Shown: positions 1 through 64,000 of the stretch, piece after piece
How the letters are laid out: each line of letters opens with the position of its first letter
How positions within the stretch are numbered: position 1 is the stretch's first letter
Assembly: GCA_903851045.1 (NCBI GenBank)
Contig: CAINNF010000015.1
Location: 96,644 to 160,643, forward strand
Direction: 5' to 3'
DNA from: Candidatus Adlerbacteria bacterium
GTDB lineage: Bacteria > Patescibacteriota > Minisyncoccia > Phycocordibacterales > SBAW01
DNA length: 64,000 nucleotides
Notes under the pieces: generated by a model
Database searches by the model: none
The model's input: only the letters and a program-made list of their open reading frames with translations
What the model was told of the DNA's origin: nothing
Program-made: the position numbers and the translations under genes

Positions 1-888
1 GCATACGTTCCTCAGTATCTTATTTTTGTTCGCATCGAATATACGTATGATCTCTCGCTCGAGCGCACCAAGGTCGAGGGTGGGAAAGAGGTCTATGGCC
101 GCGGTGACCGTGTCACTGCGCAGCAGATCGGCAACCGCGCTCGCGCTGTTCAAAATGAGCGGTCCCGAGAGTCCAAAGTGAGTGAAAAGAAGCGACCCCC
201 GCTTAGAAAACACCTTCTTTCCACCGACCTGAAAGGTGATCTGCATGTTGGGGAGCGTCACTCCGGCAAGTTGCGTGACCCACTCTTCCTTGACCGCAAG
301 TGGCACGACGGTCGGCGTTGGGGTGACGATCGTGTGACCAAGTTCGCGCAGCCACGTGAAGCCATCGCCCGTCGAACCGGTCTCTGGGTGCGAAACGCTC
401 CCAGTGGAAAAGATGAAGGACCTCGCTTCGTGACGCTCCTTGCCGCAATGGACAGCCTTGATGCTGCCGTCGCTCATCTCGATACGAGTCACTGCGGTGC
501 CGAGCCGTAGTTCGACACCGCTCGATCGAACATACTCTTCGAGTACGCGCAGCACGTCCAGCGCGTTGAACGTGTGTGGGAACGCGCGTTTGCGTTCCTC
601 GACGACGAGCGGCAACCCGCGTGACTCGAAGAACTCGAACGTCTCGGCAACGCCGAACTGTGCAAAGAGCGAATATAAGAACTGCTCCGACGCGCCGTAG
701 GCCTTCGCGAACGTACGAACATCGAACTCTGCATTGGTTATGTTGCAGCGGCCATTGCCGGTTATCTTCAACTTCTCACCAAGCGATCTATTCTTCTCCA
801 GCAGGAGGACGCGCTGTCCCACCTCGGCAGCTCTCCCTGCAGCCATGAGTCCCGACGCACCTCCGCCTATCACGATACAGTCGTACAT
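1..888 (-). CDS. NAD(P)/FAD-dependent oxidoreductase, BaiN/HI0933-like flavoprotein (C-terminus outside window)
   Basis: The minus-strand frame is open from the window edge to the ATG at 886-888. Its translation starts MYDCIVIGGGASGLMAAG (dinucleotide-binding GxGxxG) and continues with HI0933/BaiN-like sequence. It is missing from the ORF track because there is no in-window stop. Confidence 0.85.
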   Translation of the reverse strand, partial: MYDCIVIGGGASGLMAAGRAAEVGQRVLLLEKNRSLGEKLKITGNGRCNITNAEFDVRTFAKAYGASEQFLYSLFAQFGVAETFEFFESRGLPLVVEERKRAFPHTFNALDVLRVLEEYVRSSGVELRLGTAVTRIEMSDGSIKAVHCGKERHEARSFIFSTGSVSHPETGSTGDGFTWLRELGHTIVTPTPTVVPLAVKEEWVTQLAGVTLPNMQITFQVGGKKVFSKRGSLLFTHFGLSGPLILNSASAVADLLRSDTVTAAIDLFPTLDLGALEREIIRIFDANKNKILRNVC

Positions 889-1200
889 TTATGAGAGATA
901 CTTCTGACTATAGCGGATCATCGCGGCTTCGATGATGCGGATACCTTTGCCTTTGTCGGTGAGCGTATACACTCCTTCGGGAGAACGGGTCAGCATCCCC
1001 TCTTTCTTCAATGTCTGGAGCTTGCGCGTAAGGGTGCGCGTCGAGATCCCCTCCAACCATCGGTCGAGTTCGTTGAAGCGTTTCGGGCCTTCGGTCAACG
1101 CACGCATGATGAGTATGGTCCACGTGTCGGAGAGGAGCTCCGCCGTACGAGTGATAGGACAGGTCGTCTTGCAGGGGGTTGTTATTTTCGTCTTAGCCAT
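889..1200 (-). CDS. HxlR-family winged-helix transcriptional regulator
   Basis: Translation MAKTKITTPCKTTCPITRTAELLSDTWTILIMRAL...RFNELDRWLEGISTRTLTRKLQTLKKEGMLTR matches the HxlR/MarR-like HTH. The ATG is at 1198-1200. Its stop abuts the start of the downstream oxidoreductase. Confidence 0.8.
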   Translation of the reverse strand: MAKTKITTPCKTTCPITRTAELLSDTWTILIMRALTEGPKRFNELDRWLEGISTRTLTRKLQTLKKEGMLTRSPEGVYTLTDKGKGIRIIEAAMIRYSQKYLS

Positions 1201-1287
1201 GGGGAGAGTATATACCACAATGAGCGGCTTTACAAAGTAAAGTATACGACATACACTGTATGTATATTCATTAAACATATATCTCAT

Positions 1288-1923
1288 ATGGATTCGACAC
1301 TTGCGCCTTCGGCGGCTCCGCTCGCTCTCACTACCAGTATCGACACGACCGTCACCGCGCTTATCGCCAACGGATACCACGCCGAAGCCCTCGACACGAA
1401 GGAAGAGGCGCTTACAAAAATTAAGGAGTATATCCCGCAGGGTGCGTCGGTCATGAACGGCGCATCGCAGACGCTCCAGGAGATCGGATTTGTCGACTAC
1501 CTGAAGTCCGGTACGCACGGGTGGAACAACCTCCACGAAGCAGTACTTGCCGAAAAGGACCCAGCGAAGCAGGCGATGTTACGCAAGCAGTCGGTCATCT
1601 CCGACTTCTATCTCGGTAGCGTGCACGCACTCTCCGAGACCGGTGAGATGGTCATAGCCTCCAACTCCGGCAGCCAACTCCCCCACCTCGCCTTCACCTC
1701 ACCCAACATCATCCTCGTCGTCGGCAAGCAGAAGATAACGCCAACACTCGAGGACGCGCTCAAGCGAGTCGAAGAGCACGTCATCCCACTGGAAGACGAA
1801 CGCATGAAAGGCGCCTACGGCTTCGGCACCCTCTGGGCCAAGACCCTCATCATGCACAAAGAAAACCCCGCCATCGGTCGTACGGTCCGAGTCCTAATAG
1901 TCAAAGAGTCGTTGGGGTTCTAG
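1288..1923 (+). CDS. LUD-domain (lactate utilisation LutC/YkgG-like, DUF162) protein
   Basis: 211-aa ORF divergent from the HxlR gene. Rossmann-like LUD-domain sequence pattern. Confidence 0.6.
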   Translation: MDSTLAPSAAPLALTTSIDTTVTALIANGYHAEALDTKEEALTKIKEYIPQGASVMNGASQTLQEIGFVDYLKSGTHGWNNLHEAVLAEKDPAKQAMLRKQSVISDFYLGSVHALSETGEMVIASNSGSQLPHLAFTSPNIILVVGKQKITPTLEDALKRVEEHVIPLEDERMKGAYGFGTLWAKTLIMHKENPAIGRTVRVLIVKESLGF

Positions 1924-2053
1924 ACACATCGACGAAGAGATTTTCTTGACTTAGCCACAACGGAAATGTAATGTACTTTCCAGACTACAGAACTTGGTGA
2001 TATATAGTTCGTAGCCTATATACCATCACAAACACCCAAAAAGGAGACTGCCG

Positions 2054-2560
2054 ATGCGTCGTCTGTCCATCGTTTTAATTGCCCTGGTTATGAGTTGGTT
2101 GACTTCGTCACCTACGAAAGCCGCACCTGAACCTGGGTGCACCACCTTCATGAAAAGTGACCACTTCTTTGCATTTTCCGTAGACGGGTTTCAGCATGTG
2201 CGAGAGGATCTGTACCACGTTCGTGATGGCAACCTTATCATACTGGACTCAAGACTGTTTGACGCTTCTCCAGTAAAAAAAGCTATGGAGGATTACGCTA
2301 TTGCGTGCATTACGGGAAGCGTTCGAATACAAGCGTTGCCATCGATCATATCTTTGACAGAAAAACACCCCCGTCCTGTTCTTCTTCCAGACCCGGCAAC
2401 CTGGGAAGGTGTCAGAGATCTTGTGGTGCAAGGGAGGTTGATTGTCTTGTATGATCAATTCATTCTGGATCCGCACTTCCAACAGGCGGTCGCTGATCGT
2501 ATCGAAAGCGCCATTGTACAACCGTCCTCACAGAATCTCGTACACCAACCCGTACACTAA
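2054..2560 (+). CDS. secreted hypothetical protein
   Basis: SD AAAGGAG sits 8 nt upstream. Hydrophobic signal peptide MRRLSIVLIALVMSWLTSSPTKA. A hairpin terminator follows at 2612-2640. Confidence 0.6.
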   Translation: MRRLSIVLIALVMSWLTSSPTKAAPEPGCTTFMKSDHFFAFSVDGFQHVREDLYHVRDGNLIILDSRLFDASPVKKAMEDYAIACITGSVRIQALPSIISLTEKHPRPVLLPDPATWEGVRDLVVQGRLIVLYDQFILDPHFQQAVADRIESAIVQPSSQNLVHQPVH

Positions 2561-2611
2561 AGAGACAGCGTCAGTTCTCCAACTCTTACTAGTTGCGTGT
2601 ACAAACACGGC

Positions 2612-2640
2612 GCAGGAAAAAATCCTGCGCCATTTTCATA
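2612..2640. terminator. bidirectional hairpin terminator (GGCGCAGGA-aaaaat-TCCTGCGCC + ATTTTCAT)
   Basis: Perfect 9-bp stem with a T-run. Lies between convergent genes. Confidence 0.6.
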
Positions 2641-2649
2641 ATACACCGC

Positions 2650-3141
2650 TTACTGATTAAGCAGCGCGACCATCAGGTTTAAGTAGCCAGCGAAGGAGAC
2701 CCAGGCGATGTAGGGGGCAAGGAGCCAGCTCGAAACAGGGTCAATGTTGTAGAAGCGCACTGTCGTAAGTACTAGCAACACCCAAAGCACGACGAGGCAG
2801 GCAAAGGCTGCGGCGGGTGCGTGGAGACCAAAGAAGATGAGCGACCAGAGAGTGTTGACCAAGAGTTGGAGCGCGTACAGGGCGAGCGCATCCCGTATCT
2901 TCTTCGTCCGACGACCTTTCGTATACACGCGCCATGCAGCGACAGCCATGAGCGCGTACAGTATCGTCCACACCGGACCAAAGACCCAGTTAGGCGGGTT
3001 GAGCGGCGACTTCGCCAGTGTTGAGTACCACCCAAGGATTTCGGACATGGTGAAGTACGACCCCACTGCCGCCATGCCATAGGTGAACCCGAGTGACACC
3101 AGCAGTGATGTGAACTTGTTCATGTTACTTCTTTGAATCAC
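2650..3141 (-). CDS. tspO: TspO/MBR (tryptophan-rich sensory protein) family membrane protein
   Basis: Contains [29 protein letters not shown] and WSLIFFG, the TspO signatures. Five TM helices. Confidence 0.85.
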
Positions 3142-3886
3142 CGCGGATCATTTGGATAGCTTCCTGTACCGTCGTCATGAATTGTGCGGGAAAGATGATG
3201 GTCGAATTCTTCTCGACCGAGATCTCCGCCATGGTCTGGAGCGTGCGCAGTTGAAGCGCGACCGGGTGCGCCGAAATAAGGTCCGCTGCCTCGCCGAGCT
3301 TCTGTGCTGCCTGCATCTCGCCTTCGGCGGCGACTATCTTGGCGCGACGCTCACGCTCGGCTTCGGCCTCCTTCGCCATCGCACGCTGCATGTTCTCTGG
3401 GAGCGTGATGTCTTTGATCTCCACCGCGGTTACCTGCGCCCCCCACGGCTCGGTGTGCTGGTCTATCACATCCTTGATCTGCGCATTGATCTTGCCGGTC
3501 TGCGACAAGAGTTCGTCGAGCATGAACTGGCCGACCACGTTGCGCACCGTCGTCTGACTGATCTGGTTGACCGCATCATACACGTTCTCGATAGCGATGA
3601 CCGACTTCTGTGGGTCGACGATCTTGTAGTATGCGACCGCCGCGATATCAATCGAGACGTTGTCTTTAGTGATAATCTTTTGCGACGGGATATTCATCGT
3701 GATGGTGCGCAGTGTCACCTTCGTCATCATCTCGAAGATCGGGATGAGAATAATCAGCCCCGGCCCCCGCACGCCCGTCACCTTGCCGAGAAAAAAGATC
3801 ACTCCACGGTCATACTCCTTCACCACGCGCAACGAAAACACCAGGAACAAAATAATAAGCCCCACGACGATTGGTAGCCATTCCAT
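3125..3886 (-). CDS. SPFH/Band-7 (stomatin/HflC-like) membrane protein
   Basis: N-terminal TM helix ([17 protein letters not shown]) followed by an SPFH core and a coiled-coil [12 protein letters not shown]. Overlaps the tspO start by 17 nt. The start could alternatively be at 3928. Confidence 0.8.
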
Positions 3887-3936
3887 ATGACACCAGTATA
3901 CCACCGCATTCGAAGCCTTCTTACCCATCAAAACCC

Positions 3937-3964
3937 CGGCACGTGTGCCGGGGTTTTGATGAGT
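3937..3964. terminator. bidirectional terminator (AAAACCCCGGCACGTGTGCCGGGGTTTT perfect palindrome)
   Basis: 14-bp perfect inverted repeat flanked by an A-run and a T-run. Confidence 0.7.
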
Positions 3965-3975
3965 GTATGAGAGAA

Positions 3976-5232
3976 TTACCAGTGCCAGCCGTGTCGCTTG
4001 ACGGGTGTCTGCACGGGAGGGGTGGGCGTCACTGGCTTGGTGACCTTCGACCACTTATCATCATCCTTGCGCCCAAAGAAGTCGAAGTGACCAGTAAAGA
4101 AGTTCTTCCAGTATCCGTACGCATGACCCTTGGGCGACTTGGTCGTCTTGCTCGTGCTCGAGGCGTTCGCGAAGTTGAGCACTCCTGTCGGGCTTGCCGA
4201 GCTCACTGTGACCGACGCATCCGAAGTGGTCTGCTGCCAGCTACCCATATTCACTTCCTCGACATAGTACGTGCCGAAGGCAAGGTTGGGGAAGGTATAC
4301 ACACCGCTTGCGTTCGTGGTTGCGGTCGCGACCACTGCTCCACTGTTTGAGGTGCCGCTGTACAGGTTGATAGTGAATCCTAAGATACCCGGCTCACCTG
4401 CGGTGAGCGCGTAGTCTTTATTGAGATCATTGAAGACCGTACCACTGATAGAGCCGGTGCCGGTCGGAGGAGTGACCGGTGTCGTGGTCACGGTGAGCAC
4501 TTCGCTCCCGCAGGTGCTCGTGGCGGCCGCATTTTGTGCGTCACCCGAGTAGACCACTTGCCAGTAGTACGTGCCAGCGGTGCCGAAGACCAACGAGCTT
4601 GAGTTCGGAACGGTCGCGTTCGCAACGGTTACGGTACCCGCATTCTGTACACCGAGGGTACACGCACTGTCGGTATAGACCTTGTAGTTGACCGTGCCGC
4701 CCGCAGTGTTGGTGACACCCGAGAGCGTCGCACCATCGAAGACACTGCTGCCGGTCAACACGCTCGACGCCGAAAGCGTGGTCGACACCGATACGCTCGA
4801 AGAGGTCGGCACCACCGCAACACACTGACTATCGGCGACCGTCGTGCTCGCATCTCCGTTGTAGTGGACAGTATACGAGAGTCCCGAAGCACCCAAGGTC
4901 GTTGTGGCAGACTGTGCCGACCCATTCACGAGCGCGACTCCCGACTGGGTCGTCGGTGTGCCCACACAGGTCGTATTGTTGAACAGGTTAAAATTGACGG
5001 TACCAGTGGGAGCCGTCGAAGCGGTCGATGACGCGACCGTCGTGCTCGCGCTCAAAGCGGTCCCGATAGGGGCCGTGGTGACGACCACATTACTGCCGTT
5101 GTGTACTGAAACCGTGACCGAGGGGCCGACGCTCGCGTGCGCGAAACTGGCGAGTGCCAGGCATCCACCGACCGCAAGTCCGGCGATACTAAGAAAGACC
5201 AAGAACGATGAGGCTCGATGACTTGTGTTCAT
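3976..5232 (-). CDS. secreted Ser/Thr-rich cell-surface protein with an SdrD/Cna B-type (carboxypeptidase-regulatory-like) fold domain
   Basis: Signal peptide, low-complexity Thr/Ser/Val tracts, and a [29 protein letters not shown]...[16 protein letters not shown] domain. Confidence 0.7.
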
Positions 5233-5362
5233 ATGAATAAGTAATTAATTATATATAGCTACGGATAATGGTTGATACACAGGAACGGTTCTTGCAGATA
5301 TGACGAGTGGCCTACCTCCTCCTTACCATCACACGATAGTGGAATAAACAATACGCTTGGCG

Positions 5363-5953
5363 TCAATTCCCCAGCATCGACCGAACAGCCTCCAGCCTAT
5401 CTCGCAATTCTTGTACCATAGGATCGTGTATCCGCTTCTCTACCACCCTTACCGCCTCATCATAGAACCACAGCTTCCCCTCTGGGGCATTAAAACGACA
5501 CCAGAACGCATCACCCTCGTCGGCGATCCCGTCCTCCATCGATAGCAAGTTATGGATCTTGTCGGCAATGGACACGAGCATCGACTCTTCCGGTGACGTT
5601 TCAAGATGCGCAAGATACTTCAGTTTACGCTCTTTCCAGCCGATCTTTTCATCAAGACCCGACATCGGATCCTTTTCTTCCGTCACCCCGCGGACGATAT
5701 CGAGCACCCGTGCTCCGAACGACTCCGCAATCAACAGCTCCTTTTCCGCATAGGGCAGCTTCACATCTTCGAGCACGTCGTGGAGCAGCGCCGCGATGAG
5801 GATGTCCTCGTCGCTCGTGTAGTGAGAAAGGATGCACATCACCGCAACAGGATGCATGATATACGGCGTCCGCATAGCATCCTTACGCACCTGTCCGTGG
5901 TGTAGTTGGGTCGCGAGCTTGAGCGCTTGATCGATGCGTTTCGTATATTGCAT
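5363..5953 (-). CDS. HD-domain phosphohydrolase ((p)ppGpp-hydrolase-like small HD protein)
   Basis: H..HD motif region HPVAVMCILSHYTSDEDILIAALLHDVLED. Confidence 0.7.
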   Translation of the reverse strand: MQYTKRIDQALKLATQLHHGQVRKDAMRTPYIMHPVAVMCILSHYTSDEDILIAALLHDVLEDVKLPYAEKELLIAESFGARVLDIVRGVTEEKDPMSGLDEKIGWKERKLKYLAHLETSPEESMLVSIADKIHNLLSMEDGIADEGDAFWCRFNAPEGKLWFYDEAVRVVEKRIHDPMVQELRDRLEAVRSMLGN

Positions 5954-5991
5954 AGGTTCGTTCGTTCAGTATATACGCAGCACACACCACC

Positions 5992-6897
5992 CTACAATCC
6001 GCATTCTGTCTTGAGCTCTTGGAGATCTTCGGTGCTGAGCGCGAGACTGGAACTTTGATTCACCGGACTCATGATCGAGTCAGGGTCGCTGTCGTGTGCA
6101 AGCCCAAGCGCATGCCCAAGCTCGTGCGCGATGACCCGGACGAACGCGGTCTTCGTGTCGAACTGATATATGTCGATCCTCCTTCCTTGTTCATCGGAGA
6201 TATACACCCCCTCTTCGAACTGGGTCCCGGCCAACCCGTCGGAGTTGAACGTCTGTACGTTCGCGTTCACCTGGTCGACCAGAGTATTGTAGTTGTCGAC
6301 CAGTGCGTTCGTCTCTTGCGCTAATTGGTTCACCGCTTGTCGCTTCGTTTCAAGAACGTTCTGCTCGGTCTGGAGCGCCTGTTTCTCTCCTGTTAGTGCC
6401 GCGTATTCGCTCTTCGACGCACCTCCTCGACCATTCGCTGCCTGTACACGGGCATTGTACGCATCTTGCGCCTGGGTGAACCGCGCAAGTTCGCTCGAAT
6501 ACGCCGACTGCGCGGCTTGGTACTTCGCTTGACTAGCCTGATACTGCGCCTTTGCTTGTGCGGCCGTCTGACTCTTCTCATTAATAGTCGTGCGCAGCTT
6601 ACTCTCTGCCTGTGTCGCCTGCTGTCGCGTGTCATAGACCAGGTTGATGGTCACCTCCCCCCTTGGGTCGTACACGAACAACGGCTTGTCTATGGCAGTG
6701 CTCCAGATGCCGCTCGCCTGATCGATATCGCTCAAGAACTGGCTCTGCGACACACCGAACCGAGGATCGATCGTGCCGATCTTATATGAAATGGGGGCCA
6801 CGCACGGACGGTGTGACTCGTGATACCAATATACATATACCGCGACCACCACAAGCAGAAGCAACCACCACACATCTTGTTTGTTGAAAAAACTCAT
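5992..6897 (-). CDS. membrane-anchored matrixin-like zinc metalloprotease (HExxHxxGxxH)
   Basis: N-terminal TM helix, Gln/Ala-rich coiled coil, C-terminal HELGHALGLAHDSDPDSIM zinc-binding motif with Met-turn. Confidence 0.75.
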   Translation of the reverse strand: MSFFNKQDVWWLLLLVVVAVYVYWYHESHRPCVAPISYKIGTIDPRFGVSQSQFLSDIDQASGIWSTAIDKPLFVYDPRGEVTINLVYDTRQQATQAESKLRTTINEKSQTAAQAKAQYQASQAKYQAAQSAYSSELARFTQAQDAYNARVQAANGRGGASKSEYAALTGEKQALQTEQNVLETKRQAVNQLAQETNALVDNYNTLVDQVNANVQTFNSDGLAGTQFEEGVYISDEQGRRIDIYQFDTKTAFVRVIAHELGHALGLAHDSDPDSIMSPVNQSSSLALSTEDLQELKTECGL

Positions 6898-6919
6898 ACG
6901 TCCCTATATTCTAGCGCGT

Positions 6920-7162
6920 CTATCGCTTCAGCATCGACCCGGTCTCGAACGCATTGCGTACCCACGAGATTTTGCCGACGTACGGCCCGAGTATACCGAG
7001 CGCGATGGTCGCAATGATAGCAGACCCGACAAAAAAGCCGACGCCGTACACCACCCCCACATAAAAGACGCGTTTGACAGAATTCTGTCGCGCGAGCTGG
7101 TTGTTCACACCCTCAAGAAGCTCGATGACCCGGTCCATTGGTGTACCTTCCTCACTATCCAT
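6920..7162 (-). CDS. small membrane protein (80 aa)
   Basis: ATG at 7160-7162. TM segment VFYVGVVYGVGFFVGSAIIATIALGILGPYV. Codon usage is consistent with its neighbours. Confidence 0.45.
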   Translation of the reverse strand: MDSEEGTPMDRVIELLEGVNNQLARQNSVKRVFYVGVVYGVGFFVGSAIIATIALGILGPYVGKISWVRNAFETGSMLKR

Positions 7163-7258
7163 GAGCCACAGTATAGCATCCTTGACACAGGCTTCTTTGA
7201 AAAAACCAGCTCCGGTGGTATGGTACCTGTGCGGGACGAATAACAGGAGTAGACCACG

Positions 7259-7480
7259 ATGCAGACCGATACTGTCGGTACAATCACTTCGATTTGGGAG
7301 ACTGGCCACAACGGTCCACCCATTGAACCATTGGACATACACCGCAGGGATAGCTTGATACGTCCTGGCCCTGCGGGCCGTTGCCGCTGTACACATTGCT
7401 CTGCAGGCGCATCCACGCGAATGATGCAGCTCGGAGCAGAAATAGCGAAAGAGATGGGATTGCTCACCAGACAAACCTAA
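7259..7480 (+). CDS. small ORF (73 aa) with strong SD and terminator; product unknown (could alternatively be an RNA)
   Basis: AGGAG sits 9 nt upstream of the ATG, and a rho-independent terminator follows immediately downstream. The translation itself is unremarkable. Confidence 0.3.
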   Translation: MQTDTVGTITSIWETGHNGPPIEPLDIHRRDSLIRPGPAGRCRCTHCSAGASTRMMQLGAEIAKEMGLLTRQT

Positions 7481-7494
7481 CGTTCCCACCTCAA

Positions 7495-7523
7495 GCCGCA
7501 GGACACGTCCTGCGGCTTTTTCA
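7495..7523 (+). terminator. rho-independent terminator (GCCGCAGGAC..GTCCTGCGGC + TTTTT)
   Basis: 10-bp GC stem followed by TTTTTC on the plus strand. Confidence 0.75.
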
Positions 7524-8045
7524 TTACTCCAGATCTTTGAGCGGAAGACCGTTGATGTAATCAGCTTTACCGACCGCAACACCATTCTTGCGCACGATAG
7601 CGTACGCAACGGTGACATGAAACAGGAAGTTCGGCACCGCATACTCCAACGCATATTCCGCTCCCGTCATGTACTTGCCGGGGAAATATGGCAGTGTCAC
7701 CCTTCTCTCGGCGGCACCTTCGAAATCTTTTTCGGTTGCCGTCTTGATGAACGCAAGAGTGTCGTCGATACGTGTCTGGAGCGCAGCGAACGTTGTTTCA
7801 GTATCCTGCATCACGACGTTCTCTCTGTTCGTGAGACGAACTATCGCACCTTTCGCGTTATCACATGCGACCTGAACCTGCTTCTTCAGAGGAAACATAT
7901 CCGGTGCGAGCGCATCGTTCAAAAACACCTCCTCGCTGATACCAACCTCCTTCGCGCGACGCTCAGCCTTCATGAGCACCCCCTTAAGCCCACCGAGCAT
8001 CTTCGTGAATAGAGGCACGGTGACCACATATGTCGTATGTTGCAT
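7524..8045 (-). CDS. DUF1993-family helical-bundle protein
   Basis: N-terminus MQHTTYVVTVPLFTKMLGGLKGVLMKAE is typical of DUF1993 proteins. Confidence 0.5.
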   Translation of the reverse strand: MQHTTYVVTVPLFTKMLGGLKGVLMKAERRAKEVGISEEVFLNDALAPDMFPLKKQVQVACDNAKGAIVRLTNRENVVMQDTETTFAALQTRIDDTLAFIKTATEKDFEGAAERRVTLPYFPGKYMTGAEYALEYAVPNFLFHVTVAYAIVRKNGVAVGKADYINGLPLKDLE

Positions 8046-8211
8046 CGGTACAGTATAGCAACAGGTGGGTAGTTTACAAATGAAAGCGGTCGGCCCATGG
8101 ATGACATTGACAGCTACATAGAAACATACTACTCTCTAGCGAGATCTGGGAATGTTCCTCGATCACAACCCACCATCCCCTGCATTGGCGGGGGTAGGAA
8201 AGGAAAGAATC

Positions 8212-8595
8212 ATGTCCGCTTCGCCAACCGCCGACCAACTCGTCGGTATTCTGAAAGACACGATCATTGCGCTCGTGCGGCGCGACGGTCCGGACCTGTC
8301 GGCCCGACAGCTGGGCGTGTTCCTGACCTGCTACCTGCAGGATGGAGCCCAGACCGTTCGCGGCCTGGCTGCCACACTGAACGTGTCGAAGCCAGCGGTG
8401 ACCCGAGCCCTGGATCGCCTTGGCGAACTCGACCTGGCCCGCCGCAAGGTGGACCCGCTGGATCGCCGCAGCGTCCTGGTGCAGCGCACCGCAAGAGGCT
8501 CACAGTTCCTGCGCGACCTGCGCGGCATTATGACCGAAGCTGCAGCTGGCGCGAAAAAATCCGGCAGCGAGACCCTCACTCGCAAGACCGCCTAA
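8212..8595 (+). CDS. marR: MarR-family transcriptional regulator (compositional outlier: GC3-rich, CTG-biased)
   Basis: SD AGGAAAGGAAAG precedes the ATG at 8212. wHTH sequence ...LNVSKPAVTRALDRLGELDLARRKVDPLDRRSVLVQRTARG. Leucines are almost exclusively CTG, unlike the rest of the window. Confidence 0.8.
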   Translation: MSASPTADQLVGILKDTIIALVRRDGPDLSARQLGVFLTCYLQDGAQTVRGLAATLNVSKPAVTRALDRLGELDLARRKVDPLDRRSVLVQRTARGSQFLRDLRGIMTEAAAGAKKSGSETLTRKTA

Positions 8596-8647
8596 GCTCA
8601 AGACAGGCCGCACCCGGGACAGCAATATGCCCCGGGTGCGCCAACGA

Positions 8648-8674
8648 AGATCCGACACTCGTCGGATCTTTTTA
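8648..8674 (+). terminator. rho-independent terminator (AGATCCGAC-actc-GTCGGATCT + TTTTT)
   Basis: 9-bp stem with a T-run, downstream of marR. A second hairpin (CACCCGGG...CCCGGGTG) lies at 8612-8640. Confidence 0.75.
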
Positions 8675-9058
8675 GTTCAAAAACCCCTGCGGCTGGACCA
8701 CACTTGTAGTCTGCGAAGCGAACACGCTGGTACTCACAGACGCACCAGTACTATCTGGAACAATCGAGACACTGCTCGGCACAACGACACTACTATTGTT
8801 TGTTGTACTAGTAGCAGGAGCGGTCGAGTGAGTGGTGGAAGTTTGACTCGCCTCCACCAACCCTCTACCGTGTGACGGTTTTTCTATCACCACGTTAACA
8901 ACGAAAGGTGTGGCCCCGGCGCCTGACCCGTGCGAACCCCGATTCCCCTCTCGGTGGTTCATACCAAACCCCGGACCTGCCGCAAAAGCGGTGCTACTGA
9001 GCACTACCGAACCGAGAACAACGGAAAAAACAACAAAACACGCTGATTGGCGCTTCAT
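8672..9058 (-). CDS. small secreted Ser/Thr-rich protein
   Basis: Signal peptide MKRQSACFVVFSVVLGSVVLSSTAFA, followed by a low-complexity tail. Confidence 0.5.
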   Translation of the reverse strand: MKRQSACFVVFSVVLGSVVLSSTAFAAGPGFGMNHREGNRGSHGSGAGATPFVVNVVIEKPSHGRGLVEASQTSTTHSTAPATSTTNNSSVVVPSSVSIVPDSTGASVSTSVFASQTTSVVQPQGFLN

Positions 9059-9146
9059 GTGATGCGGATGAATTATTTAGAGATTAGTAAGACGGTCCGA
9101 AGACCTGCAAGTATGTGTACGCGACCACGCGTCTCCTTGGTGCACG

Positions 9147-10376
9147 TTATTCTTTCCAATATATCTTTTGCAATAAGGCAAATGTTTTCGCACCCACGCC
9201 ATTCTCGTTCTCGATAGCGTTCTTTTTTTGGAATGTGACGATCGCCGCGCGAGTACATGCACCAAACGCCCCACTGTGCGGACAACTGTGTAAACTTTTT
9301 CCCGCGGGTGGAAAATCGCCATCCATCAGCAAAGCGGTCTGCAGTGCGTAGGTGTCTTTTGGGTCGGCATCCACGCCCGCCACTGGCGTGCGCCACGCGT
9401 ACAACGTCGAAGGGTCATACGAGTCGGTCGATGTGGTCGATGCATGTCGAGTAAAAAAATCTTGTACACCAAGATACGTCTGGTACGCGAGATCCTGTAG
9501 CGCGAGCGACCGTACCTTCGCATTCGCGAACTGCGGCTGATAGATGTAGTCGTATTCGATAAGCATCGTCGCCGAGCCCGCGGTGTTGTGGGCGCCTACC
9601 GCGATGAGTTGCGGGTCCTCTATGACACCACCGGACTCTTCCGGGAGATTACTTACCGGGTTATACATCGACAGTCGTCGTAGTATCGAAGTGGCGACAG
9701 CTTTCGATGTGGCACTATTGTCGTACTGCTGCGCCGGAACATAGATCGCCACACCGGAGTATGGACCCGGTGCACTGAGGCGGGGACGATCATGGTCGTT
9801 GAAGTGTAGGTGCAGCGTTATATCGATAGCGTTCTCATCCGCCCACTTCGTAATGCCGTAGAGTCTGAGCGCCACATTGGTCGGCGCACTGAGATGGTCG
9901 ACGAGCGGTAAGGTGTCGAGTCCGAGACTCGCCGCACTTTGCCGTGCTGCAGCATCCCACACCTCGATTGCATCCTTGTTCTCGGTGAAGTATCGCGCGA
10001 AGATTGGATTCCATGCGAACGCGTCCCTGGTCATGATGGTCGTGTAATTCCCCTGGGTATCCATGTACCTCTGGAGGTACTGTGCGATCTCGACGACCAT
10101 GTCGTGTTCTTTCGCGCCATGGAACTCCGCTCCACCCGAACCGGGCTCGTGCCCAGGAACGATCAGTACCCGTGTCTTCTTTGAAGAAGTCACCGCATCG
10201 TAGTTGGCATACAGGTCTGCGACCGATACCGGAGCGCTTGCGTATGCCGCAGATGCGGGACTACCGTCAAAGAACGGAACCGCGACACGTGGAGCGATGA
10301 AATAAAAAAAGACGTACCCGAAGGCACTCGACACGATGAGCACCGTTGTAAGTGAGAATGATCGACGCATGACCAT
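9147..10376 (-). CDS. N-acetylmuramoyl-L-alanine amidase (Amidase_3) with C-terminal peptidoglycan-binding domain
   Basis: N-terminal TM helix, an amidase_3 core (VLIVPGHEPGSGGAEFHG...), and a C-terminal PG_binding_1-like TYALQTALLMDGDF...GAKTFALLQKIY. Confidence 0.8.
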   Translation of the reverse strand: MVMRRSFSLTTVLIVSSAFGYVFFYFIAPRVAVPFFDGSPASAAYASAPVSVADLYANYDAVTSSKKTRVLIVPGHEPGSGGAEFHGAKEHDMVVEIAQYLQRYMDTQGNYTTIMTRDAFAWNPIFARYFTENKDAIEVWDAAARQSAASLGLDTLPLVDHLSAPTNVALRLYGITKWADENAIDITLHLHFNDHDRPRLSAPGPYSGVAIYVPAQQYDNSATSKAVATSILRRLSMYNPVSNLPEESGGVIEDPQLIAVGAHNTAGSATMLIEYDYIYQPQFANAKVRSLALQDLAYQTYLGVQDFFTRHASTTSTDSYDPSTLYAWRTPVAGVDADPKDTYALQTALLMDGDFPPAGKSLHSCPHSGAFGACTRAAIVTFQKKNAIENENGVGAKTFALLQKIYWKE

Positions 10377-10423
10377 GCTCCCTGCGGAGACTTCTCGTAT
10401 TGTACCAGTACTTACATACTATA

Positions 10424-10795
10424 CTAACGGTCATCATCCACTTCTTGCACACGAACTTTTTTTGAAACAACGTTCGTTTGAGCGGTCGTTGTTCTCTTTT
10501 GAGTGACGACCGATATAGGGACCGCGACAGGTTGCGCCGATGACGCAGTCGCGGCGACCATGGTCGGAGCCTGGACTGAAACGTTTGCCTTCGAGATTGA
10601 CACCATCGCCGCAGCTCCGTTCGACGAAGCACGTTGGGTTGCGCTTGCAAAAGCCGTTGCGGGGACCGTCGCCGCGTTCACTGACTCAGTATGCGTATCG
10701 TGTGTGCTTTGGAGTACCTGTGCACTTGCTACAAGCCCCACCAGCAACACCACACTTAAGAAGAACAATCTATTCTCGTGTACGAAGTCCGACAT
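10424..10795 (-). CDS. small membrane-anchored Ala/Ser/Thr-rich protein
   Basis: TM helix LFFLSVVLLVGLVA. Sits between the NqrB-FNR gene and the amidase on the same strand. Confidence 0.45.
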   Translation of the reverse strand: MSDFVHENRLFFLSVVLLVGLVASAQVLQSTHDTHTESVNAATVPATAFASATQRASSNGAAAMVSISKANVSVQAPTMVAATASSAQPVAVPISVVTQKRTTTAQTNVVSKKVRVQEVDDDR

Positions 10796-10800
10796 ATGAC

Positions 10801-12333
10801 TTATACGAAACCAGGGAAGAAGTCACTCTTGATCTTTAGTCGGGAGACTCCCATGCCCGTGAGCGTCTGTTTGAACGCTTCGACCATCGCATGCGGTCCG
10901 GATATGTAGTACGTGCGTTCGAGGTAGTCGGGTATCTCCTGCTGGATAAGCGCCGCGTCGAGCGAATGGTTGAACATCCCTGGTATCGGCTTGGTCTCAC
11001 CGCTGAGCGCGTAGACGGTCTTGATACCGAGCTCGGTCTGCGCGCGATCGAGAATGGGTTTGTAGGCGACATCCGCGGCGGTCTTGTTCGCATAGAGTAC
11101 GACGACCGGGCGCGCGTCTTTGGTGTCGAGCAAGTACTGGATCATGCTGCGAAACGGCGTCATACCGATACCGCCCGCGATGAACACCAGTTTCTTCTTC
11201 GGGTCCTTCGGCAGCACGAAGCCACCCGCGATGTGCGACGCCGCTATCGTGCTCCCCACCTTCATCGAAGCGAGCGCACGCTTGAAGGTGCTCGACGGCG
11301 AATAGAACTTCACCCCGAGCCGCACCTGCCGCTCCGTCGGTGCGGACGCTATCGTGAAGTAGCGACGATTCCCGCGGTTGTCCGGGTACTGATGCCCAAG
11401 CGTCCACTCCATGTACTGCCCCGGCCGGAACGTCATGCGACGATCGGCATTGAAGACGAAGTCGTACACATCGTTCGCCTGTTGTTCGATGGCGGCAAGG
11501 GTCAGGATGTATCGACCCTTCGGACTTACGGCCCACGAGAACACGTTACCGACCAAGAGCGCCAACTCCGGCGTCATATAGAAGGTGCCGATGTGGATAT
11601 TGGGAGCGAAGAGGAACCCGACAATCGCACCGTATGCGACGCGCAGCAGCATGGTCGGTGGTGTCGTGAGCGGCTCCGTGAGCATCACGAACGCAAGAAA
11701 GAATATCGACGTATGCAACACCGGCACGAGAGGAGTGACGATGTCGGTCGGGAACCCGGATGACGACATAAGCTCCGTCGTCACCAGCGTGACCGCGAAG
11801 AAACTGCCGACCAAGTCGAAGCGACGGATCTTGCGCACCAAGAGCAGCCCACCGACGATCACGAACGGCATCAGATAGGTGTTACCGCCCACCCACCAGG
11901 TCGCTGGCTGGTTGATGACAAGTGCCGTGAGCGCGACCGCGAACGCGGCCGGATTGAACAGATGCTTCTTGCCTATCGCAAAGATGTACTTCGCCGCCAT
12001 CGCCCACACCGAAGCGAACACAAGGAAGCCGACACCCGCATGGTCCGTGGCAGACACTGGTGTGATGATGAGTGCGAGAATGAGCGCCGTGATATAGACC
12101 GATTCGACGTTCGTCGCCGCCTCGAACACCCGCGCGAACACAAGGTTCGTACCCCAACACACCGCAAGGATGACAAGAGCCGAGAACGCAAGCTGCGTCG
12201 CATCGAACGGGACCAGGTTGGCGAAGAACCCAAGCACGAACGCCACCACGAGTAGACCCACCAAGTAGTACAGTACGAGACGGTACATGGTGATACGATT
12301 CAAAAAAGTGTCGATGGAGGTCATGGGGTTCAT
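10801..12333 (-). CDS. NqrB/RnfD-like polytopic membrane domain fused to FNR-like FAD/NAD(P)H oxidoreductase domain
   Basis: The N-terminal ~300 aa are multi-TM and include LFNPAAFA (NqrB/RnfD-like). The C-terminal part has RRYFTIAS (RxYS FAD-binding) and GGIGMTPF (NAD-binding). Start and stop overlap apbE (ATGA). Confidence 0.8.
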   Translation of the reverse strand: MNPMTSIDTFLNRITMYRLVLYYLVGLLVVAFVLGFFANLVPFDATQLAFSALVILAVCWGTNLVFARVFEAATNVESVYITALILALIITPVSATDHAGVGFLVFASVWAMAAKYIFAIGKKHLFNPAAFAVALTALVINQPATWWVGGNTYLMPFVIVGGLLLVRKIRRFDLVGSFFAVTLVTTELMSSSGFPTDIVTPLVPVLHTSIFFLAFVMLTEPLTTPPTMLLRVAYGAIVGFLFAPNIHIGTFYMTPELALLVGNVFSWAVSPKGRYILTLAAIEQQANDVYDFVFNADRRMTFRPGQYMEWTLGHQYPDNRGNRRYFTIASAPTERQVRLGVKFYSPSSTFKRALASMKVGSTIAASHIAGGFVLPKDPKKKLVFIAGGIGMTPFRSMIQYLLDTKDARPVVVLYANKTAADVAYKPILDRAQTELGIKTVYALSGETKPIPGMFNHSLDAALIQQEIPDYLERTYYISGPHAMVEAFKQTLTGMGVSRLKIKSDFFPGFV

Positions 12334-13067
12334 AGCGTCAGTTGGGTAAATCCGGTGGTCATCGTGGCGATACCGTGCGCATCGATCGCATAGCCTTCGA
12401 ACCCGGGGAGCTGCTCGATGAAAAAGATGCCGTCCCTACCCATCGCGAACGCCGCGGTCGCGAAACGATCTGCTTCGTAGATGTCGGGGCCGACGACCGT
12501 CAGACTCACGACTTCGGTGAGCGCTGTCCCGGGCACGTGTGGATTATAGATATGCTGACCGCGAACGTATGTGCCGGAGGTCGCTACCCCGCGGCCGCCC
12601 GGTCGTACCACCTTGACAATCTCCTGATGTTTGAACGGGTTTCGAATACCGATGGTCCACGGCTCACCGCGCTCGTCGACGCCCTTCGTCTGGATGTCGC
12701 CGCCCACCTCGACGTAGTAATGGTCGAACCCACGCGACTCCACGAGCTTCGCCGCTTGCCATATCGCCCACCCCTTCACCACACCCGAGGGGTCGATATG
12801 GCCGTCGGGCCGGACGATGGAGAAAAATCCTGCAGTCTCCCTGGTCGTCTGCTCAGCGAGCGCGAATATCTCGCGCATTTCATCGCTGTAATCTGCCGCC
12901 CCTATATCGCCGCGATCTATCTTCGATATCTCGCTGTCTTCCTTGTAGGTACTAAAACGCGCGTCGATCGCGGTAAAATAGTCGAACACCGCGTCGAGCG
13001 TATCGCTGGTAGCCGTTGGTATGTCCACGATGACCGGCATGCCCATGATGATACGCGTGTCTCTCAT
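12330..13067 (-). CDS. apbE: ApbE-family FAD:protein FMN transferase (flavin transferase)
   Basis: Contains VKGWAIWQAAKLV, TSGTYVRGQHIYNP and EADRFATAAFAMG (ApbE motifs). The ATG at 13065-13067 lies 1 nt after the stop of the FMN-binding gene. An alternative upstream start (M19) is possible. Confidence 0.8.
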   Translation of the reverse strand: MRDTRIIMGMPVIVDIPTATSDTLDAVFDYFTAIDARFSTYKEDSEISKIDRGDIGAADYSDEMREIFALAEQTTRETAGFFSIVRPDGHIDPSGVVKGWAIWQAAKLVESRGFDHYYVEVGGDIQTKGVDERGEPWTIGIRNPFKHQEIVKVVRPGGRGVATSGTYVRGQHIYNPHVPGTALTEVVSLTVVGPDIYEADRFATAAFAMGRDGIFFIEQLPGFEGYAIDAHGIATMTTGFTQLTL

Positions 13068-13068
13068 A

Positions 13069-13695
13069 TTAGGAGTTCTTCGCTTGCGCGAGCGCATCGC
13101 CAAGGGACTGTTTGAAGGCGGCGCTCGTGTAGCTCGCACCGGAAGCGCCACTGACGTTCGCGCTCTGCGCCGCTATAGCCTCTTGTTGCAAGGTCGGCAT
13201 GGCCCGCGAGTTGATGCGGATGGAGTTCTGTCGGTCGTTCGGATATTGCAAAAACGTGACGGTCGCCAACTTACCGCCCTGTATCACCACCTGAATTTGT
13301 ACCGTCCCATAGTACGCGTTCGCGGCAGCACCCGTATACGTACCGTCAACATATTGCCCTGTCGGCTTCGCTACGGGAGCTGGCGTCGCAACGGGCACCG
13401 GGATTGGTGTTGGTGCAGGGGCGGGAGTCGGCGTGGTAGTCGGTTTCGGCGTCGGTGTCGAGGTGGAAGTCGGTGTCGCAGGCGCGGTCGGTTGTGCCAC
13501 GACGGGCATATCGGCGGCAATCGGTGGTGTTTGTGTAACCGGCGCCGCCGACGTACCGCTCGTGTCGAGCGCGACATGTGTTTGAGGAGACGTTCCTATG
13601 GCGGAGACCGCAGAGGAGCCACCACCGAGATACTGATACGCGACATAGGCTGCCGAGGCGGCGAACACGAAAAATGACAGAAAAAACTTCTTCAT
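13069..13695 (-). CDS. NqrC/RnfG-like extracytosolic FMN-binding protein (flavinylation target)
   Basis: Signal/TM peptide, Pro/Thr-rich linker and an FMN_bind domain carrying the flavinylation motif ...NVSGASGASYTSAAF. Confidence 0.8.
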   Translation of the reverse strand: MKKFFLSFFVFAASAAYVAYQYLGGGSSAVSAIGTSPQTHVALDTSGTSAAPVTQTPPIAADMPVVAQPTAPATPTSTSTPTPKPTTTPTPAPAPTPIPVPVATPAPVAKPTGQYVDGTYTGAAANAYYGTVQIQVVIQGGKLATVTFLQYPNDRQNSIRINSRAMPTLQQEAIAAQSANVSGASGASYTSAAFKQSLGDALAQAKNS

Positions 13696-13700
13696 GAGCG

Positions 13701-13726
13701 AGTATGATACTCTTCAGTATCATACT
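13701..13726. promoter_or_regulatory. perfect 11-bp inverted repeat AGTATGATACT-cttc-AGTATCATACT (operator or 5'-UTR hairpin)
   Basis: Lies 6 nt upstream of the start codon of the FMN-binding gene, in the divergent intergenic region shared with the 13791 gene. Confidence 0.5.
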
Positions 13727-13790
13727 ATCTACGAACGCACTCAGTAAAGAGTTTCATCCGAACGAAGAAAATGCGCTATACTCGTACCAT

Positions 13791-14267
13791 ATGAACAGGA
13801 CGACCGTACGCATCATAGTGGGCGCGATCGTGGGCGTGGTTGTGGTCATATATCTCACGACACCCAAGACACCCCCCGCACCACCACTGGCGACCACTTC
13901 GACACATTCGGTCACCCCTACACAACTACCGAGCGATTATCACGAGAATATATATCTCAGCAAGACCGACCCAACGAAAGGCGCTTACATGACCGACTTC
14001 GCGGGCATGACACTGTATACCTCGTCCGATGACCGAACAGGAGTCAGTAACTGCACGGGCGAGTGTGCAAAGGATTGGCCACCTTACTCCTCGGGTGCCG
14101 TATCGCAAAAGCGGTTCCCTGCCAACATCTCGGTCATCACTCGACCCGACGGTTCCAAGCAACTTGCATGGCACGACATGCCGCTCTACTATTATGCGAA
14201 GGATATGAAAGTGGGTGACCTGCTCGGAGACGGCATCGACGGCGTGTGGCATATCGTGAAGCCGTAG
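13791..14267 (+). CDS. COG4315 / 'secreted repeat of unknown function' lipoprotein-like protein (membrane-anchored)
   Basis: TM anchor, then LYTSSDDRTGVSNCTGECAKDWPPY and LYYYAKDMKVGDLLGDGIDGVWHIV repeats characteristic of that family. Confidence 0.6.
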   Translation: MNRTTVRIIVGAIVGVVVVIYLTTPKTPPAPPLATTSTHSVTPTQLPSDYHENIYLSKTDPTKGAYMTDFAGMTLYTSSDDRTGVSNCTGECAKDWPPYSSGAVSQKRFPANISVITRPDGSKQLAWHDMPLYYYAKDMKVGDLLGDGIDGVWHIVKP

Positions 14268-14296
14268 ATGGGTATACATCTCGACCATCGACGCCG

Positions 14297-15451
14297 TTAC
14301 TCACGAACCGTGGGTGTACCGGAGGCGTTCAGATAGTCCACCAGAGCCGAGAACGTGACGCAGCGGACCTCGGGCCGCCCACATACGTGCTCGGCGAACA
14401 CCTTCATCGCCTCCCAGTACACGCCGTCGTTCCACTTCGAAAAGTGGTGACCGATGACCACTGGTGCACGGTCGCCATAGTAGTTGGTATCGAAGTAGTC
14501 CATGTACGCCGACTCGACCTCACTGAGGTACGAGGTCCACAGCGGTGTCCCTTGGGTCGCGAGATTCTTGGCACCGGACTGGAGCATCCACAGACTATAG
14601 TCCATCGAGATAGATGGGCTCTTGTGTGGTCCCACAAAGATGGTGCCGAGCGGGATGTGCCAAATACCGTCCACGTCCTTCTTTGGCCAACGATACATCG
14701 CCCCCACCCCGCTGCCGTCGTAGGTGAAATGTTCGTCGGCGAGCACTTTGTAGAGGTTCGCGTTCACGCCGAGGTTCGGCGCGCGGAAGCCGTGGATGCC
14801 GTTCAGGAACGTCGGCGCATCTATCGGCTGCGTCGGATTATTCTTCTGTACGTTCGACAGCAGTGCGGTGAACGAATCGAACTCCTGCTTCCACTCGTCA
14901 TAGTTCCACCCCGCACCATCGAAGTGACCAGCCGTGTGCGAACCGATCTCATTACCCGCCGCGTACGCCACATTGAACGCTTGTACACGCTGCGCTATGT
15001 CCTTGGTGGAATCCGAAAAACCGATAGCCGATACACCTCGCGCGTGCCCGGGACCTTGGTAGAGCGTCGCATTGCTCGTGGTCAAAAAATATGCCGCATT
15101 GATGAAGTACGTGAAGCTCAGCGGCTTGTGCTCCGATCGCATCTTTTGTTCGAACGCGAGCGTCTCGTCCAACATGTCGACCGACTTCGAACCGTCGAAC
15201 GACAGGAGCACGAACTGCGGCGTCGAGCTCGAGACCATGTAAGTCACCTTCGCCACGGGAGTACTCGATGCGACCGCGGTCGAGTACGCATGCGAGTCCT
15301 CAGCCAACTCGTCGGCCGGGTCGGTGTCGGTATCCACCGCACCAACCACTGACGATACTCCTCGAGCATGCGTATGCAGGATATACAAACCGAACACTCC
15401 ACACAGTATCAAAAACATAACTCCCACCCCCACCTGATATTTTCTCGGCAT
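14297..15451 (-). CDS. polysaccharide deacetylase (NodB-homology) family protein, membrane-anchored
   Basis: ATG at 15449-15451 (MPRKYQVGVGVMFLILCGVFGLYIL TM). NodB-like HTAGH motif. Confidence 0.7.
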   Translation of the reverse strand: MPRKYQVGVGVMFLILCGVFGLYILHTHARGVSSVVGAVDTDTDPADELAEDSHAYSTAVASSTPVAKVTYMVSSSTPQFVLLSFDGSKSVDMLDETLAFEQKMRSEHKPLSFTYFINAAYFLTTSNATLYQGPGHARGVSAIGFSDSTKDIAQRVQAFNVAYAAGNEIGSHTAGHFDGAGWNYDEWKQEFDSFTALLSNVQKNNPTQPIDAPTFLNGIHGFRAPNLGVNANLYKVLADEHFTYDGSGVGAMYRWPKKDVDGIWHIPLGTIFVGPHKSPSISMDYSLWMLQSGAKNLATQGTPLWTSYLSEVESAYMDYFDTNYYGDRAPVVIGHHFSKWNDGVYWEAMKVFAEHVCGRPEVRCVTFSALVDYLNASGTPTVRE

Positions 15452-15533
15452 GAGGACAGTATAGTATAAGAACCGTCTGTACGCCGCATAACACGATACG
15501 GACCTGGCATCGCGAGAACTGCAGGACAAAAAA

Positions 15534-15560
15534 AGAAGTGCGCCGCTCGGTAACCCGAAG
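15534..15560 (-). terminator. rho-independent terminator for the small gene 15634..15861
   Basis: The minus strand reads GCGCCGCT-loop-AGCGGCGC followed by TTCTTTTTTTG. Confidence 0.65.
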
Positions 15561-15633
15561 CGGCGCATGTGTTCGAACGTCGGAAACGAATAAACGAACC
15601 ACCTAACCAATGATACGTAGCAGGCGTAGAACG

Positions 15634-15861
15634 TTAGTGTTTCGCGTCCGATTCTTGGCGAGCATGATCCTCGGCATAGGGGTTGCGAACGATCGGCTTT
15701 CGCTTACATCCGCCCGCATGACGTGCTTTCAGACGATTGACCGTACGGGCGGCTCGCTCGGAGGTAAACACGGTTTCATACGCCACAAAACCACAGCGGC
15801 TGCAGTGGACACTGATGGTCACCCCACCCCCATCTTCGTCCTCTATGGGCGCACCAATCAT
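15634..15861 (-). CDS. small Cys-containing (zinc-ribbon-like) protein, 75 aa
   Basis: ATG at 15859-15861 with GGAGGA 9 nt upstream. Cys residues in HCSRCG and AGGCK. Has its own promoter (TTGACA-16-TACAAT at 15901-15928 on the minus strand) and its own terminator. Confidence 0.5.
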   Translation of the reverse strand: MIGAPIEDEDGGGVTISVHCSRCGFVAYETVFTSERAARTVNRLKARHAGGCKRKPIVRNPYAEDHARQESDAKH

Positions 15862-15900
15862 TATCTGCACTCCTCCACACCCTAATCTTATCCAAAAATG

Positions 15901-15928
15901 ATTGTAAACAAAAAATGAAGTCTGTCAA
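15901..15928 (-). promoter_or_regulatory. sigma70-like promoter (TTGACA-16nt-TACAAT) for the small Cys protein gene
   Basis: The minus strand reads TTGACAgacttcattttttgttTACAAT. Confidence 0.55.
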
Positions 15929-15937
15929 TACATTTGG

Positions 15938-15958
15938 GTACAAGGGTTACCCTTGTAC
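15938..15958. promoter_or_regulatory. perfect 9-bp inverted repeat GTACAAGGG-tta-CCCTTGTAC (candidate operator)
   Basis: Immediately upstream of the -35 element of the small-gene promoter. Confidence 0.45.
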
Positions 15959-16019
15959 ACATCGCACTTTTTGTAAGTCCAAGAAAAAGCCACAGAGGGT
16001 ATCTGTGGCTTCGTAGATT

Positions 16020-17117
16020 TTAGGCGATCTTTCGAAACGGCACCACGTTCCTCATGTCGCGTTCCACCTTCTCCGTCTGAGTAACGAAGCCGCGAAGTGT
16101 CGTGAGTAGGCCACTCAATCGTCGACGTTCGGTCAAGAGGTCGGTGATGCTCGTGCTCCAGTTAGCGGAGAACGTGCAGCATCCGTTCTTGATGATGACG
16201 ATCGTACCGACCGCCTGCGACACCATGCCGACCGTCGCGACATCGCTGCAGTAATTGACGTACAAACCCAGCGTAATCCACGGCAGCACTTCGAACATCG
16301 ACAGATAGGGTCCTTGCCACAGCGACACCAAGACTTGGTGCCAACGCAGACGCGCGTTGATGCAGCGTAGTTCCTTCAGCGACTCCCGAGCTCGGTAGGC
16401 GTAGGCGTCCAACGTCGATACCGCTTCATGGCCACCTTCGAGCACCGCACGGAAGCCGGACTCGGCGTCGCGCGCCACGTGTTTGATCTCCGGTATCTTC
16501 CTGCCGAGCACCTGTGTGAACAGTAGATCGAATACGCAGACCAACACGACCCCCCACACCAAACACCCGGGAGCGACGTCCCACGAGAACTTGAACGCGG
16601 CATCCTGCCCATGGAGCGCAACGAGGTTGCCCACCACGGACAGCACCGCGTAGACTATCGGGTCGTACGTCTCGAGGTACCAGCGAGTCGCATTCGCACT
16701 GCTCTCCTGGACCGTTTGGGCGAAGGTACCGAGCGACTCGTCGGTGTCTCGCTCCTGCATACCAAGCAACACTCCTTTCGGTCGGTTCGCTCGGGCTCGT
16801 TCGATGCGGTGACGCAATGCAAGACACTCTTGGATGAGCGCGTCGCGCCACCACCAGGTGTAGAAGAGTTTGAAGTTCACCTGCAGCATCTGCAGCAATG
16901 CAAGTGTACCTCCGTACTCAAGCAGACGCGCCGCCGAAGCAAGCACAGCGTCGAACGCATGCTTGTCCGGTATCAAGTCGATGAACCGGCCAAGCTCTTG
17001 TAGTAGCACTATCCACAGCGCGCAACGAGCCACCACGCTCAGCGTGATGACACATAGACCACCCATTGCACGCATGCGAATGCGCAAGTCGGGGTTGAGA
17101 AAGAACACCCGCTCCAT
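16020..17117 (-). CDS. polytopic membrane protein, SbmA/BacA-like transporter family (tentative)
   Basis: Multiple TM helices. The LRHRIERARANRPKGVLLGMQERDTDESLGTFAQTVQ segment resembles the SbmA QQLRHIEGAAQRVQED region. A terminator lies at 15985-16013. Confidence 0.45.
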   Translation of the reverse strand: MERVFFLNPDLRIRMRAMGGLCVITLSVVARCALWIVLLQELGRFIDLIPDKHAFDAVLASAARLLEYGGTLALLQMLQVNFKLFYTWWWRDALIQECLALRHRIERARANRPKGVLLGMQERDTDESLGTFAQTVQESSANATRWYLETYDPIVYAVLSVVGNLVALHGQDAAFKFSWDVAPGCLVWGVVLVCVFDLLFTQVLGRKIPEIKHVARDAESGFRAVLEGGHEAVSTLDAYAYRARESLKELRCINARLRWHQVLVSLWQGPYLSMFEVLPWITLGLYVNYCSDVATVGMVSQAVGTIVIIKNGCCTFSANWSTSITDLLTERRRLSGLLTTLRGFVTQTEKVERDMRNVVPFRKIA

Positions 17118-17217
17118 GTCGCACTCCCATACGGTTGTTACGTTTTAGAACGCTCTACATGGGTATACGAGACGACAACACTTATTGGTTCATGTCACGC
17201 AACACACCGTGTGTGTC

Positions 17218-17673
17218 CTATAGTCCGAAGTCTTCGAGGGTTTTCATGAACTCGAGACGCTCCAAGCCGTGTTCCTCCGTCTCTTCCTCCAAGACCGTGA
17301 CGCAGGCATCCAACCGCTCGAAGCGCTCATCCTCGCTCATCTGTTGTCGCTCCTGCGGCGTGTACCGTCGCGCGAAATCGCGCTCACCGAGCCGTTCGCA
17401 CAACTCGCTCCAGAACACCTCTTCGTTATACTCCTCGCGCAGTCGAACCAGCTCGCCCGCGTGGCCTGTGTCGCCAAACTCCAAGTCATGCTCGATATTC
17501 GCCGGAAGCCCGAACTGCGGCGCCAGCGAATAGAGATGCTCGGCGATCGCGTCGTACTCTGGCACGTTCGGGTCGTGGTCGTGTCCACACCGCTGCGCGT
17601 TCGCGACCCAATTGCCCAGATACACCGCTTTCACCAACGCCACATACTGCTCCTTGGTCAGATCGATCTTCAT
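17218..17673 (-). CDS. hypothetical acidic protein (151 aa)
   Basis: Long ORF with coding-like composition. No recognisable domain. Confidence 0.5.
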   Translation of the reverse strand: MKIDLTKEQYVALVKAVYLGNWVANAQRCGHDHDPNVPEYDAIAEHLYSLAPQFGLPANIEHDLEFGDTGHAGELVRLREEYNEEVFWSELCERLGERDFARRYTPQERQQMSEDERFERLDACVTVLEEETEEHGLERLEFMKTLEDFGL

Positions 17674-17809
17674 ATGGAATGCATAGTATCACCTTCGCCA
17701 CCTTTGGTGAAAGGTCGAGCGAGTTTCCACCACCACAGCGGTAATTGACTTATGTGCGTGATATATGCTTACTTGTGGTAGTAAGTTCTTTGAACTACAG
17801 GAGGACGTG

Positions 17810-18946
17810 ATGGCTACTTTTGGCATCGATTATCTGACTGACTACTATGCGGTTCTGGGCGTGGCTCGAGACACCCCGAGGAACGAGATACGTGCGGCGT
17901 ATGTGCGTAAGCAGATGCAATACCATACGGACCGCTTCCCGGGGTTGGCGCCGGAGCTGCTCGCTGATGCGGCGGAAAAATCCAAACTCTTGAGCGAAGC
18001 GTACGCCATCGTCGGCGACGACGACAAGCGACGAGCATATGACGAACAGCTCGCGAATTGGACGGGGCCGCTCAGCGTACACGGCGGGAGCATAATCATC
18101 CTCGGCGAGTCGAACTTCTCGCTCAATACGCTCCTTGAGCATCTCACAATGGACCCCGAGACTCGTAAGCGAGAGGCGGAGAACCTGGCGTTGCAGTACT
18201 CGGGTTTCGACAAGGAAACGTACGAGTTCTTCCGTACACAAGCCAAGTCACCAGCGGGTATCCCACCGGCACTGAAGGCCGCATATTTCGAACAACTTTC
18301 GCGCCGCGACACGTATCTCGCTCTGCTCGAAAGTTTTATTTGGGAGAGTATGGGCCAGAACGAACACACCCCCACACCGCACATAGAATATGGTGCGCAA
18401 GCAACAGCTGCTATCACCGCGGTTAGAGCGCAGGCGCACCAAAGCGTGCGGCGAGAGGTCTTGTCTATCGCCGCTGGCGAACGAGCATTACTTCCCGCAC
18501 CAGACGGCATGGGCGAGAAAGTCGATGCTGGTCAGATGCTCGCGTACTACACCGCTCGACTGGACGAACATTTCGCTCAGCAAACGACTCTACTTGAGCC
18601 GATCGTCGCAGAACGCGAAGAGATTCTCACCACCCTCTTCGACTTGGGCGCACAGATCGAGTACCACCCCGACACGACCACCTACACCGATCGGGTCATG
18701 CTGGGGATGCTACGCGACGAAGAGATCGTCTGGAGGCTCGTGGTATTAGACGGCAACGCGGTGCGGATCCTCAGCCTGCCTGATGAGTTCGATCGATCGA
18801 TACGATCTGCCGCGCACGTATCCAAGAAATGGCTCTCTCGCGGATACACTGTACTCACCTTCCGAGTATTAAGGGAGATCGACGTCGAAGCTCAACTCAA
18901 TCGCATCGCCGACCTGCACGCTATGAAACGGAAGACTCAAGCGTAA
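17810..18946 (+). CDS. J-domain (DnaJ-like) protein with degenerate HPD motif (HTD) and uncharacterised C-terminal domain
   Basis: AGGAGG sits 6 nt upstream. DYYAVLGVARDTPRNEIRAAYVRKQMQYHTDRFPG...LSEAYAIVGDDDKRRAYD is a J-domain with HTD in place of HPD. Confidence 0.7.
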   Translation: MATFGIDYLTDYYAVLGVARDTPRNEIRAAYVRKQMQYHTDRFPGLAPELLADAAEKSKLLSEAYAIVGDDDKRRAYDEQLANWTGPLSVHGGSIIILGESNFSLNTLLEHLTMDPETRKREAENLALQYSGFDKETYEFFRTQAKSPAGIPPALKAAYFEQLSRRDTYLALLESFIWESMGQNEHTPTPHIEYGAQATAAITAVRAQAHQSVRREVLSIAAGERALLPAPDGMGEKVDAGQMLAYYTARLDEHFAQQTTLLEPIVAEREEILTTLFDLGAQIEYHPDTTTYTDRVMLGMLRDEEIVWRLVVLDGNAVRILSLPDEFDRSIRSAAHVSKKWLSRGYTVLTFRVLREIDVEAQLNRIADLHAMKRKTQA

Positions 18947-18969
18947 AGCATCAGCGATCGGGACCCCAC

Positions 18970-19005
18970 CGCTCACCATCATGGTGAGCGGTTCTTATTT
19001 CATAT
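18970..19005 (+). terminator. rho-independent terminator (CACCGCTCACC-atcatg-GTGAGCGGT + TCTTATTT)
   Basis: Stem-loop with a T-rich tail downstream of the J-domain gene. Confidence 0.6.
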
Positions 19006-19089
19006 CGTTCGTGAACACATAGACACAAACGACGAACTGTAGTATTTCTATAGTCGGCTGCACACGCTGAACCAACAGAGGAGGGTTCT

Positions 19090-19584
19090 ATGGAGATTAC
19101 TATGCATCCGAGGCAACTGTTGCTCGATGTGGTACGCGACATATACACGAACGGCACCACGAGCGGTTGGGGCAGGCTTGTGCGAGATCCTCCGGAAGGA
19201 AGCGCTCCGCTTGGTCGCGCGACCGATGAGATGCTCGCCCTCCTCGTTGGGTGCGACACCATCCTGACCGACCTCGAAACCTGCAGGTATCTTCTTGCAC
19301 AATTCGACGAAGGACGCACACCCTGTGGCAGGAGACTCAACGCCGCCGAGGCGATCATCCAGATCCAACTGACCGAGCAACACCAGGCCAGACTTCGTGG
19401 ATTGCTCGAAGCCTTCATTGGTTTATTCAATGGTGTGCTGGGAGGCGAACACCCAGGCCACCCGGCCGAGGGTGCATACACACTGACCGCAGAGCGACTT
19501 ATCTTTTTCACCCCCGGCGGACCCGCCTCAAAGATCCCGCCCGTACTCTCCATCCTTGGCGTATCCCCGGACGATCCCGATTAA
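19090..19584 (+). CDS. hypothetical protein (164 aa)
   Basis: GAGGAGG sits 5 nt upstream, and a terminator follows at 19622-19650. Confidence 0.55.
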   Translation: MEITMHPRQLLLDVVRDIYTNGTTSGWGRLVRDPPEGSAPLGRATDEMLALLVGCDTILTDLETCRYLLAQFDEGRTPCGRRLNAAEAIIQIQLTEQHQARLRGLLEAFIGLFNGVLGGEHPGHPAEGAYTLTAERLIFFTPGGPASKIPPVLSILGVSPDDPD

Positions 19585-19621
19585 GGCACAGTTACACTCG
19601 CTCGACCCCTCTCACAATCAA

Positions 19622-19650
19622 CGCCGCCCATTCAGGGGCGGCGTTTCTTT
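19622..19650 (+). terminator. rho-independent terminator (CGCCGCCC-attca-GGGGCGGCG + TTTCTTT)
   Basis: GC stem followed by a T-run. Confidence 0.7.
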
Positions 19651-19666
19651 AGAGTGAGAATTCACC
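19648..19666. repeat. 19-nt motif TTTAGAGTGAGAATTCACC (copy 1 of 2; second at 44001-44019)
   Basis: Both copies are identical and both lie immediately 3' of a terminator at the head of an intergenic region. Confidence 0.5.
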
Positions 19667-19766
19667 CATTCTTTTTTTGACAAAACTCAAGGAGTAAAAA
19701 ATATCACGGTTTTTTGCAACATACCGTTATCATCAAAACGGGTGGATAGGACGTGTGGGGGCCTCG

Positions 19767-20330
19767 TTAATAGAGCTCCGGATGTTTGAACGGGACAAGT
19801 GCCAAGACAACCGCTTCGCTAAATAGTTTGGTGCGCACGACCACGTCGCCCGTGAGGAGGCCGACCGCGCCGTTGTGCATCCCGGAGTTGTTGCGACCAA
19901 AGACCTGGTCGTCGGCTTCGCCGAGCGTCTTGCCATCATTCACCAACTGGGCAACCTTTGGCGGCAAGAAAAAAGTCCCCGTACGCCCCTTGCCATAGAC
20001 GCCACCCCGGGACTTCACCACCACCCACCCAAAGGCGACCATCTCCTCGCTTACTTGTGGTGAGCTTGTCGCACTCATCACTTGCACGCCGCCTTCAAGC
20101 CCAACCCAAAAGTCCGCATCCGGCGCTGCCACCGACGCGGCATCGACACGATTGCGCGCACCCACGAGCGTCTCGACGTCGCTGCGCGGCTGCTCATCCA
20201 CACCCGACGGCACCGACACGCCACGGATATCAAACGTCTCTTCGGGGAACATCCGCTCCAACCCGTCGAGCACGGCAGCGATCTTCACCCGGTTCTCGGA
20301 TGCGACGACAACTTTTTTCATACCCCTCAA
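19767..20330 (-). CDS. yjjX: inosine/xanthosine triphosphatase (YjjX-family non-canonical NTP phosphatase)
   Basis: Strong collinear similarity to E. coli YjjX (ENRVKIAAV..., ADFWVGLEGGV, FSEAVVLALVPFKHPELY). Confidence 0.8.
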   Translation of the reverse strand: MRGMKKVVVASENRVKIAAVLDGLERMFPEETFDIRGVSVPSGVDEQPRSDVETLVGARNRVDAASVAAPDADFWVGLEGGVQVMSATSSPQVSEEMVAFGWVVVKSRGGVYGKGRTGTFFLPPKVAQLVNDGKTLGEADDQVFGRNNSGMHNGAVGLLTGDVVVRTKLFSEAVVLALVPFKHPELY

Positions 20331-20449
20331 GTGTACTACACCTCACGCAAGCATCTGAGTGACGAGTGCGACCATGGACTTTTTTGAGTATTGCTATATA
20401 ACAGATGCGGACGAAAGTAGCCTTCAGTAACTCGCACAAGGGAGGGCGC

Positions 20450-20911
20450 ATGAGCGGGACGAGAGACAGTTGCACGTGCGCACGATGCCAAGCGCAGTGT
20501 GCGCACAAGCCGGGGTGGCTCATACCCCGAGACGTCGACCGGATAGCCGCATACCTAGGGCTCTCGGTCGAACAACTTTTTTCGTGTCTTCTGGTGGTGG
20601 ATGTCTGGTCAGGGAGACGTCGTGACATCTACACACTCTCCCCCGCCATCGAACATATCGAAGCCGGTGGGGTGCTTGAAGTTTCTGCGTATACGGGGCG
20701 ATGCGTCTTTCTCGTGAATGGGCTTTGCAGTATTCACGAAGTAAAACCGTATGAATGCAGAAGAGCCTTCCACGAAAAAGACGGGCGTAACGCCCACGCC
20801 GTCGCCATGCTCGCATGGAGCAGTCGACGACATCAGACCACGATTCATGACCTACTTGATGAGATTCACGCACTCAGACGCCCATCCCCGTTCAAAGGAG
20901 AAGTCCTCTAA
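20450..20911 (+). CDS. YkgJ-family cysteine-cluster (CxxCxxCC-type zinc/iron-sulfur) protein
   Basis: GGGAGGG SD. Contains CTCARCQAQC and CVFLVNGLCSIHEVKPYECRRAF motifs. Confidence 0.7.
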   Translation: MSGTRDSCTCARCQAQCAHKPGWLIPRDVDRIAAYLGLSVEQLFSCLLVVDVWSGRRRDIYTLSPAIEHIEAGGVLEVSAYTGRCVFLVNGLCSIHEVKPYECRRAFHEKDGRNAHAVAMLAWSSRRHQTTIHDLLDEIHALRRPSPFKGEVL

Positions 20912-20914
20912 TAA

Positions 20915-20942
20915 GCCGCCCCGCAGTGGGCGGCATTTTCAT
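20915..20942 (+). terminator. rho-independent terminator (GCCGCCC-cgcagt-GGGCGGC + ATTTTCAT)
   Basis: Stem-loop with a T-run after ykgJ-like. Confidence 0.65.
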
Positions 20943-21013
20943 GTCACATGGAGGGTATCGTTTTTACGCAAGCATTTTTGGAATATGCTTTTATTGCATA
21001 ATGCTTTCACCCC

Positions 21014-21048
21014 TCCCGCGAAACATCCCCCCGCAGCTCGATAGCTCC
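21014..21048. repeat. 35-bp direct repeat, copy A (TCCCGCGAAACATCCCCCCGCAGCTCGATAGCTCC)
   Basis: 34 of 35 positions are identical to copy B at 22606-22640. Together they bracket the purC-purE fusion gene. Confidence 0.8.
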
Positions 21049-21093
21049 CTTCGGGTCGACTTCTACATACTATCAACGTAGACACAAGACGAA

Positions 21094-21124
21094 ACGGCAC
21101 GACCCCAATGGGGTCGTGCCGTTG
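21094..21124. terminator. hairpin terminator (ACGGCACGACCCC-aat-GGGGTCGTGCCGT) 3' of the purC-purE gene
   Basis: 13-bp perfect stem with T-rich flanks. Confidence 0.6.
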
Positions 21125-21149
21125 TTGTTTGGAGAACGATAGACAATAG

Positions 21150-22481
21150 TCAGTGAGCGCCCTCCAGCCGATCTTCCAGCTTCCCTGCCAGGAGGCTGTA
21201 GAAGAACGGATTGCGCGTGGCGAGAATCTGCAGAGCCGCCAAGAGTGCGTTCCCGGGACTGAGCACAGTGCTCACCGGGACGCCGCTCGGCATCCGCAAC
21301 GAAGACCAGACATCCTCAGAGAAACTGCCGACGGTTGCAGGAACCGTGATAACCGGAGCGACCGACGCAGCCGACAACAGAGGCCCGGCAGCGTTGCTCA
21401 TGCCGACGTACGCGATAACCACCGAGCTTGGCACCTCTTGGAGCATCCGCCGAAGGGTCGCGAGCGCCCGCTCCGGTTCCTTGTGGGCGGAGCAAGTTAC
21501 GATCGGCATAACGAAGTTCTGAGGCAACAATGCACCAAGCGCTTCACACGCCCTATGGAACACCTCAACATCGTCCGACTCCGACCCACGCCACAGAATG
21601 ATCCTCTGGCGAGGAAGGTGGAATCGGTCGGTGAGTTCGGCAACCAGCCGATACTTGGCGAGCACGTCATCAAGTGCACCACCATCGCGGTAAGCTTGCT
21701 TGTCGATGTACGCGCCGTTATCGAGAACGCGCCATGAATCATTATCGATGACGTCGGCAAGAAGCAAAGCGCCGCCCGAAGTAAGACCGAACTCCACCTT
21801 AAAGTCGACGAGAGTGCGGCCTTCAAGTTGCCACGCTTTCTCCAACACGAGGAATGCCTGACGAGCAATGCGAGCCATCTTGTCGAAGAGCGCAGCTTCG
21901 TTATCGACAGTAAAGACTTCCGCGTCGCTGAGCACGAGGAACGGCTTCGCGCCATGGATCGGCTTCGCGGGGTCGTACAGGCAGATCCTCGGCTCGTCGG
22001 CGTTTGGATCATAGATCATGAGCGGATCGTCGCACGGCAATGCACATTCGCCCCAACGCTTACCGTTCGTCTTAAGATAGAACTCGACGACAAGTCGCGG
22101 GAAGAGGTGACCCTTGGAGATGTGCGGATGTCGCTTAAGAAAGGACCCGTGCGCCTCGCGCCGGACCACCACTTCGTACGGGAGCATGTCGCAAAGGTGT
22201 GCGACGAACGACGTTGGGTCGCGCTGAAGTATGTACGCGACCGGAAGGCCGCACGCACTCAACAGTCGAAATACGTTGGAGGTCGTTCGAGTCGCGAGCG
22301 CCGCCTTGCCCGACAGGATGTCGTGCTTAGCACCATCACCCGCAGTGATATCGTCTTTTGCGGCGAGGACTCCTAGACCAGGCCGTCCTTTGACCGCAAA
22401 AACTCGCTTGGTCTTACCTTCGGCGAGCAGCTCGCCGTTCGGATAGGCGAAGATGAGATCATCGGCTGTCTGATTATTCAT
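21150..22481 (-). CDS. bifunctional SAICAR synthetase (PurC) / AIR carboxylase-mutase (PurE-class) fusion, PAICS/ADE2-like architecture
   Basis: N-terminal half: GKTKRVF, DDITAGDGAK, VDFKVEFGL (PurC). C-terminal half: RIILWRGSESD, AYVGMSNAAGPLLSAASVAPVITVPATVGSF, MPSGVPVSTVLSPGNALLAALQILA (PurE). ATG at 22479-22481. Confidence 0.8.
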   Translation of the reverse strand: MNNQTADDLIFAYPNGELLAEGKTKRVFAVKGRPGLGVLAAKDDITAGDGAKHDILSGKAALATRTTSNVFRLLSACGLPVAYILQRDPTSFVAHLCDMLPYEVVVRREAHGSFLKRHPHISKGHLFPRLVVEFYLKTNGKRWGECALPCDDPLMIYDPNADEPRICLYDPAKPIHGAKPFLVLSDAEVFTVDNEAALFDKMARIARQAFLVLEKAWQLEGRTLVDFKVEFGLTSGGALLLADVIDNDSWRVLDNGAYIDKQAYRDGGALDDVLAKYRLVAELTDRFHLPRQRIILWRGSESDDVEVFHRACEALGALLPQNFVMPIVTCSAHKEPERALATLRRMLQEVPSSVVIAYVGMSNAAGPLLSAASVAPVITVPATVGSFSEDVWSSLRMPSGVPVSTVLSPGNALLAALQILATRNPFFYSLLAGKLEDRLEGAH

Positions 22482-22605
22482 CACCATTCCCCTTTCGTGG
22501 GATATGTGGTTGATCGAAAGAAACAAGTCCAAAAATACCCTACTCGAAAAACAGAGGCTTCGCAACAACACTAAAGGCGCTCACCAAATAGTTGCACCTT
22601 AACCT

Positions 22606-22640
22606 TCCCGCGAAACATCTCCCCGCAGCTCGATAGCTCC
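22606..22640. repeat. 35-bp direct repeat, copy B (TCCCGCGAAACATCTCCCCGCAGCTCGATAGCTCC)
   Basis: See copy A. Lies in the divergent region upstream of the purC-purE gene. Confidence 0.8.
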
Positions 22641-22736
22641 GTTCTTGGCCTGGCATACATGGTCGTCGCAGGTGTCTTTACATACAATAATAAATATGTT
22701 ACATAAGTACTGGCAACCTGTTCTGGGAGAACAACC

Positions 22737-23357
22737 ATGCGTTTTGTGTTCGGTACGCGTTTTGCGTTGTGGATCGTTGTGTGGGCAGCGATCACCATCA
22801 CCTTGACCACTTGGGTTACCGCTTTGCTTATCGCGTGGGGTTTGGACGATACTCAGTCTGTCCTCGACCCGAGTGCGCACCTGTACGTCCTGCGCCAGTT
22901 TGTCTGGTGTATGGAGCTGTTCGCCTATGGCTCAATGGGGTGGAATGCGCTCGCAGGCGGTTACCTGATGCTCATGGTGCTTGGCATGCTGCTGGTTGGC
23001 GACCTTGGCATTCAGTTCGGGCTCTTCAAGAATGAGCTCGGCGAGATCGACAAGGTGCAAAACCGCGTTCTGCACTACTGCACCGTTCTCTTCCTCATCC
23101 AGGCCTACATCGGCGTCGGGAGCTGGATGATTCTGTACTTCATCAGCGAGCCCAGCGCTCACCTGGCGTCGATGACCCTGATTGAGGGCTCGAGGAGGCT
23201 GTTGTTTACGATTGGTGCACCCGTCCTCGTGATCATGAGCGGTCTGTACATGATGGATTTCCTGGGCAAGCAGTACATCATCGGCACCGCACCCCCGCGC
23301 TGGCTCCCCTCCCCCGAGCTTCGCGCCCGCATGCGCCGCTTCGGCCTGGGGCAGTAA
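22737..23357 (+). CDS. polytopic membrane protein (hypothetical)
   Basis: SD GGGAGAA. 5-6 TM helices. Terminator hairpins at 23383-23420. Confidence 0.55.
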   Translation: MRFVFGTRFALWIVVWAAITITLTTWVTALLIAWGLDDTQSVLDPSAHLYVLRQFVWCMELFAYGSMGWNALAGGYLMLMVLGMLLVGDLGIQFGLFKNELGEIDKVQNRVLHYCTVLFLIQAYIGVGSWMILYFISEPSAHLASMTLIEGSRRLLFTIGAPVLVIMSGLYMMDFLGKQYIIGTAPPRWLPSPELRARMRRFGLGQ

Positions 23358-23469
23358 TCCCAACCCCCGCCTCGTGCAAAGACTCGACACAAAGTCCTTG
23401 CACCAGCGGGGACTTTTTTATATGAAGTTCGTTCAACTAACGCAGTCAGACTACGTTAGTTCCAAGAAG

Positions 23470-25248
23470 CTAGAGCGTTTCGATAATTTTTGAAAGTAGC
23501 TGAGTTATACGCACTTTTGTTGTGTCAGAAAAATTACTCAATTTTATTTTCTCTTCATTGACTCCTATCATAAAATCTCTAGCGACAATAACTTTAGATA
23601 GCTTTGCAGCTTTCATAAACTCAGAATTTGTCGTAGCCTCATGGTTAGCATTATTTGATTTGAGGACAACATGATTAAACTCATCTCGAGAAAAAAGATC
23701 TTCAATTCCTTGGCAACCGTCGATCTTTATAAGTTTTTTCTCCTCACAGACCATGGAATCCTTTAGCTCTTTAAGAACTTTTCGTCCATGAGGTTCATCA
23801 TCAAGCACAATTGAAAAACTAAGCCCCCAACCGAGCATGAGATTTGCCAACAAAGGGAGATTCGCGCATCCGGTAGCTGGCAAAAAATTGACAGTCTCAC
23901 TTTTTGAACAAAGTTTCCAAAAAGCTTTAAAATAAAAAAACGCTGATATCTCTTCCAACAAAACATTATTACTTCTAGAAATCACAGTCTGATGAGATAC
24001 GTCTATCCCCATGTTTGTGTAGAGAGGCATCAAAGTGTCCATAGAGGCGCTTCCGAGGTCTTGAAAAGGAATAATTCTTGTCTCACTTTTTTCATCCTCA
24101 GTATCTGTTCGCTCAATTGCCAAGATACGATAGACCTTATCCATATCCAGCAAATACGGAGAATGGGTCGTGAAAATTATTTGAAGATTTTTCCTTTGCT
24201 TCTCAAACACCCTAAGGATATCCTCCTGCGCTTTGGCGTGTAGATTAGCTCCCGGTTCGTCTATCAAGAAAACCCTGCCTCCCCCTCTCCTCGCAGAAGC
24301 CTCAAGTTTTAAATAAAACGAAATAAACCATTTAACCCCCTTGCTTCGCTGGGCTGGAGACTGGCGCCCATTCTTATCCCTAATCCAAAATATAAGGTAT
24401 GGTTGTCCGGGTTTACCTAACTCTGAACTCTTGTGGTATTTTAACTCCAAGACGATCTCTATTTTGTCTTTCTTCCCAACCGTCTGGTGCCAATATTTTT
24501 GCAATTCAACATTTACCTTTTTACTTTGCACTTCGAGAAAGTCATCAATGAGGCGGACACTCGAAGGATTCAATAGATCCTCTATCTTTACGTCAGCTAT
24601 ATATAGAAAATTCTTTGCACCCTCATAGCCTAGAGCTTTTGTGTTTTTCTTCACTAAATCATCGAGATCAATTGTGGGAGGGAGTAAGCTGTCTTCTTTA
24701 AATATGTCTATACTTGGCAAACTATTAAATAATTCATCCACAAAATCACTTTCCTTTATTAAAACAAGTCTTTCGACTCGCTCAGAGATTTCTTCTAGAC
24801 TTTGGGTGGTGGTGTTATTTCCAACCTGGCTCTTTTCAGCCTCGGCAAAATTCTGCCACACACCTCTTAACTCTTCGTTCTCTAGAACCAACTCACCACC
24901 CTCGTAGTTGCCTGACTCCCATACCCTTTTCAAAGCAATACACTTTCCAATTTTCTCAAAGACTTTTTTGAAATTTTTAGGTAATTCTTTACCTTCAGAT
25001 AAACACTCTTGGAGTTCTTCGAGACTATCGAACTTAAAAATACAGGTAACTTCTGGCATTAAACCAGTGCTCCGAATATCATCTTGGTATACGTCCCCGG
25101 TTTCAAAGGCATGGATACCATCCAATACCGAAGATTTTCCTGACTCGTTTTGTCCAACAATAAGCGAAATCCCATCTGGTGACAAATCCTGAAATCCAGT
25201 ATCAATAATTGATCGAAAGTTTTGAATCCTGAATGCTTGTAATCGCAT
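23470..25248 (-). CDS. OLD-family endonuclease-like protein: N-terminal ABC-type ATPase (AAA_15/21-like) + C-terminal TOPRIM-like domain; AT-rich island
   Basis: N-terminus MRLQAFRIQNFRSI; Walker A GQNESGKSS; Walker B/D-loop RVFLIDEPGANLH; H-loop IIFTTHSP. C-terminal VLLEEISAF and IVLDDEPHG are TOPRIM-like E and DxD motifs. GC is about 40%, against about 56% in the flanks. Confidence 0.8.
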   Translation of the reverse strand: MRLQAFRIQNFRSIIDTGFQDLSPDGISLIVGQNESGKSSVLDGIHAFETGDVYQDDIRSTGLMPEVTCIFKFDSLEELQECLSEGKELPKNFKKVFEKIGKCIALKRVWESGNYEGGELVLENEELRGVWQNFAEAEKSQVGNNTTTQSLEEISERVERLVLIKESDFVDELFNSLPSIDIFKEDSLLPPTIDLDDLVKKNTKALGYEGAKNFLYIADVKIEDLLNPSSVRLIDDFLEVQSKKVNVELQKYWHQTVGKKDKIEIVLELKYHKSSELGKPGQPYLIFWIRDKNGRQSPAQRSKGVKWFISFYLKLEASARRGGGRVFLIDEPGANLHAKAQEDILRVFEKQRKNLQIIFTTHSPYLLDMDKVYRILAIERTDTEDEKSETRIIPFQDLGSASMDTLMPLYTNMGIDVSHQTVISRSNNVLLEEISAFFYFKAFWKLCSKSETVNFLPATGCANLPLLANLMLGWGLSFSIVLDDEPHGRKVLKELKDSMVCEEKKLIKIDGCQGIEDLFSRDEFNHVVLKSNNANHEATTNSEFMKAAKLSKVIVARDFMIGVNEEKIKLSNFSDTTKVRITQLLSKIIETL

Positions 25249-25298
25249 AATGGTACAAATCTACCACATTCCTTTAAATAAAATAGCAACAAGACATA

Positions 25299-25964
25299 TT
25301 ACTTCGGATTTTTGATGAGCCCGACCACTTTGCCGCTGATGGAGAAGTCATCGTCTTCGTGGATATAAATGGGCTCGTAGTCGAGGGAGGACTCGGCTTT
25401 GAGGACTATTTGGTCGTTTTCTTTTCGGTCGTCTATGTAGCGCTTGATGGTGGCTTTGTTGTCGACCAAGGCTAGGACTATGTCGCCGGTTGAGGCAGTG
25501 CGGCTTTCGCTGTCGACTATGACATAGTCGCCGTCGTCGATGCACTTCTCGCCCACCTTCGCGCGGTTCATGGAGAGGCCGTCGGTTTTGATGGCGTAGA
25601 GGCCGCGCGGGCGGGAGCGGCCGACGAGGCGGCTGGAGACGCGGAGGAAGCCTTGGAAGTTCGCCTCCGCGAAGATAGTCGCGGGGCCGCAGTTGGCGGT
25701 GCCTATGACGGGGATAGAGAACATGCTCGTTTTGTTTTCAAGCAAGCCCTTGGACCATGTCGGCGTCGTGGCGGCGCGGGTCATCACGCCTTTGGCGCGG
25801 TCGAGCGTGACGAAGCCTTTTTTCTCGAGCTGGAGAAGGTGGTGTTTGATCTTCTGCGGAGCCTCCTGGGGGGCGCCTATGAGCCGCGCGACATCACGAA
25901 GCGAGAGCTTCGCTAAATTTTCGCTACGGGAGAGCTCGAGTATTTTCTCTTGGATCTCGTGCAT
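25299..25964 (-). CDS. lexA: LexA-like repressor (N-terminal LexA wHTH + C-terminal S24 peptidase)
   Basis: IQEKILELS...HLLQLEKKGFVTL is a LexA DNA-binding domain. GLSMNRA (Ser) and KRY (Lys) form the S24 catalytic dyad. It is 50 nt upstream of the OLD gene on the same strand. Confidence 0.8.
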   Translation of the reverse strand: MHEIQEKILELSRSENLAKLSLRDVARLIGAPQEAPQKIKHHLLQLEKKGFVTLDRAKGVMTRAATTPTWSKGLLENKTSMFSIPVIGTANCGPATIFAEANFQGFLRVSSRLVGRSRPRGLYAIKTDGLSMNRAKVGEKCIDDGDYVIVDSESRTASTGDIVLALVDNKATIKRYIDDRKENDQIVLKAESSLDYEPIYIHEDDDFSISGKVVGLIKNPK

Positions 25965-26379
25965 ACAAAGAAGTGTACCACAGCGAAGTTATACAGCAAG
26001 TACTGTACATACGACTTGACGTTCTTTACACCCTTGCTACGATTAAAGAGTTCTCGGGACCATTAGTCTCCTCGCGAGAAGTCGAGTCGCGAGCGCGAGG
26101 ACCAACACATGACACGCATGCCATCGAGCAAGCGAGGGGCGAAGGGCACACCCCACCACGTGGTGACCGGCAGGCCAACCACCGCACAGTACGCAGCGCT
26201 CCACCCGGAGAAGGTGCAGTGGGTGAAGCAGGCACGGCAAGGGGCCGGGGCGTTAGACTAGGTGCACCGGTGCAAGAGCGAAAAGAAAAGTACACGAGAG
26301 GGACCCGCGCGAGGAGGTGAACACTCACCTATTCACGCGGGTTTTCTATATATCACTGACAGGTGGACAAAGGAAAAGC

Positions 26380-26400
26380 CCATGCCGATGCATGGGCCAA
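26380..26400 (-). terminator. rho-independent terminator (GCCCATGC-atcg-GCATGGGC + TTTTCCTTT on minus strand)
   Basis: Follows the stop of the IMPase-family gene on the minus strand. Confidence 0.65.
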
Positions 26401-26416
26401 GGGGTCATAGAAAGGT

Positions 26417-27286
26417 CTAGACCACGCCGACGACAGGCGCGTCGTTGTAGTGAACGACGAGGATGTCGTGGGTCGTTTCGTAGTTGTCGATGGTGATCGG
26501 CGGCTCGAACCGCTCCCACCCACCATCGACGGTCGGCCGACAGAAGATGTAGCCGAGCTTCCGGCTGATGCCGATGATAGGCATCAGGTCCCACGGGGTC
26601 TGCCACCCAGGTCGCAGGATCGCGGCGGCGACTTCACGCTTCCACAGTCGAGCCATCCAGATGCCGATGCTGCCGCCGTCGACCAGGTGCGACTTGAAGA
26701 CTGTTTCGACCAGTCGTCGAGACGCCGCGTCGTACGTGTTGACAGGGTCTCGCAGTAGGACGTAGGCGTCACCCGGCTCCAGCGGCTTGTAGTAGGTGAG
26801 CTTCTCGAACAGGTCGAGCTGCGTTATGCGGTGCACGTGGTCGGAGCCCGGCCGATAGCCGTACACCTCTTCGGTGTTGATGTCGCCGATGTACGCACAG
26901 ACGACCTCCTCATCGATCACCAGCGCGACCATCGTCCCGACACCATGCGACTGACGACGGATGTACGCTTTGGTGCCATCCAACGGGTCGACTATCAGGT
27001 AGGCACGACAACCGTTCTTGGGAGGTATGCGAAGATCCTCTTCGCCGATCACACCACAGTTCGGGAAGCACTCCAAGAACGTACGGAGGTACACCTCCTG
27101 TGCTTCGGTATCTATCGACGTGAACACGTCGATCGAGATACCGTCGTAGCCCGGTTTGGTGAGCACCTCCAGCGTCATCCGCCCGTTGCGGATACGAACC
27201 ATCGCGCGCCGGAGCGCCTCCTTGAGCACGCGACCAACCACATGGCCATTGATCTCGCCAAGGCCGAGAGCCAACCCCTGACCCAT
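26417..27286 (-). CDS. inositol monophosphatase / CysQ-SuhB family phosphatase
   Basis: IVDPLDGTKAYI (DPxDGT) and downstream WD..AG-like motifs. Confidence 0.75.
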   Translation of the reverse strand: MGQGLALGLGEINGHVVGRVLKEALRRAMVRIRNGRMTLEVLTKPGYDGISIDVFTSIDTEAQEVYLRTFLECFPNCGVIGEEDLRIPPKNGCRAYLIVDPLDGTKAYIRRQSHGVGTMVALVIDEEVVCAYIGDINTEEVYGYRPGSDHVHRITQLDLFEKLTYYKPLEPGDAYVLLRDPVNTYDAASRRLVETVFKSHLVDGGSIGIWMARLWKREVAAAILRPGWQTPWDLMPIIGISRKLGYIFCRPTVDGGWERFEPPITIDNYETTHDILVVHYNDAPVVGVV

Positions 27287-27377
27287 CTCTACATATCCTT
27301 TCTTGTACCGTTCGGTCTAATTCCAAAATACAAGAAATATAAAACATGTCAACACCCCGACGTTCATTCTCCCTATG

Positions 27378-27896
27378 TCATAAGGAGTGCATCGCCAGGT
27401 ACTCCTTGGCAGCTTGCAGGATGGCGATGTCTCGCGGGACGATGTAGGCGGCACCCTCGAGGTCGTCGGTGTGACCGCTCGCGATGGCGAGCTGCGCCTC
27501 ATCGAGCGACAGCCACTGGGGTTCGAACCCGCGTGCCATCTCGAGGTCGGTCAGGTCGTTCGCGCCCTTCTCGCCCTGTACCCGCGCGAGGTAGCAGTAT
27601 GAGATTTGTTTGAGCGAGAACATCTTTCGATATTCGACGATGGACCCAAGCTCGCCGATGATGTCGACGTCGCACCCGATCTCCTCTCGACACTCGCGCC
27701 CGAGCGCGACCTCTTTGGTCTCGCCCGCCTCGAGCCCGCCGCCGGGCAACTTGTAGTAGCCCCGGTTCGTGACATGCAACAAGGCGACATGTTTGCTGCT
27801 GTCGACCACGACCGCCCGCGCCGCCTCACGCACCGCAAAACCCGCGAGCTCCTCCTCGGTCACGTTCTCTGGATTCAATATCAATAGATGTTTCAT
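27378..27896 (-). CDS. NUDIX hydrolase
   Basis: Nudix box GGGLEAGETKEVALGRECREEIG. ATG at 27894-27896. Confidence 0.8.
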   Translation of the reverse strand: MKHLLILNPENVTEEELAGFAVREAARAVVVDSSKHVALLHVTNRGYYKLPGGGLEAGETKEVALGRECREEIGCDVDIIGELGSIVEYRKMFSLKQISYCYLARVQGEKGANDLTDLEMARGFEPQWLSLDEAQLAIASGHTDDLEGAAYIVPRDIAILQAAKEYLAMHSL

Positions 27897-27931
27897 ACTA
27901 CGAGTATAGCAGTTCTGCACACGACCAATAC

Positions 27932-27968
27932 AACGAAACATGCCGCCTCGTGGGCGGCATGTTTCGTT
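27932..27968. terminator. long hairpin (AACGAAACATGCCGCC-tcgtg-GGCGGCATGTTTCGTT) 3' of csp gene
   Basis: 16-bp perfect stem. Confidence 0.65.
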
Positions 27969-27986
27969 GTGGGGACGATCGTTCGC

Positions 27987-28187
27987 TTACGCGCGCGATA
28001 CGTTCACTGCTGCGGGACCCTTTTCTCCCTGCGTCACATCGAACGAGACGGTCTCGCCCTGCTGCAGGTCATCGAACTCGACACCATTGAGGTCTTTCGA
28101 ATGGAAGAAAAGATCCTTCACCTCGCCATCGCGAGAGATGAACCCAAACCCTCGATCCTTCACCAACGTCTTTATTTTTCCTGTCAT
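27987..28187 (-). CDS. cspA: cold-shock protein (CspA family)
   Basis: Has the RNP1/RNP2 motifs GFGFI and VFFH-like (GTVKWFNADKGFGFI-type: TGKIKTLVKDRGFGFISRDGEVKDLFFH). Confidence 0.9.
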   Translation of the reverse strand: MTGKIKTLVKDRGFGFISRDGEVKDLFFHSKDLNGVEFDDLQQGETVSFDVTQGEKGPAAVNVSRA

Positions 28188-28419
28188 CTTGTTTATCTAC
28201 TACTATATGTGCTTTTGAGAAATCCGACCTCGTTTCTTTAGTCTCTGCGACCACTCCATGCTCTCAGACAATGGACATATTGTCCATAGCCCTGGGTGCG
28301 GGTCCCTGGGTGCGCCTTTAGAATTCCTCCGAACCGCCCGCCGCAAGACCGCGAAAGTCGATACCTGCCGGCCGCAAGAACCGGTCGCACATCTGCCTAC
28401 TGTAGCAAATAGCCCCTGA

Positions 28420-28455
28420 GATATAAAAATCCGCCCACCACAGCGCTCCGGTGAT
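28420..28455 (-). terminator. rho-independent terminator for NUDIX gene 28488..28931
   Basis: The minus strand reads CCGCCCATCACC...GGTGGGCGG followed by ATTTTTAT. Confidence 0.6.
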
Positions 28456-28487
28456 GGGCGGTAAGACAAACAGAACGTACTGATCCG

Positions 28488-28931
28488 TCAGGACACGAAA
28501 TAAGCGACCCGATCCTGGTAACACCGAAGTGTCAGAGCGGTCGACTCCATGAGCGGCTCGGGCAAGCTGCCAAGTGGGAACCATCTCCACTCGACACACT
28601 TCTCTGGCTCCATCACGCGAGGCTCACCCCCGTCGTAGCGACCCAAGAAGCTGATGTCGACGAAGTGCTTTCGGTCCGAGTCTATATACCGCAGCTCATC
28701 GCACACCGACACGAACGTGAACTTGACGACAACGAGACCCGTTTCCTCCTTGATCTCGCGCGCGACCGCCTGCTCAAGAGTCTCGCCGAACGCGACCGAA
28801 CCACCGGGTAGCGCCCATTCTCCCGCACCATGCGACCCCCGGCGCCGACCCAAGAGCACCTCGTCTCGCTCGTTGAGAAGTATGGCTCCGACCCCGACCC
28901 GTGGCTGCAACTCGACACCTGCCGTACGCAT
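28488..28931 (-). CDS. NUDIX hydrolase (MutT-like)
   Basis: Nudix box GEWALPGGSVAFGETLEQAVAREIKEETGL. Confidence 0.8.
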   Translation of the reverse strand: MRTAGVELQPRVGVGAILLNERDEVLLGRRRGSHGAGEWALPGGSVAFGETLEQAVAREIKEETGLVVVKFTFVSVCDELRYIDSDRKHFVDISFLGRYDGGEPRVMEPEKCVEWRWFPLGSLPEPLMESTALTLRCYQDRVAYFVS

Positions 28932-29055
28932 CACCAAAACACTCCCTATACAATACAGAACACACCCAACCTACCACCACACCACATATTATTCAAATAC
29001 GCGGCCTGTCCGTATTTTTTGGTATCGGCATATGTAAGCTATACTGTTTGCATTC

Positions 29056-29895
29056 ATGTTGACCTACACCCAAGCCATACTGCTCGGACTGCTCCAGGGC
29101 GTGGCGGAGCTCTTCCCTATCTCGAGCCTGGGACATACGGTACTTATTCCGTCGCTGCTGCATTGGCAGATCGACCAGTCGAGTGCGGACTTCGTCGCGT
29201 TCGTCGTGCTCACCCACCTCGCCACCGCGCTCGTGCTGCTCGGATTCTTTTGGAGCGATTGGCTGAAGATCGTCGGCGGCATACTGCGCTCGCTGAGGGA
29301 CCGGGTCATCTCGGAGACGGACACCTACGCCAAACTTGGCTGGCTCATCGTCGTGAGCACGGTGCCGGTGGGCGTCCTTGGACTCTTGTTCGAGGAGAAG
29401 GTCGCGAAGCTCTTCGCCGAACCGAAGCTTGTCGCCGGAGCACTGCTACTCAACGGCATCGTGTTGTATGTCGCCGAGAGACTTCGGTCGCATGCATCCG
29501 ACGAGAAAGGCGACGCATCAATCGCACGACTTTCGTGGATGCAGGCAATAGGTATCGGGTGCGCCCAATGTCTCGCGCTCGTTCCTGGGTTCTCACGAAC
29601 CGGACTCACGATGACGGGCGGCCTGCTCACCCATCTGTCGCGCGAGAACGCCGCACGATACGCGTTCTTGCTCGCCACCCCGGTCATCTTCGCCGCAGCT
29701 GTGTTGAAGGTGCCCGACCTCTTTCTGAACGGCGGGGTCGCGCTCGACACCTCGCTCGTCGGCGCAGTGTGCGCTGCAATCGCAGCGTACCTCTCGGTGA
29801 AATTTCTAACACAGTATTTCCAACAAAAAACGCTCACCCCCTTCGCGGTGTACTGTGTACTCGCCGGAGGAGCGACACTGCTACTGTTGTGGTAA
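29056..29895 (+). CDS. uppP: undecaprenyl-diphosphate phosphatase (UppP/BacA)
   Basis: Full-length collinear match to UppP. Contains the conserved motifs, including VSRSG as PGFSRTG. Confidence 0.9.
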   Translation: MLTYTQAILLGLLQGVAELFPISSLGHTVLIPSLLHWQIDQSSADFVAFVVLTHLATALVLLGFFWSDWLKIVGGILRSLRDRVISETDTYAKLGWLIVVSTVPVGVLGLLFEEKVAKLFAEPKLVAGALLLNGIVLYVAERLRSHASDEKGDASIARLSWMQAIGIGCAQCLALVPGFSRTGLTMTGGLLTHLSRENAARYAFLLATPVIFAAAVLKVPDLFLNGGVALDTSLVGAVCAAIAAYLSVKFLTQYFQQKTLTPFAVYCVLAGGATLLLLW

Positions 29896-30120
29896 CTCGC
29901 TAACCTTCGCCGGGGCGCTCCCGAACCATGCGAGCGCGAAGAGCCCGAGTCCGAGGACGAACGAGCCGATAGCGTGTTTGTAGTGTATCTTCGCGGACGC
30001 TACGTCGAAGCCAGGCATGAAGCTCGGCAGCGACTGTGCCGGGGTGATGAAGTACACGACCGCGACACCGACACACACGATACCGAGGATACCCGCTCCC
30101 CACGCGATGATCTTTTTCAT
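29881..30120 (-). CDS. small two-TM membrane protein
   Basis: MKKIIAWGAGILGIVCVGVAVVYFI...FVLGLGLFALAWFG. Confidence 0.45.
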   Translation of the reverse strand: MKKIIAWGAGILGIVCVGVAVVYFITPAQSLPSFMPGFDVASAKIHYKHAIGSFVLGLGLFALAWFGSAPAKVSELPQQ

Positions 30121-30149
30121 ATCAGTGGATTGTACCATCGGCGGCCAAA

Positions 30150-31652
30150 TCACCAAAGTTCGCGCAAATGCTTCCAGATCGCGTACATGGCGTACGTGTC
30201 GAGACCGCAGTAGGTCTTAAGGTCCTTCGCTATGAGCTGACGCTCCTCTGGCATGTCGGAGGTGACCATCGTCCACCACGCGTCGGATGCTTGTGCGCCA
30301 CCATGGATACTCAACTCCTTGTACTGCAAGCTCGGTACGATCGCCGGTAGGACATACTTTATCGACACACTTCCCTTGAAGTCCGGATGCACATAGTGCT
30401 GCTTATGAAAGACGTCCTTGAGGTCATAGAACATTCCCTGCATGCGCTCGATGAGCGGGGCGAACTGTGGCAGCCGATACGCGATGCGTTTGTGCACGTC
30501 CATCTCGAACGACTTGTTCCATGCGATGATGGTCCCCTTGGCACCGATGTGCTCGTGCAGGAGCACCGCCACCGACTCGGTCGGGTCGGTCTTGTCTGGG
30601 TGCAGATATTCGACATGTTCGAGCTCCCCCTCCTTCGTTCGCAAGATGTGGAGCGAAAATTGGAACGGGATCTTGTCGAACGGCCCATAGCCCGGGAATA
30701 GTGGGATGGCGGGAGCGAACGTCTCGTAGTCGAGGAAGTAGAGCGGGAACTGCAGCGGCTCAAGCTCGTCCCGGATAGCATCCGGCGATATCATCGGCGT
30801 CTGCCGATGGTGCACGTTGATCTGGTTGACCTGGATGTCCGAAAGAGCGATCTCGTCGAGCGGGACCTCGATGAGGTCGAAGATGTTCCGCTCGACCAAC
30901 CACTGCAACTTCTTCTTGCTCGCACCGATGCGCGAGAGGTCGTGTACCGAGTACGCGGGTACCTCGGGGTGCGAGTAGGCAAAGGTGGTGCACTGGTTAC
31001 TGCGTCCGCGATACTGACACTCACACCCGATGACTGGCTCGTCGGTCCGACCAAGATATTCCAGAGCTGCGGCCATCTTGGCTTCGACGTCGGGCAAGCG
31101 GTCGAAGACGAGCGACGTGACATCCTCCGTCGTGAAGAGCTCGGACACATCGAGTTCGCTCGAGCGCACATAGTCACTGTTGAGGTGCGTCACGAAACAA
31201 CGCCCGATAGGCACACCGAGACGACGATGGACCGAGAGTTGGAACGCGAGATCGTCGAGATGATTGCGGTCCGACCCGGAGGTGTGCACCGAGCTCGTGC
31301 CTTTGATCTCGTACAAGTCCCACATGTCCGTCCCATTGTCATAGGACAAGACGTCGCTGCGCGCCAAGAATCCATCGACGATCCCCGTTGCCTGGAAGAT
31401 AGGCGACGTGTGCGAAGCGATGAGTCGTGCGGTCTCTTCGCACGCCTTTTCGCCGAAGCTCTGCACCTCCACGCCGCCGGGAAAGAGCGTGCGGGCGCAC
31501 GCCTCGACCTCGTTCCCCTCCTCCGCAAGCCGCTGCTCGTACTCCGAGAGCGCGAACTGCTCCAGGAGTTCGGGTTTATGCAATTTGAGCCACATGTTCT
31601 TAGGGCAGAACAAGAACTCTTGAAAGGTGGTCTTCGAGATCGGTCGGGTCAT
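30150..31652 (-). CDS. DUF2779-domain protein (predicted PD-(D/E)xK/Cas4-like nuclease fold N-terminal domain)
   Basis: N-terminus TTFQEFLFCPKNMWLKLHKPE is typical of DUF2779 proteins. Confidence 0.6.
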   Translation of the reverse strand: MTRPISKTTFQEFLFCPKNMWLKLHKPELLEQFALSEYEQRLAEEGNEVEACARTLFPGGVEVQSFGEKACEETARLIASHTSPIFQATGIVDGFLARSDVLSYDNGTDMWDLYEIKGTSSVHTSGSDRNHLDDLAFQLSVHRRLGVPIGRCFVTHLNSDYVRSSELDVSELFTTEDVTSLVFDRLPDVEAKMAAALEYLGRTDEPVIGCECQYRGRSNQCTTFAYSHPEVPAYSVHDLSRIGASKKKLQWLVERNIFDLIEVPLDEIALSDIQVNQINVHHRQTPMISPDAIRDELEPLQFPLYFLDYETFAPAIPLFPGYGPFDKIPFQFSLHILRTKEGELEHVEYLHPDKTDPTESVAVLLHEHIGAKGTIIAWNKSFEMDVHKRIAYRLPQFAPLIERMQGMFYDLKDVFHKQHYVHPDFKGSVSIKYVLPAIVPSLQYKELSIHGGAQASDAWWTMVTSDMPEERQLIAKDLKTYCGLDTYAMYAIWKHLRELW

Positions 31653-31704
31653 AACGCTGTCTATAGTACAACCTTTACGTCGATAGTTATACCAACCGAG
31701 GGCT

Positions 31705-31962
31705 TCAGGAAGATGGCTGCGACCCTATCAGCTCCAACTTCTTCGCTCGAGTCAACCGCTTGAGCGCAGCTTCCCGCGCGCGAGCCTCTGTAAGCGTCTC
31801 GAAGGACTCAACATACCGAAGTACGACTGGTCGGCGTATCTTGGTGTAATGTGCACCCCGCCTGGAGGTATTGTGTTCGACAAGCCGTTTCTCGACGTCG
31901 TTGGTGCAACCAACATACAACGAGCCATCCGCACACTGGAGTATGTAGGCCGTATGTGTCAC
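31705..31962 (-). CDS. GIY-YIG nuclease-domain protein (small, UPF0213-like)
   Basis: YILQCADGSLYVGCTNDVEKRLVEHN is a GIY-YIG motif. Confidence 0.8.
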   Translation of the reverse strand: MTHTAYILQCADGSLYVGCTNDVEKRLVEHNTSRRGAHYTKIRRPVVLRYVESFETLTEARAREAALKRLTRAKKLELIGSQPSS

Positions 31963-32043
31963 GTGTTGATTCTACACCCTTCACAATTTCTCTAATATAG
32001 TGCAAGATGTCACCGGGTACAGGTACCACAAGGAGTCCTCAGT

Positions 32044-32229
32044 ATGCCCGCACCGCAACCCGAAGAAACTCATTTGGAACGACTGCAAAGACTCGGTGTC
32101 CCAGCGGACGTGATCAAAGAGGTCGAGAGGGCGCAACAGGAAGGACTGTTCGATCGCACCCCTCTCGACGAAGCGTCGGCACGAGTGCTTGCACAGGCTT
32201 TGCCTCTCTTGCGAAGACAAGAGCGATAG
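32044..32229 (+). CDS. small hypothetical protein (61 aa)
   Basis: AAGGAG sits 9 nt upstream. A terminator (ATCGCCC..GGGGGCGAT + TTTTTAT) lies at 32243-32275. Confidence 0.45.
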   Translation: MPAPQPEETHLERLQRLGVPADVIKEVERAQQEGLFDRTPLDEASARVLAQALPLLRRQER

Positions 32230-32281
32230 CTGTTCTGACGACATCGCCCTACGAACGGGGGGCGATCTTTTTATGTATATC

Positions 32282-32773
32282 TCACGCTTTTTCGAACGCT
32301 GTTCGCAAACCGTTGATGTCTATCTTTTTCATACTCAAAAGGGCTTGCATCACGCGGTTCGCTTGTACCCGGTCCCCGCTCGACAACATCCGCCCCAACT
32401 CGTTCGGGACGACCTGCCATGAGAGACCGAACTTATCCGCCAACCAACCACACTGCTGTGCTCCCGCATCGCCACCCTCGGACAATCGCTCCCAATAGTG
32501 GTCGAGCTCTTCTTGTGTCTCACAGTTCACCGTAAAGGACACCACCGGCGAGAACTTGAATTGTGGACCCCCATTGATAGCTCGGAACTGCTGACCCTCG
32601 AGCTCGAACTCGACGACCATCACCGACCCCCGTGGCATACCGGACGCCTCCGCACCTGCGTCATAGTAACAAGAGGCGCTCAGGATCTTCGAACCGCTAA
32701 AGATCGATGTATAAAAGTTCGCAGCCTCTTCGGCTTGCGTGTTGAACCACATGAATGGCGTGATCCTTTGCAT
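32282..32773 (-). CDS. VOC/glyoxalase-superfamily protein, PhnB-like
   Basis: MQRITPFMWFNTQAEEAANFYTSIF is a PhnB-type N-terminus. Confidence 0.75.
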   Translation of the reverse strand: MQRITPFMWFNTQAEEAANFYTSIFSGSKILSASCYYDAGAEASGMPRGSVMVVEFELEGQQFRAINGGPQFKFSPVVSFTVNCETQEELDHYWERLSEGGDAGAQQCGWLADKFGLSWQVVPNELGRMLSSGDRVQANRVMQALLSMKKIDINGLRTAFEKA

Positions 32774-32813
32774 ACTGCGGTGTGGCGTATGACTCCTATT
32801 CTACTATATATAT

Positions 32814-33470
32814 CTACCCGAGGTGCGAGTGGTCATTGTATATCCACAGCCGCCAGTTCGGCTCCTCTTCGAACGCGCCACGGTACCGCAGGACCGTCAG
32901 GCCTGTGTTCTCCGTGGCGGCCATTTGCTGTACCCGTTTGAGCGTCTCACCCGACATCAGGTCCCCGAGCAGTACGCGTGCGACGAGCGCGCGCAAAAAG
33001 AATCCGTGGGTCACGACCACGATCGAACGCTCAGAGCGAGCAAACAGGTACGCGAGCGCCTTGTCCGCACGCGCGACGATATCGTCGAAGTTCTCGCCGT
33101 CCTCGACCCGCAAGCCTGACCGGAACAAACTCTCGTTCCACTCCCGCCAGGTCTGGGTAGCGACCGCATCCGTATGTGGCTTACCATTGATACTGGTCGG
33201 TTTGATGCGCTCGACGAACAGGTCCGAGTAGTCCGGCTGCATACCGGTCATGCGCGTGATAGCTTCAGCGGTCTCCTGCGCCCGCCTGAAAGGACTGACC
33301 ACGAGCGACTGGAACGAGAGTCGCGCGACACGCTCGGCGACACGCTCGGCCTGCATGCGCCCCTTCTCGCTGAGCGGAGAGTCCGGCGACTGGAACACAG
33401 GCGAGGCATTATCATCGCTCTGGCCATGACGTACGAAGTATACGATTTTCTCGATGGATGGTTCGGACAT
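32814..33470 (-). CDS. histidine phosphatase (phosphoglycerate mutase-like) family protein
   Basis: Contains the RHGQS catalytic motif (IVYFVRHGQSDDN). Confidence 0.75.
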   Translation of the reverse strand: MSEPSIEKIVYFVRHGQSDDNASPVFQSPDSPLSEKGRMQAERVAERVARLSFQSLVVSPFRRAQETAEAITRMTGMQPDYSDLFVERIKPTSINGKPHTDAVATQTWREWNESLFRSGLRVEDGENFDDIVARADKALAYLFARSERSIVVVTHGFFLRALVARVLLGDLMSGETLKRVQQMAATENTGLTVLRYRGAFEEEPNWRLWIYNDHSHLG

Positions 33471-33588
33471 ATGATCTTGTAACCCAGTATGTCCCAAAAA
33501 CGGACAAAAGCATAGACGCTGCTGTATCTTGTGATATCATCCTCTTGCTGTTCTTCCCAAGAAGCACCACCAACAAAAGAGGGTGACC

Positions 33589-33699
33589 ATGACGTTCGGT
33601 TCGATCTTGCTGTGTCTACTCTTTGTCGTTGCGGTCTTGTTCTGTCTCTCACCGCCCGTTCATACGGCACGCACGGGACCTGACCCTGAGTCAGAGTGA
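33589..33699 (+). CDS. 36-aa hydrophobic peptide (below ORF-track size cutoff)
   Basis: SD AAGAGGGTGA sits 5 nt upstream. Translation MTFGSILLCLLFVVAVLFCLSPPVHTARTGPDPESE. A terminator follows 15 nt later. Confidence 0.4.
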   Translation: MTFGSILLCLLFVVAVLFCLSPPVHTARTGPDPESE

Positions 33700-33714
33700 G
33701 CAAAAACTAAAACA

Positions 33715-33748
33715 GGCCCCGCAGTTTCCACTGCGGGGCCATTTCTAT
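33715..33748 (+). terminator. rho-independent terminator (GGCCCCGCAGT-ttcc-ACTGCGGGGCC + ATTTCTAT)
   Basis: 11-bp perfect stem. Confidence 0.75.
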
Positions 33749-33750
33749 AG

Positions 33751-34380
33751 TTATCGTCTGCGCGACGGCCGCTGACCATGTCGCGCGACGTACTCATGGT
33801 AGACCGCGACCCAATCGGTCGCGATCATACGCTGCGCGTCCGCAAGCACCAACTCGCGACGACACACCCGCGCGTGGAGCCAATTCTCGACCTTATCTTT
33901 CGCATGAGCACCAAGCTCGTCGTCCGAAAGTAGCCCGGCTTCGAGCTTCGCTTCGTCTTCGTACGCCTGCGGGAAGAAGTTGGCAGGGTCGTTCTCCGCC
34001 CCACCCAGCTCCAGGCTGATCACGTGGTCGTTCTCGCGGGGTACGCCATCCTCGCGCGAAACTCCGTACGAGGCGAACACCGCACGAACGATCGACTCCT
34101 TCGTGCGCCGCACCTCTCTTGTCGACCGAGTGCATAAACGCTCCCAAGTAGCACTCGTATCGACCGCACCCGGCGTACATGCCGAGTCTGGGAGCGCATG
34201 AACAATGACGCACCCGCTCGTCTTGGTCCGGGCTGGTGGGTGATAGTAGACGGTATGGTCCCGTCCGTGCGTGAGCATATACCAACCAACCACTCCCGCG
34301 ACCACCAGTACCAGTACCAGCAACATGAGCCAATATTTACGCACCAGCAACCTCCTGTGTTCCAGAATGGATATAAACAT
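33751..34380 (-). CDS. membrane-anchored His-Me finger (HNH-like) nuclease-family protein
   Basis: TM helix MLLVLVLVVAGVVGWYML, followed by ENDHVISLELGGAENDPANFFPQ (D-H...GG...N pattern). Confidence 0.45.
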   Translation of the reverse strand: MFISILEHRRLLVRKYWLMLLVLVLVVAGVVGWYMLTHGRDHTVYYHPPARTKTSGCVIVHALPDSACTPGAVDTSATWERLCTRSTREVRRTKESIVRAVFASYGVSREDGVPRENDHVISLELGGAENDPANFFPQAYEDEAKLEAGLLSDDELGAHAKDKVENWLHARVCRRELVLADAQRMIATDWVAVYHEYVARHGQRPSRRR

Positions 34381-34502
34381 ACGGAAAAGTATGTGTCAAA
34401 TCACACCTACTTGCAACACTTATAAAAGTATGGTAAAATGCTCCCCGGCGTCACGCTCCGCGTGACCTTGTTCGTTCACAAAAAAGAAAGGATGCGACCC
34501 CC

Positions 34503-36848
34503 ATGTCGCACGAAAAAGTAACGTTCTGGGCGTTCCTTGCGCTTGCGACACAAGCGCTCGGAATTGTCTTCGGCGATATTGGCACCTCGCCGCTGTATGT
34601 ACTCAACGCCATGGTCGGCACTGACCCCACCTTCTACACCCACGCGCACATCATCGGTGCAGTCGGACTGATCGAGTGGGTGCTGATCATCGTCGTCACG
34701 GTGTTCTACTGTGGCTTCGTACTGCCAATCAACCTGGACGGCAACGGAGGCATCACCGTCCTCTACAGCAAAGCGAAGCGTCCCATCGACCAATGGTGGG
34801 GACGCGTCGGTATCGCTGGTGTTATCGCAGACGGCCAGATCACTCCGGCCATCTCCACACTTTCAGCGTGGTGGGGTCTGCTCACGGTGCCGTCATTCAT
34901 TGCCTTCGCTTCGCTCGTACAGAGTCGTGCGGTAAGCGACGGTTGGCTGCCAGCCGCGACCACACCAGACCTCGTCAACGCACAACTTGTCGAGGTTGGG
35001 AAATGGATCGCAATCGCACTGACGCTTGTCTCACTGATCGTCTTGGCGAGAATGCAGAAGAAGGGTAGCAGCAAGATCGGGATGATATTCGGCCCGATCA
35101 TGCTGGTATGGTTCGCGATGCTCACCTGGGGCGGCATGCCACAGATCGTGTCGCATCCCGACATTCTACTGGCACCGCTACGCTTCGACTATATTTGGAG
35201 CCTGCTGTCGCACGACCTTCCCTGGTGGAGATCGTCCGCACTCTTCGGAGCGACCGTACTCGCGTCACTCGCCGCGTTCGGTACGGGTCTGCTCGCTGCC
35301 ACTGGCGGCGAAGCGTTGTACGCTGACATGGGGCACTTCGGGCGCAAACCAGTGATCATCGCATGGACGCTCGTCATGGTCGGTCTGTTCGTCAACTACA
35401 TGGGACAAGGAGCTCTCCTGGCCTATGGCGGGTACAACGACGCACCGTTCTTCGCGCTGTACGAGCACGACCCGTACATCCTCACCTTTATGGTAGGACT
35501 CGCGGTCGCTGCAGCGTTCATCGCGTCGCAAGCGCTCTTTACCGGGTGCTTTAGTCTGGTGGCACAAGCGGTGCGACTCAATCTCGCTCCGCGCATGCAG
35601 ATTGTCTACACATCGGACGATCATGCTTCGCACGTATATGTGCCTACGGTCAACCTGTTCCTGCTATTCGGTGCTATCAGCTTCGTGCTGATATTCCGAG
35701 ATCCGGACCGGATGACCTTCGCCTATGGTATGGCGGTCGGCACGACGATGAGCATCACCTACATGCTCATCCAAAGTATCTACCGCGAAGTCGGAAGCAA
35801 GTGGGTGTGGCTCATCCACATCTGCGGCGCGCTAATTATCGCTTTGACGATCGGCGCTTACTCCAAGCTCTTGGAGAGTCCGCTCGGCCTTATACCGCTT
35901 GGCAGCATGGTGATCTTTACGACCGCTATGTCCATCTGGGCGAAGGGTCAGCGGATCATCCTCGACGCCGAGAATCGAGACGACATGCCACTGCTCGCGC
36001 GCCTGACCGATCGTGTCAACGTATCGACGGTCGTGGCACCGGTCACGCGGGTGTTCCTCTGCCCGTCAGCGATAAAGGTGCCGCTCGCCTTCCTGCACTA
36101 TGTGGGCAGCGAGGTCAAGACGTGGCCCTTCGTGTCCATATTCGTGAACGTCACGACGATCAACGAACCACACGTGTCAGCTGAAGGTAACGTGGCACGG
36201 GTGGAGGTGCACGAGATCGGAGGGGATCATCTGTCCTTCGATGTCGCACTGCATGATCTACCCCCTGCGACGACACCGATACGGATACTGAAAAGGTGGA
36301 TTGAGCGTTCCTTGTCAATCGCACCACGACGGATCCGAGAGACAACGTCAGTGGAACAAATGTTCGCCTTGTTCAACCATGAACACGACGAGCACCCAGA
36401 CCACCGCATCACGTTCGGCGAAAAACCGAAAGTGGTTATCGTGACGATCTACCGGGGGTGGAATGATCCTTCGTTCTTCGTCCGAGTGTTGCGTCACCTC
36501 GGGGTCGTGCTGTTCAACGCCACAGAGGAGCCGAAGGCTGGCGAACTCGTCGGCAAGGTGGTCGCCCATCGTCCGCTCATTCTCGTCGATGAAGAGACGG
36601 TGTGGTACACGCGGTGGCTGATCCGGACCTACCTTTGGATCCGCACACGCGTGCAGACACTACCAGAGCATCTTGGCGTCCCCGTTCCGGCGACCATGTT
36701 CGTCACCCTGCGGATCGACCTGCAGGGTGCGAAGGGTGGCGAGCCGGTCAGCACACTGCTCGCTCGCTACGTGCGCAATACGACACTTCGATGGTTCGTA
36801 CTCCTGCCGAAAGGCTGGAAGCAACGCACCACGAAAGCCGCCGACTAA
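34503..36848 (+). CDS. kup: KUP/HAK/KT potassium transporter with C-terminal extension
   Basis: GDIGTSPLY signature. 12 TM helices. A 36867-36905 terminator follows. Confidence 0.9.
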   Translation: MSHEKVTFWAFLALATQALGIVFGDIGTSPLYVLNAMVGTDPTFYTHAHIIGAVGLIEWVLIIVVTVFYCGFVLPINLDGNGGITVLYSKAKRPIDQWWGRVGIAGVIADGQITPAISTLSAWWGLLTVPSFIAFASLVQSRAVSDGWLPAATTPDLVNAQLVEVGKWIAIALTLVSLIVLARMQKKGSSKIGMIFGPIMLVWFAMLTWGGMPQIVSHPDILLAPLRFDYIWSLLSHDLPWWRSSALFGATVLASLAAFGTGLLAATGGEALYADMGHFGRKPVIIAWTLVMVGLFVNYMGQGALLAYGGYNDAPFFALYEHDPYILTFMVGLAVAAAFIASQALFTGCFSLVAQAVRLNLAPRMQIVYTSDDHASHVYVPTVNLFLLFGAISFVLIFRDPDRMTFAYGMAVGTTMSITYMLIQSIYREVGSKWVWLIHICGALIIALTIGAYSKLLESPLGLIPLGSMVIFTTAMSIWAKGQRIILDAENRDDMPLLARLTDRVNVSTVVAPVTRVFLCPSAIKVPLAFLHYVGSEVKTWPFVSIFVNVTTINEPHVSAEGNVARVEVHEIGGDHLSFDVALHDLPPATTPIRILKRWIERSLSIAPRRIRETTSVEQMFALFNHEHDEHPDHRITFGEKPKVVIVTIYRGWNDPSFFVRVLRHLGVVLFNATEEPKAGELVGKVVAHRPLILVDEETVWYTRWLIRTYLWIRTRVQTLPEHLGVPVPATMFVTLRIDLQGAKGGEPVSTLLARYVRNTTLRWFVLLPKGWKQRTTKAAD

Positions 36849-36978
36849 CAAACTTCACACGCAACACCGCTCCAGTAATGGAGCGGTGCTTTCTTTTTTT
36901 CGACCGCCGTATTTCTAAGCACACAAAGATGCGTGTGGGTACATACACCTCCGCAGCGAATCGTCGTATAATCCATAC

Positions 36979-37257
36979 ATGAAAGACATTCTCGTCGCCG
37001 CGGTCGCATGCGTGGTCGGGCTTGGCACGTTCGTCGGGCTGATGTGGCTCTCGATCTTCGCGACGGACTACGAGGAGGGGGTCACCGACCCGGTTGCGCG
37101 CATCCTTATCCACCTGCTCCTGTGGTCGTTCGAGGCGATCATGTTCGGGATCGTCGCGTACATCATCTATCTGGTCTATCGACAATACACCGACCCCGAC
37201 GTCCCCACTTCGGCACTCCGCAAACGCAAAGAACTCCACAACCCCGAGTTCGAATGA
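36979..37257 (+). CDS. small membrane protein
   Basis: Two predicted TM helices. 92 aa. Confidence 0.4.
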   Translation: MKDILVAAVACVVGLGTFVGLMWLSIFATDYEEGVTDPVARILIHLLLWSFEAIMFGIVAYIIYLVYRQYTDPDVPTSALRKRKELHNPEFE

Positions 37258-37362
37258 AAAGGGGTACAAACACTTGACATAGTATGGTTAGTCTGTAAAG
37301 TGTTTATAGTACGTTCATCCATATCGGCACCTTTGCCGCCTGTGTCGCTTGGGTAAAGTGAC

Positions 37363-37677
37363 TTGGAGTACCGCATAATGGAATACGTTGGTCATGCCGT
37401 GATTATGGCTGCAATTGGCGCAAGTCTCGGGTATCTTTATGTCAGGTTTGTAGAATATACATGCGAAAGATTCTCGCCTTCGCTCTTCCTTCTTGCGCTG
37501 CAAGTCCTGGTTGGGTTGGAAGTTTTCTTGAAAGTTCTAGACTTTTTCGATATATATCTACCCTACCGGCCACCACCGTCGAGTCTATTGAGCGTTACTG
37601 GTAACATCGCGTGGGCAGTGACCATTATATTCCTGTGCCTTGATGACGACAGTACGTGGCGCAAGCGCTTGAAGTAA
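37363..37677 (+). CDS. small membrane protein
   Basis: TM helices. A terminator lies at 37806-37840. GC is lower than neighbours. Confidence 0.4.
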   Translation: MEYRIMEYVGHAVIMAAIGASLGYLYVRFVEYTCERFSPSLFLLALQVLVGLEVFLKVLDFFDIYLPYRPPPSSLLSVTGNIAWAVTIIFLCLDDDSTWRKRLK

Positions 37678-37906
37678 AAGACCTCGGCGGCGAAGGAGCG
37701 ACTCCTGGCACGAGTCCGGGAGTTGGCACCAACACCACTACCCGCTCCAGCATATGTACCGGTACGTGGGCGCTGAACCTGCGTCTACCGCTCACCACCT
37801 ATCACTGGCACGCCACTCCCCGAGTGTGCGTGCCTTTTTGATGGACGACATCACCCACACAAAAAACCAGCGCTCGTAGGAGCGCTGGTCGACCGGTGGA
37901 CAGCAT

Positions 37907-38404
37907 TTAGAACGTGGGTGTACCGAGCGGGTGGGCGTTGATGATCGTCCGAGTGCCGTTCGTGTCTTTTTTTATGAGCAGCAACTGTGTGGGAACATGC
38001 CGCATACCAGGAAGGAATGCGCGACCATCGTGCGTGGTCACGTGCGGACGGTACCCAGCCCCCACCCACCTGAGTCGCATGAGCGAGCTACCGGTCTGCA
38101 AGAGGTAGACGAGGAGCGTCGTGTGTAGATAGTTCAGCTCATCACATCGCCTGAGCGTATGCACCGGTATATCCATCGTAGCGCCGAACAGATCGGGCGC
38201 CTCCGACACGAGCTCGATACCTTTGGCCAGGGACGCCAACATACTCAACTCGTTATTGAGCCGACCGACCGAGTCGGCCCGGGTCGCATTCACACGAAAC
38301 CACTGCATGACCGTACAGTGGAGTGGCCAATGCTCGGTCCGTTTGATGACCGAACCGCAGGACATCTCCTCGACCGGCAACGCAACGAGATATTCGGTAT
38401 CCAT
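37907..38404 (-). CDS. 2H-phosphoesterase superfamily (LigT / 2'-5' RNA ligase-like) protein
   Basis: Two H-x-T/S motifs (HCTV and HVTT). A minus-strand terminator lies at 37866-37892. Confidence 0.65.
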   Translation of the reverse strand: MDTEYLVALPVEEMSCGSVIKRTEHWPLHCTVMQWFRVNATRADSVGRLNNELSMLASLAKGIELVSEAPDLFGATMDIPVHTLRRCDELNYLHTTLLVYLLQTGSSLMRLRWVGAGYRPHVTTHDGRAFLPGMRHVPTQLLLIKKDTNGTRTIINAHPLGTPTF

Positions 38405-38526
38405 GAACGCCTCTCATCACATGATTCGAATCTGTTGGTAGCGTACAGAATCATACGCCTCCTGTCTATCCGTCCTGATTTCGGTAGTATATGGGCAGAC
38501 GAGAACATTCTTCAGGGAGGTACGGC

Positions 38527-39165
38527 ATGGACATGTTACGGTCACCCAGCGTTCGTCGAGTGCTGTTCGACTTCGACGGGACGCTGTTCGATACACAAAC
38601 GCTCCACGCGCAGGTCGAAGCCGAGCTGTGCAAACAACACGGCGTCATCGTGTCGCCCGACGAGATCACCGAACGCTTCGCTGGCACTTCGACAAAAACG
38701 ACCTTCGAGACGCTGCTTGGCTGTGACCCCGCTACAGCGGCAGCACTCGCACGTACGAAATGGGACATTATGTTCCCCCGCATGTGCGAAGCTCGGCCTC
38801 TTGCCGACCTTCGTCGCCTCTTCGTGATACTGCAAGCGCTCGACGTCAGTATCGCTATCGGTACCGCTTCTCCACAGAAGTGGGCGCGGGGCATCCTGGA
38901 ACGAAACGATCTTCTGTCTTTCTTCGAACAAGACAGCGTCGTCGGTGGCGACATGGTAGCGCAAGGCAAGCCTGCCCCTGACATATGGCTGCTCGCAGCC
39001 ACGCATGTCGACCCGAGCGCCTGTCTCGTGGTCGAAGATGGTGTGGCAGGTGTCGAAGCGGCACGGGCGGCGGGCATGCGTGCTTGTCTCCTGACGCCTC
39101 GAACGCACGGCTACGCGAGCTCCATATCGGAGCTCGCTGATATCTTGAGGATCATCTTTGGTTAA
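38527..39165 (+). CDS. HAD-superfamily hydrolase (beta-phosphoglucomutase-like subfamily IA)
   Basis: AGGGAGG SD. Has the FDFDGTL motif I and C-terminal VVEDGVAGVEAARAAGM. Confidence 0.8.
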   Translation: MDMLRSPSVRRVLFDFDGTLFDTQTLHAQVEAELCKQHGVIVSPDEITERFAGTSTKTTFETLLGCDPATAAALARTKWDIMFPRMCEARPLADLRRLFVILQALDVSIAIGTASPQKWARGILERNDLLSFFEQDSVVGGDMVAQGKPAPDIWLLAATHVDPSACLVVEDGVAGVEAARAAGMRACLLTPRTHGYASSISELADILRIIFG

Positions 39166-39378
39166 ACGTTCTTGCGATACACGATCGATCACTACACCCC
39201 CGGCACGATCACGTCGGGGGTGCTTTTCATCTGCATAGTACAAGTAAACGACCACTGGCCCTTGGGCCGGTAATCGTTTACTGCACAGTTCTCGTCGGTC
39301 GCCACCACATGACCACGAAAAAGGGCGGCCACTCTGTGTGACCGCCCAAGTAACACTAGATGGGTACCCCAACCCTCT

Positions 39379-39699
39379 TCAACATGTCTTTGAGCTTTCG
39401 TTCACCTTGAGCGATCCGTCGCAGCTCAGCTTCGACCCTGTCTTTGTGGTCGGACATGAGCGACCGGAATCTCCATAGTACGCGAGTGCCCATAAGGTAC
39501 TGTGCCGCCCAAGGATCTGTCGCAGCGAGCACATCTGCTCGGTCAACTGCTCCAGCGGCAACAACTTCAACCCAGCGAACAATATCGAGGCCCAGAGTTC
39601 GGGCTGGATACAGGCGGGATCTATCGTCGCCCGACCGGTGATGAACGCAAGCTGCTCAGCCGCCGAAGCCTCAGTGATACAAGCCATGGTCGCAACCAT
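39379..39699 (-). CDS. hypothetical protein (106 aa)
   Basis: AGGAGG sits 5 nt upstream of the ATG at 39697-39699. A minus-oriented terminator lies at 39325-39355. Confidence 0.5.
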   Translation of the reverse strand: MVATMACITEASAAEQLAFITGRATIDPACIQPELWASILFAGLKLLPLEQLTEQMCSLRQILGRHSTLWALAYYGDSGRSCPTTKTGSKLSCDGSLKVNESSKTC

Positions 39700-39835
39700 G
39701 CTGTCCTCCTACAGAGATGTTGTTGGTCTGGAACCTCGGTTCCGAAAACAAAATAGCATATGTATCTAAAAAGTCTAGTAACCCGGGTCCCGACGAAAAA
39801 GACCGCAGCGGTGACTGCGGTCTAGTGAAGCATCC

Positions 39836-40612
39836 TTATCGTCTCGGTACCCACACGATGAGCGATGCGTTGTCCTCGAGTCCTTGTTCTTCTCTCCATC
39901 GAAGGACATCTTCGGCGTCACAACCAGCTGCCGCTCTCGCGAGGAGACCGGTGAACGTGCGCGAGTCGATACTTGAGCGACCCGAATCGAACACACCATC
40001 CGACGCGACCATCACCACGCTACGCACACCGAGACGGTAGTGAGACAAGGTCGGCGTTCGACTAAGTATCCGCCGCAGCGTTCGGTTACCCAACGCACGA
40101 CTCAACTGCAACCCTGCACCAGAGGGCACACCGTCTTCGGATACATCATAGATATACCCACCTTCGTACACGGCTCCCCGACCGATCGCCGCCTGTCGCT
40201 CGACTTCGTTCGTGCGAACGTTGTGTTCAACACTGACACGGACCTGGCTGTTTCGATCGACGATGATGACGGGTGAGTCTCCCACTACGACCGCGGTAAC
40301 GATGCGTTTCGATTCGTTCACGCACGCGAGCGAAAGCGTCGTGCCAGCGTCATCAAGCGACGTACGAGCATCCAGCTGCGCAACGATCTTGGCGAGCTCG
40401 TACCCTATGTCTGGCGCTTCAGGGTCGAATAAACGCGGCACGACCTTCGAGCAGTATCTCGCCACCTCCCCACCGCCGTGACCGTCCAAGACACCAAGCA
40501 GATGACCTTTTCCGTTGCGTGCACTCGCGAACGGCACATGCACCAGATGGTCCTCCTGATAGTCACGCGGACCCTGCACTTGAGCAGCACTCACGACCCC
40601 TCGCAAGAACAT
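39836..40612 (-). CDS. PP2C-family Ser/Thr protein phosphatase
   Basis: Contains DYQEDHL, LGVLDGHGG and VASDGVFD, all PP2C motifs. A terminator lies at 39787-39815. Confidence 0.85.
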   Translation of the reverse strand: MFLRGVVSAAQVQGPRDYQEDHLVHVPFASARNGKGHLLGVLDGHGGGEVARYCSKVVPRLFDPEAPDIGYELAKIVAQLDARTSLDDAGTTLSLACVNESKRIVTAVVVGDSPVIIVDRNSQVRVSVEHNVRTNEVERQAAIGRGAVYEGGYIYDVSEDGVPSGAGLQLSRALGNRTLRRILSRTPTLSHYRLGVRSVVMVASDGVFDSGRSSIDSRTFTGLLARAAAGCDAEDVLRWREEQGLEDNASLIVWVPRR

Positions 40613-40680
40613 GACCGTTTCCTCTGTTCGACCTACATTTTATACAACACCGTATTTAACAGCGCGTCAACTCATAGTGT

Positions 40681-40709
40681 TTGACATACAATTTCATCAC
40701 TTGTACTAT
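40681..40709 (+). promoter_or_regulatory. sigma70-like promoter TTGACA-17nt-TACTAT for kinase operon
   Basis: Near-consensus -35 and -10 elements about 45 nt upstream of the kinase ATG. Confidence 0.6.
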
Positions 40710-40752
40710 CGGCATAGAGACACCTGAGTCCTTTCACAGCAAGAGGGCAGCC

Positions 40753-41775
40753 ATGGCCGCAGGATCACATCCGACCGCTTTCGAGAGCGACCTCTACCGC
40801 AGACTTGGAGTACGCTTTGACGCGCCCGTCGAGGTCATCAATGCCGCATACACGGCCTTGATGAAGCTCCACGGCCCACGCGCTATGAACGACGGCGACA
40901 TAACCGCAAAAGAACTCGGAGAAGCAAAAGCTATCCTCTCTGGCCGCGACCGATCGGCGTACGACGCCTACCGAAAGAGTTCCGTACGCGGAACGATCGG
41001 ACCATACCGACTTCTGCATCGGGTTGCGGAAGGAGGGTTCGGCACCACCTACAAGGCCGAGCATGTGCTCGTGGGAGAACCATCATGCATCAAGCACTGC
41101 TCTGAGATCTCACCGACCGCAGAGATGATCCTGAAGCAAGAGACCAAGGCTATCTGGAATCTTCGACACTACGGGATCCCGGTCATGCGGGACCTGTTGA
41201 AGCTCGATGATGGCAGCTACGCGCTCGCGATGAGCTGGGTCGATGGACTCACGCTTCAGCAAGTGGTCGAGCAGCACGGCAGACTCGATCCCGAGCATGT
41301 CGCATGGATCACTGAGCGCATTCTGAACACGCTCACGTACTTGCACCACCACGGTGTCGTTCACGGCGACATCAAGCCGCAGAACATCATCGTGCAAGAC
41401 ACGACGCATATCGTCGTGTTGGTCGACTTCGGACTCTCGGTGATCAAACCTTCGGCTACGTCCAACAGCAAGGGATACACCGACCTGTTCTCGCCGCCGG
41501 AACAAGTCGCGGGTACGACACTCATCCCAGGGTCCGACTTCTACAGCCTGGGCATGACGATGCTATACGCACTCGGCGGAGGATACTCGGCGGTCGAACG
41601 CAAGGATGTCCCAGCGAGTCTACCGGACCCGATGTGTGATTTCATCAAGTCGCTCATCGTCCGTGGCGTGCTCGAGCGCCCAAGGTACGCCGAGAAAGTC
41701 TTCGAAGACCTCAAGCGTGTCCGCATGCGAAGCTTCGGCAGAGAACATTCGGACATGAGACTGTTCACCCACTGA
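40753..41775 (+). CDS. Hanks-type Ser/Thr protein kinase with N-terminal J-domain-like segment
   Basis: AAGAGGG SD. Kinase motifs HGDIKPQNIIV, DFGLS and SPPE. The N-terminal ~70 aa (DLYRRLGVRFDAPVEVINAAYTALMKLHGPR) have a J-domain-like pattern without HPD. Confidence 0.8.
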   Translation: MAAGSHPTAFESDLYRRLGVRFDAPVEVINAAYTALMKLHGPRAMNDGDITAKELGEAKAILSGRDRSAYDAYRKSSVRGTIGPYRLLHRVAEGGFGTTYKAEHVLVGEPSCIKHCSEISPTAEMILKQETKAIWNLRHYGIPVMRDLLKLDDGSYALAMSWVDGLTLQQVVEQHGRLDPEHVAWITERILNTLTYLHHHGVVHGDIKPQNIIVQDTTHIVVLVDFGLSVIKPSATSNSKGYTDLFSPPEQVAGTTLIPGSDFYSLGMTMLYALGGGYSAVERKDVPASLPDPMCDFIKSLIVRGVLERPRYAEKVFEDLKRVRMRSFGREHSDMRLFTH

Positions 41776-41790
41776 CCACAGGAGAGGCGT

Positions 41791-42795
41791 ATGTCAGAAG
41801 ATGGCAACTTCACCCCAGCTCATTGGGGTGGCGGAGGTCATGATTTCAAAGACGCTTACAGCGCGTACGACCAGTACGCTGGTCGCAGCTACGAGACCGC
41901 GAAACTGAAGCAGAAGGACCGCAAAGATCTTCTTCCTGCGGAGCTCACCACTAACTCCAGCGCGCCGCTCGTGATCGTCACCGACCAGACCGGCTCGATG
42001 GACGAGTGGCCGAAGATCATGTTCTCGAAACTCCCATACCTTGAACTCGAAGCATGCGAGTACCTCGGCAGGGATATGGAGATCAGTTGGTGCGCCGTCG
42101 GCGATGCTCAAAAGGGCGAGGACTATCCGGTCCAGGGGCGCCCCTTCACCCACGGCACTGACCTCAAGACGAAACTTATGGAAATCGTGCTGGAGGGTAA
42201 GGGCGGCGGTGGCGGCAATGAGACGTATGAGCTCATGGCGCTCTATCTCGCCCGTAACGTGCGGATGCCTCGGGCAATCAGGAGGCCGATCTGTATCCTC
42301 ATCGGGGACGAGATCCCGTACGACATGATCTCGCCGGAGTTGGCAGCAACCTACGCTCGTGTCAAACTCTCGCAGCCTATCTCGACACACGAGGTGTTCG
42401 AGGAGCTTCGAAGAAAGTTCTCGACGTACATCATCAGGAAGCCATACTACACATCCAATGGTGACTCGATGAGCAGCTTCGACAAGAAAGCGATCGACTT
42501 GTGGGCACAGCTTCTGGGCGGCGCCGACCACGTCGCGTTCCTGCCACAACCGGAACGCGTGGTGGACGTCATCTTCGGTATCCTTGCCAAGGAGACAGGT
42601 CGCGTCGGGTACTTCCGTGAAGAGCTCGAACAGCGCCAGCTCCCCGACGCGGGCGGTGATGCGAAGGTCAAGACGGTGTACAAATCGTTGAAGACGGTCC
42701 ATGCACTGCCGCCACCCAAGGCTGGGGGGTCCGCGAACCTGTCGAAAACGCATGGGCTCGGGGGTGGAACACCCACGAAGCCCTTGATGGAGTGA
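41791..42795 (+). CDS. von Willebrand factor A (vWA) domain protein with MIDAS motif (TerY-like)
   Basis: AGGAGAGG SD. LVIVTDQTGSMDEW (DxTGS MIDAS), a downstream Thr (NETYELM) and Asp (ILIGDEIPYD). Confidence 0.7.
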   Translation: MSEDGNFTPAHWGGGGHDFKDAYSAYDQYAGRSYETAKLKQKDRKDLLPAELTTNSSAPLVIVTDQTGSMDEWPKIMFSKLPYLELEACEYLGRDMEISWCAVGDAQKGEDYPVQGRPFTHGTDLKTKLMEIVLEGKGGGGGNETYELMALYLARNVRMPRAIRRPICILIGDEIPYDMISPELAATYARVKLSQPISTHEVFEELRRKFSTYIIRKPYYTSNGDSMSSFDKKAIDLWAQLLGGADHVAFLPQPERVVDVIFGILAKETGRVGYFREELEQRQLPDAGGDAKVKTVYKSLKTVHALPPPKAGGSANLSKTHGLGGGTPTKPLME

Positions 42796-42848
42796 CACGG
42801 TGGGGAGAGTGAAAACTCTCCCCTTTTCTTTCTCACAGGAGTACGGCG

Positions 42849-43904
42849 ATGGTTTTGAACATCCACGCACTGCCCGTGCCGGCACCAGTCGAGCTCATGG
42901 TGACCTTGCTGCCAAGCCTCCCCCACTTCGCGACATTCGCAAGCGACTCGCGACTGGGAGGTATCCGCCTCAACAGTGCGATGCTTACCGCGTTCGACCT
43001 CGACCACGAACTCGCGCTCATTCCTACGGACACGGCGCTACCGCTCTACTTCGACATCAAGGGACGCCAACTGCGCGTCACCAAGGTGCATCCGAACCAA
43101 GAGTTCTTGGATTTCGAACTCAATCACCCGATCTGCGTCGACCTGCCCACACCAATCTTGTTCAAGGGCGGTGAGGACAGGGCGCTCTTAACACGCACGC
43201 ACGACGGTGAGCAGTGGCGCGACACCACCACGCCAGGTCGCTGGTACCAGAGGTTCGTGACACGAGGTGGACCAGAGTATATGGTCCGTCCTGGTGAGTC
43301 GGTCCATATTCGTGACAAGAGTCTGCGCGTTGGAGGCACCCAGTTCGTCGCGGCAGAGCTCGACAAGATCGAGCGGGTCAAGGCGTTCGGGATCACGCGG
43401 TGGTTCCTGTCATACGTACAGAGTCAACATGACGTGGACGAGTTTCTGGAACTCGTCGGCCCCGACGCCGAAGTAATCCTCAAGATCGAAAGCAAGCAGG
43501 GTCTCGAGTATGTCGCACGGGAGTTCAAAAAACGCGACAATCTGCGACTATGTGCGGCCAAAGGTGACCTCTACGTCGAACTGGACCGACCACACGACAT
43601 CCTGCAGGCACAAAGACTGATCATCGGGAAAGACCCACGGGCGTGTGCAGGCTCGCGCATGATGCTGTCGGTGATCAAAAAAGTGCCACACCTCCACCAC
43701 AATGAAGAGTCGAAAGAAAACACCATCAGGTGGTCGATCGAACCGAACCCCGTTCCTTCCGATGCCGACTTCGAACAGATCGCCTGGCTCTATGAGATCG
43801 GCTTTCGCTCCTTCATGCTTTGCGACGAGTTGTGTCTGCGAAACGACCTACTCTCTGTTGCCACCAACGCTCTGCATGAATTCATCTGTTCCTACCAGCA
43901 CTAA
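42849..43904 (+). CDS. pyruvate-kinase-barrel / CitE-HpcH-like TIM-barrel protein (divergent)
   Basis: VILKIESKQGLEYV, LCAAKGDLYVELD and ACAGSRMMLSV align to the PK active-site strands (KIENxEG, ARGDLGxE, ICATQMLESM). Confidence 0.55.
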   Translation: MVLNIHALPVPAPVELMVTLLPSLPHFATFASDSRLGGIRLNSAMLTAFDLDHELALIPTDTALPLYFDIKGRQLRVTKVHPNQEFLDFELNHPICVDLPTPILFKGGEDRALLTRTHDGEQWRDTTTPGRWYQRFVTRGGPEYMVRPGESVHIRDKSLRVGGTQFVAAELDKIERVKAFGITRWFLSYVQSQHDVDEFLELVGPDAEVILKIESKQGLEYVAREFKKRDNLRLCAAKGDLYVELDRPHDILQAQRLIIGKDPRACAGSRMMLSVIKKVPHLHHNEESKENTIRWSIEPNPVPSDADFEQIAWLYEIGFRSFMLCDELCLRNDLLSVATNALHEFICSYQH

Positions 43905-43910
43905 GTACGA

Positions 43911-43938
43911 AGCGAGTCCTCCGGGACTCGCTTTTTTG
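43911..43938 (+). terminator. rho-independent terminator (AGCGAGTCC-tccg-GGACTCGCT + TTTTTT)
   Basis: Ends the kinase-vWA-TIM barrel operon. Confidence 0.75.
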
Positions 43939-44000
43939 TGTACCAAGAAAGTCTTGTATATAGCCGATACCCATAGTACCTCTTGTGGCGTTATAGAGCG

Positions 44001-44019
44001 TTTAGAGTGAGAATTCACC
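44001..44019. repeat. 19-nt motif TTTAGAGTGAGAATTCACC (copy 2)
   Basis: Identical to 19648-19666. Located 3' of a terminator. Confidence 0.5.
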
Positions 44020-44028
44020 TACAAACAC

Positions 44029-44057
44029 TTGACATACAAAGATTAAAAATGTAGTAT
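44029..44057 (+). promoter_or_regulatory. sigma70-like promoter TTGACA-17nt-TAGTAT
   Basis: Upstream of the 44140 gene. Shares the 'cttgacatacaa' context with the kinase promoter. Confidence 0.55.
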
Positions 44058-44139
44058 ATTTTCGTAAGGACGATCGTTCTTACAGGGTATCCGTGCCCTA
44101 CACGGACCTGGACCAGGTACCGCTGGCAGGAGACACCGC

Positions 44140-44682
44140 ATGTACATGCGTAACAAGTTGAAGTGTGGGGTTCCACTCACGGTTATCGTCCGTCAGAACA
44201 CCACGAAGCGTCTGTGGACGAGGTGCTTCCGCGGGACCTCAATCGCACGAGCGGGAAACTTCTCGCAGTGGGGCACAGCCGAAGACCTCTTTGCGGACGG
44301 ACTCGTGTGGGAAGCGCTCCTGGCCGAATGCGATGATTTGTGGCAAAAGATGGATTTCGGGACGCACAGTCTGAACATTACTCATGTGCAACTCATCGGC
44401 TGGGAAAGCACCGCACCTCTTGCGAACTACTCATCCGATGCGTTGGAACCCTTCGACCTGAACCGCAGGAGCCATGGCCTTCGGGTGAAGCAGAGTCGCA
44501 CCGATCTGCTCGCCCCTCGGACCCGGGAACTCACGATCGTCTTCGAGTTCAAGCAGGAGCGCAGTCGTCCTGTGGTTGTCGTGCACTCAATCTACCCCGG
44601 CTTCGACATCGGCGAACTGGTCGACGATGTGACCGAGCGCGAGGGTCGTATTTTCTTTGATTGGAGCCACCCGGGCGAGTAA
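44140..44682 (+). CDS. hypothetical protein (180 aa)
   Basis: AGGAGA sits 8 nt upstream. A long hairpin terminator lies at 44690-44750. Confidence 0.5.
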   Translation: MYMRNKLKCGVPLTVIVRQNTTKRLWTRCFRGTSIARAGNFSQWGTAEDLFADGLVWEALLAECDDLWQKMDFGTHSLNITHVQLIGWESTAPLANYSSDALEPFDLNRRSHGLRVKQSRTDLLAPRTRELTIVFEFKQERSRPVVVVHSIYPGFDIGELVDDVTEREGRIFFDWSHPGE

Positions 44683-44799
44683 CATCCCGCCCACCAAGAG
44701 AACTGACCCACCGAGGTCTCGCTCTCTTGGTGGGCGGTTTTCTTATGTATATCGTCACCCATGCTGTGCGACTCTCGATAGGTGCTACAATGACATGAT

Positions 44800-45426
44800 A
44801 TGGCACTCTCACTCAGTATCGTCGTGTGCATTGTAGCCGCATGGTCGCTGTGGGGATACCTGTCCTCTCGCGTCGAACAGGCCGCATACACCGTGACCAC
44901 CAAGGCGAGCGGTTACGAGATCCGTCACTATCCGGCGCATCTCGTCGCGCAGACGACCGTGACGGCTCCATATCGACAGGCGCTCCAAGAAGGATTCCGC
45001 ATCGTCGCCGCATACATATTCGGTGCGAACACGAAAAAGGAACGTGTCTCGATGACCGCCCCAGTCACCGAACAAAAACGTGACGGACGGTCGATAGCCA
45101 TGACCGCCCCGGTCACCGCGAACATCGAGGGCGAGTCGCACACGATCGCCTTTGGCATGCCGCGTTCGTACACACTCGACACCCTCCCCACGCCGACCGA
45201 CCCACGCGTGACTCTGGTCGAAGTCCCCGCCCGAGACATGGCCGCGAAAAGATTCTCTCTGTGGCGAACCGATGCGCGCGTCCGATCCACAAAAGAAGTA
45301 CTCCTTTCCGCACTGTCCCATGACAAGATTAAGGTCCTTGGAGAACCATACTATGCGGGATATAACGCCCCCTGGACCCCACCCTGGATGATGCGCAACG
45401 AGGTGCTGGTCGAGGTCGAAGCGTAG
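44800..45426 (+). CDS. SOUL/HBP heme-binding family protein, membrane-anchored
   Basis: YEIRHYPAHLVAQTTV is a SOUL family signature. N-terminal TM helix. Confidence 0.7.
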   Translation: MALSLSIVVCIVAAWSLWGYLSSRVEQAAYTVTTKASGYEIRHYPAHLVAQTTVTAPYRQALQEGFRIVAAYIFGANTKKERVSMTAPVTEQKRDGRSIAMTAPVTANIEGESHTIAFGMPRSYTLDTLPTPTDPRVTLVEVPARDMAAKRFSLWRTDARVRSTKEVLLSALSHDKIKVLGEPYYAGYNAPWTPPWMMRNEVLVEVEA

Positions 45427-45492
45427 CCTCCCCTGGCATCCGAGTCGCTGGTGGTATATATTCGCAGATAGGTGTTCATGGAGGATAGGACG

Positions 45493-45873
45493 ATGCTCCT
45501 TATAGAGCCGACGTTCCCACCCGAGGTGCAGGCACGATTGGATGAACTCGAAGGACTGCTAGCAATCGAACCGCTCCTCGCTTTTTTGGATGCGCTCCGA
45601 GACGAGGTGCAGACGATGCCGATGCCTCGGCGCTTCAGCCAGACTCGTGTACCGACGAATGAAGTCTGTTACATGGGAGGCACCCTCAACCCCACACTAC
45701 AGGGATGCACTGAAGCCGAACACAAGCGCGGCCAGCTAACTATCGACATAACCTCGGTGATGTCGAGACTCCTGAGCGTCGCTACCGACGTGAGGAATGT
45801 CCTCCAAGACGTAGAGGTGACGAAGCTGAGCGATGATCCGACTGCGGTCGTGTCTGCACACCAAACATCGTAG
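45493..45873 (+). CDS. hypothetical protein (126 aa)
   Basis: GGAGGA sits 7 nt upstream. A terminator lies at 45887-45915. Confidence 0.5.
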   Translation: MLLIEPTFPPEVQARLDELEGLLAIEPLLAFLDALRDEVQTMPMPRRFSQTRVPTNEVCYMGGTLNPTLQGCTEAEHKRGQLTIDITSVMSRLLSVATDVRNVLQDVEVTKLSDDPTAVVSAHQTS

Positions 45874-46022
45874 TGTAACGATACCACTGAGTCAGCGAGC
45901 CTCCCCACGGAGGCTCTTTTTATATGTACCTCCAGCAAAAGCTAGGAGGTATGACATATGAAAAAGGCCGCCCCACGAGAGGGCGGCCGAAGGAAGACAA
46001 GGAATGTTTCTGCAAATGTCGC

Positions 46023-46862
46023 TCAGCGACAAGTGAGCCACAATGGCGCATGGTCCGACGCCAGCGTTGCGGTGCCGACCGCGAGACCGTACACACACAT
46101 CTCACGCGAGACGAACACATAGTCGGCATGTCTCTGTTCGTCCAGGTAGAACTTCCGATACCGGGGCGTACGCGTACAGTCGATCTCATCCTCGCGGATG
46201 AGATTGCGCAGAGGGCCGCAATACTGCGACCCCCGCTCCAAGATCGTGATCGCATCCGTATCCAGTGCGAGATTGAGGTCCCCACCAAAGATGATTCGTC
46301 TGGTGGAATACTGTCGTGCTACCTCGTCGAGATACCGCAAGACCTGACGCGACTGTTCGTCCCGACGAGGATCGTCACCCTTCGTATTCTCGGGGATCCA
46401 AATCCCGTGCAAATGAGCGACGACGTAGGTGTGTCCATCCATGCGCACGACCACATACTGCAACATTCGTTCGCGGACACCCGGCGTGTCCTGCAAAATG
46501 GGGACACTCGCATGCTCGAGAACCTCGAGACCGTGCCTTTCCAAAAGCGCGCTGCCAAACCCGATGCCGTGATAGTCCTTACCCGTACGCCTGCACTGCC
46601 AAGTATTGTAGGCCGGTGTCGCATACTCGATGTTATAGCTCGGACTAAACTCCCGCTGCAGTTCCCCCAGACCATCGATGTAGCTCGGCGGCTCGTCGGG
46701 ATTCGTACTCGTGTGGACGCGCGGCACGGGGCTATAAGGATGCCCCATGCTCGTGACCTCGGTCAGACAACAGAGATCGTACGGACGCCTGCGCAGATAG
46801 TCGCGAATACCGCTGGGGTCGCGATGACCCCAGATATTCCAGAACAGCACCGATAGTGTCAT
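46023..46862 (-). CDS. endonuclease/exonuclease/phosphatase (EEP) family protein
   Basis: LFWNIWG N-terminus. C-terminal GGDLNL and SDHAPL motifs. Confidence 0.75.
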   Translation of the reverse strand: MTLSVLFWNIWGHRDPSGIRDYLRRRPYDLCCLTEVTSMGHPYSPVPRVHTSTNPDEPPSYIDGLGELQREFSPSYNIEYATPAYNTWQCRRTGKDYHGIGFGSALLERHGLEVLEHASVPILQDTPGVRERMLQYVVVRMDGHTYVVAHLHGIWIPENTKGDDPRRDEQSRQVLRYLDEVARQYSTRRIIFGGDLNLALDTDAITILERGSQYCGPLRNLIREDEIDCTRTPRYRKFYLDEQRHADYVFVSREMCVYGLAVGTATLASDHAPLWLTCR

Positions 46863-46974
46863 CTTCTATCTCCAAAGATCCTACAATTAGATTAACACAC
46901 AATTATTTTTATGCAAGGTTTGCGCAGGTGCGGGGTTGGAACTTGTCGTGTGACTCCCGTATACTAACGAGTAC

Positions 46975-47508
46975 ATGACCACACCCTTTCTTATCCTTGT
47001 CGACGGGCCGATGGGTTCGGGCAAGACGACCACGACGAAACTGCTGAGCGAGAAGCTGCCCGACGCGGCACGAGTCGCGTTGCCGGATATAAAAAGACTC
47101 GTCCCCAACTACCGGGAGAACGAGCAGACGCTCACAGTGATCCGGGAAGTGATGCGTGTGATGATCGACACTTATCTTAAGTTCGGGGTGAGCGTCATCG
47201 TCGAGCAGATAACGCGAGCCGAAGGCGTTGCTTTGCTTCGAAAAATCGCCGAGCAACACGGTGCTACGTTCTCTGCCTACCGACTCACGGCGCCGAAAGC
47301 CGTTCGACTGAAACGGGTCCACGAGCGGACGCGAGAGATGCTGGGCGTGCCAGCACTCCCCCAGTCAAAGATCGACGAGCTATCCAACTACTTCGAACCG
47401 AACGACGCATTCTATACCAACAATCCCGTTGACGCCGCTGAAACGATCGATACGCAAGACATGACCGCGGAGCAGGTCGCGGAAGTTATTCTAAGCAAGC
47501 TATCGTAA
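46975..47508 (+). CDS. P-loop NTPase, nucleotide/small-molecule kinase-like (AAA_33/zeta-toxin-like fold)
   Basis: Walker A GPMGSGKTT at the N-terminus. Confidence 0.65.
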   Translation: MTTPFLILVDGPMGSGKTTTTKLLSEKLPDAARVALPDIKRLVPNYRENEQTLTVIREVMRVMIDTYLKFGVSVIVEQITRAEGVALLRKIAEQHGATFSAYRLTAPKAVRLKRVHERTREMLGVPALPQSKIDELSNYFEPNDAFYTNNPVDAAETIDTQDMTAEQVAEVILSKLS

Positions 47509-47607
47509 GGATCGTCGACAACCTTGATTGCTGTCTCCATCCTTTTTGACATCAGGCACTATTTAGTTCATAGTGTCTGCTGGTGACCCGCCGGGTCGGC
47601 ACACCAT

Positions 47608-48009
47608 TTGGGAGGACATGACGATGCCTCGTCGATCGATCTACGAGAGAGAGATCATGCACACATAGCCGCGCGAAGATTACGAGACCCTGCAAAACCG
47701 CACAACGATGCGGTCGAAGCGATTCGTGCAGCGTTGGCCGAGGACGTCGCCGCATGGAACGAGCGCAACAGCAAGACGGTCGGCGGTACGCTTGAACTGG
47801 TCGTCGAGCAGAGTCGCAAGACGTTGATACATACCCTGATCATCCAAGGCAACCTGCTGGGAATAGCCTTTACCCTTGCCAGGATCACACCCAGTGACGA
47901 CGGCACGATGATGATCAGATTCAAATTCGCCGAAGATCGTCCCGAGCCGACGTCGATTGAGCACATGAGGCGGACTATCCAAAGATTCGATCCAGGCGCT
48001 CGGACCTAA
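47608..48009 (+). CDS. hypothetical protein
   Basis: ORF with a terminator (ACACTCGCGCGGTA-tcg-TACCGCGCGAGTGT + TTTTAT) at 48015-48050. Confidence 0.4.
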   Translation: MGGHDDASSIDLRERDHAHIAARRLRDPAKPHNDAVEAIRAALAEDVAAWNERNSKTVGGTLELVVEQSRKTLIHTLIIQGNLLGIAFTLARITPSDDGTMMIRFKFAEDRPEPTSIEHMRRTIQRFDPGART

Positions 48010-48094
48010 CCTTCACACTCGCGCGGTATCGTACCGCGCGAGTGTTTTATGTTCGCATCTGACATGCTGGTTCAAAGCGGGAACATATGTCGAC

Positions 48095-48349
48095 CTATCC
48101 CCGATGCGTGCAGCCAGCCCAGCAGCACGGTCGGCGCATCCCGCCAGCAAGCTTGGAGAGCGCCTTTTGTATCCGAATATCCCTCGTTTCTGCTTTTTTG
48201 CCAGAGGTCACCCAACAGATCCACTCATTGCGCGCAAGTGGCGTGATGTCCTGCCACAGCGCCCGCGCCGCAGGCGTCGAGAGGAGCGCCTTTCGCAAGT
48301 CTGCTGGCAACGCATGCACCACACCTCCCGCCATTCCCTCGTTGGTCAT
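48095..48349 (-). CDS. YdeI/OmpD-associated family protein
   Basis: LPADLRKALLSTPAARALWQDITPLARNEWICWVTSGKKAETRDIRIQKALSKLAGG and C-terminal CCWAGCTHR. Confidence 0.6.
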   Translation of the reverse strand: MTNEGMAGGVVHALPADLRKALLSTPAARALWQDITPLARNEWICWVTSGKKAETRDIRIQKALSKLAGGMRRPCCWAGCTHRG

Positions 48350-48510
48350 ACAGTCTATGGTACCAGACACCACGCACACCATCGATCACTATTATTTTAC
48401 TAGTCTGTCGTAGCCGCAGGCTGACGATCTTGCTTGATGCTGGAACCATCGCACAACCTATGGTAGGTTCTATGCGGACGTGCCGAAAGCAACAAACCGA
48501 GGAGGCCTAC

Positions 48511-49065
48511 ATGGCTCACATAACCTTCGACGAAACCGCGAGCAAGTCTCGACTGCCCACCTGGCGTGTAGCCTGCGAGAGATACCCCGGCCAAGTGACT
48601 CTGGAAGGAACGCCCTATCTAGGCATCTTCGAGTCCTGGCTCAAAGGTGTCGCTCAGCCGCTCGACGGCTTCACCCCCACATCTCCCCCAACATGGGAAG
48701 AGTTCGCAACTGCGAAGCACTACCGCACGAACAAAGGGGTGGTATCGGTAATAGGTTTTACCATTGATCTCTTCGATAATCTCATCACCGACGCGGAAGA
48801 ACTTCGCCGGATATACGAGGAGCGATGCCGCGCAACTCGGGTCGTCGAAGTGACCCAAGGCAACCGATCCGTCGCATGGCATCTTGCCGTCGACGATTCG
48901 CCTGATGCGCATGTCTGGTTCTCCCGGTTCTGGCATCCACAGGAAGTCGTGGAAGACGAAACGTCGGTCAAGATCTCGTTCCAACCTTCACTGCTCGCCC
49001 AGCTGCGACACTGGTTCTCGCTCAAACCCTGGTCGATCACGATCTACGCGCCGCAACTGGCATAA
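48511..49065 (+). CDS. hypothetical protein
   Basis: GAGGAGG sits 5 nt upstream of the ATG at 48511. Confidence 0.5.
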   Translation: MAHITFDETASKSRLPTWRVACERYPGQVTLEGTPYLGIFESWLKGVAQPLDGFTPTSPPTWEEFATAKHYRTNKGVVSVIGFTIDLFDNLITDAEELRRIYEERCRATRVVEVTQGNRSVAWHLAVDDSPDAHVWFSRFWHPQEVVEDETSVKISFQPSLLAQLRHWFSLKPWSITIYAPQLA

Positions 49066-49126
49066 CGCTCCGCGGATACGTCACACGACGTATCCGCTTT
49101 TCATATGGTCGAACCAATAACTGCGT

Positions 49127-49291
49127 TTATTTCAGGAACCGCACAGCGAAGGCGGCGCACACGAGCACGATGCCGATATTGGCGAGCAGTCGCTCCCAGA
49201 ATCGATCCCTAAAAAAGAGTATGTCGACCGCGACGATGAGCGCTATCATCCCCGCCACGCACGCCGCGACCACTATTCTAGATGTTCCCAT
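49127..49291 (-). CDS. possible 54-aa hydrophobic peptide
   Basis: Minus-strand ORF MGTSRIVVAACVAGMIALIVAVDILFFRDRFWERLLANIGIVLVCAAFAVRFLK, 14 nt downstream of the 49306 gene. Below the track cutoff. Confidence 0.3.
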   Translation of the reverse strand: MGTSRIVVAACVAGMIALIVAVDILFFRDRFWERLLANIGIVLVCAAFAVRFLK

Positions 49292-49305
49292 GCCTCTATT
49301 CTACG

Positions 49306-49758
49306 CTACAGAGGGATCTGTTCTATGGAGCCGTGCAATATCGTGGGCTGCATACCGAGAATCTCTTCCTTGAAGGGTGACTGCGCGGGCAAGTCGTTTA
49401 GAATATAGATCTTTTTCCCAGTAGCGAATGCATACCCCATCTCTAGGAAGCCGTTCGCGCCGATGTAGTTGGGCTGGCCTTTCTTCTCCCAGTTCGTGAT
49501 GAGCACCGCGTCGCTCGCGTCGATCTTTGCAAAATGTGTTAGGATCGCGCTCCCCTTCTTCTTCCATACGTCATGTTCGGGCGGGAAGGCATCGGCGCCT
49601 CCCTGCTGACCCACGAACTTCCCGACCGAAACACCATCTCCCGCGACCTCCAACTCAAGTGTCGGGGCAAGGACGGTATGACCCATCACCTCTAACGTCT
49701 GTTGCAGTTCGAGAAACTCAGTATAAAAAGCCATCGACGAGCAGATGCAGATCTTCAT
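49306..49758 (-). CDS. nucleoside 2-deoxyribosyltransferase-like (Rossmann-like) protein
   Basis: N-terminus MKICICSSMAF (like MKIYLAGP...) and C-terminal ANGFLEMGYAFATGKKIYIL, a pattern resembling NDT. Confidence 0.5.
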   Translation of the reverse strand: MKICICSSMAFYTEFLELQQTLEVMGHTVLAPTLELEVAGDGVSVGKFVGQQGGADAFPPEHDVWKKKGSAILTHFAKIDASDAVLITNWEKKGQPNYIGANGFLEMGYAFATGKKIYILNDLPAQSPFKEEILGMQPTILHGSIEQIPL

Positions 49759-49808
49759 GGGAGCCAGTATACCAGCAAAAAGCGTAGTGCTACGATCATA
49801 CTTCCACG

Positions 49809-50069
49809 TTACCAGATCCCCGGGCCATCTCCATCGAGATACCACAAGCCGTCGATCAATACTATTTTGATGGTCTGCCCATTCGCAACAACGCAGTCGC
49901 CGTACGTATCCGTCTTGTCTACCAGCCGCACACACCCACGAAACGCGTAATACCGCTCGAAGGTCGTGTGCGCGAGGTGTGTGGTATAGACCTGGTACAC
50001 CAACACCACTCCCGCAACCAGCAACAAGAGACCAACTTCCCACAAAGTTTTGTGTTTGTGTATTACCAT
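49809..50069 (-). CDS. small membrane-anchored protein (86 aa)
   Basis: ATG at 50067-50069. TM helix LWEVGLLLLVAGVVLVY. Confidence 0.4.
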   Translation of the reverse strand: MVIHKHKTLWEVGLLLLVAGVVLVYQVYTTHLAHTTFERYYAFRGCVRLVDKTDTYGDCVVANGQTIKIVLIDGLWYLDGDGPGIW

Positions 50070-50600
50070 ACATTCTATAGAACTGCGCTGAGGCACATAA
50101 GTCACCCTTGAGTATCTCTTTCCATATCCCACCCTCACACATCGCACTACTTTTATAACACCAAAGAGTTGGCTAGTGGACGCAAGATAATCTTTCGAAA
50201 ACAGTACCAATATGCAGACAAAGTACGAAAAACGAACCTCCATGTGGGAACTGTGGGGATCAAAGATAAAGAGAATTCACGCAGATACGTAGAAGCCAAA
50301 GACACCTTTATGACCCACTACACCCAACACGTGTCCCGCGACCACTAAGGAATATGTAGAAAAAGAAATGCCGCTTAGAATATAAGCGGCAAGGGTGGTT
50401 TGAGCTTGTCCAGTATTTTCCCCGAGGCACCACCAGGGAATTGTTGAACGATCACCGCCAGCAGTGGCCACCCAAGAAGGGTCGCGTCATTGTCCAAAAA
50501 CTACTCTTGGACCCCACGCCCACCTGACGTTCAGAGCTTAAGCCCGTATGATTGCCCAAACCATCCATATCTAATCACACTCCAACAAAAACACAAACAT

Positions 50601-50630
50601 GGAAATTGGGGAGGCGTCCAATTGATTACG
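50601..50630. repeat. partial tandem copy of MITE left end (GGAAATTGGGGAGGCGTCCAATTGATTACG)
   Basis: Exact duplicate of the first 30 bp of the adjacent element. Confidence 0.8.
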
Positions 50631-50640
50631 TGGAAATTGA

Positions 50641-50778
50641 AATTGGGGAGGCGTCCAATTGATTACGATTTACTGTGGTCTAATGGTAATCTCCATCCGC
50701 TATGTTAATCAATGTAGCATAGCAGGAACCAATTACCACACCACACGATTTTCAAATTAAACGGACGCCTCCCCATTA
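50641..50778. mobile_element. MITE-like 138-bp element, copy 1, with 12-bp terminal inverted repeats GGGGAGGCGTCC...GGACGCCTCCCC
   Basis: About 140 bp identical to copy 2 at 53614-53753. No coding capacity. Intergenic. Confidence 0.75.
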
Positions 50779-50860
50779 TTCCATTATTCAGGAAAGGAAA
50801 GAAAGGAAAAGGCCACGGTTACTTGATTAACCGTGGCCCAGTATCGCCGGAGCGTGTCGG

Positions 50861-51943
50861 CTAGCGCTCGAACGCTCTTCCCGCTATCCGCTTGTAGAGC
50901 GCGGCAGTGTTGCCGCGCTCACCCTCGAAGTGTGAGGTACGGATGATCCCCGCAAGAATCTCAAGGCGCCAATCATACCTGGCGGTCCCCGGGTCGGTTA
51001 CCGAGGTCAGGATAATGATGCCTTTCGGGCCATAGAACTCCTGGAAGATGATACCGAGGGTTCGTCTCCAATATTCAGGCGCTTGCGCGTCGAACAGTAT
51101 CTTAGCGAGGCTGGGATCTTTGCCGAGCGCCTCCAGCACATCCTCTTGCATCTGCTGGAGGAGTGGGGAGACGAGGTCGATGTCGCGATGGTCGTTGTAG
51201 ACCCTGTTGACACCACGCAGGTCGGACCTCATCCACACGTCCGTGAGCACCCCACTCACGAACCCATGACGAAACCGAGGACCATGCATCGTACCGAATC
51301 CATGCAGCCAATGACCGTAGTAGTAATCGTGGCTGATGTACCGACCCGAACGAGCATCTTCGACGTGGGCCAAAGTCCAGGCGGTCACAAGTGTCTGAAA
51401 CGCAGACGCCAGGTCGGCAACTTTCTCGAAGAAGGAATTCGAAGGGTTGCCCGCGTAGGCGTCGTCTGGGCCTTCATATCGAAGGTACAGGGTCTCGTTA
51501 TCGTGACTGAATCCAGCTTCGGCTTTCGCCCATTCGGGAGAACCCTGCTCAACCTCAGCGATCGAGAAGAAGCCACCAAAGCCAGCGTCGCGTCGAGGGA
51601 AGATGGTGGTGAAATAGTACACCGTGCGGTCTCCCGCATGCACCTTGACCTCGTCGACCTCGATCACACTCTTTTGGATCACCGTGTCGGCGAGATGGAG
51701 TCTCAGTAGACGGTCTCCCTCCCTCAGCTCATGCAGATTCACCCACCTCAACCTCACACCGAACATGCCGTCGGTGATCCCGAGTTGACCTATGTCGGCC
51801 TTGATCCGTTCCAGATCCTCGCGTCGAGGTCTCCGTTTGCCGGGAACCAAAATTCGAGAGGACTGTCCATAGAGATACGGCGCGATGTCGACGAGATCGT
51901 CCTCGCTTCGGACTTGAATAAGCGGTTTACCCATTTTCGCCAC
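50861..51943 (-). CDS. hypothetical protein (360 aa), no recognised domain
   Basis: Long ORF with good coding statistics. Last gene of the MITE-bracketed cassette. Confidence 0.55.
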   Translation of the reverse strand: MAKMGKPLIQVRSEDDLVDIAPYLYGQSSRILVPGKRRPRREDLERIKADIGQLGITDGMFGVRLRWVNLHELREGDRLLRLHLADTVIQKSVIEVDEVKVHAGDRTVYYFTTIFPRRDAGFGGFFSIAEVEQGSPEWAKAEAGFSHDNETLYLRYEGPDDAYAGNPSNSFFEKVADLASAFQTLVTAWTLAHVEDARSGRYISHDYYYGHWLHGFGTMHGPRFRHGFVSGVLTDVWMRSDLRGVNRVYNDHRDIDLVSPLLQQMQEDVLEALGKDPSLAKILFDAQAPEYWRRTLGIIFQEFYGPKGIIILTSVTDPGTARYDWRLEILAGIIRTSHFEGERGNTAALYKRIAGRAFER

Positions 51944-52047
51944 CTCCTTAGTGCAGCGTTTTTAAGGGCGATAGTACCCAAAAACATAATATCACACTCT
52001 AAATACATATGTCAACAGGTTGTCGGGGAACATAATTTCCAGATCAA

Positions 52048-52716
52048 CTAGACGGCTCCGTAAGCTTCCGATGAAAGCGCCCCGAGATAGTCCCACAGTT
52101 TGGTGATACTTTTTTCTCTCGTCCAAAAGTTCAGGATCTTCTCACGAATGTCCTGATGCTGCGGATAGCCTTCGTCGTATGCTCCCTCGGGCATCAGATC
52201 TTTACACTCCACATTAAGCAGGACGGTGAGCGACTCTTTGAGATCATTATACTTGAGCGCTCCCAGTCGCTGCTCTTCGTCTGGGCCCAGACCATACCAT
52301 GTGTAGAAATGCCACAGCTCATGCATCGCTATCTTGCGTGGATAGAACACCGGCACCGTAACGAAGAAAAAATCGTTCTTGATGTTGTATGGGCGGCGGT
52401 TGTTGACCGTGAGATACGCATGTATGTCACGAGGAAGAGATACGCCAAAAAGAGCCTCCGCCCGTTGTTGGTACTCCCCCGCAACCGTGTCCCAGTCCTG
52501 TTGGTACTTGCGTATGTGTTCCTGAACATCGATACCCTTTTCGGCGATATACGCACGAACGAAACCCTCGACCATCTCGAGTGTCGGATCCTCGCCGCAG
52601 CGTGCCACCAACTGCTCATACACCCGAGTCGGCACCGAGGAGTTGTTCGAACTCTTCCCCTTGTTCAGGAGACACCACACATCCTTTCCTTCATCGTATG
52701 CAAAAATGACTTTCAT
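52048..52716 (-). CDS. hypothetical protein with HExxH motif (putative metallopeptidase-like)
   Basis: ATG at 52714-52716 with AGGAAA SD. IAMHELWHFYTWYG contains HExxH. Confidence 0.5.
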   Translation of the reverse strand: MKVIFAYDEGKDVWCLLNKGKSSNNSSVPTRVYEQLVARCGEDPTLEMVEGFVRAYIAEKGIDVQEHIRKYQQDWDTVAGEYQQRAEALFGVSLPRDIHAYLTVNNRRPYNIKNDFFFVTVPVFYPRKIAMHELWHFYTWYGLGPDEEQRLGALKYNDLKESLTVLLNVECKDLMPEGAYDEGYPQHQDIREKILNFWTREKSITKLWDYLGALSSEAYGAV

Positions 52717-52802
52717 GTTTTTTCCTAACAATATCTGGCAACATCAGAAATGAAGGAACCTATAGCCTACTGGGACTTTGGCACAAAGATCTCATGTAGA
52801 CC

Positions 52803-53381
52803 TTAGGATGTCCTTGCCAACGTTTTCAGCTCTGTGACCAACGGCCGCTCGTCTCCTTCAAAACTCGTTACCATCGCCTGCAAAAAACGCTCGGGGTCGA
52901 GTCGGTCGAGATTAAGCGGATGGCCAGCATGGTCGGCAAGGAGCAAGAGAAAGGATGTCTGCACACGGCCATTACCCTCACGAAATGGGTGGATCGCGTT
53001 AAGTGTCGCAAGAAAATGGGCAGCACGCTCCGCAAACACGTCGGTAGAAAGTCCGCAGAGATAGTCCTGACGCTTCAGTTCATTGAACAGTGTTTGCATC
53101 TCTTGGTCGATATGCTCTGGGTAGCAAAATGCGCTACCACCCTTGCCGATACGCACCGTGCGAAATTCTCCCGCCCACGAATACACATCCTGAAAGAGGT
53201 GGTGGTGAATGGCACAATAGTGAGTGACATCAAGCAGCCCGAGCGGAAGCGGTTCGTCAGAGCGCTGAGTGGTCATAGCCGCCTCAAACTCATCGAGCAA
53301 GTTTTGCTCTCTGCTATCGAGCAGATTCTTAAGAACTGTCGTCCCTTCGTAGCAATAGATATCTTGTACTGCGTCGTACAT
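52803..53381 (-). CDS. fic: Fic/Fido-domain protein (AMPylator family)
   Basis: Canonical Fic motif HPFREGNGRVQTSFL. Confidence 0.85.
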   Translation of the reverse strand: MYDAVQDIYCYEGTTVLKNLLDSREQNLLDEFEAAMTTQRSDEPLPLGLLDVTHYCAIHHHLFQDVYSWAGEFRTVRIGKGGSAFCYPEHIDQEMQTLFNELKRQDYLCGLSTDVFAERAAHFLATLNAIHPFREGNGRVQTSFLLLLADHAGHPLNLDRLDPERFLQAMVTSFEGDERPLVTELKTLARTS

Positions 53382-53390
53382 GGTCTGGAG

Positions 53391-53591
53391 TTACCGAGCG
53401 TACTTCTTGGAGATAGCTTGGCGTCTGTCTGCGTGAGAGAGATTCTTCTCCTCGAACACTTGAAAGTCCTTGCGCATCCCCGGAGTCAAACTGATACCCT
53501 CCACAGCGCTAATTTTAGCGAAGACCTTGCGACCAATAGTATAACTTTTGGGTATGTTTTTCACATTCATATTGTACCACACATCACCCAT
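53391..53591 (-). CDS. small protein upstream of fic (candidate Fic antitoxin/inhibitor)
   Basis: 66-aa ORF with its stop 7 nt before the fic start. Contains ISAVEG, which resembles the [ST]xxxE[GN] inhibitory motif but is not an exact match to it. Confidence 0.45.
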   Translation of the reverse strand: MGDVWYNMNVKNIPKSYTIGRKVFAKISAVEGISLTPGMRKDFQVFEEKNLSHADRRQAISKKYAR

Positions 53592-53613
53592 TCTCCAAAT
53601 TTAGGAAAATTGG

Positions 53614-53753
53614 GAAATTGGGGAGGCGTCCAATTGATTACGATTTACTGTGGTCTAATGGTAATCTCCATCCGCTATGTTAATCAATGTAGCATAGCAG
53701 GAACCAATTACCACACCACACGATTTTCAAATTAAACGGACGCCTCCCCATTA
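53614..53753. mobile_element. MITE-like 138-bp element, copy 2
   Basis: Identical to copy 1. TIRs at 53620-53631 and 53738-53749. Followed by CATTACC(C) tandem units. Confidence 0.75.
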
Positions 53754-53786
53754 CCCATTACCCATTACTGGACACCTCCCCGTTAC

Positions 53787-54389
53787 CTAGAGTCCTTGGA
53801 CATAGGGCGCTAAGGGATAGTACTCAAAGAGCGACTTACCTGATGCATCCTTACAGGATGCGATTTTGGCTGTGATTTGTGCGCGTTGTTGCGCAGAGTC
53901 AGCGTTCTTTACACGAACGATCTCCTTTTGATCTTCACTCGCCATGGCGAGTTTCCCTAGGTCATTACCATCGACCGAGTATTGGTCGACATAATCTTCC
54001 ATATCCATCATTAGAAATGTCTTATCGGTACATACGAAATGCGTCCTGTAGATGGACGGGTTCATGTCGACATACGCCCCTTTCACCAAGGAATTGAAAA
54101 TGCCCGTTGGGGCCAAGATTACCACAAGCACTAAGACGAGCAGTACCAGCAGAGTCAACACATACTGCTTGCGTATATACAGCACCCAACTCAACAAGAA
54201 AAGGATCGCTGGATATATAGCAAAAAATTGGCCCCAAGCGATGAGGCCTGCATACATGTCCCCTGGCGTGTCGTGCTGCATACCGAGCACAAGCAGTAGA
54301 GGCTCCAAGCCAATACCGACGACCCCCAAAAGGATAAGGAGTATCTTTGCAATCTTCCTATAATCCATACTAACCAGTATAACGTACAA
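53787..54389 (-). CDS. polytopic membrane protein (hypothetical)
   Basis: N-terminal half has 4 TM helices. Confidence 0.5.
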   Translation of the reverse strand: MYVILVSMDYRKIAKILLILLGVVGIGLEPLLLVLGMQHDTPGDMYAGLIAWGQFFAIYPAILFLLSWVLYIRKQYVLTLLVLLVLVLVVILAPTGIFNSLVKGAYVDMNPSIYRTHFVCTDKTFLMMDMEDYVDQYSVDGNDLGKLAMASEDQKEIVRVKNADSAQQRAQITAKIASCKDASGKSLFEYYPLAPYVQGL

Positions 54390-54542
54390 AAAATTTGGAA
54401 CCGACGCACAATCACACTCGCAGGTCGACCTCCCTCACGAACTGAGGTTGGTCGTCACGTTTTGTTTCAGAGCCCGATAAAATGAAACCATTATACCTCC
54501 TTGGACCACTATCGCTGTCCAGTTATGTGACTGTCCACCTCC

Positions 54543-55241
54543 CTACTTCCTCCCCTCCCACTCAAGGAGGAACTGCTTCATGTAGGCTTGGAGGTATTGG
54601 TGCCTTTGTTTGGCGATCGATGTGCCGGTTGGGGTGTTCATGAGGTCTTTGAGGAGGAGGATCTTTTCGTAGAAGTGGTGGAAGGAGGAGCTCTCGAGTT
54701 TGCGGTAGTTGGCGGTCGTGTTGATTGGTTGGGGCTTTTTGGTCGGGTCGTAGAGGGGGCGGTGTTTGCTGCCGCCGAAGGCGAAGGCGCGGGCGATGCC
54801 TATCGCGCCCAGGGCGTCGAGGCGGTCGGCATCTTGCACGATGTGGAACTCCTTCGAGGCGTCGGTGCGTCGCTTGTTCAACGAATGACTGAAGGACATG
54901 TTTTTGATTATGAACAACACTTGGTCGATCACCTCCCCCGGCACCTTGTTTGCCTTCAAAAAGTTCTCGGCAATCGTGTAGTCGTCCTCCGCTTTTCCTA
55001 TCACCTTTCGGTCACCGACGTCGTGGAGCAAGACGGCCAGGTCGATGATGAATTGGTCGGCCTTCTCCTTTTTGTTGATGGTCCGGGCGTTGTTGTACAC
55101 CCGCTCGATATGCCACCAATCATGCCCCGTCCCCTCCCCCACGAGGGACTTCTTTACAAAGAGGACTGTTTTTTTGAGTATTGCTTGTTTGTTCATACGT
55201 TCAGTTAAAGAAGTCGTCTTATCGCTCTGGCTTGGCTCCAT
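54543..55241 (-). CDS. HD-domain phosphohydrolase (YedJ/YpgQ-like)
   Basis: Contains GHDWWHIERV, LLHDVGD and DADRLDALGAIG, all HD motifs. Confidence 0.75.
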   Translation of the reverse strand: MEPSQSDKTTSLTERMNKQAILKKTVLFVKKSLVGEGTGHDWWHIERVYNNARTINKKEKADQFIIDLAVLLHDVGDRKVIGKAEDDYTIAENFLKANKVPGEVIDQVLFIIKNMSFSHSLNKRRTDASKEFHIVQDADRLDALGAIGIARAFAFGGSKHRPLYDPTKKPQPINTTANYRKLESSSFHHFYEKILLLKDLMNTPTGTSIAKQRHQYLQAYMKQFLLEWEGRK

Positions 55242-55377
55242 TATACTGCCGAATCACCCCGGCTATGTTCCGATAATGTAGTGAGGAGGACGGTACGGTC
55301 ACGATTAGACAATATGACCCGAAACATATTTGGATACACAAAGCTCCTGTTGAAAAAAAGAAAACCGGATGCGTAGA

Positions 55378-55938
55378 CTAGTGGTTAAATTGGGTGGACG
55401 CCACTATCTTTCGTAACATATCTTCGTATGTACTCACTTCAGAATCAGATACGTTGGCGATATCGATGTACAAACGGTCGCCAGCACTATCGAAAGGACC
55501 TGACAGAGCCTCAATATCATTTGCGTTGTCGGGAGATCCGTTGACAACGACACCTTGGTTTCTGTGATGCCAAAGGAGTCCTGATGTGTTTCCGATTGAT
55601 ACCACCTCTGGCTTCCCCGTGTTGCTAGGTGTGATCATACCCTTATTCGCCTCAGTAATAATGTGTGTCGAACCAAAAATTACCATACCCTTCGGCACAC
55701 TACCCGTGATAAGTTTGCCGGTATCTGATCCTGTGGGAACATACATGGTGAGACTAGAGGGTACCTCAAAAGAAAACGTACCCTGAGGATCTGCGTATGT
55801 AACCCAGCCGTTTCCCATATCGGTTACACCACTCGCTACACCACTTTTGTGTGCACTCCAATACACACCACCTGCAATAACCAGAGCGAATATACTGAGC
55901 AGAAAGATGGTGGAAAAACCTTTTTGAAAATTGTTCAT
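55378..55938 (-). CDS. membrane-anchored extracytosolic hypothetical protein
   Basis: ATG at 55936-55938 (MNNFQKGFSTIFLLSIFALVIAGGVYW). Confidence 0.5.
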   Translation of the reverse strand: MNNFQKGFSTIFLLSIFALVIAGGVYWSAHKSGVASGVTDMGNGWVTYADPQGTFSFEVPSSLTMYVPTGSDTGKLITGSVPKGMVIFGSTHIITEANKGMITPSNTGKPEVVSIGNTSGLLWHHRNQGVVVNGSPDNANDIEALSGPFDSAGDRLYIDIANVSDSEVSTYEDMLRKIVASTQFNH

Positions 55939-56091
55939 GTGGATATTGTAGCTCCAATTAGCCGTCAGTTCCACCCTTTTGCAGAACTCGCCCCGTGGCT
56001 CACGCAAAATGACACAAGGCTCCCTCTCTTGTGCTGTCTTAGTCACGTGTGGCCCGCCACGCGTGAGTGAGCGAAGCGAACGAATTTTGCG

Positions 56092-56165
56092 TGGCTGCGA
56101 GACTAGGATTCGAACCTAGATAGACAGATTCAGAGTCTGTCGTCCTACCATTAGACGATCTCGCA
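56092..56165 (-). tRNA. tRNA-Gln (anticodon CUG)
   Basis: Manual cloverleaf: acceptor UGCGAGA/UCUCGCA (U1-A72, G73), D-stem CGUC/GACG, anticodon stem ACAGA/UCUGU with loop CUCUGAA, T-arm CUAGG-UUCGAAU-CCUAG. CCA is encoded. Confidence 0.8.
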
Positions 56166-56322
56166 ATGATCGAGGGAAAACCCGCGACGTAGCACCACAA
56201 TACCGAAAAATCGACAAAATCTCAACTCCTTGCCAGCCATACGGTATGTCACATATGGTCATCTACTTGACATAATACGATCCATTGGTACTCTACGTCC
56301 TAGATCGGTTGGAGAAATATCA

Positions 56323-56799
56323 ATGACACGCGAAGATCTGCTGGATGCGAAGGCGGCAGAACTACAAGAGGTTCTCGTGGCGTGGGCACGGGAACATGGC
56401 ATTTTGGGTGCAGGAGAAGAGTTAGTCTTTACTCTTCGTGTCCGCCCAGTCGTCACTGTCAGGAGGGACGAGTCGGACACCACCCTCGACTCTCCTGAAG
56501 CGTTACCGGTGAGCAATATCAAGTCTCATTATACGGGCACGTTCGTGCGACCGGCGCAGCTGGGCAATGACGACATGCGTTTACTTCTTGCCGAGTTGAC
56601 TCCACAGGCACGCAGCGAGATGCGGCGACTGCTTGTCGACTATAAGAACAATCCGACACGCATCTATTCCGCAGCAAGACAGCAGTTCAACAAGCGGCTA
56701 CAACGCAAGACTCTCGACGGCAAGTTCTACCGAGTCGTCTCGGTCGACAAGAAAAGTCAGTTGTGGGAAGTGCGGCCACCCCAGTCTGAGCGCTCATAA
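56323..56799 (+). CDS. hypothetical protein
   Basis: GGAG sits upstream of the ATG at 56323. A terminator (GGCGGTCACTAGTGACCGCC + TTTTTT) lies at 56848-56880. Confidence 0.45.
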   Translation: MTREDLLDAKAAELQEVLVAWAREHGILGAGEELVFTLRVRPVVTVRRDESDTTLDSPEALPVSNIKSHYTGTFVRPAQLGNDDMRLLLAELTPQARSEMRRLLVDYKNNPTRIYSAARQQFNKRLQRKTLDGKFYRVVSVDKKSQLWEVRPPQSERS

Positions 56800-57013
56800 C
56801 TTTTGCCACGATATTGGCGCACGACATGGTTGGGTTAGGAGTGAAACACGGCGGTCACTAGTGACCGCCTTTTTTGTTACGACTCAAGGTGTGCGAATGC
56901 TACGATATACCGTTCGGGGATGGCCGTCCTCACACTAAACCGGTCCATTTGACTTCGTTGTGCGGTGCGGTACTGTGTCGCATAGACTGCACCGCTCGAT
57001 AGAGGAGGATCCA

Positions 57014-58150
57014 TTGAGCACTTGTACGACCAAAAACGACTTTACCGACTTCGTGTCCCAGGTCGAACAGGGCGCAGGGTATGTTCGCCCACGCGCGTTC
57101 GGTATCGGCATCGCTTCACTCAGTAGTACCGGGGCCTTGTTGGATACCTGGTTTCCATTCCCCAATCACGAAGCGAACTACGGCACCGCCGCGGTACTTG
57201 CCGAAGCGTTTGGATATACCCACAGGCACGCCACCTTCTACAACTTCTCTGTTTCGGTCATCGATGACATACTCACTCGCTTCGCATGGTGCGAGGGCGA
57301 CGGCACAACCCACCACAATATCGTGGTGCTCAAACGCCTTCGCACACTTTTGCTGCACAGCAGTTCACCGACCGGGAAGGTCGGTGTCGTATGCTTCATC
57401 CCACCCGATGATCACGACGATGGTGCGCGGCATGGCGTTGCCGATGCCTACCTGCGCCTCCACCTGCTCAGTCATCGACTCGTGAAGCCGCACGGCATCA
57501 AGCTGAACGACATCTTCTCGACGCTGCCGAACAACTATTGGACCAACGAAGGCCCGATCGCCGAGGAGGATCTGGAGACGCGACGGTTCGAAGCGACAGC
57601 ACGGCGGTACCCACTGCTCGTGCATGGGCGAGATAAGTTCCCGCCATTGCTCGATTATGTGCAACCGACCGGGGTGCGTATCGCGGATGCGAGCCGGGTG
57701 CGGCTTGGCGCGTACCTCGGCCAAGGCTCGACCGTCATGCACGAAGGTTTCGTTAACTTCAATGCGGGCACACTCGGCGTTTCGATGGTCGAAGGGCGTA
57801 TCTCCTCCGGCGTCGTGGTCGGCACCAACTCCGACATCGGCGGTGGCGCTTCCATCATGGGGACGCTCTCCGGTGGCGGCAAGATGATCATCTCGATCGG
57901 CGAGCATTGCCTCATCGGCGCCAACGGCGGCATCGGCATCTCGCTGGGCGACCGTTGCACCATCGAGGCGGGTCTCTACGTTACCGCTTCGACCAAGGTG
58001 CTGCTCGAGGATGGGACGGTCGTCAAAGCGGCGACACTCTCGGGACACAGCGACATGCTCTTCATCCGTGACAGCCAGTCGGGCGCCGTGAACATGCGTC
58101 GCCCCAAAGGCCACGTTACGCTTAACGACACATTGCACAAGAACACCTAA
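57014..58150 (+). CDS. dapD: 2,3,4,5-tetrahydropyridine-2,6-dicarboxylate N-succinyltransferase (DapD, long form), TTG start
   Basis: GAGGAGG sits 5 nt upstream of the TTG at 57014. Left-handed beta-helix hexapeptide repeats (GVVVGTNSDIGGGASIMGTLSGGGKMIISIGEHCLIGANGGIGISLGDRC). Confidence 0.75.
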   Translation: MSTCTTKNDFTDFVSQVEQGAGYVRPRAFGIGIASLSSTGALLDTWFPFPNHEANYGTAAVLAEAFGYTHRHATFYNFSVSVIDDILTRFAWCEGDGTTHHNIVVLKRLRTLLLHSSSPTGKVGVVCFIPPDDHDDGARHGVADAYLRLHLLSHRLVKPHGIKLNDIFSTLPNNYWTNEGPIAEEDLETRRFEATARRYPLLVHGRDKFPPLLDYVQPTGVRIADASRVRLGAYLGQGSTVMHEGFVNFNAGTLGVSMVEGRISSGVVVGTNSDIGGGASIMGTLSGGGKMIISIGEHCLIGANGGIGISLGDRCTIEAGLYVTASTKVLLEDGTVVKAATLSGHSDMLFIRDSQSGAVNMRRPKGHVTLNDTLHKNT

Positions 58151-58287
58151 TACGCCAACGGCCATCCTTCACGGGGTGGCCGTTCTTTATTACATGTTCG
58201 GAATAGGTTTACTTGTCTCACGTACACATATCGTATGTATATGTCGAAACCTTGTGCTACCATTCCTTATAATAAACACTAAAGCAT

Positions 58288-59565
58288 ATGCGCACGAACA
58301 GCATCGACCAACTCACACGCTTCCTAAGACAGCCGATCGTGCTGTCCGTGGTATTGGGGGCGGCGATACTTGGGACCGGAGCGTACTACCTACTCCATCA
58401 GGCAACACCGCTCCCGCCTCACGATTCGTTGCAGACGCCGCCACAACGAACCTCCTCTGAGACTTCCTCATCCACACCAAACACTATAACCACCCACACC
58501 CCACCACAAGCCGATGAGGCTGTGGTCAGTTCGATATCGGACACAAATACTTCCGCCACCTACACTCCGCCACAAGCCGATGAAGCTGTGGTCAGTTCGA
58601 TCCGCTGGAAACCTCTTACGAACGCCAAACCGATGCGGGTGATAGACCGCAAGGACGACACGGTGAGCGTGTACGCCGTCGGGACCTTTACCACTGGCAC
58701 ATACAACAACAAGATACTCGCGCTGTATCGTGACCGCACCGGTGGTGACGACGCTGGGTATGGCTACTTTATTTCTGACGCATCGGGTACCCCTATTGCG
58801 TGGGATACATCGCTCTTGGTCGATTGCATGGAGATGGGAGGGTGCGCCCCGACGTACCCGGCTCAATGGCATGAAACCGCTGAACCAAAGATTGGCCTCA
58901 CCGATCTCTTACACACTACACTGTCCAGTGTCCCTGCCGAGTTATATACCGACTCCCCATTCATCACCCAGACCAAAAAAGCTTCTTTCCTTTCTGGCAA
59001 CGTGGACTTCACTGCCACCAACACACCAGGACAAGTCGTCGACATCACCGTGAGTGGCTCTACACTTGTGCGGACACTTGTCACACAAAGCGACTATCAA
59101 GCGCCATTCCTCCCTACATATGCCTATACGTTGCAACTGCCGTTCGGAGTTACCGAATCGGCATCGCTCGTGCCCCCATTCTTCGCGCACGACCCTTGGA
59201 AGCAGCGTCCGCCAGATATATCGTGGTCGACCGGGAGCACGAGCGTTGTCCGATATGATTGGTATACTCCCGAATATTATGCGGGACATGGTATACCAAG
59301 CTGTATGACCGGTATATCTTTTGCGCAAGCGCGAGCGGCGTTCATCATAACTGGCCACACAAAGGATGGCGAGCCTCTCTATGAAATAGACCCGGCCACA
59401 TATCCGAGCGTCAACCGATGTTTGAGTAAAGAAAGAGAAAGCACATCTACTCCGGACGAATTAGCCACGGCACATCCGCTCTTCTTCTGGCAAAGTCCGT
59501 ACGGCGAATGGGAAGCGTTTGTACGCTCCGACATACTTTCGACGGCGTGGTTTGGCCACGACTAG
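58288..59565 (+). CDS. membrane-anchored extracytosolic protein with internal 21-aa tandem repeat
   Basis: TM helix IVLSVVLGAAILGTGAYYLL. TPPQADEAVVSSI appears twice, corresponding to a 63-nt tandem repeat in the DNA. Confidence 0.55.
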   Translation: MRTNSIDQLTRFLRQPIVLSVVLGAAILGTGAYYLLHQATPLPPHDSLQTPPQRTSSETSSSTPNTITTHTPPQADEAVVSSISDTNTSATYTPPQADEAVVSSIRWKPLTNAKPMRVIDRKDDTVSVYAVGTFTTGTYNNKILALYRDRTGGDDAGYGYFISDASGTPIAWDTSLLVDCMEMGGCAPTYPAQWHETAEPKIGLTDLLHTTLSSVPAELYTDSPFITQTKKASFLSGNVDFTATNTPGQVVDITVSGSTLVRTLVTQSDYQAPFLPTYAYTLQLPFGVTESASLVPPFFAHDPWKQRPPDISWSTGSTSVVRYDWYTPEYYAGHGIPSCMTGISFAQARAAFIITGHTKDGEPLYEIDPATYPSVNRCLSKERESTSTPDELATAHPLFFWQSPYGEWEAFVRSDILSTAWFGHD

Positions 59566-59587
59566 CGTCGCGTGGGTATACACCAGG

Positions 59588-61243
59588 TCAGACGACGACC
59601 AGTGAGCCTGCCATGTGTTCTTTCGCGGCTTTGATGAACGCGACAAAGAGTGGGTGTGGGTTCAGTGGGCGCGATTGGAACTCGGGGTGGAATTGGGTGC
59701 CGACGAAGAACGGGTGTTCGGATTTGGGGAGTTCGGCGATCTCCATGAGGATCCCTGATGGTGACTTGCCCGAGAAGACCATACCACTCTTCTTTATGCG
59801 TTCAATGTATTCGGGATTCACTTCGTAGCGGTGGCGGTGGCGCTCGGTGATGGTGTCTTTTTTGTATGCATCATGCGCGATGGTACCCGGTGTGAGCACA
59901 CAGTCGTAGGAGCCCAGCCGCATCGTGCCACCATAATCGGCCTTGGTGAGCTTCTCGACCTGGTCGGGCATCACGTCGATGACCGGGTGCGGTGCCGCCT
60001 TGTCGATCTCTACCGTGTTGGCACCGTCGAGCCCTGCTTTGTGGCGGGCGGTCTCGACGACCGCAAGTTGCATACCGTAGCACAGACCGAAGTACGGGAC
60101 CTGGTGTTCGCGCGCATACTGCACGGCAGCAATGATACCTTCGACACCGCGAGTGCCAAACCCACCCGGCACGAGTACGCCGTTGTACGAGCCGAGGTCG
60201 TCCAGTTTGCCTGGATCCTTCTCGTATACCTCCGAGTCGAGGTAGGAGATCTGTAATTTGACATCATTTGCGTACGCGGCATGTTTGAGCGACTCCAGGA
60301 CCGAGATATAGGAGTCCGCGAGCACGAACTCGCCCGACTCGAAGTACTTCCCCACCACGGCTATCCGCAGCGTCTCACCGCCGTTCTTCGATTTCGCGAC
60401 GAACTGCTCCCACTGCGAGAGGTCGGTCGGCCGCCTGTCGAGCCCGAGCACATCGCAGAGGATGTCGCCCATACCGTCCTTCTCGTAGTTGAGCGGGACC
60501 TCGTAGATACTACTGACATCGGGTGCGGAGATGACGCGCTCGGGGAGGATGTTACAAAATATCGCGATCTTCTCCTTTCGCTTGGCATCCAAGGGCACTG
60601 TCGCGCGTGCGAGGATGACGTCGGCTTGGAGTCCCACGCCATTGAGCGAACGAGCGGCATACTGGGTCGGCTTCGTCTTCATCTCGCCGATATTGCCGGG
60701 GATAGGAACGTAGGAGAGCATCACGACGGCAACATCACGTGGATACTTTTGTTTGAGCATGCGCGCCGCTTCGAGAAAGATGATGTTCTGATACTCGCCG
60801 ATGGTACCGCCGACCTCGATCAGCGTGATGTCCGCGTTCGCACCCTTTTGCGCCTCACTGATACGGCGCAGCACCTCCAGCGGGATATCGGGCACCACCT
60901 CGACGTTCTTGCCGCCATACTCTAAGTTGCGTTCGCGTCGGATCACCTCCTGGTAGACGCGACCGGTGGTCATGTAGTTGATGCTCGGCAGTGTCGTGTC
61001 GAGGAAGCGCTCATAGTTGCCCATGTCCTGGTCGGTCTCGTAGCCGTCCTCAAGCACGAACACCTCACCATGCTCGGTGGGGTTCATCGTGCCCGCGTCG
61101 ACATTGATGTAGGGGTCGATCTTGATGGCGGTCACATTGAACCCTTTGGATTTTAAAATGCGTCCTATGGAGGACGTCGCGACACCTTTCCCGATACCCG
61201 ACATCACCCCACCAACCACGAAAATGTATTTCGGACTCGCCAT
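59588..61243 (-). CDS. pyrG: CTP synthase
   Basis: N-terminus MASPKYIFVVGGVMSGIGKGV, plus the GATase domain with GLCYGMQ and full-length collinearity. Confidence 0.95.
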   Translation of the reverse strand: MASPKYIFVVGGVMSGIGKGVATSSIGRILKSKGFNVTAIKIDPYINVDAGTMNPTEHGEVFVLEDGYETDQDMGNYERFLDTTLPSINYMTTGRVYQEVIRRERNLEYGGKNVEVVPDIPLEVLRRISEAQKGANADITLIEVGGTIGEYQNIIFLEAARMLKQKYPRDVAVVMLSYVPIPGNIGEMKTKPTQYAARSLNGVGLQADVILARATVPLDAKRKEKIAIFCNILPERVISAPDVSSIYEVPLNYEKDGMGDILCDVLGLDRRPTDLSQWEQFVAKSKNGGETLRIAVVGKYFESGEFVLADSYISVLESLKHAAYANDVKLQISYLDSEVYEKDPGKLDDLGSYNGVLVPGGFGTRGVEGIIAAVQYAREHQVPYFGLCYGMQLAVVETARHKAGLDGANTVEIDKAAPHPVIDVMPDQVEKLTKADYGGTMRLGSYDCVLTPGTIAHDAYKKDTITERHRHRYEVNPEYIERIKKSGMVFSGKSPSGILMEIAELPKSEHPFFVGTQFHPEFQSRPLNPHPLFVAFIKAAKEHMAGSLVVV

Positions 61244-61255
61244 GTACGTTGTGTA

Positions 61256-62188
61256 TTAAATTCGTAAATATCTGCGCACCGCCAAGAAACTCGCGATCGC
61301 CCCGAGCACCACCCCCGTCCCCACGATGATCAGGAAGAAGAGCGGGAAGTGCAGGAGGTAGTAGTTGAAGATGTTCACCCCGCCAAAGAAGTCGGCGGTC
61401 GCGCGACCGAGGTAGTAAGTGAGCGGGTAGAACAGCAGCAGCGTGAGGAGCCCCGCGATAAGACCATAGAGCATCCCTTCGACCACGAAGGGTGCGCGAA
61501 TGTATAGCTGGCCGGCACCGACAAGCCGCATGACCTGTATCTCGTCACGAGAGACATAGATAATGAGTCGGAAGGTGTTGAAGGATATCGCGAGCGTCGT
61601 CAGGATGAGTATGATAACGATGATAAGCCCTAGACGCTGGGACGACGCGGTGATGGTCTGCAGTTTATCGAGCGCCGCCCGGTGGCTCGCATCGAAGTAG
61701 TTTATCTTGTCGATGATGTTGGTGTTCCCAGTCGCGGCGTCCTGCTGTTGCCTCAGGAAATTCGCTATCGCGTCGTACTGCGAGATATCCTTCGCTTTGA
61801 TGTTTAGTACGGCACCCAGCGGGTTCGTCCCGAGCTCATCGAGCGCCTGGAGCGTCAGCTGGTCGTTCTGGTGGCGCGCACGAAAGGCGGCCAACGTATC
61901 GTCCGCCGAGACATACTCGACCGACTGCACCTGCGGTTGTGCTTCGACCGTCTGTTTGAGCGCCAGTATCTGGTCCTCGCTCGCGGTCGTCGTGAAGTAG
62001 ACGTTGATGTCGGCCTTGTCGCGCAGTTGCGCAAGCGTTGTCGTGAGTATGACGCCCGCGAAGATAGTGGTCCCCACCACGAACAGAGTGACCGTCATCA
62101 CGAGAATCGATGCAAGCGACACGAAGCCGTTCCTCCAGAAATCGAGGAAGCCCGCACGAATGACTCGCTTAATGGTGACAAGACTCAT
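61256..62188 (-). CDS. ftsX: cell-division permease-like protein FtsX
   Basis: FtsX topology: TM helix, periplasmic domain, then 3 TM helices. Directly downstream of ftsE. Confidence 0.85.
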
Positions 62189-62227
62189 CGCCTTCCAGTA
62201 TACCGCGCGATACGCACACGGGGCAAC

Positions 62228-62908
62228 TTACAGTATGTACTTCCCTTCCCGGTCGTCTCGCACCACACGACCGCGGTCCATGGTGATGACCCGCTTCTTC
62301 AGTGCATCGATGACCCCCTTGTTGTGCGTTGTGAGGATGATGGTCGTACCAAGATCGTTGATCTTTTTGAGGATCTGCACGATCTCGAACGTATTGACCG
62401 GGTCGAGATTGCCGGTCGGCTCGTCCGCAACGATGACATCCGGTTGGTTCACGATCGCGCGCGCGATCGCGACCCGTTGCTGCTCTCCACCTGAGAGCTC
62501 TCCTGGAAAATTGTTGATCTTGTCCTGCAGGTCGACGAGCTCGAGCACATGGGGCACGTCCGAGCGGATCTCGTCCTCGCTTCTGCCTGCCGCCTCCATA
62601 GCGAACGCGATGTTCTCGTAGGCGGTCTTGTTAGGTAAGAGCCGAAAGTCCTGAAAGACGGTACCTATCTTGCGGCGCAGACTGTTGATGCGGTGGAGCG
62701 GCACTTCGTGGATGTTCACCGACTCGAAGAAGACCGCACCATTGGTCGGTTTCTCCTCGGCGAGGAGCATCTTCACGAGCGTCGTCTTGCCCGCGCCGGA
62801 GTGCCCAACGATAGATATGAACTCCCCCGGTTCGACCGAGAAGGAGACGTCCTCAAGCGCAACAGAGTTGTCGGGGTATATTTTACTGACACGATCGTAA
62901 TATATCAT
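62228..62908 (-). CDS. ftsE: cell-division ATP-binding protein FtsE
   Basis: Walker [13 protein letters not shown] signature LSGGEQQR and Walker [16 protein letters not shown] at 62906-62908. Confidence 0.9.
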
Positions 62909-62997
62909 TGTGAAGAATGAAGGATAGGCGGGCGACTGTCCCATTGTAGTACGAGACAGTACCCCCATGCAAACCTTTCATTGGTCTTGCCGTGCAC

Positions 62998-64000
62998 CTA
63001 TCGTTCCTGATACAGCGGCAGGATCCCGACCGTCACCTGCGTTGACGAGGCTCCACACGTAAGCGTGAACGCTTGTGTGCCTGTCGGAGACACTTGTGTC
63101 GTTGTTGGAGTAATAAACCCTATCACACTGCCCGGTGTTGATGTCGAAATAGAAAGTCCGGGTCCGGTGAGCATGCAACTGGTCACATACTGAGCGGACC
63201 AGTTGAGCGTCGTCTGTCCCCCCGCCTGGGTATGCCGACTCGATGCGGTCAGCGATAGTTGTGGGGTACAGTAGGAGTTCGGGGGTGCGCTTACCGCGCA
63301 ACTGCAGTCGGTCTGGACGATCCCGGTCGTCGTGGACATGCCACATAGGTTCAACGCGGACGCAGAGCCGGTGCACTGTGCTCCCGGTGCAGGATTACAC
63401 GCTGGTGCGGATACGACTACGTTCGTCCATGACCCGCAGTTGTTCCCGGCGTTCGCTAGTGCGTTCAAGCCTTCGTTCGACTCGGTGACTTGACGATTAG
63501 TGCCATTCCTGTCCGCCATGTCGGCACACAGCCGAAGTGAGTACGTCGCTACGCTCGAAAATTGCGTCGTGAGAGAAGCGGTATCCGAGTTGCCGTTGGC
63601 AAGGGTGCTCATGGTAGAACCGGTAAGATCAGATACGGCGCCAGTGCCGCCTGGACCAGTCGCACTTTGGAAGAAATACGGGAAGGAACTACCCGTACCC
63701 GTGGTTCCAATGTTCGTAATCGTGCCCGAAAACGTTGCGGATAGGTTCTGCGTGGCGGTCGTCGGGGTGATGCTGCCTGTGACGGTTAGGTCTGGGAGAC
63801 CCGAGGTCAGTATGTTCGATCCTGTGGTGGTTGCACTACTGCCGCCCGCACCAATAGCGGATACGGCCCATTGATAGGTCGTGAAGCTTGCGGTAGGGAT
63901 GCCACCGATCGCGGGAACCGTTACCGTTTTAGTGCATCCTGCGCCGCTCGACGTCCAACCGCCCGATGTTGGACAGGGGGATATCCATGCGATATAGGAT
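62998..64000 (-). CDS. secreted Cys/Thr/Ser-rich surface protein (N-terminus outside window)
   Basis: The minus-strand frame is open from the window edge through to the stop at 62998. Low-complexity Thr/Ser/Gly sequence with many Cys. The ORF track shows only the part after the first in-window Met. Confidence 0.6.
   Translation of the reverse strand, partial: SYIAWISPCPTSGGWTSSGAGCTKTVTVPAIGGIPTASFTTYQWAVSAIGAGGSSATTTGSNILTSGLPDLTVTGSITPTTATQNLSATFSGTITNIGTTGTGSSFPYFFQSATGPGGTGAVSDLTGSTMSTLANGNSDTASLTTQFSSVATYSLRLCADMADRNGTNRQVTESNEGLNALANAGNNCGSWTNVVVSAPACNPAPGAQCTGSASALNLCGMSTTTGIVQTDCSCAVSAPPNSYCTPQLSLTASSRHTQAGGQTTLNWSAQYVTSCMLTGPGLSISTSTPGSVIGFITPTTTQVSPTGTQAFTLTCGASSTQVTVGILPLYQER

Follow-up and report, generated by a model that had tools for sequence, protein, structure and literature searches.

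A compact FMN_bind-ApbE-fusion operon of a Candidatus Adlerbacteria bacterium as an instance of the predicted Nqr/Rnf-like electron-export system

What might three tightly packed genes for flavin proteins do in a member of the Patescibacteria, whose genomes are tiny and which, to our knowledge, possess neither a respiratory chain nor quinones? The genes lie in a 64,000-nt stretch of DNA (hereafter the window, whose positions serve as coordinates) from a Candidatus Adlerbacteria bacterium (assembly GCA_903851045.1, contig CAINNF010000015.1, positions 96,644–160,643). ORF analysis places them co-directionally on the minus strand, in the order FMN_bind (NqrC/RnfG-like) protein (13069–13695; 208 amino acids), ApbE flavin transferase (12330–13067; 245 amino acids counted from the ATG) and a fusion of NqrB/RnfD-like and FNR-like parts (10801–12333; 510 amino acids). 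The mechanically called ApbE frame reaches a GTG at 13151, but this extension overlaps the FMN_bind gene and the ATG was used instead. The shared direction and tight junctions agree with the three-gene operon proposed in a sequence-only reading of the locus. The 4-nt ATGA overlap described there is genuine and joins ApbE to the fusion gene. The 1-nt overlap (TAAaATG) was an error, as the FMN_bind/ApbE junction reads ...TCC TAA T ATG AGA, with a 1-nt spacer (T). All the domain assignments of that reading were upheld by Pfam, PDB sequence matches, Foldseek and hhalign, and its quoted motifs were all found: SGAS in the FMN_bind protein, VKGW and TSGTYVRGQH in ApbE, and LFNPAAFA, RRYFTIAS and GGIGMTPF in the fusion.

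The first gene (13069–13695, minus strand) encodes an NqrC/RnfG-like subunit with a hydrophobic anchor, a tether and a C-terminal FMN_bind domain (PF04205, E 8e-6, 26.8 bits against a cut-off of 22). The domain spans approximately residues 115–205, and the FMN-binding domain of PDB 8p2a matches residues 119–204 (E 4.7e-14). The anchor, MKKFFLSFFVFAASAAYVAYQYL, makes the proposed Pro/Thr-linker protein a membrane-anchored one. A hydrophobic N-terminal 17-mer is also present in 68 of 74 homologues at a KD of at least 1.8 and in five more at 1.45–1.75. Between anchor and domain runs a tether of ~94 residues rich in Pro, Thr, Ser and Ala; its length varies from 19 to 195 residues across homologues (median 67). 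The flavinylation Ser/Thr sought in the partner proteins is present here as Ser188 (codon 13132–13134, minus strand), the predicted phosphoester-FMN acceptor in S182-G-A-S185-G-A-S188-Y-T-S, whose counterpart in the 8p2a alignment is the Thr of ...DAVSGATYTS. The acceptor column holds Thr in 57 and Ser in 17 of the 74 homologues, and its neighbors A187 (74/74) and G186 (72/74) are nearly fixed. Position −6, usually Asp, is more variable (D 38, N 26, S 5). Thus, apart from a Ser in place of this leading Asp, the protein has the D-x-x-[ST]-[GS]-A-[ST] acceptor and N-terminal anchor of the NqrC/RnfG type.

The second gene (12330–13067, minus strand) encodes a compact ApbE-type FAD:protein FMN transferase (PF02424, E 3e-37), as expected from the KGW and SGTYVRGQH motifs of the short ApbE recognized earlier. 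Its best PDB match is the V. cholerae ApbE (6nxi, E 5.7e-21). In this alignment, His172 pairs with the His of ...YSHIIDP (Gly at the same position in 6nxj) and EADRFATA pairs with ADGLATG. We take the aligned His to be the catalytic His257 of V. cholerae ApbE and the aligned D/T residues to be its Mg2+ ligands; the window protein would then combine the ApbE fold with residues matching the catalytic His and the Mg2+-binding D/T. Alignment and hydropathy revealed neither the signal peptide nor the lipobox of extracytosolic-type ApbE proteins, either in the window protein or in the aligned syntenic homologues. All of these proteins start 7 residues ahead of MG[MT]P, the first core motif; none of the upstream extensions of the aligned homologues resembles a signal peptide.

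A signal-less ApbE accompanies a substrate domain predicted to lie outside the cell, a mismatch that counts against the reading of the module favored below. A cytoplasmic route, in which ApbE flavinylates Ser188 before export, or else an exit of ApbE by a non-classical path, could be envisaged, and would alter the assembly of the complex rather than its function. Even short, unstructured peptides tagged with the motif can serve as ApbE substrates. The lack of a signal peptide or lipobox in every aligned syntenic ApbE speaks for such maturation, as does the existence of ApbE proteins located in the cytosol, among them the second one of Klebsiella pneumoniae, which serves a soluble fumarate reductase (2025 ApbE review). 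However, an N-terminal signal anchor normally leads to co-translational export, hiding the C-terminal domain from cytoplasmic enzymes, and the FMN_bind protein has no twin-arginine motif for the export of a folded domain. We consider maturation along either of these lines rather unlikely.

The cytoplasmic type of the cluster ApbE, together with known cytoplasmic ApbE substrates (2025 ApbE review), could also be read as a sign that the whole system faces the cytoplasm, as a membrane-associated NAD(P)H:acceptor reductase whose NqrB-like domain is an anchor or substrate site only. This is very improbable given the topology of the flavin subunit. Under the positive-inside rule, MKK ahead of the anchor points outward, and a long Pro/Thr-rich tether is typical of extracellular linkers. 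Furthermore, the NQR/RNF FMN pocket of the homologous subunit is periplasmic, and a published multimer prediction puts the domain at that site: in this AlphaFold-multimer model of a Ktedonobacter homologue, the NqrC-like flavinylation site sits beside the NqrB-like flavin pocket (Huang et al., 2024; PMC11334425/PMC10979944).

In the outward-facing complex that we favor, electrons would enter through the C-terminal half of the fusion, an FNR-like FAD barrel and NAD(P)H domain (residues 273–510; 10801–11517 including the stop codon, minus strand). The FNR-like assignment is confirmed by Pfam (PF00175 NAD_binding_1, E 1.5e-13, 51.8 bits against a cut-off of 22, residues 384–488), by PDB sequence matches to flavohaemoglobin, T4moF and NqrF FAD domains, and by Foldseek (4eh1, TM-score 0.85–0.86 and rmsd 2.1–2.3 over 243 columns; NqrF FAD domain, 0.73). 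The R-x-[YF]-[ST] signature of the FAD barrel lies within RRYFTIAS (residues 323–330) and the G-G-x-G-x-x-P signature of the NAD(P)H domain within GGIGMTPF (residues 387–394). Among homologues, R324-Y-F-T327, G387-G-x-G-x-T-P393 and S478-G-P are invariant or almost so. Pfam gave no Fer2 match in the fusion, and the FNR module comes immediately after the final membrane helix; the features that precede the FAD domain in NqrF, a membrane helix at the N-terminus and a 2Fe-2S ferredoxin domain, are both missing. Foldseek also retrieved the S. pneumoniae NOX (8qta, 8qt6), in which a dehydrogenase of the FNR type is likewise joined to a conduit that takes electrons across the membrane.

The N-terminal half of the fusion (residues 1–272; 11518–12333, minus strand) is NqrB/RnfD-like, with ten predicted helices and both termini inside, as suggested by positive residues in alternate loops. 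PF03116 (NQR2_RnfD_RnfE) matches residues 150–267 only (E 5e-8, 33.1 bits against a cut-off of 27.7). A 57-sequence profile of the membrane half searched against the whole PDB matched only RnfD (8ahx_D, E 1e-5) and NqrB (E 0.01–0.03), and no unrelated transporter family. Comparison with a single E. coli RsxD sequence in hhalign gave 93.8% probability over 107 columns, again in the C-terminal part only. Thus, the similarity to NqrB/RnfD is significant only over the C-terminal ~110 residues of this half; its N-terminal part was placed through a co-linear weak HMMER segment to NqrB and the FNPA motif (LFNPAAFA, residues 125–132). The curated full-length families were not reached (TIGR01946 rnfD, 22 bits against a cut-off of 207; NF002011 RsxD, 21.8 against 415). 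An AF2 model of the full-length fusion has a pLDDT of 83.8, with block means of 60–97 in the membrane half (lowest at residues ~190–260), and the membrane half modeled alone as a single sequence is poor (pLDDT 51) and was set aside. The full-length model was uninformative as a test of the membrane fold, as the top 50 PDB matches in Foldseek all fell on the FNR domain.

The sequence-only reading had also placed covalent FMN on the membrane subunit. Alignment with NqrB/RnfD, which was meant to locate the flavinylated Thr, contradicts this. Approximately 70 residues of RnfD, or NqrB 206–271 with Thr236, shrink to ~19–30 residues in the membrane half, and neither NqrB 206–271 nor RsxD ~125–228 has a counterpart in the profile and hhalign alignments. 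With the loop deleted, the canonical acceptor Thr ([ST]-x-A-T after the FNPA helix) is absent from the membrane half. A NqrB/RnfD-like subunit without the conserved flavinylated Thr was also reported by Huang et al. (2024). Ser188 of the FMN_bind partner is consequently the only canonical covalent-FMN site predicted for the module.

At the site of the flavinylated loop in RnfD/NqrB, in a predicted outer loop just past the FNPA helix, the membrane half carries P143-A-T-W-W147 (11893–11907, minus strand), with the family consensus S-A-[S/T]-W-W. A144, W146 and W147 are present in all 81 homologues, and position 145 is S in 49, T in 25, N in 4 and I in 1. We infer that A-[S/T]-W-W is likely a docking pocket for a non-covalent flavin, and the full motif may be read as a flavin-docking site or a vestigial acceptor. 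Flavinylation of the membrane subunit at Ser/Thr145 (Q-S-A-[S/T]-W-W) would instead give the module a covalent FMN on each of its two subunits, the arrangement known from NqrB and NqrC. The invariant A144, the S/T at position 145 in 74 of 81 homologues and the location of the motif on the predicted outer face, where RnfD/NqrB have their acceptor, are consistent with this possibility. However, the motif agrees with the ApbE motif at 3 of 5 positions only, it has neither the Asp at −6 nor the S/T at −3, and position 145 is N or I in 5 of the 81 homologues. Furthermore, Huang et al. (2024) find no conserved acceptor in the membrane subunit. A second covalent FMN is, on this balance, improbable.

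At least 550 species-level genomes encode a relative. In most of the best 80 of these genomes, which come from Patescibacteria and Chloroflexota, the order FMN_bind-ApbE-fusion recurs, with the FMN_bind gene at 69 and ApbE at 63 of the 80 loci, mostly in the same order. This bears out the earlier description of a conserved three-gene module and indicates that the arrangement is more than chance. The membrane half itself is nearly always found within a ~500-residue fusion (323 cluster representatives at E ≤ 1e-30). The acceptor, FNR cofactor and transmembrane motifs are under strong purifying selection. All-against-all ORF clustering across the 80 loci detected no further conserved neighbor or acceptor gene, which suggests that the module is self-contained. 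The window neighbors (Lipoprotein_15, amidase, deacetylase, MarR and DUF1993) were rejected as partners because they are not conserved with the module.

Within the 64-kb window, HMMs of the three families found no second copy of the module, and none of the scanned ORFs encodes NqrA/D/E or RnfA/B/C/E subunits. The locus therefore holds 2 of the 6 NQR/RNF subunit types rather than a complete Na+-NQR or RNF set. This shortfall and the partial PF03116 match could suggest a decaying RNF/NQR remnant without function, or a transporter or ion channel merely regulated by the FNR module. Either reading is extremely unlikely in view of the intact ORFs, the invariant cofactor motifs, the synteny conserved in two phyla among the at least 550 species-level genomes, and a membrane-half profile that matches only RnfD and NqrB in the PDB.

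The tight gene coupling, conserved synteny and conserved cofactor motifs support electron export. We propose that the operon probably specifies both a membrane oxidoreductase of the Nqr/Rnf-like kind, built from two subunits and exporting NAD(P)H electrons, and a dedicated flavin transferase. ApbE would move FMN from FAD onto Ser188, and NAD(P)H would reduce the FAD of the FNR module. Electrons would then cross the membrane via one or more non-covalent flavin sites in the NqrB-like domain, which would correspond to the sites where NqrB holds riboflavin and FMN. From there they would pass to the covalent FMN on the tethered subunit and on to an acceptor in the envelope or outside. The net result would be one-way electron export without haem, Fe-S or quinone, re-oxidizing NAD(P)H in organisms without a respiratory chain. 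Candidate acceptors include Fe(III), O2, an envelope repair enzyme and a host-derived compound. With no gene for a terminal acceptor present or conserved in the neighborhood, the suggested roles in extracellular electron transfer or redox repair are guesses.

The module shares with the Na+-NQR of Vibrio cholerae (NqrA-F plus ApbE) homologues of NqrB and NqrC, the FAD/NADH module of NqrF and ApbE-dependent maturation. It lacks NqrA, NqrD, NqrE, the 2Fe-2S domain and the flavinylated Thr of the NqrB-like part, and its FNR module is fused straight to the NqrB-like domain. Its predicted electron flow is one-way outward rather than semicircular, with no quinone end-point and no sign of ion pumping. 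RNF (RnfD/RnfG; RsxD/RsxG in E. coli; 8ahx in A. vinelandii) supplies the best membrane-half match, RnfD, and an RnfG-type FMN_bind partner. The module differs in having no RnfA, B, C or E and in missing the loop of ~70 residues that bears the acceptor Thr (…GISQAT…; counted as Thr187 in the E. coli RsxD). The NOX/ferric-reductase family (S. pneumoniae NOX, 8qta), matched in Foldseek via the FNR half, has a like design, an FNR-type dehydrogenase fused to an outward-conducting membrane domain. However, the membrane part of NOX adopts a di-haem fold of six helices, whereas the module has the NqrB/RnfD fold, presumably with flavins, and a separate flavinylated subunit. In the flavin-based extracellular electron transfer of Listeria (Ndh2, EetA/B, PplA, FmnB), NADH electrons likewise reach an ApbE-flavinylated, tethered FMN_bind protein outside a single-membrane cell. 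The type-II NADH dehydrogenase, quinone pool and extracytosolic ApbE homologue (FmnB) of that system have no equivalent in the module.

The closest counterpart is the "NQR/RNF-like system" of Méheust et al. (2021; eLife, PMC8238504), defined by a PF03116-PF00175 protein in a flavinylation-associated cluster, that is, with ApbE or FMN_bind within five genes and a signal peptide predicted for one or more of them. The 510-residue fusion has PF03116 at its N-terminus and PF00175 at its C-terminus, and FMN_bind (hydrophobic at its N-terminus by hydropathy) and ApbE lie directly upstream. As in the subunit without flavinylated Thr of Huang et al. (2024; mSystems), the loop is deleted, leaving a partial motif. 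Both studies ascribe the same role to clusters built in this way in Actinobacteria and in the candidate phyla radiation, so the NAD(P)H-driven minimal route to extracytosolic covalent FMN in the earlier reading equals a published, predicted proposal. Architecture, taxa, missing membrane Thr and proposed function all coincide and nothing essential differs. The locus is thus a typical instance of the published, predicted Nqr/Rnf-like system and no new kind of system; with the class already in the literature as a prediction, it adds no new concept. It does add the signal-less ApbE, the long tether, the S-A-[S/T]-W-W motif, a frequent adjacency to an ECF sigma factor and a much wider spread (at least 550 species-level genomes, Chloroflexota among them, where the 2021 study counted 127 genomes). 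Neither Méheust et al. (2021) nor Huang et al. (2024) discuss the signal-less cluster ApbE or the S-A-[S/T]-W-W motif.

Because Patescibacteria lack a respiratory chain and quinones, a conserved NAD(P)H-oxidizing complex would be among their few candidate routes of reductant disposal. The module could serve this purpose or power cell-surface chemistry, possibly at the host-cell interface. The compact three-gene version would be a convenient construct for a first biochemical test of the predicted system, and could also show by what route a signal-less ApbE acts on a substrate that is exported. A more speculative reading, to which we give a small but appreciable chance, combines a cytoplasmic ApbE (FMN attached before or during Sec export, or an unusual exit of ApbE) and/or S-A-[S/T]-W-W as a cryptic second acceptor or docking site. 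If this were so, the 19–195-residue tether would complete a transmembrane wire made of flavins throughout, its flavin head held out as on a "fishing line", and many Patescibacteria could rely on such a wire as their chief redox device in the membrane.

Upstream of the operon in the window, the "11-bp perfect palindrome" noticed earlier is indeed a palindromic sequence near the gene start, but it consists of a tandem pair of self-palindromic 11-bp units (13701–13726), AGTATGATACT-gaag-AGTATCATACT, each arm reading AGTAT-N-ATACT. It ends 5 nt upstream of the FMN_bind ATG (13695), within a 95-bp divergent intergenic region. We rejected it as a conserved operator, given that the window holds no further copy (4 strand-matches, 0.45 expected), its RNA fold is unexceptional (z = −1.64) and it is only partly kept in the nearest relative. 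This relative, L081 (fusion protein 87% identical), has only a shorter palindrome, ATAGTAtatTACTAT, at the same position. In the window, the tandem pair overlaps the −10-like hexamers TATGAT and TATCAT.

Three same-direction ORFs fill positions 10801–13695 on the minus strand. They encode a 208-aa FMN_bind protein (13069–13695), a 245-aa ApbE (12330–13067, length counted from its ATG) and a 510-aa fusion protein (10801–12333). All four Pfam matches on these proteins exceed the gathering cut-offs: FMN_bind in the first (E = 8e-6, aa 128–202), ApbE in the second (E = 3e-37), and NQR2_RnfD_RnfE (E = 5e-8, aa 150–267) and NAD_binding_1 (E = 1.5e-13, aa 384–488) in the third. The motifs quoted in the sequence-only reading were all found in the three ORFs, and the 4-nt overlap that it described between the ApbE and fusion genes reads ATGA. 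The 1-nt overlap that it placed between the FMN_bind and ApbE genes is in fact a 1-nt spacer (TAA-T-ATG). A 123-aa ORF (10424–10795, minus strand) could be a fourth operon gene because it begins 5 nt past the fusion stop. This ORF has a hydrophobic segment near its N-terminus and a tail rich in Ala, Thr, Ser and Val, has no Pfam match, was not seen to be conserved in related loci, and is annotated in one of the two public annotations of the contig.

Méheust et al. (2021; PMC8238504) gave the name NQR/RNF-like systems to flavinylation-associated clusters with a PF03116-PF00175 fusion and reported 127 of them, mainly from Actinobacteria and the candidate phyla radiation. The window cluster agrees with this definition point by point and is a typical member of a class already described; its domain identities, acceptor motif, gene coupling and conservation are directly evident. 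A Ktedonobacter Nqr/Rnf-like complex has also been modelled (Huang et al., 2024; PMC11334425), and our full-text literature search on these systems found no further paper and no experiments. The sequence-only reading arrived independently at an interpretation close to the published hypothesis and was largely right, save for a covalent FMN on the membrane subunit.

An identical 510-aa protein is encoded on contig CAJBBF010000001.1 of NCBI assembly GCA_903951275.1. In a word-indexed protein search with the fusion protein, 7995 of the 8000 scored candidates had E <= 0.001. The best 120 scored matches are 64–87% identical to the query, and the few with a name are assigned to Patescibacteria, Paceibacterota or Magasanikbacteria. 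With one genome scanned per GTDB species, relatives were confirmed in at least 550 stretches, the best 80 of which belong to Patescibacteria (Adler-, Kaiser-, Nomura-, Uhr-, Magasanik-, Doudna- and Azambacteria, and Paceibacterota) and Chloroflexota (Anaerolineales and Caldilineales). Searching with the membrane half alone gave, at E <= 1e-30, 323 representatives of clusters formed at 50% identity. Most of them have a length of about 490–515 aa, and fusion is therefore the normal state of this half.

Among the best 80 of the at least 550 loci, 69 have an FMN_bind homologue and 63 an ApbE homologue. The order FMN_bind-ApbE-fusion is the same in most of them; in a minority the fusion gene directly follows FMN_bind and ApbE lies elsewhere. 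All-against-all ORF clustering found no further flanking gene common to more than about a quarter of the 80 loci, and none of the window's other neighbour genes is conserved with the module across them. Thus, the conserved unit is the three genes, with no terminal acceptor encoded alongside. The commonest extras are an ABC ATPase and, in about 20 of the 80 loci (L002, L003, L006, L008, L011, L014, L016, L018, L019, L042 and about ten more), an ECF-type sigma factor gene that precedes genes for one or two small anti-sigma-like membrane proteins. The sigma factor gene adjoins the module 0.1–1.5 kb upstream of FMN_bind, usually divergently, and is absent from the window. Its adjacency hints that envelope stress may control the module in these relatives. 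A gene for an NAD-dependent D-2-hydroxyacid dehydrogenase-like protein lies directly upstream of the FMN_bind gene in three loci (L009, L013 and L015) and of the fusion gene in another (L017). Such a neighbour is compatible with a connection to NAD(H) turnover, four loci being too few to conclude.

The FNR half of the fusion protein matches flavohaemoglobin reductase modules, T4moF, benzoate dioxygenase reductase and NqrF FAD domains in sequence. Foldseek searches with the AF2 model of the fusion protein (mean pLDDT 83.8) retrieved 4eh1 (TM-score 0.85–0.86, 2.1–2.3 Å rmsd), NqrF FAD domains (TM-score 0.73) and S. pneumoniae NOX. The motifs R-Y-F-T, G-G-x-G-x-T-P and S-G-P vary little or not at all among homologues, and the fusion protein lacks a ferredoxin domain.

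At E <= 10, a profile of the membrane half (57 sequences, first ~272 residues) retrieved just four different sequences from the PDB, namely RnfD 8ahx_D at E = 1e-5 and three NqrB proteins at E = 0.01–0.03. An unrelated transporter family, the outcome that the earlier reading had named as contradicting it, did not appear among these matches. Furthermore, hhalign aligned the last 107 columns of the half to E. coli RsxD with 93.8% probability. The similarity to RnfD and NqrB is partial, and the fusion protein falls far under the NCBIfam RnfD/RsxD cut-offs. Such a partial resemblance would suit a non-functional remnant, or a membrane domain that is a transporter or ion channel, but either is scarcely credible beside those profile matches, the conserved FNR motifs and the conserved gene order.

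HMMER aligned the membrane half to NqrB in two co-linear pieces (query 48–125 with NqrB 135–205, and query 144–261 with NqrB 272–393), leaving NqrB 206–271, including the flavinylated Thr236, with no counterpart in the window protein. FNPA and the next conserved helix are separated by about 105 residues containing GISQAT in RsxD versus about 32 in the window protein. On these alignments the flavinylated loop is deleted, as Huang et al. (2024; PMC11334425) also describe, and the covalent FMN proposed for the membrane subunit loses its acceptor Thr. A short loop containing [N/G]-Q-S-A-[S/T]-W-W stands in its place; A144, W146 and W147 are kept in all 81 homologues, and position 145 is Ser or Thr in 74. 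The helices of the AF2 model and the Lys/Arg distribution suggest ten helices, an arrangement that would leave the N- and C-termini on the inner side and this loop on the outer. A second covalent FMN at residue 145 would suit the frequent Ser or Thr and the predicted outer face, but is improbable given the partial match to the acceptor motif.

Over its C-terminal 86 residues the FMN_bind protein matches the solved structure of an FMN-binding domain (8p2a, E = 4.7e-14), S185-G-A-S188-Y-T-S facing S-G-A-T-Y-T-S. Across 74 homologues the acceptor column holds Thr (57) or Ser (17), the preceding Ala is invariant, and position -6, usually Asp, is D, N or S (S in the window protein). An N-terminal hydrophobic segment is present in 73 of the 74 and is joined to the FMN_bind domain by a Pro/Thr/Ser/Ala-rich tether of 19–195 residues (median 67; 94 in the window protein). 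Electrons would probably pass from NAD(P)H to the FAD of the FNR half, then to one or more flavin sites in the NqrB-like domain, to the FMN bound covalently to the tethered FMN_bind domain and, lastly, to an external acceptor.

The solved structure nearest to the window ApbE is V. cholerae ApbE (6nxi, E = 5.7e-21). His172 aligns to the His of ...YSHIIDP in 6nxi, a position occupied by Gly in entry 6nxj, and EADRFATA aligns to ADGLATG. We take these positions to be the catalytic His257 and the Mg2+-binding D/T of the V. cholerae enzyme. Relative to V. cholerae ApbE, the window ApbE lacks about 48 residues between the STYK..SE motif and the DPSGxVKGW motif. Its first core strand lies seven residues from the start, as in syntenic homologues, whose longer mechanical ORFs carry no hydrophobic upstream extension. 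Hence neither a signal peptide nor a lipobox is present on the module ApbE, in the window or in any syntenic homologue aligned (loci L001–L080). Most ApbEs are exported lipoproteins, and cytosolic ApbEs act on cytosolic substrates (ApbE review). The substrate here carries a membrane anchor and its export is predicted, and neither Méheust et al. (2021; PMC8238504) nor Huang et al. (2024; PMC11334425) comments on the missing signal. This pairing remains the main unexplained point of the module. Flavinylation of Ser188 in the cytoplasm before export, or exit of ApbE by a non-classical route, would reconcile the two and is a minority possibility. A complex facing the cytoplasm entirely would likewise suit a signal-less ApbE and is very improbable beside the predicted export of the substrate and its long Pro/Thr-rich tether. 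The interest that remains is in the missing ApbE signal, the conserved A-[S/T]-W-W motif on the predicted outer face, the long tether and the breadth in Patescibacteria.

An inverted repeat (13701–13726) lies 5 nt 5' of the FMN_bind ATG. The 11-bp palindrome noted earlier is present, as two tandem copies of a palindromic unit, since each 11-mer arm is palindromic in itself (AGTAT-N-ATACT). The element occurs once in the window, is overlapped by -10-like hexamers on both strands, and sits inside a divergent intergenic region of 95 bp, counted from Met30, the probable start codon of the neighbouring gene. RNA folding of the region was unremarkable (z = -1.64), and L081, the nearest relative (87% identity between the fusion proteins), carries just a shorter palindrome in this place. 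The element is a candidate promoter or operator. The divergent neighbour (13791–14267, plus strand; mechanical ORF from 13704) encodes a Lipoprotein_15/SCO0930-like secreted repeat protein (PF03640, E = 1e-22); this pairing with the module recurs in L081 but is absent from all 80 species-level loci.

Elsewhere in the window, a low-GC island at 22000–26000 (0.46–0.50 versus about 0.56–0.57 for most of the window) encodes a 592-aa AAA_15/AAA_21 ATPase (23470–25248, minus strand) and an S24 LexA-like peptidase (25299–25964, minus strand), and may be mobile or serve in defence. GC is low again at 50–56 kb, near the window's only tRNA (56095–56165). A PP2C phosphatase gene (minus strand) adjoins a Ser/Thr protein kinase gene (plus strand) at 39836–41775, a commonplace signalling pair with no bearing on the module.

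Follow-up and report, generated by a model that had tools for sequence, protein, structure and literature searches.

A diverged Class 1-type OLD gene in a hypervariable cargo slot behind lexA in CPR bacteria

Architecture of the OLD-family protein

Two co-oriented genes lie on the reverse strand at this locus, separated by a spacer of 50 nt: an OLD-family coding sequence of 592 aa (23470..25248), recognised from its open reading frame, its homologs and an AF2 model, and a 221-aa lexA (25299..25964). Positions refer to the window, the whole stretch of DNA that was analysed (64,000 nt), and both genes are found where a previous sequence-only reading had placed them. The OLD reading frame is intact and is conserved at full length in hundreds of proteins; in total, 592 homologs were found, full-length and with 40-70% identity. 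The subfamily is CPR-centred. In public gene calls the protein is shortened to 529 aa, with M64 as its start.

The N-terminal region (about residues 1-400; 24049..25248, reverse strand) is identified as an ABC/SMC-type ATPase by Pfam, PADLOC and invariant residues. The Pfam matches AAA_15 (3e-19, residues 1-366), AAA_21 (9e-17) and SMC_N together cover residues 1-368, and the same half is matched by the PADLOC ATPase models AbiLi, AriA, Old, GajA and PtuA. It contains a helical insertion, the Walker A K38 in GQNESGKSS (residues 32-40), the Walker B D330-E331 and D-loop H337 in RVFLIDEPGANLH (residues 324-337), and the H-loop H362 in IIFTTHSP (residues 357-364). Eleven residues of this half (G32, Q33, N34, E35, G37, K38, D330, E331, H337, T361, and H362) are kept in all 35 homologs. 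The Walker A Lys, Walker B Asp-Glu, D-loop His and H-loop His of an OLD-type ATPase are all present, and their TsOLD counterparts K34, E276, H283 and H310 are essential (PMC7049728).

The C-terminal part (residues 417-592; 23473..24000, reverse strand) comprises an OLD-type Toprim core and a helical bundle. The Toprim-like motifs VLLEEISAF (residues 429-437) and IVLDDEPHG (residues 480-488) had been pointed out before together with the ATPase motifs, and in both halves the key residues proved to be invariant in 35 homologs, here E432, E433, D483, D484, E516, D517 and K552. Position 485 is a glutamate in the window protein and an aspartate in most homologs; the acidic motif of the window protein reads D-D-E, not D-x-D. 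A profile of the family matches TsOLD (6p74, E=2.4e-12, profile positions 323-524) and aligns the family LLEE opposite LVEG (E377) and DDD opposite DED (D431/D433). This places E432, D483 and E485 at the metal-A ligands E377, D431 and D433, respectively (TsOLD residues from PMC7049728). The invariant E433, E516, D517 and K552 are candidate metal-B ligands or catalytic lysine; the HMM alignment stops before TsOLD S478/E480/R487.

Profile searches of both halves had been proposed as a check. They recovered the ATPase, but the Toprim domain alone has no match in Pfam, PADLOC or PDB sequence profiles, so its assignment needed the structure model. The best Foldseek matches of the full-length AF2 model (pLDDT 87.3) are 6p74 (3.5e-16) and GajA, and the structural neighbours of the modelled C-terminal domain are BpOLD, TsOLD, GajA and the retron Ec67 OLD. 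The isolated Toprim domain gives no significant Foldseek match (best E 0.014, lumazine synthase), and its highest TM-scores (0.45-0.47) and highest probabilities belong to TsOLD and GajA. Taken with the Pfam matches and the profile alignment to 6p74, the model supports the earlier assignment: the protein is probably a diverged Class 1-type OLD, in which an ABC/SMC-like ATPase with an inserted helical domain is followed by a Toprim domain and a helical bundle.

We compared the protein with the Class 1 OLD nucleases P2 Old, Thermus scotoductus OLD (PDB 6P74), Vibrio cholerae Vc OLD and E. coli YbjD. Like them, it has Walker A and B motifs, D-loop and H-loop histidines, and a metal-A Glu with a DxD-type motif (PMC7049728, PMC10568477, PMC12392090, PMC13261556). 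Its length of 592 aa is similar to that of P2 Old, in which catalytic residues are found as far along as K550. Unlike these proteins, it carries EE and DD(D/E) in place of E-x3-D/E and DxD, and its Toprim domain escapes sequence profiles. Identity to TsOLD is only 10-14% in Foldseek structural alignments, and, unlike TsOLD, the window protein has a C-terminal helical bundle with the invariant K552, for which the best structural match is the C-terminal region of the Class 2 BpOLD.

As in Class 1 systems, the gene stands alone. Within 10 kb on either side, Pfam annotations of the identical contig include no helicase, RT or AriB gene, and on the identical contigs of 77 kb and 33 kb OLD has housekeeping genes as neighbours, with neither a helicase nor an RT among them. 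Rfam detects no retron ncRNA in the 64 kb, where a tRNA is the sole match. There is also no partner gene common to four homolog contexts, which adjoin serine recombinases, GmrSD, RM genes and a transposase. The UvrD/GajB helicase of Class 2, the retron RT and ncRNA of Class 3, and the AriB of Class 4 are accordingly lacking. Class 1 genes have been stated not to be found near other defence genes (PMC10568477); contrary to this, homologs of the window protein adjoin RM genes, GmrSD and recombinases.

The host lexA and the inserted cassette

The 221-aa protein combines a LexA-type wHTH with an S24 autopeptidase, as the sequence-only reading had described. It matches Pfam Peptidase_S24 (1e-19) and carries a catalytic dyad, S131 (DGLSMN) and K174 (IKRY), and an internal cleavage site at Cys92-Gly93, which is Cys-Gly (UmuD-like) rather than Ala-Gly. 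Both are invariant across the family, as is the recognition helix PQKIKHHLLQL. The score for TIGR00498 is 84.3 bits, below the equivalog cutoff of 110.95, which fits a diverged CPR orthologue; several relatives are named 'repressor LexA' by their sources. We detected 2290 CPR homologs, with PF01726 (LexA_DNA_bind) recorded for several. Many CPR lineages share LexA proteins with 63-91% identity, and close relatives are 88-91% identical in nucleotide sequence.

The composition of lexA is host-like (GC 0.581, GC3 0.783), and its GC agrees with that of the surrounding locus everywhere. Conjugation or recombinase genes are found in the vicinity of some lexA loci, and only one full-length relative of the LexA family was found in 2.9 million viral contigs. 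Composition and rarity in viral contigs mark lexA as the host's own gene, and it does not travel with OLD, since about 100 other lexA loci are all without OLD.

Upstream of lexA, a promoter region (25972..26018, reverse strand) contains an extended -10 element TGGTACACT (25972-25980), a -35 element TTGCTG (25994-25999) and two nested palindromes, TACAG-N6-CTGTA (25992-26007) and CAAGT-N12-ACTTG (25997-26018), all on the reverse strand. Each palindrome has a single perfect match in 64 kb. Both are kept in the relatives L118 and L119 and are not found in L020, L022 and L023. A divergent promoter-like site, TTGACG-16-TACGAT (26016..26043, forward strand), uses as its -35 the family-wide GTCAAG block, which is present in 76 of 88 lexA upstream regions. 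The conserved upstream architecture is TGTCAAGT-N7-ACTT...TTGAC. The palindromes are a candidate operator that overlaps two back-to-back -35 boxes, and the family-wide 'dyad' may be just those boxes. No LexA regulon genes were identified.

Directly behind lexA, an AT-rich cassette of 1.8 kb (23463..25298, reverse strand) extends from immediately behind the lexA stop codon to a hairpin and is delimited by a homology break and a GC step. DNA homology with three relatives (L118, L119, and L120) stops at position 25300, at the lexA stop codon. The OLD gene has a GC of 0.39 and a GC3 of 0.372, the lowest in the window (z=-5.3 and z=-3.3, respectively); the mean GC of the 57 window ORFs with 150 aa or more is 0.562 (sd 0.040). 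Its homologs are AT-rich compared with their own loci, and the gene is patchily distributed. The low GC that had been claimed for the gene is borne out, and the comparison of synteny that had been suggested favours recent acquisition: L118, L119 and L120, with LexA at least 90% identical, are without OLD. The composition, the AT-rich homologs and this absence support horizontal acquisition.

An extended -10-like element, TGGTAGATT (25258..25266, reverse strand), lies 9 nt upstream of the OLD ATG and is a candidate cassette-borne promoter. In the unrelated contexts L017 and L019, homologs have equivalent elements, TGGTAGAGT and TGTTAGATT, 10 nt upstream of their ATG. If it acts as a promoter, as its sequence and position suggest, the mRNA would be leaderless or near-leaderless. 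The 50-nt spacer between lexA and OLD contains no terminator-like site, no dyads of the lexA-promoter type, and no suitably placed Shine-Dalgarno sequence from which OLD could be translated on a read-through transcript.

The distal edge of the slot is a 29-bp hairpin, GAACTAACGTAGTCTGACTGCGTTAGTTG (23434..23462, reverse strand), with a 12-bp stem, a 3-nt loop, no T-tract and an MFE of -15.7 kcal/mol. It occurs once in the window and, among 120 loci, in L001 and L118 only; in L118, where it is identical at 29/29 positions, an unrelated cargo gene of 245 aa has its stop codon directly before the hairpin. To the right, the slot borders on a convergent gene for a 206-aa membrane protein (22737..23357, forward strand), which has host GC and no Pfam match, is followed by a terminator-like hairpin (23391-23416) and is absent from L118-L120.

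A hypervariable slot behind lexA across CPR bacteria

In L118, L119 and L120, the slot holds a 245-aa unknown gene or RhuM, so that near-identical LexA proteins sit with three different cargos (OLD, RhuM, and the unknown gene). In L119 and L120, an 82-bp segment from the lexA 3' end is directly repeated on both sides of the RhuM cargo. Among about 90 loci this repeat occurs in one element only, and therefore does not demonstrate a general insertion mechanism.

Across 66 unique CPR lexA loci, the downstream neighbours fall into 58 unrelated sequence clusters. The neighbour is co-oriented with lexA in 51 of these loci, and the median spacer is 60 nt (52 co-oriented cases, window included). Matches of the cargos in Pfam and PADLOC include CBASS cyclases (4), SAVED-HNH, Shedu, LmuA, type I/IIG RM, MBL, NYN and RmuC; MscL, a DEAD helicase, MutS and glycosidases are non-defence cargos. 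Defence and candidate defence families are enriched relative to control genes >3.5 kb away, which are mostly housekeeping, in a semi-quantitative comparison with naive ORF calling, with generic and candidate (PDC) families included in PADLOC, and with exact per-protein counts for part of the 66 loci. The right-hand boundaries of the slot are heterogeneous. The lexA 3' flank in CPR (Patescibacteria) is a hypervariable cargo slot that frequently contains defence genes.

The sequence-only reading had treated the adjacency to lexA as incidental. It is instead the most interesting feature of the locus, because the lexA 3' flank is such a slot across CPR: its content is swapped even between very close relatives, while lexA itself stays conserved. 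Defence hotspots at fixed positions include the P2 old/tin and P4 hotspots (Rousset et al. 2022 as cited in PMC10568477). Core defence hotspots occur in Pseudomonas and E. coli. The slot resembles such hotspots in its conserved anchor, sharp bounds, different defence system per strain and AT-rich cargo. It differs from them in that its anchor, in CPR bacteria, is the chromosomal SOS repressor gene itself, in that mostly just one or two co-oriented genes follow lexA at a short distance, and in that the window lacks an integrase and any backbone of a prophage or satellite.

Interpretation of the OLD cassette

We estimate a probability of about 0.72 that the gene encodes a diverged Class 1-type OLD and was acquired horizontally as a cassette into the hypervariable slot behind the host lexA. 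The AT-rich 1.8-kb cassette would have arrived by horizontal transfer between the lexA stop codon and the 29-bp hairpin. P2 Old, TsOLD and Vc OLD are known to act as metal-dependent DNases or nickases, to hydrolyse ATP and to protect against phage (PMC7049728, PMC12392090). By analogy, the protein may form a dimer in which ATP binding or hydrolysis controls a two-metal Toprim nuclease, and it may nick or degrade DNA and so block phage replication. Expression would come from the cassette's own extended -10 promoter, giving a leaderless mRNA, and, as no terminator intervenes, transcripts that start at the lexA promoter and read through into OLD could supplement it.

It is quite improbable that the protein represents a fused PARIS (AriA-AriB, Class 4), an AbiL-type system, or a decayed Gabija or retron remnant. 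As in PARIS (AriA/AriB) and AbiL (AbiLi/AbiLii), the ATPase scores best against the AbiLi (7e-24) and AriA (2.5e-22) models, and the AriAB fusion model matches at 9e-16; these PADLOC matches, however, span the shared ATPase only, the AriAB match being residues 306-388. The PARIS and AbiL systems, encoded by a gene pair or a fusion, have a Toprim of the DUF4435 type, whereas the window gene has no partner and its C-terminal domain groups with OLD, GajA and the retron OLD, with no AriB among the top 60 structural neighbours. The two-domain architecture is shared with Gabija GajA (Class 2), which is among the top structural matches and for which one PADLOC model aligns over residues 319-589, but no GajB/UvrD-like helicase gene adjoins OLD here or in the four homolog contexts, in line with the earlier statement that this is not a canonical Gabija system. 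No RT or msr-msd is nearby either, and the intact, widely conserved frame does not look decayed. A role outside defence, in DNA repair, replication or the cell cycle, with recruitment beside lexA, is unlikely. The archaeal Cran1 is an OLD-family protein that is not a defence protein and indicates housekeeping roles in the family (PMC12796447), OLD adjoins lexA, and RmuC and MutS are among the slot cargos. Against this stand the foreign composition, the patchy distribution, the absence from close relatives, and homologs beside recombinases, RM genes, GmrSD and transposases, some of them in viral contigs.

The meaning of the position behind lexA is a separate matter. It is plausible, at somewhat below even odds, that conserved lexA is simply a one-sided homology anchor or att site for incoming DNA, with variability that has no regulatory meaning and with defence genes dominating as the most frequently transferred accessory genes. 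The unusual conservation of lexA, breakpoints exactly at its end, the 82-bp repeat around the RhuM element, the heterogeneous right-hand boundaries, the non-defence cargos and the putative promoter of OLD itself are consistent with such an anchor, which nevertheless leaves the tight spacing and co-orientation unexplained. These two features would fit an operon in which OLD and other cargos are mainly read through from a LexA-autoregulated lexA promoter, DNA damage or phage-triggered RecA activation induces OLD, and the slot has been selected for SOS-inducible expression. Accessory genes co-transcribed with a preceding S24 repressor gene are known from E. coli lexA-dinF, the lexA2-imuA-imuB-dnaE2 mutagenesis cassette and lambda cI-rexAB; those of cI-rexAB are defence genes. 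In these cases the partners are fixed, unlike the interchangeable gene behind CPR lexA, for which co-transcription is putative. DNA-damage regulators that govern defence genes provide a further precedent (DdaA, PMC12392091), and the LexA self-cleavage apparatus is intact, the spacer is without a terminator-like site, and half of the 52 co-oriented spacers are at most 60 nt. SOS control had been raised as a possibility by the sequence-only reading; we nevertheless regard an SOS-wired operon as doubtful: about 75% co-orientation is close to the usual bacterial background, the nested palindromes are kept only in the closest relatives, the family-wide 'dyad' may be just two back-to-back -35 boxes, the spacer has neither lexA-promoter motifs nor a suitably placed Shine-Dalgarno, and a conserved extended -10 belongs to the cassette itself. 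A mobile-element (CI/SetR-like) repressor travelling with OLD is a highly improbable and largely refuted reading of the LexA-like protein. S24 repressors do head immunity regions that carry defence genes, as in lambda, and conjugation or recombinase genes occur near some lexA loci. However, host GC and GC3 are found in lexA and not in OLD, OLD occurs at 0 of about 100 other lexA loci and an S24 gene in 0 of the 4 OLD contexts examined, near-identical LexA proteins accompany three cargos with a sharp break at the stop codon, the N-terminal domain is a LexA-type wHTH (PF01726 in homologs), not HTH_3, and the LexA family is almost missing from viral contigs.

An integron was also considered for the slot and rejected: the window contains no recombinase genes, there is no recombinase near lexA, neither an integron integrase nor an attC array is present, the single hairpin is lineage-restricted, and, unlike integron cassettes, the cargo has its own putative promoter. 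The resemblance is superficial and consists of diverse, promoter-proximal single-gene cargos at one site and of a short hairpin (CTAAC...GTTAG) that closes the cassette both in the window and in L118.

Composition and domain structure of the OLD gene

The OLD gene is a 592-aa ORF (23470-25248, minus strand) with lexA, a 221-aa ORF (25299-25964, minus strand), lying 50 nt upstream on the same strand. GC along the 592-aa gene is 0.37-0.44 as opposed to 0.56-0.62 on either side. Of 57 non-overlapping ORFs of 150 aa or more in the window, it is the most extreme, with the lowest GC (0.39, z=-5.3) and GC3 (0.372, z=-3.3), which bears out the AT-rich island proposed in the sequence-only reading. The composition of lexA is host-like (GC 0.581, GC3 0.783). 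All of the protein motifs quoted in that reading are present, and aligning 35 homologs shows no variation at their key positions. The OLD product in the public assemblies is a 529-aa protein starting at Met64, from which 63 residues including the Walker A motif have been dropped; given that the full N-terminus is kept in the homologs, the 592-aa ORF is the right call. Automated annotation is unreliable for this OLD subfamily (P0001, the protein at 23470-25248, with its 529-aa call).

Residues 1-368 form an ABC/SMC-type ATPase (Pfam AAA_15, 3e-19; AAA_21, 9e-17; SMC_N) and match in PADLOC the ATPases of AbiLi, AriA, Old, GajA, and PtuA. The ATPase-plus-TOPRIM architecture assigned from sequence was thus confirmed by Pfam for its first half; the Toprim half escaped profiles of the C-terminal part and was recovered via the full-length profile and model. 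The C-terminal third has no Pfam or PADLOC match, even at E-values up to 10, and a family profile restricted to it retrieved nothing real from the PDB sequences. The full-length family profile matches TsOLD, the Thermus scotoductus Class 1 OLD (PDB 6P74), at E=2.4e-12, in an alignment that spans the ATPase and continues to profile position 524. This alignment pairs E432, D483, and E485 with TsOLD E377, D431, and D433, respectively, which are the experimentally defined metal-A ligands of that enzyme (PMC7049728). The full-length AlphaFold model (pLDDT 87.3, pTM 0.86) has 6P74 and the Gabija nuclease GajA as its best Foldseek matches (3.5e-16 to 2e-14). The isolated C-terminal domain gives non-significant matches, among which TsOLD and GajA have the top TM-scores and probabilities. 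Based on the 6P74 profile alignment and the Foldseek matches of the full-length model, we consider the C-terminal third to be an OLD-type Toprim domain. Seven of its residues are invariant in the 35 homologs (E432, E433, D483, D484, E516, D517, and K552), and this pattern fits a predicted Toprim site binding two metals, with a lysine in a general-acid or stabilising role. The domain ends in a C-terminal helical bundle, a feature in which it is closer to the C-terminal region of the Class 2 protein BpOLD than to TsOLD.

Neither a UvrD/GajB helicase nor a reverse transcriptase nor AriB is encoded within 10 kb on either side, in agreement with the earlier statement that a UvrD/GajB-like partner is missing, and a search of Rfam over the 64 kb returned one tRNA and nothing else. 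The genes of the locus (10 kb each side) encode a K+ transporter, a phosphatase, DUF2779, BacA, two NUDIX proteins, CSD, IMPase, LexA, OLD, a membrane protein, a PurC-PurE fusion, a CxxCxxCC protein, an NTPase, and DnaJ; two further assemblies carry the same locus. Four contexts of OLD homologs have no partner gene in common. Their neighbours include large serine recombinases (in three of the four), GmrSD, a restriction-modification (RM) system, a transposase, and HEPN. OLD classes are assigned by gene context (PMC10568477), and applying this classification to the partner-free locus places the window OLD in Class 1.

Homologs have a lower GC than the loci around them (for example, 0.43 versus 0.63 and 0.41 versus 0.57), and therefore behave as mobile DNA wherever they are found; distant relatives are present in nine viral contigs. 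The gene is a horizontally acquired, stand-alone Class 1-type ATPase-Toprim nuclease, as the foreign GC, the absence of a partner, and the different genes found at this site in close relatives (see below) agree in indicating, and the interpretation offered from sequence was essentially right. Its novelty is that of a strongly diverged member of a known family, and it is most likely an anti-phage gene. Class 1 is the least understood OLD class, with phenotypes described only for P2 Old, Vc OLD, and YbjD (PMC10568477, PMC12392090, PMC13261556). The subfamily comprises at least 592 proteins at E-values up to 1e-3, few of them taxonomically named and those mostly from CPR lineages. Placing the window itself in the CPR is based on how its homologs are classified. 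The window gene thus represents a large, sequence-diverged, CPR-centred subfamily, which defence-finder tools probably under-count because standard profiles miss its Toprim domain.

LexA, its promoter, and the question of SOS control

The lexA product matches Peptidase_S24 (1e-19) and, below threshold, TIGR00498 lexA (84 bits, cutoff 111). We identified 2290 homologs at E-values up to 1e-10; identities are 63-91% for more than 100 clusters, and the name 'repressor LexA' is used for them by several sources. Invariant in the family are the wHTH recognition helix (PQKIKHHLLQL), Cys92-Gly93, Ser131, and Lys174. The Cys-Gly pair (NC|GP), of the UmuD type, stands where LexA has its Ala-Gly cleavage site. 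The recognition helix is wholly unchanged over lineages ranging from 27% to 60% GC (alignment A3 of the 25299-25964 product). The GC of lexA follows that of the host locus in every genome examined, and among 2.9 million viral contigs there is a single full-length relative (39% identity). This host-tracking GC and near-absence from viral contigs indicate a cellular orthologue, and the latter rules out a phage CI. A conserved or travelling lexA-OLD pair is likewise ruled out, since none of approximately 100 other lexA loci has an OLD gene.

An extended -10-like element precedes each of the two genes, ending 7-9 nt before the ATG, with no Shine-Dalgarno sequence. For OLD this is TGGTAGATT (25258-25266, 9 nt before the ATG), with TGGTAGAGT or TGTTAGATT in the corresponding position of homologs from unrelated contexts; for lexA genes it is TGnTAnAnT, about 7 nt before the ATG (25972-25980 in the window). 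Judging by how close these elements are to the ATG, both genes would give leaderless mRNAs from extended -10 promoters, and OLD appears to have come with a putative promoter in its cassette. The same geometry of promoter and ATG is seen in most CPR lexA loci.

The suggestion that OLD is controlled through shared regulation with lexA found no counterpart in the lexA-OLD spacer, where neither a LexA box nor any of the lexA-promoter motifs was detected. There is no terminator-like site between the two genes, thus read-through from lexA into OLD is possible. Nested palindromes are present in the lexA promoter (TACAG-N6-CTGTA and CAAGT-N12-ACTTG, 25992-26018) and are unique in the 64 kb. They are kept only in the closest relatives, and TACAG-N6-CTGTA is not conserved in three more distant loci (L020, L022, and L023). 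De novo dyad and k-mer analysis of lexA upstream regions recovered TGTCAAGT and AAGT-N7-ACTT. The family-wide element reads TGTCAAGT ... ACTT/TTGAC, with GTCAAG in 76 of 88 CPR lexA loci, and its dyad coincides with two back-to-back divergent -35 boxes. A family-wide LexA operator was set aside on these grounds, the dyad coinciding with the two -35 boxes and the window palindrome not being conserved. The terminator-free spacer makes SOS control of OLD possible, but the putative promoter of the cassette, the spacer free of such motifs, and these features of the lexA-promoter elements speak against it. There are precedents for DNA-damage regulators that control defence genes (DdaA, PMC12392091).

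The 450-nt gap upstream of lexA (25965-26416, plus strand) has a divergent promoter-like site, TTGACG-16-TACGAT (26016-26043), whose -35 is the conserved GTCAAG block. It also contains a 50-aa ORF (26109-26261, plus strand) conserved in two of the closest relatives, L118 (82%) and L119 (96%), which has a C-terminal motif in common with a 75-aa ORF of L007 (Y-A-x-x-[NH]-P-x-K-V-x-W-V-K). The GGAGACTAATGGTCCCGAG block of the gap is conserved as far as L020 and L022. Rfam has no family in the gap at gathering thresholds or at E-values up to 1, and a structured RNA was rejected on this ground; the divergent promoter, the 5' region, and the conserved 50-aa ORF account better for the conserved stretch. 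The feature could be an SOS-controlled small protein (perhaps SulA/YneA-like) or a 5' leader.

The position immediately 3' of lexA

We surveyed lexA loci from 13 species-representative genomes, three further contexts, and 80 metagenome loci picked solely by LexA similarity, counting as cargo any ORF of at least 100 aa that starts within 1 kb downstream of lexA. Cargo ORFs were found in 66 unique loci, and 51 of the 66 are co-oriented with lexA; clustering all 66 by sequence gives 58 unrelated groups. The median spacer is 60 nt. In GC, the cargo lies slightly but significantly below distant genes (Mann-Whitney p=0.003). The types include SMODS cyclases, SAVED-HNH, Shedu SduA_C, T5orf172, Dam plus HNH, type I and IIG RM, metallo-beta-lactamase (MBL; PDC-M48B/RTasMBL), LmuA-like, NYN, trypsin-like, RmuC, a DrmC-like nuclease, PDC-M30A, Bro-N/PDC-S13, and RhuM. 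The control genes (66 genes of these loci at a distance from lexA above 3.5 kb) are mostly housekeeping (SmpB, EF-Tu, IF-2, tRNA synthetase, G6PD, MraW, YceG), and few are mobile or defence genes, with just one protein matching each of the PADLOC families listed. Upstream synteny is kept and the cargo differs in L020 versus L022 and in L004 versus L007. Across CPR bacteria, the site directly 3' of lexA is thus a cargo slot with fast turnover and an enrichment in defence genes, and no description of this arrangement was found in the searchable literature.

The turnover next to lexA is also apparent in the closest relatives of the window. L118, L119, and L120, which belong to the same 90%-identity LexA cluster, hold other genes in the slot behind a near-identical LexA. 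L118 has the BacA-CSD-lexA synteny of the window, followed by a small membrane ORF and an unannotated 245-aa protein (GC 0.36); in L119 and L120, a RhuM-family gene lies 39 nt past lexA. The blastn match to the window (88-91%) ends in all three at 25300, on the middle base of the lexA stop codon. Directly after the RhuM gene, the two independent samples L119 and L120 repeat 82 bp of the lexA 3' end in frame, at 84% identity to the resident sequence (L119 3895-3975, L120 1810-1890), so that direct repeats derived from lexA lie on both sides of the cassette. This is the signature of integration by recombination inside the lexA 3' end. Such repeats as a general att signature are ruled out, given that the RhuM element is the only case in approximately 90 loci. 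The window and L118 have in common a 29-bp hairpin (100% identical, 12-bp stem, -15.7 kcal/mol, no T-tract) located directly 3' of the stop codon of unrelated cargos. A widespread attC-like cassette end is ruled out, as the hairpin was found nowhere else in the window, in the other 118 loci, or in the viral contigs. Our reading is that it represents the ancestral distal boundary of the slot within the window lineage. A recombinase encoded in the window was also rejected, there being no window homolog of the three cargo-associated serine recombinases.

The slot may have a regulatory role (SOS-gated immunity), or it may be a neutral hotspot at which a conserved gene anchors recombination. We tentatively propose, at a probability of about 0.3, that the CPR lexA 3' end may serve as a dedicated site where interchangeable immunity cassettes dock and are expressed, co-transcribed with an autoregulated SOS repressor. 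Its cargo would comprise OLD, CBASS, Shedu, RM, Lamassu-like, MBL, RhuM, and many unknown genes, and its expression would stay low in the absence of stress and rise upon RecA activation by phage attack or DNA damage. A swappable defence slot gated in this way would be a minimal design suiting tiny genomes. Dozens of unannotated slot genes would then be candidate new defence genes, for example those of the 245-aa L118, 182-aa L014, and 420-aa L085 proteins, and cargo coupled to lexA would constitute a simple natural form of damage-inducible immunity and a new link between SOS and anti-phage defence. The gene after lexA is a possible guilt-by-position tool for mining new defence genes from metagenomes; in CPR bacteria, with tiny genomes and poorly charted immunity, a fixed defence-rich position would be easily recognised.

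Additional features of the loci

Several systems beside lexA look complete. These are an HNH-SAVED effector plus SMODS cyclase (CBASS) directly downstream of lexA (L004 10879-13004), a TM protein plus SMODS by lexA (L011 6515-8019), and a ubiquitin-like Bil-type cluster divergent from lexA (Multi_ubiq, Prok-E2, ThiF, and BubE; L023 3400-7600). Upstream of lexA, L004, L007, L020, and L022 share a block in which an N6_N4 DNA methyltransferase (about 430 aa) is accompanied by a protein of about 140 aa and a small divergent gene. This block spans lineages at 48-81% LexA identity to the window LexA, with differing downstream cargo.

In the window, one 473-aa ORF (21150-22571, minus strand) fuses SAICAR synthetase (PurC) and AIR carboxylase (PurE). 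It is bracketed by a 40-47-bp direct repeat, GGAGCTATCGAGCTGCGGGG(A/G)GATGTTTCGCGGGA, at 22606-22652 and 21013-21052. The repeat is 95% identical to L118 7206-7252, just past the lexA slot, where the copy opens a short ORF (MKKKGGVVIYQAKNGAIELRGDVSRE...). Possible explanations are a repeated element with a role in regulation or recombination, or the remnant of a gene. A second low-GC patch (approximately 49300-56050, GC 0.47-0.52) has five ORFs of 200-278 aa with no Pfam match, adjoins the only tRNA gene of the window (tRNA-Gln, 56092-56165), and may be another acquired island.

Follow-up and report, generated by a model that had tools for sequence, protein, structure and literature searches.

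Layout of the locus

The window (the whole 64,000-nucleotide stretch of DNA that was analyzed) carries one copy of a self-contained three-gene cassette together with a lineage-specific fourth gene; judging from its nearest relatives, it probably belongs to the Patescibacteria. All of the open reading frames (ORFs) listed in the first-pass annotation are present in the sequence. The features of the locus are as follows.

39836-40612, minus strand: PP2C Ser/Thr phosphatase, 258 aa, with an LDGHGG motif (PF00481, 1e-14), divergent from the operon
40681-40709, plus strand: candidate promoter of the sigma-70 type, TTGACA-17-TACTAT, located in the 140 nt between the PP2C and kinase genes (consensus match only, 10/12)
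40753-41775, plus strand: Hanks Ser/Thr kinase with a predicted J domain, 340 aa (Pkinase, 7e-29; DnaJ PF00226, E 0.0026)
41791-42795, plus strand: vWA protein of divergent sequence, 334 aa, in which the MIDAS is complete (D65-x-T67-x-S69 and D173)
42802-42823, plus strand: terminator-like hairpin within the operon, in the vWA/PKb gap (GGGGAGAGU-GAAA-ACUCUCCCC, then UUUUCUUU)
42849-43904, plus strand: PKb, a pyruvate-kinase-family enzyme, 351 aa, with an A barrel and a B domain and without a C-terminal allosteric domain
43909-43934, plus strand: intrinsic-terminator-like hairpin and T-run at the operon end, recognized from the sequence

The kinase had been annotated as starting at TTG 40681. 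Since the TTGACA -35 box begins at this very position, we place the kinase start at ATG 40753, as does the gene call on an identical contig. The promoter proposed at 40681 is indeed present; sites of this type occur in the region at chance frequency (3 found versus 2.8 expected in shuffles). The TTGACATACAA box of the promoter candidate is found again at 44029. At the other end of the operon, the terminator previously placed at 43911-43938 was recovered with slightly shifted borders. The hairpin in the vWA/PKb gap has a counterpart in the related loci L112-L115, where a GGGGAG...CUCCCC stem with a U-tract occupies the same position and the arms vary while pairing is preserved.

The divergent PP2C gene was confirmed, its score against PF00481 being 55.3 bits for a cut-off of 20.3 bits. 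Homologues with 42-58% identity adjoin the J-domain kinase gene in L112, L113, L114, L115 and L117, more distant ones occur in L013, L026 and L028, and in 5 of the 6 contigs inspected the closest homologues adjoin the kinase gene. The HAD phosphatase gene (38527-39165; HAD_2, 1.7e-22) and the 106-aa ORF reported upstream of PP2C both exist. Their membership of the system did not hold up, as these two genes and neighbors of 165 and 180 aa recur in 0 of about 110 related loci.

A conserved kinase-vWA-PKb cassette

We assessed conservation across 79 loci of species representatives belonging to Patescibacteria, DPANN and Asgard. The vWA gene is followed by PKb in all 77 loci where the sequence continues, and the kinase lies upstream of vWA in 69/79. 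Such clustering of the three operon genes is thus far beyond chance, and the conserved unit is J-domain Hanks kinase, MIDAS vWA protein and PKb, not PP2C, kinase and vWA. Gene order is the same in Woesearchaeota, where the gene calls overlap by 29 nt, and a complete triad resides on a 485-kb phage. Clustering of all flanking ORFs revealed no other gene family conserved around the cassette; many of its neighbors are housekeeping genes (ribosomal proteins, aminoacyl-tRNA synthetases). PP2C occurs in 3/79 of the species-representative loci and in the window's own sub-lineage, and is therefore a lineage-specific, accessory fourth component.

The triad is distributed patchily, with 232 of the 185,579 species representatives carrying it. 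Identity across phyla is about 50 to 60%, and archaeal-bacterial identity (0.50) equals that among bacteria (0.495). Two paralogous triads coexist in some genomes (L066 with L075, L047 with L076), and one copy comes from Pacearchaeota (L052). Scanning IMG/VR yielded 21 loci, many on contigs of 50 to 485 kb; since these contigs may be CPR or DPANN fragments, we give them little weight, except for the GenBank phage record LR745208.1. Our literature searches (the triad, J-domain kinases with vWA or PK, and NAD with vWA and kinase) returned no description of the cassette, which is apparently undescribed. The J-domain fusion and the cotranscribed barrel, both singled out earlier as unusual, are in fact hallmarks of a family spread across CPR, DPANN and Asgard.

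The first-pass annotation had interpreted the locus as a variant TerY-P system, that is, as a Ter-family metal-sensing vWA/PP2C/STK phosphorylation switch with an appended C-C lyase-type barrel. Like TerY-P, the window encodes a vWA protein, a Hanks kinase and PP2C together, with PP2C recurring in its sub-lineage, and a reversible phosphorylation switch around a MIDAS protein is plausible in both. However, the cassette vWA protein appears to belong to another family, one that no Pfam, NCBIfam or PADLOC model recognizes. The TerY-P kinase is defined by a C-terminal Zn-ribbon or OB fold (CoCoNuT paper, PMC10542128, summarizing Anantharaman et al. 2012), whereas the window kinase has neither and carries an N-terminal J domain instead; its C-terminal stretch of ∼65 residues shows no Pfam match and no Cys-rich motif. 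PP2C, a constant partner in TerY-P, is optional here and missing from 76/79 species-representative loci, the obligatory third gene being the PK-like enzyme, whose barrel does not resemble CitE/HpcH. Ter genes were present in no locus, and clustering of all flanking ORFs detected no Ter, restriction or defense families around the cassette, which sits instead among NAD-salvage and housekeeping genes. When all six proteins were searched with PADLOC, only generic kinase matches (PD-T4-6, mad6) were obtained, with none for vWA, PP2C or PKb. The TerY-P reading is thus largely refuted, and we regard it as very improbable.

Properties of the three cassette proteins

The kinase carries the Hanks-type motifs recognized previously (HGDIKPQN, DFG and SPPE), and K114, D206, N211 and D225-F-G are invariant in the kinase alignment. 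With HGD in place of HRD, it is a non-RD kinase. Its match to DnaJ PF00226 (about residues 13 to 71) is weak and below threshold, but 28 of 32 aligned orthologous kinases, with which the window N terminus is colinear, match this model (best, 1e-18), and we therefore take the J-domain homology to be real. As first noticed in the window, the HPD tripeptide, which J domains require for stimulating Hsp70, is missing, being replaced by HGPR. His-Pro of this motif is retained in 34/52 orthologues and HPD is lost in about one-third, including the window, whose sub-lineage has xAPR or xGPR at this position. A divergent clade of kinases lacks the J domain altogether. Given this absence and the frequent loss of HPD, the J domain is dispensable, which counts against the mechanism proposed below.

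Fold searches settled the identities of the two divergent proteins, vWA and PKb. The vWA protein has the alpha/beta fold and the DxSxS...T...D metal site of the vWA/MIDAS superfamily, in agreement with the MIDAS vWA domain called originally. Its N-terminal peptide contains invariant residues (M1, E3, P9, W12) and its C-terminal tail is disordered. No Pfam vWA, NCBIfam or PADLOC model matches the protein, and none of the 120 vWA homologues listed has a precomputed Pfam domain. Kinship with YeaH/DUF444 was considered and rejected (hhalign probability of 4%, with likeness at the MIDAS loop only), leaving at most an analogy.

PKb shows the A (TIM barrel) and B (lid) domains of the pyruvate kinase family PF00224; because its chain terminates behind the final barrel helix, it lacks the C domain. 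The barrel that had been described as pyruvate-kinase/CitE-like is therefore a pyruvate kinase superfamily barrel complete with B domain, and the likeness to CitE/HpcH was not borne out by the fold search. The window protein scores 23.9 bits against PF00224, below the curated gathering cut-off of 30 bits, while most homologues have a precomputed match; the family profile matched PDB pyruvate kinases at 6.5e-10, and hhalign gave 94%. A beta-hairpin insert (about residues 276 to 299) is lineage specific. Equivalents of PykF R32, N34, D66, K68, R73, K220, E222, D246 and E314 are invariant in 50 PKb sequences, and K212, E214, D240, R40, R76 and E327 of PKb (catalytic Lys, Mg2+ ligands and the phosphate-binding Arg set) are likewise invariant.

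Compared with pyruvate kinases such as E. coli PykF and the short Entamoeba enzyme (8iw2), PKb nevertheless differs in several respects besides the missing allosteric domain. The equivalent of T278, the proton-relay Thr, is Ser in all 50 sequences (Ser269 in window numbering). The monovalent-cation site is not preserved, S36 being replaced by Ala, T67 by Ile or Val, and rabbit E117 by an invariant Gln. Further changes are H37M, Cys at S312, an unconserved residue aligned with K156, invariant Arg at the Pro116 and Gln328 equivalents (rabbit numbering), and an invariant C-D-E-x-C motif. The PKb gene is also invariably accompanied by vWA and, in most cases, by the kinase gene. Since the K+ site and some nucleotide-site residues are altered, the substrates of PKb may not be PEP and ADP.

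PKb could in principle be the cell's own glycolytic pyruvate kinase (PEP + ADP to pyruvate + ATP), which would have lost its allosteric C domain and come under trans regulation by the kinase, PP2C and vWA, with its NAD-related neighbors being incidental. The conserved fold and catalytic residues and the many housekeeping neighbors are consistent with this, several sources already label PKb homologues "pyruvate kinase," and a canonical pyruvate kinase was found neither in the window nor in any fetched locus, a statement about loci and not about whole genomes. However, PMC5501398 assigns pyruvate kinases with Glu at position 117 to the K+-dependent class and those with Lys to the K+-independent class, and the Gln of PKb fits neither; the H37 and aligned K156 equivalents are unconserved as well. 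The patchy distribution and the paralogous triads within single genomes also argue against a housekeeping enzyme. Pacearchaeota carry the triad, and a preprint describes "pyruvate kinase" as an orphan in Pacearchaeales, where glycolytic PEP synthesis is impossible. Finally, the operons in which the cassette is embedded contain NAD-salvage rather than glycolytic genes. We thus consider a glycolytic role unlikely.

NAD-salvage neighborhoods and a proposed function

Relatives of the cassette are found repeatedly within NAD-salvage/ADP-ribose operons (NAPRT, PncA, NadE, NMNAT, NADK, ARH, NrtR). In the operons of the divergent archaeal paralogues, the order is NAPRT-PncA-NadE-Nudix-NMNAT-kinase-vWA-(ARH)-PKb-NADK, in some cases with NrtR-like regulators. 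Within the main clade, the cassette is adjoined by NMNAT and NADK in L008 (the closest species-level relative), by NMNAT and NadE in L012, and by NADK, NAPRT, ARH, NadE and NMNAT in L028. In L112 the cassette lies between Nudix, NadE, PnuC and NadR genes and a NAPRT gene, NrtR and Nudix genes accompany it in L114, and one distant homologue combines vWA-like and NUDIX parts in a single fusion. No NAD gene adjoins the module in the window itself, where the closest candidate is a Nudix-like ORF ∼10 kb away, and an NAD gene lies within 8 kb in only 5/64 main-clade species-representative loci. The counts for the NAD link are not independent, because one paralogous archaeal clade contributes the strongest association. 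The nucleoside-type metabolite pathway suggested earlier is thus echoed by the NAD-salvage/ADP-ribose clusters of relatives, in a form different from the one proposed.

We consider the chances to be about even that the module, the composition of which we observed directly, acts as a PK-type phosphotransferase that is regulated by phosphorylation, adapted by the vWA protein and linked to NAD/nucleotide salvage. PKb would be the catalytic output, a PEP-type phosphotransferase regulated in trans instead of by a C domain. The vWA protein, often translationally coupled to PKb, would be a Mg2+-dependent peptide-binding adaptor docking on PKb or on a protein or ligand partner of PKb. Phosphorylation by the kinase would set the state of the vWA/PKb complex and, in the window's lineage, PP2C would reverse it. 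In most lineages the HPD-bearing J domain might recruit Hsp70/DnaK; in the window's lineage, HPD has been lost and PP2C is found instead. Judging by gene neighborhood, CPR and DPANN cells would use the module for the salvage of NAD(P)/ADP-ribose and nucleotides, a role which this context favors over tellurite/metal stress or classic phage defense. We infer the roles of the kinase and vWA protein, the PKb substrate, the interactions and the phosphosites from domain content and neighborhood. A more specific version, which we offer tentatively and consider possible but doubtful, is that PKb is a non-glycolytic PEP-dependent phosphotransferase for NAD(P)/ADP-ribose salvage with a nucleotide-like acceptor, switched by the J-domain kinase and the MIDAS vWA adaptor, which would couple it to Hsp70, and forming a hitherto unrecognized pathway element common to CPR, DPANN, Asgard and their large phages.

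The patchy distribution, cross-domain spread and phage carriage would also fit a conflict system, in which the kinase and vWA protein would sense infection or ADP-ribosylated proteins and PKb would be a metabolic effector or part of an NAD+-restoring route, in defense or counter-defense centered on NAD+/ADP-ribose. The 485-kb phage has an ARH gene near the triad, as do five other IMG/VR loci, of which L104 is apparently a second copy of that phage, and Mycobacterium cluster-C phages carry a kinase and vWA-like pair. Anti-ADP-ribosylation immunity has been proposed for ARG-centered systems that include vWA "peptide-binding chaperones" together with regulators of the NrtR type and phosphatases of the HAD or HD families (PMC9503650), and phage NAD+ reconstitution pathways are established (PMC13464706). 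However, PADLOC had no match for vWA, PKb or PP2C, conservation across phyla is too high for fast evolution, and nuclease, toxin-antitoxin and restriction-modification genes are not enriched around the cassette. Moreover, the genes sharing its operons add up to a complete Preiss-Handler salvage pathway, as is usual for housekeeping NrtR regulons, and the "viral" IMG/VR contigs are possibly miscalled CPR or DPANN fragments. We therefore regard a conflict system as quite improbable.

CPR and DPANN organisms account for a large share of microbial diversity and have minimal metabolism, and the cassette is conserved across both domains at ∼50% identity. Its central protein is outside all Pfam and NCBIfam families, despite its presence in 232 species representatives and a huge phage, and the repeated embedding in NrtR-type NAD-salvage operons provides a concrete functional hypothesis for this uncharacterized module. 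Because PKb already bears the label "pyruvate kinase" in some sources, reconstructions of energy metabolism may count a non-glycolytic, kinase-controlled paralogue as an ATP-yielding step; if PKb is indeed non-glycolytic, many such calls in CPR, DPANN and Asgard would be wrong.

Other systems offer partial parallels. In the PpsR-PpsA and PDRP-PPDK pairs, a Ser/Thr kinase/phosphatase is encoded beside the PEP-utilizing enzyme that it controls, an arrangement to which that of the cassette may be analogous; unlike the cassette's Hanks kinase and PP2C, these regulators are DUF299 bifunctional kinase-phosphorylases, without vWA or J domain. PrkA/YeaG, YeaH/YhbH (DUF444 vWA) and YcgB/SpoVR similarly form a widely conserved three-gene module in which a protein kinase and a vWA/MIDAS protein are joined by a further protein. 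However, PrkA is of the AAA+ type and lacks a J domain, YeaH resembles the cassette vWA protein at the MIDAS loop only (with E 0.08 for YhbH), and the third gene is SpoVR rather than a PK-like enzyme. Our literature searches turned up no account of a kinase that is fused to a J domain and works with a vWA adaptor. The MoxR-vWA activase pairs (CbbQ/CbbO, NorQ/NorD) and ArnA/ArnB differ in that the cassette has no AAA+ partner, its sole chaperone link being the kinase-fused J domain, presumably for Hsp70 and degenerate in the window. A J-domain kinase acting with a vWA adaptor would point to a counterpart of these MoxR-vWA enzyme activases that is linked to Hsp70.

A conserved kinase, vWA and PKb gene triad

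Homologues of the vWA protein and of PKb, the 351-aa pyruvate-kinase-family protein of the window, number in the hundreds each, at 50 to 73% identity, and lie almost entirely in metagenome bins of Patescibacteria and DPANN archaea, often on shared contigs. On a Woesearchaeota contig, genes for a DnaJ-Pkinase protein (335 aa), a vWA-like protein (323 aa) and a pyruvate kinase (328 aa) follow one another in this order, the last two gene calls overlapping by 29 nt; overlap of the vWA and PKb genes is generally frequent. Scanning one genome per GTDB species, we found a relative in 232 species and analysed the 79 best loci. PKb was encoded directly 3' of vWA in 77 of the 79, the two other contigs stopping at vWA, and the kinase directly 5' of vWA in 69, with four further loci cut at a contig edge. 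No fourth family was present in more than 14 loci upon all-against-all clustering of every flanking ORF, with antisense shadows discounted.

In a library of 1.84 billion proteins, the vWA-like family formed 1494 clusters (50% identity), and 316 of these matched with E values of 1e-30 or lower. In the main clade, vWA proteins from archaea resemble bacterial ones (identity 0.50) to the same degree as bacterial ones resemble one another (0.495), which points to spread between domains rather than ancient divergence. The distribution is wide and crosses domains, covering CPR, DPANN and Asgard genomes as well as a huge phage. We found no description of the triad in the literature searched, and its J-domain-kinase fusion is undescribed; a pyruvate-kinase-family enzyme is an obligatory part. 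The triad is best regarded as a variant of the already known signalling modules that combine a kinase, with or without a phosphatase, with a vWA protein.

Two outlying arrangements were also seen. In the Asgard archaeon Sigynarchaeum (L079, 7998-14019), thymidylate-synthase-like and QueC-like genes lie between vWA-like and PKb genes and an alkaline-phosphatase protein follows; no kinase was detected in this stretch. Distant vWA-like members fused to a NUDIX or U-box domain (P0498, P0496 and P0510) come from single-gene contigs of 1.3 to 1.5 kb (L118-L120) that resemble monocistronic, possibly eukaryotic, transcripts.

The locus in the window and its close relatives

All six ORFs named in the first-pass annotation were found.

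Features of the window in and around the triad
37907-38404, minus strand: 165-aa ORF
38527-39165, plus strand: HAD gene, HAD_2 match at 1.7e-22
39836-40612, minus strand: PP2C phosphatase gene, PF00481 match at 1e-14
40681-40709: promoter-like TTGACA-17-TACTAT, a consensus match
40753-41775, plus strand: kinase gene; the long ORF from TTG 40681 matches Pkinase at 7e-29 and, weakly, DnaJ (E 0.0026, long-ORF residues 37-95)
41791-42795, plus strand: vWA gene, 334 aa
42802-42823: terminator-like hairpin GGGGAG...CUCCCC followed by UUUUCUUU, within the operon, between vWA and PKb
42849-43904, plus strand: PKb gene, 351 aa
43909-43934: terminator-like hairpin and T-run at the operon end
44029-44057: second promoter-like site, TTGACATACAA-17-TAGTAT
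44800-45426: SOUL haem-binding-family protein, 1e-45
46023-46862: Exo_endo_phos (Pfam name from the gene call on an identical contig)
46975-47508: Zeta-toxin/AAA_33-type small kinase (name from the same source)

The ORF listing had started the kinase at TTG 40681. We rejected this start because the TTG belongs to the -35 hexamer itself, and placed it at ATG 40753, giving 340 aa, a start and length also called on an identical metagenomic contig. Promoter-like matches of this type are as frequent in shuffled sequence as in this region. The second such site shares an extended -35 box with the first and precedes an unknown 180-aa ORF. The hairpin between vWA and PKb occurs at the same position in the related contigs L112, L113, L114 and L115, where the arms vary and the pairing is kept; thus conserved in the sub-lineage of the window, it could uncouple PKb expression by attenuation.

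Using the window PP2C as the query, we found a homologue nearby in only 3 of the 79 species-representative loci (L013, L026 and L028). The closest PP2C homologues (42 to 58% identity), however, lie on the same contigs as the closest triads, and PP2C adjoins the kinase gene in five of the six contigs inspected (L112-L115 and L117), the sixth being cut at the contig end. We thus conclude that PP2C is a genuine, lineage-restricted fourth component. The HAD, 106-aa, 165-aa and 180-aa ORFs did not recur beside any relative of the module.

Several neighbours deserve mention. Two close relatives of the window have a small RelA/SpoT-type HD (HD_4) hydrolase gene immediately flanking the four-gene module (L113, 9883-10500; L115, 2747-3361), and a third, L114, carries two tandem LSDAT_prok (SLOG-like nucleotide-binding) genes directly 3' of PKb (4020-5664), near an NrtR-like repressor. 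Two H-x-T-x motifs, HCTV and HVTT, occur in the 165-aa ORF of the window, which also matches 2_5_RNA_ligase2 weakly (E 0.008) and probably encodes a 2H phosphoesterase. Stretches at 22000-26000 and 50000-56000 have a lower G+C content (0.46 to 0.52, compared to ~0.57 elsewhere) and may be acquired islands.

Protein features and comparison with TerY-P

PF00226 was matched by 28 of 32 aligned kinases, at best with 1e-18; the exceptions were the window kinase, just under the limit, and three divergent-clade kinases that have no N-terminal domain. A J domain lacking HPD had been described for the window copy, correctly: the position reads xAPR or xGPR there and in its nearest relatives (L008 and L112-L115). 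Across the family, His-Pro of HPD is kept in 34 of 52 kinase orthologues, and a J domain predicted to be functional and to recruit Hsp70 is the norm.

The vWA protein had no match in Pfam or NCBIfam. AlphaFold2 folded it on a 50-sequence alignment with a pLDDT of 88. Its residues D65, T67, G68, S69 and D173 are invariant, as are M1, E3, P9 and W12 of the N-terminal peptide.

By itself, PKb matched the pyruvate-kinase barrel PF00224 at 2.6e-5, below threshold, and PDB pyruvate kinases at 2e-4. The family profile reached 6.5e-10 against the latter, and hhalign gave 94% probability against E. coli PykF. Residues equivalent to PykF R32, N34, D66, K68, R73, K220, E222, D246 and E314 are invariant in 50 of 50 family members, and the T278 position is Ser in all of them (n = 50, aligned with PykF). 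The monovalent-cation site is altered (S36 to Ala, T67 to Ile/Val), as are H37 (to Met) and S312 (to Cys). The position of rabbit E117, which according to PMC5501398 separates K+-dependent (Glu) from K+-independent (Lys) pyruvate kinases, is an invariant Gln. Since the protein stops right after the last barrel helix, the allosteric C-domain is absent. PKb is therefore an enzyme of the pyruvate-kinase family whose Mg2+/enolate catalytic core is intact and whose periphery has changed; of the PK/CitE-like barrel proposed earlier, the pyruvate-kinase half stands and the CitE/HpcH lyase half falls away.

A rival reading is that PKb is a plain glycolytic pyruvate kinase with regulators in trans; we regard it as unlikely. 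In complete Nanobdellota genomes, a preprint describes patchy K00873 "pyruvate kinase", with orphan copies in Pacearchaeales unable to make PEP, the pattern expected if some K00873 calls are PKb.

The window had also been interpreted as a variant TerY-P system. TerY-P comprises a TerY-like vWA protein, PP2C and a kinase that carries a Zn-ribbon at its C terminus, replaced by an OB fold in the defence variant (CoCoNuT paper, PMC10542128). What the two systems share is their logic: a kinase and a phosphatase that act around a MIDAS protein. In contrast to TerY-P, the window kinase lacks a nucleic-acid-binding domain at its C terminus and bears a J domain at the N terminus in its place, and PP2C is optional. 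The vWA protein was recognised by no vWA model and no defence model, and triad loci show no linkage to Ter or defence genes. Membership in TerY-P is not supported, and we consider this reading very improbable.

NAD-salvage neighbourhoods, proposed mechanism and viral copies

A divergent archaeal paralogue clade (L072-L084), whose kinase has no J domain, coexists with a main-clade copy in some genomes (L066 with L075, L047 with L076). There the three genes are embedded in single, complete NAD-salvage operons (e.g., L084, 2773-12646; L073, 507-12999) containing NAPRT, isochorismatase-type nicotinamidase (PncA), NadE, Nudix, NMNAT, kinase, vWA, (ARH, ADP-ribosylglycohydrolase), PKb and NAD kinase, several with NrtR-like ADP-ribose-responsive repressors; these operons represent one clade, and their counts are not independent.

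The NAD link recurs in several main-clade lineages. NMNAT and NAD kinase directly follow PKb in L008, the closest species-level relative of the window, and L012 has NMNAT and NadE by the module. In L028, one strand encodes NADK, NAPRT, PP2C and the kinase; vWA and PKb lie on the opposite strand, with ARH, NadE and NMNAT after them. L112, whose PP2C is 55% identical to that of the window, has Nudix, NadE, PnuC and NadR on one side and NAPRT and a 551-aa methyltransferase fusion on the other, and L114 has NrtR and Nudix. A fusion to NUDIX is also seen in a distant vWA-like homologue. Overall, an NAD gene lies beside the module in only 5 of 64 main-clade species-representative loci, and none does in the window itself. 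These gene neighbourhoods suggest that the module's output is used in the salvage of NAD(P)/ADP-ribose and nucleotides.

A protein of ~550 aa that joins an unknown N-terminal domain to a class I SAM methyltransferase also recurs by the module, with 45% identity between the Patescibacteria contig (L112) and a Nanoarchaeota contig among the archaeal operons.

Locations of the methyltransferase fusion
L112: 9879-11534
L084: 12612-14321
L073: 14280-15998
L078: 11284-12792

Composition, gene order, frequent vWA-PKb overlap, catalytic-residue conservation and genomic contexts are observed directly, and around them we propose the following mechanism. PKb would be the enzymatic output, a PEP-type phosphotransferase without cis-allostery, and the vWA protein an Mg2+-dependent peptide-binding adaptor docking on PKb or on its partner. 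The Hanks kinase would set the state of the complex, with PP2C reversing it in the window lineage; the kinase is non-RD, and activation-loop phosphorylation is therefore unlikely to be needed. Where intact, the J domain would recruit Hsp70, so that the kinase/vWA pair would be a counterpart of MoxR-vWA activases with a link to Hsp70.

A complete J-kinase/vWA/PKb triad is present in a 485-kb "uncultured phage" (LR745208.1, 131689-134652; L087). In this record, as in several IMG/VR loci, ARH is no more than 6 kb away from the triad. A conflict or counter-defence module centred on NAD would accord with such copies and has parallels in ARG-vWA systems (PMC9503650) and phage NAD+ reconstitution (PMC13464706); it appears quite unlikely, and we favour the salvage-linked signalling module, which we consider about as likely as not. 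The phage record, which appears to be the same as IMG/VR L104, also has a Thg1-like gene close to the triad.

Mycobacterium cluster-C phages encode a kinase and vWA-like pair without PKb, e.g., Catera gp249 and gp250. The Catera region (gp249-gp252, L088) has counterparts in 145 other mycobacteriophage records; the vWA-like gene corresponds to phrog_2971, and a gene annotated as "2-aminooxy adenylosuccinate synthetase" is located two genes away from the pair.
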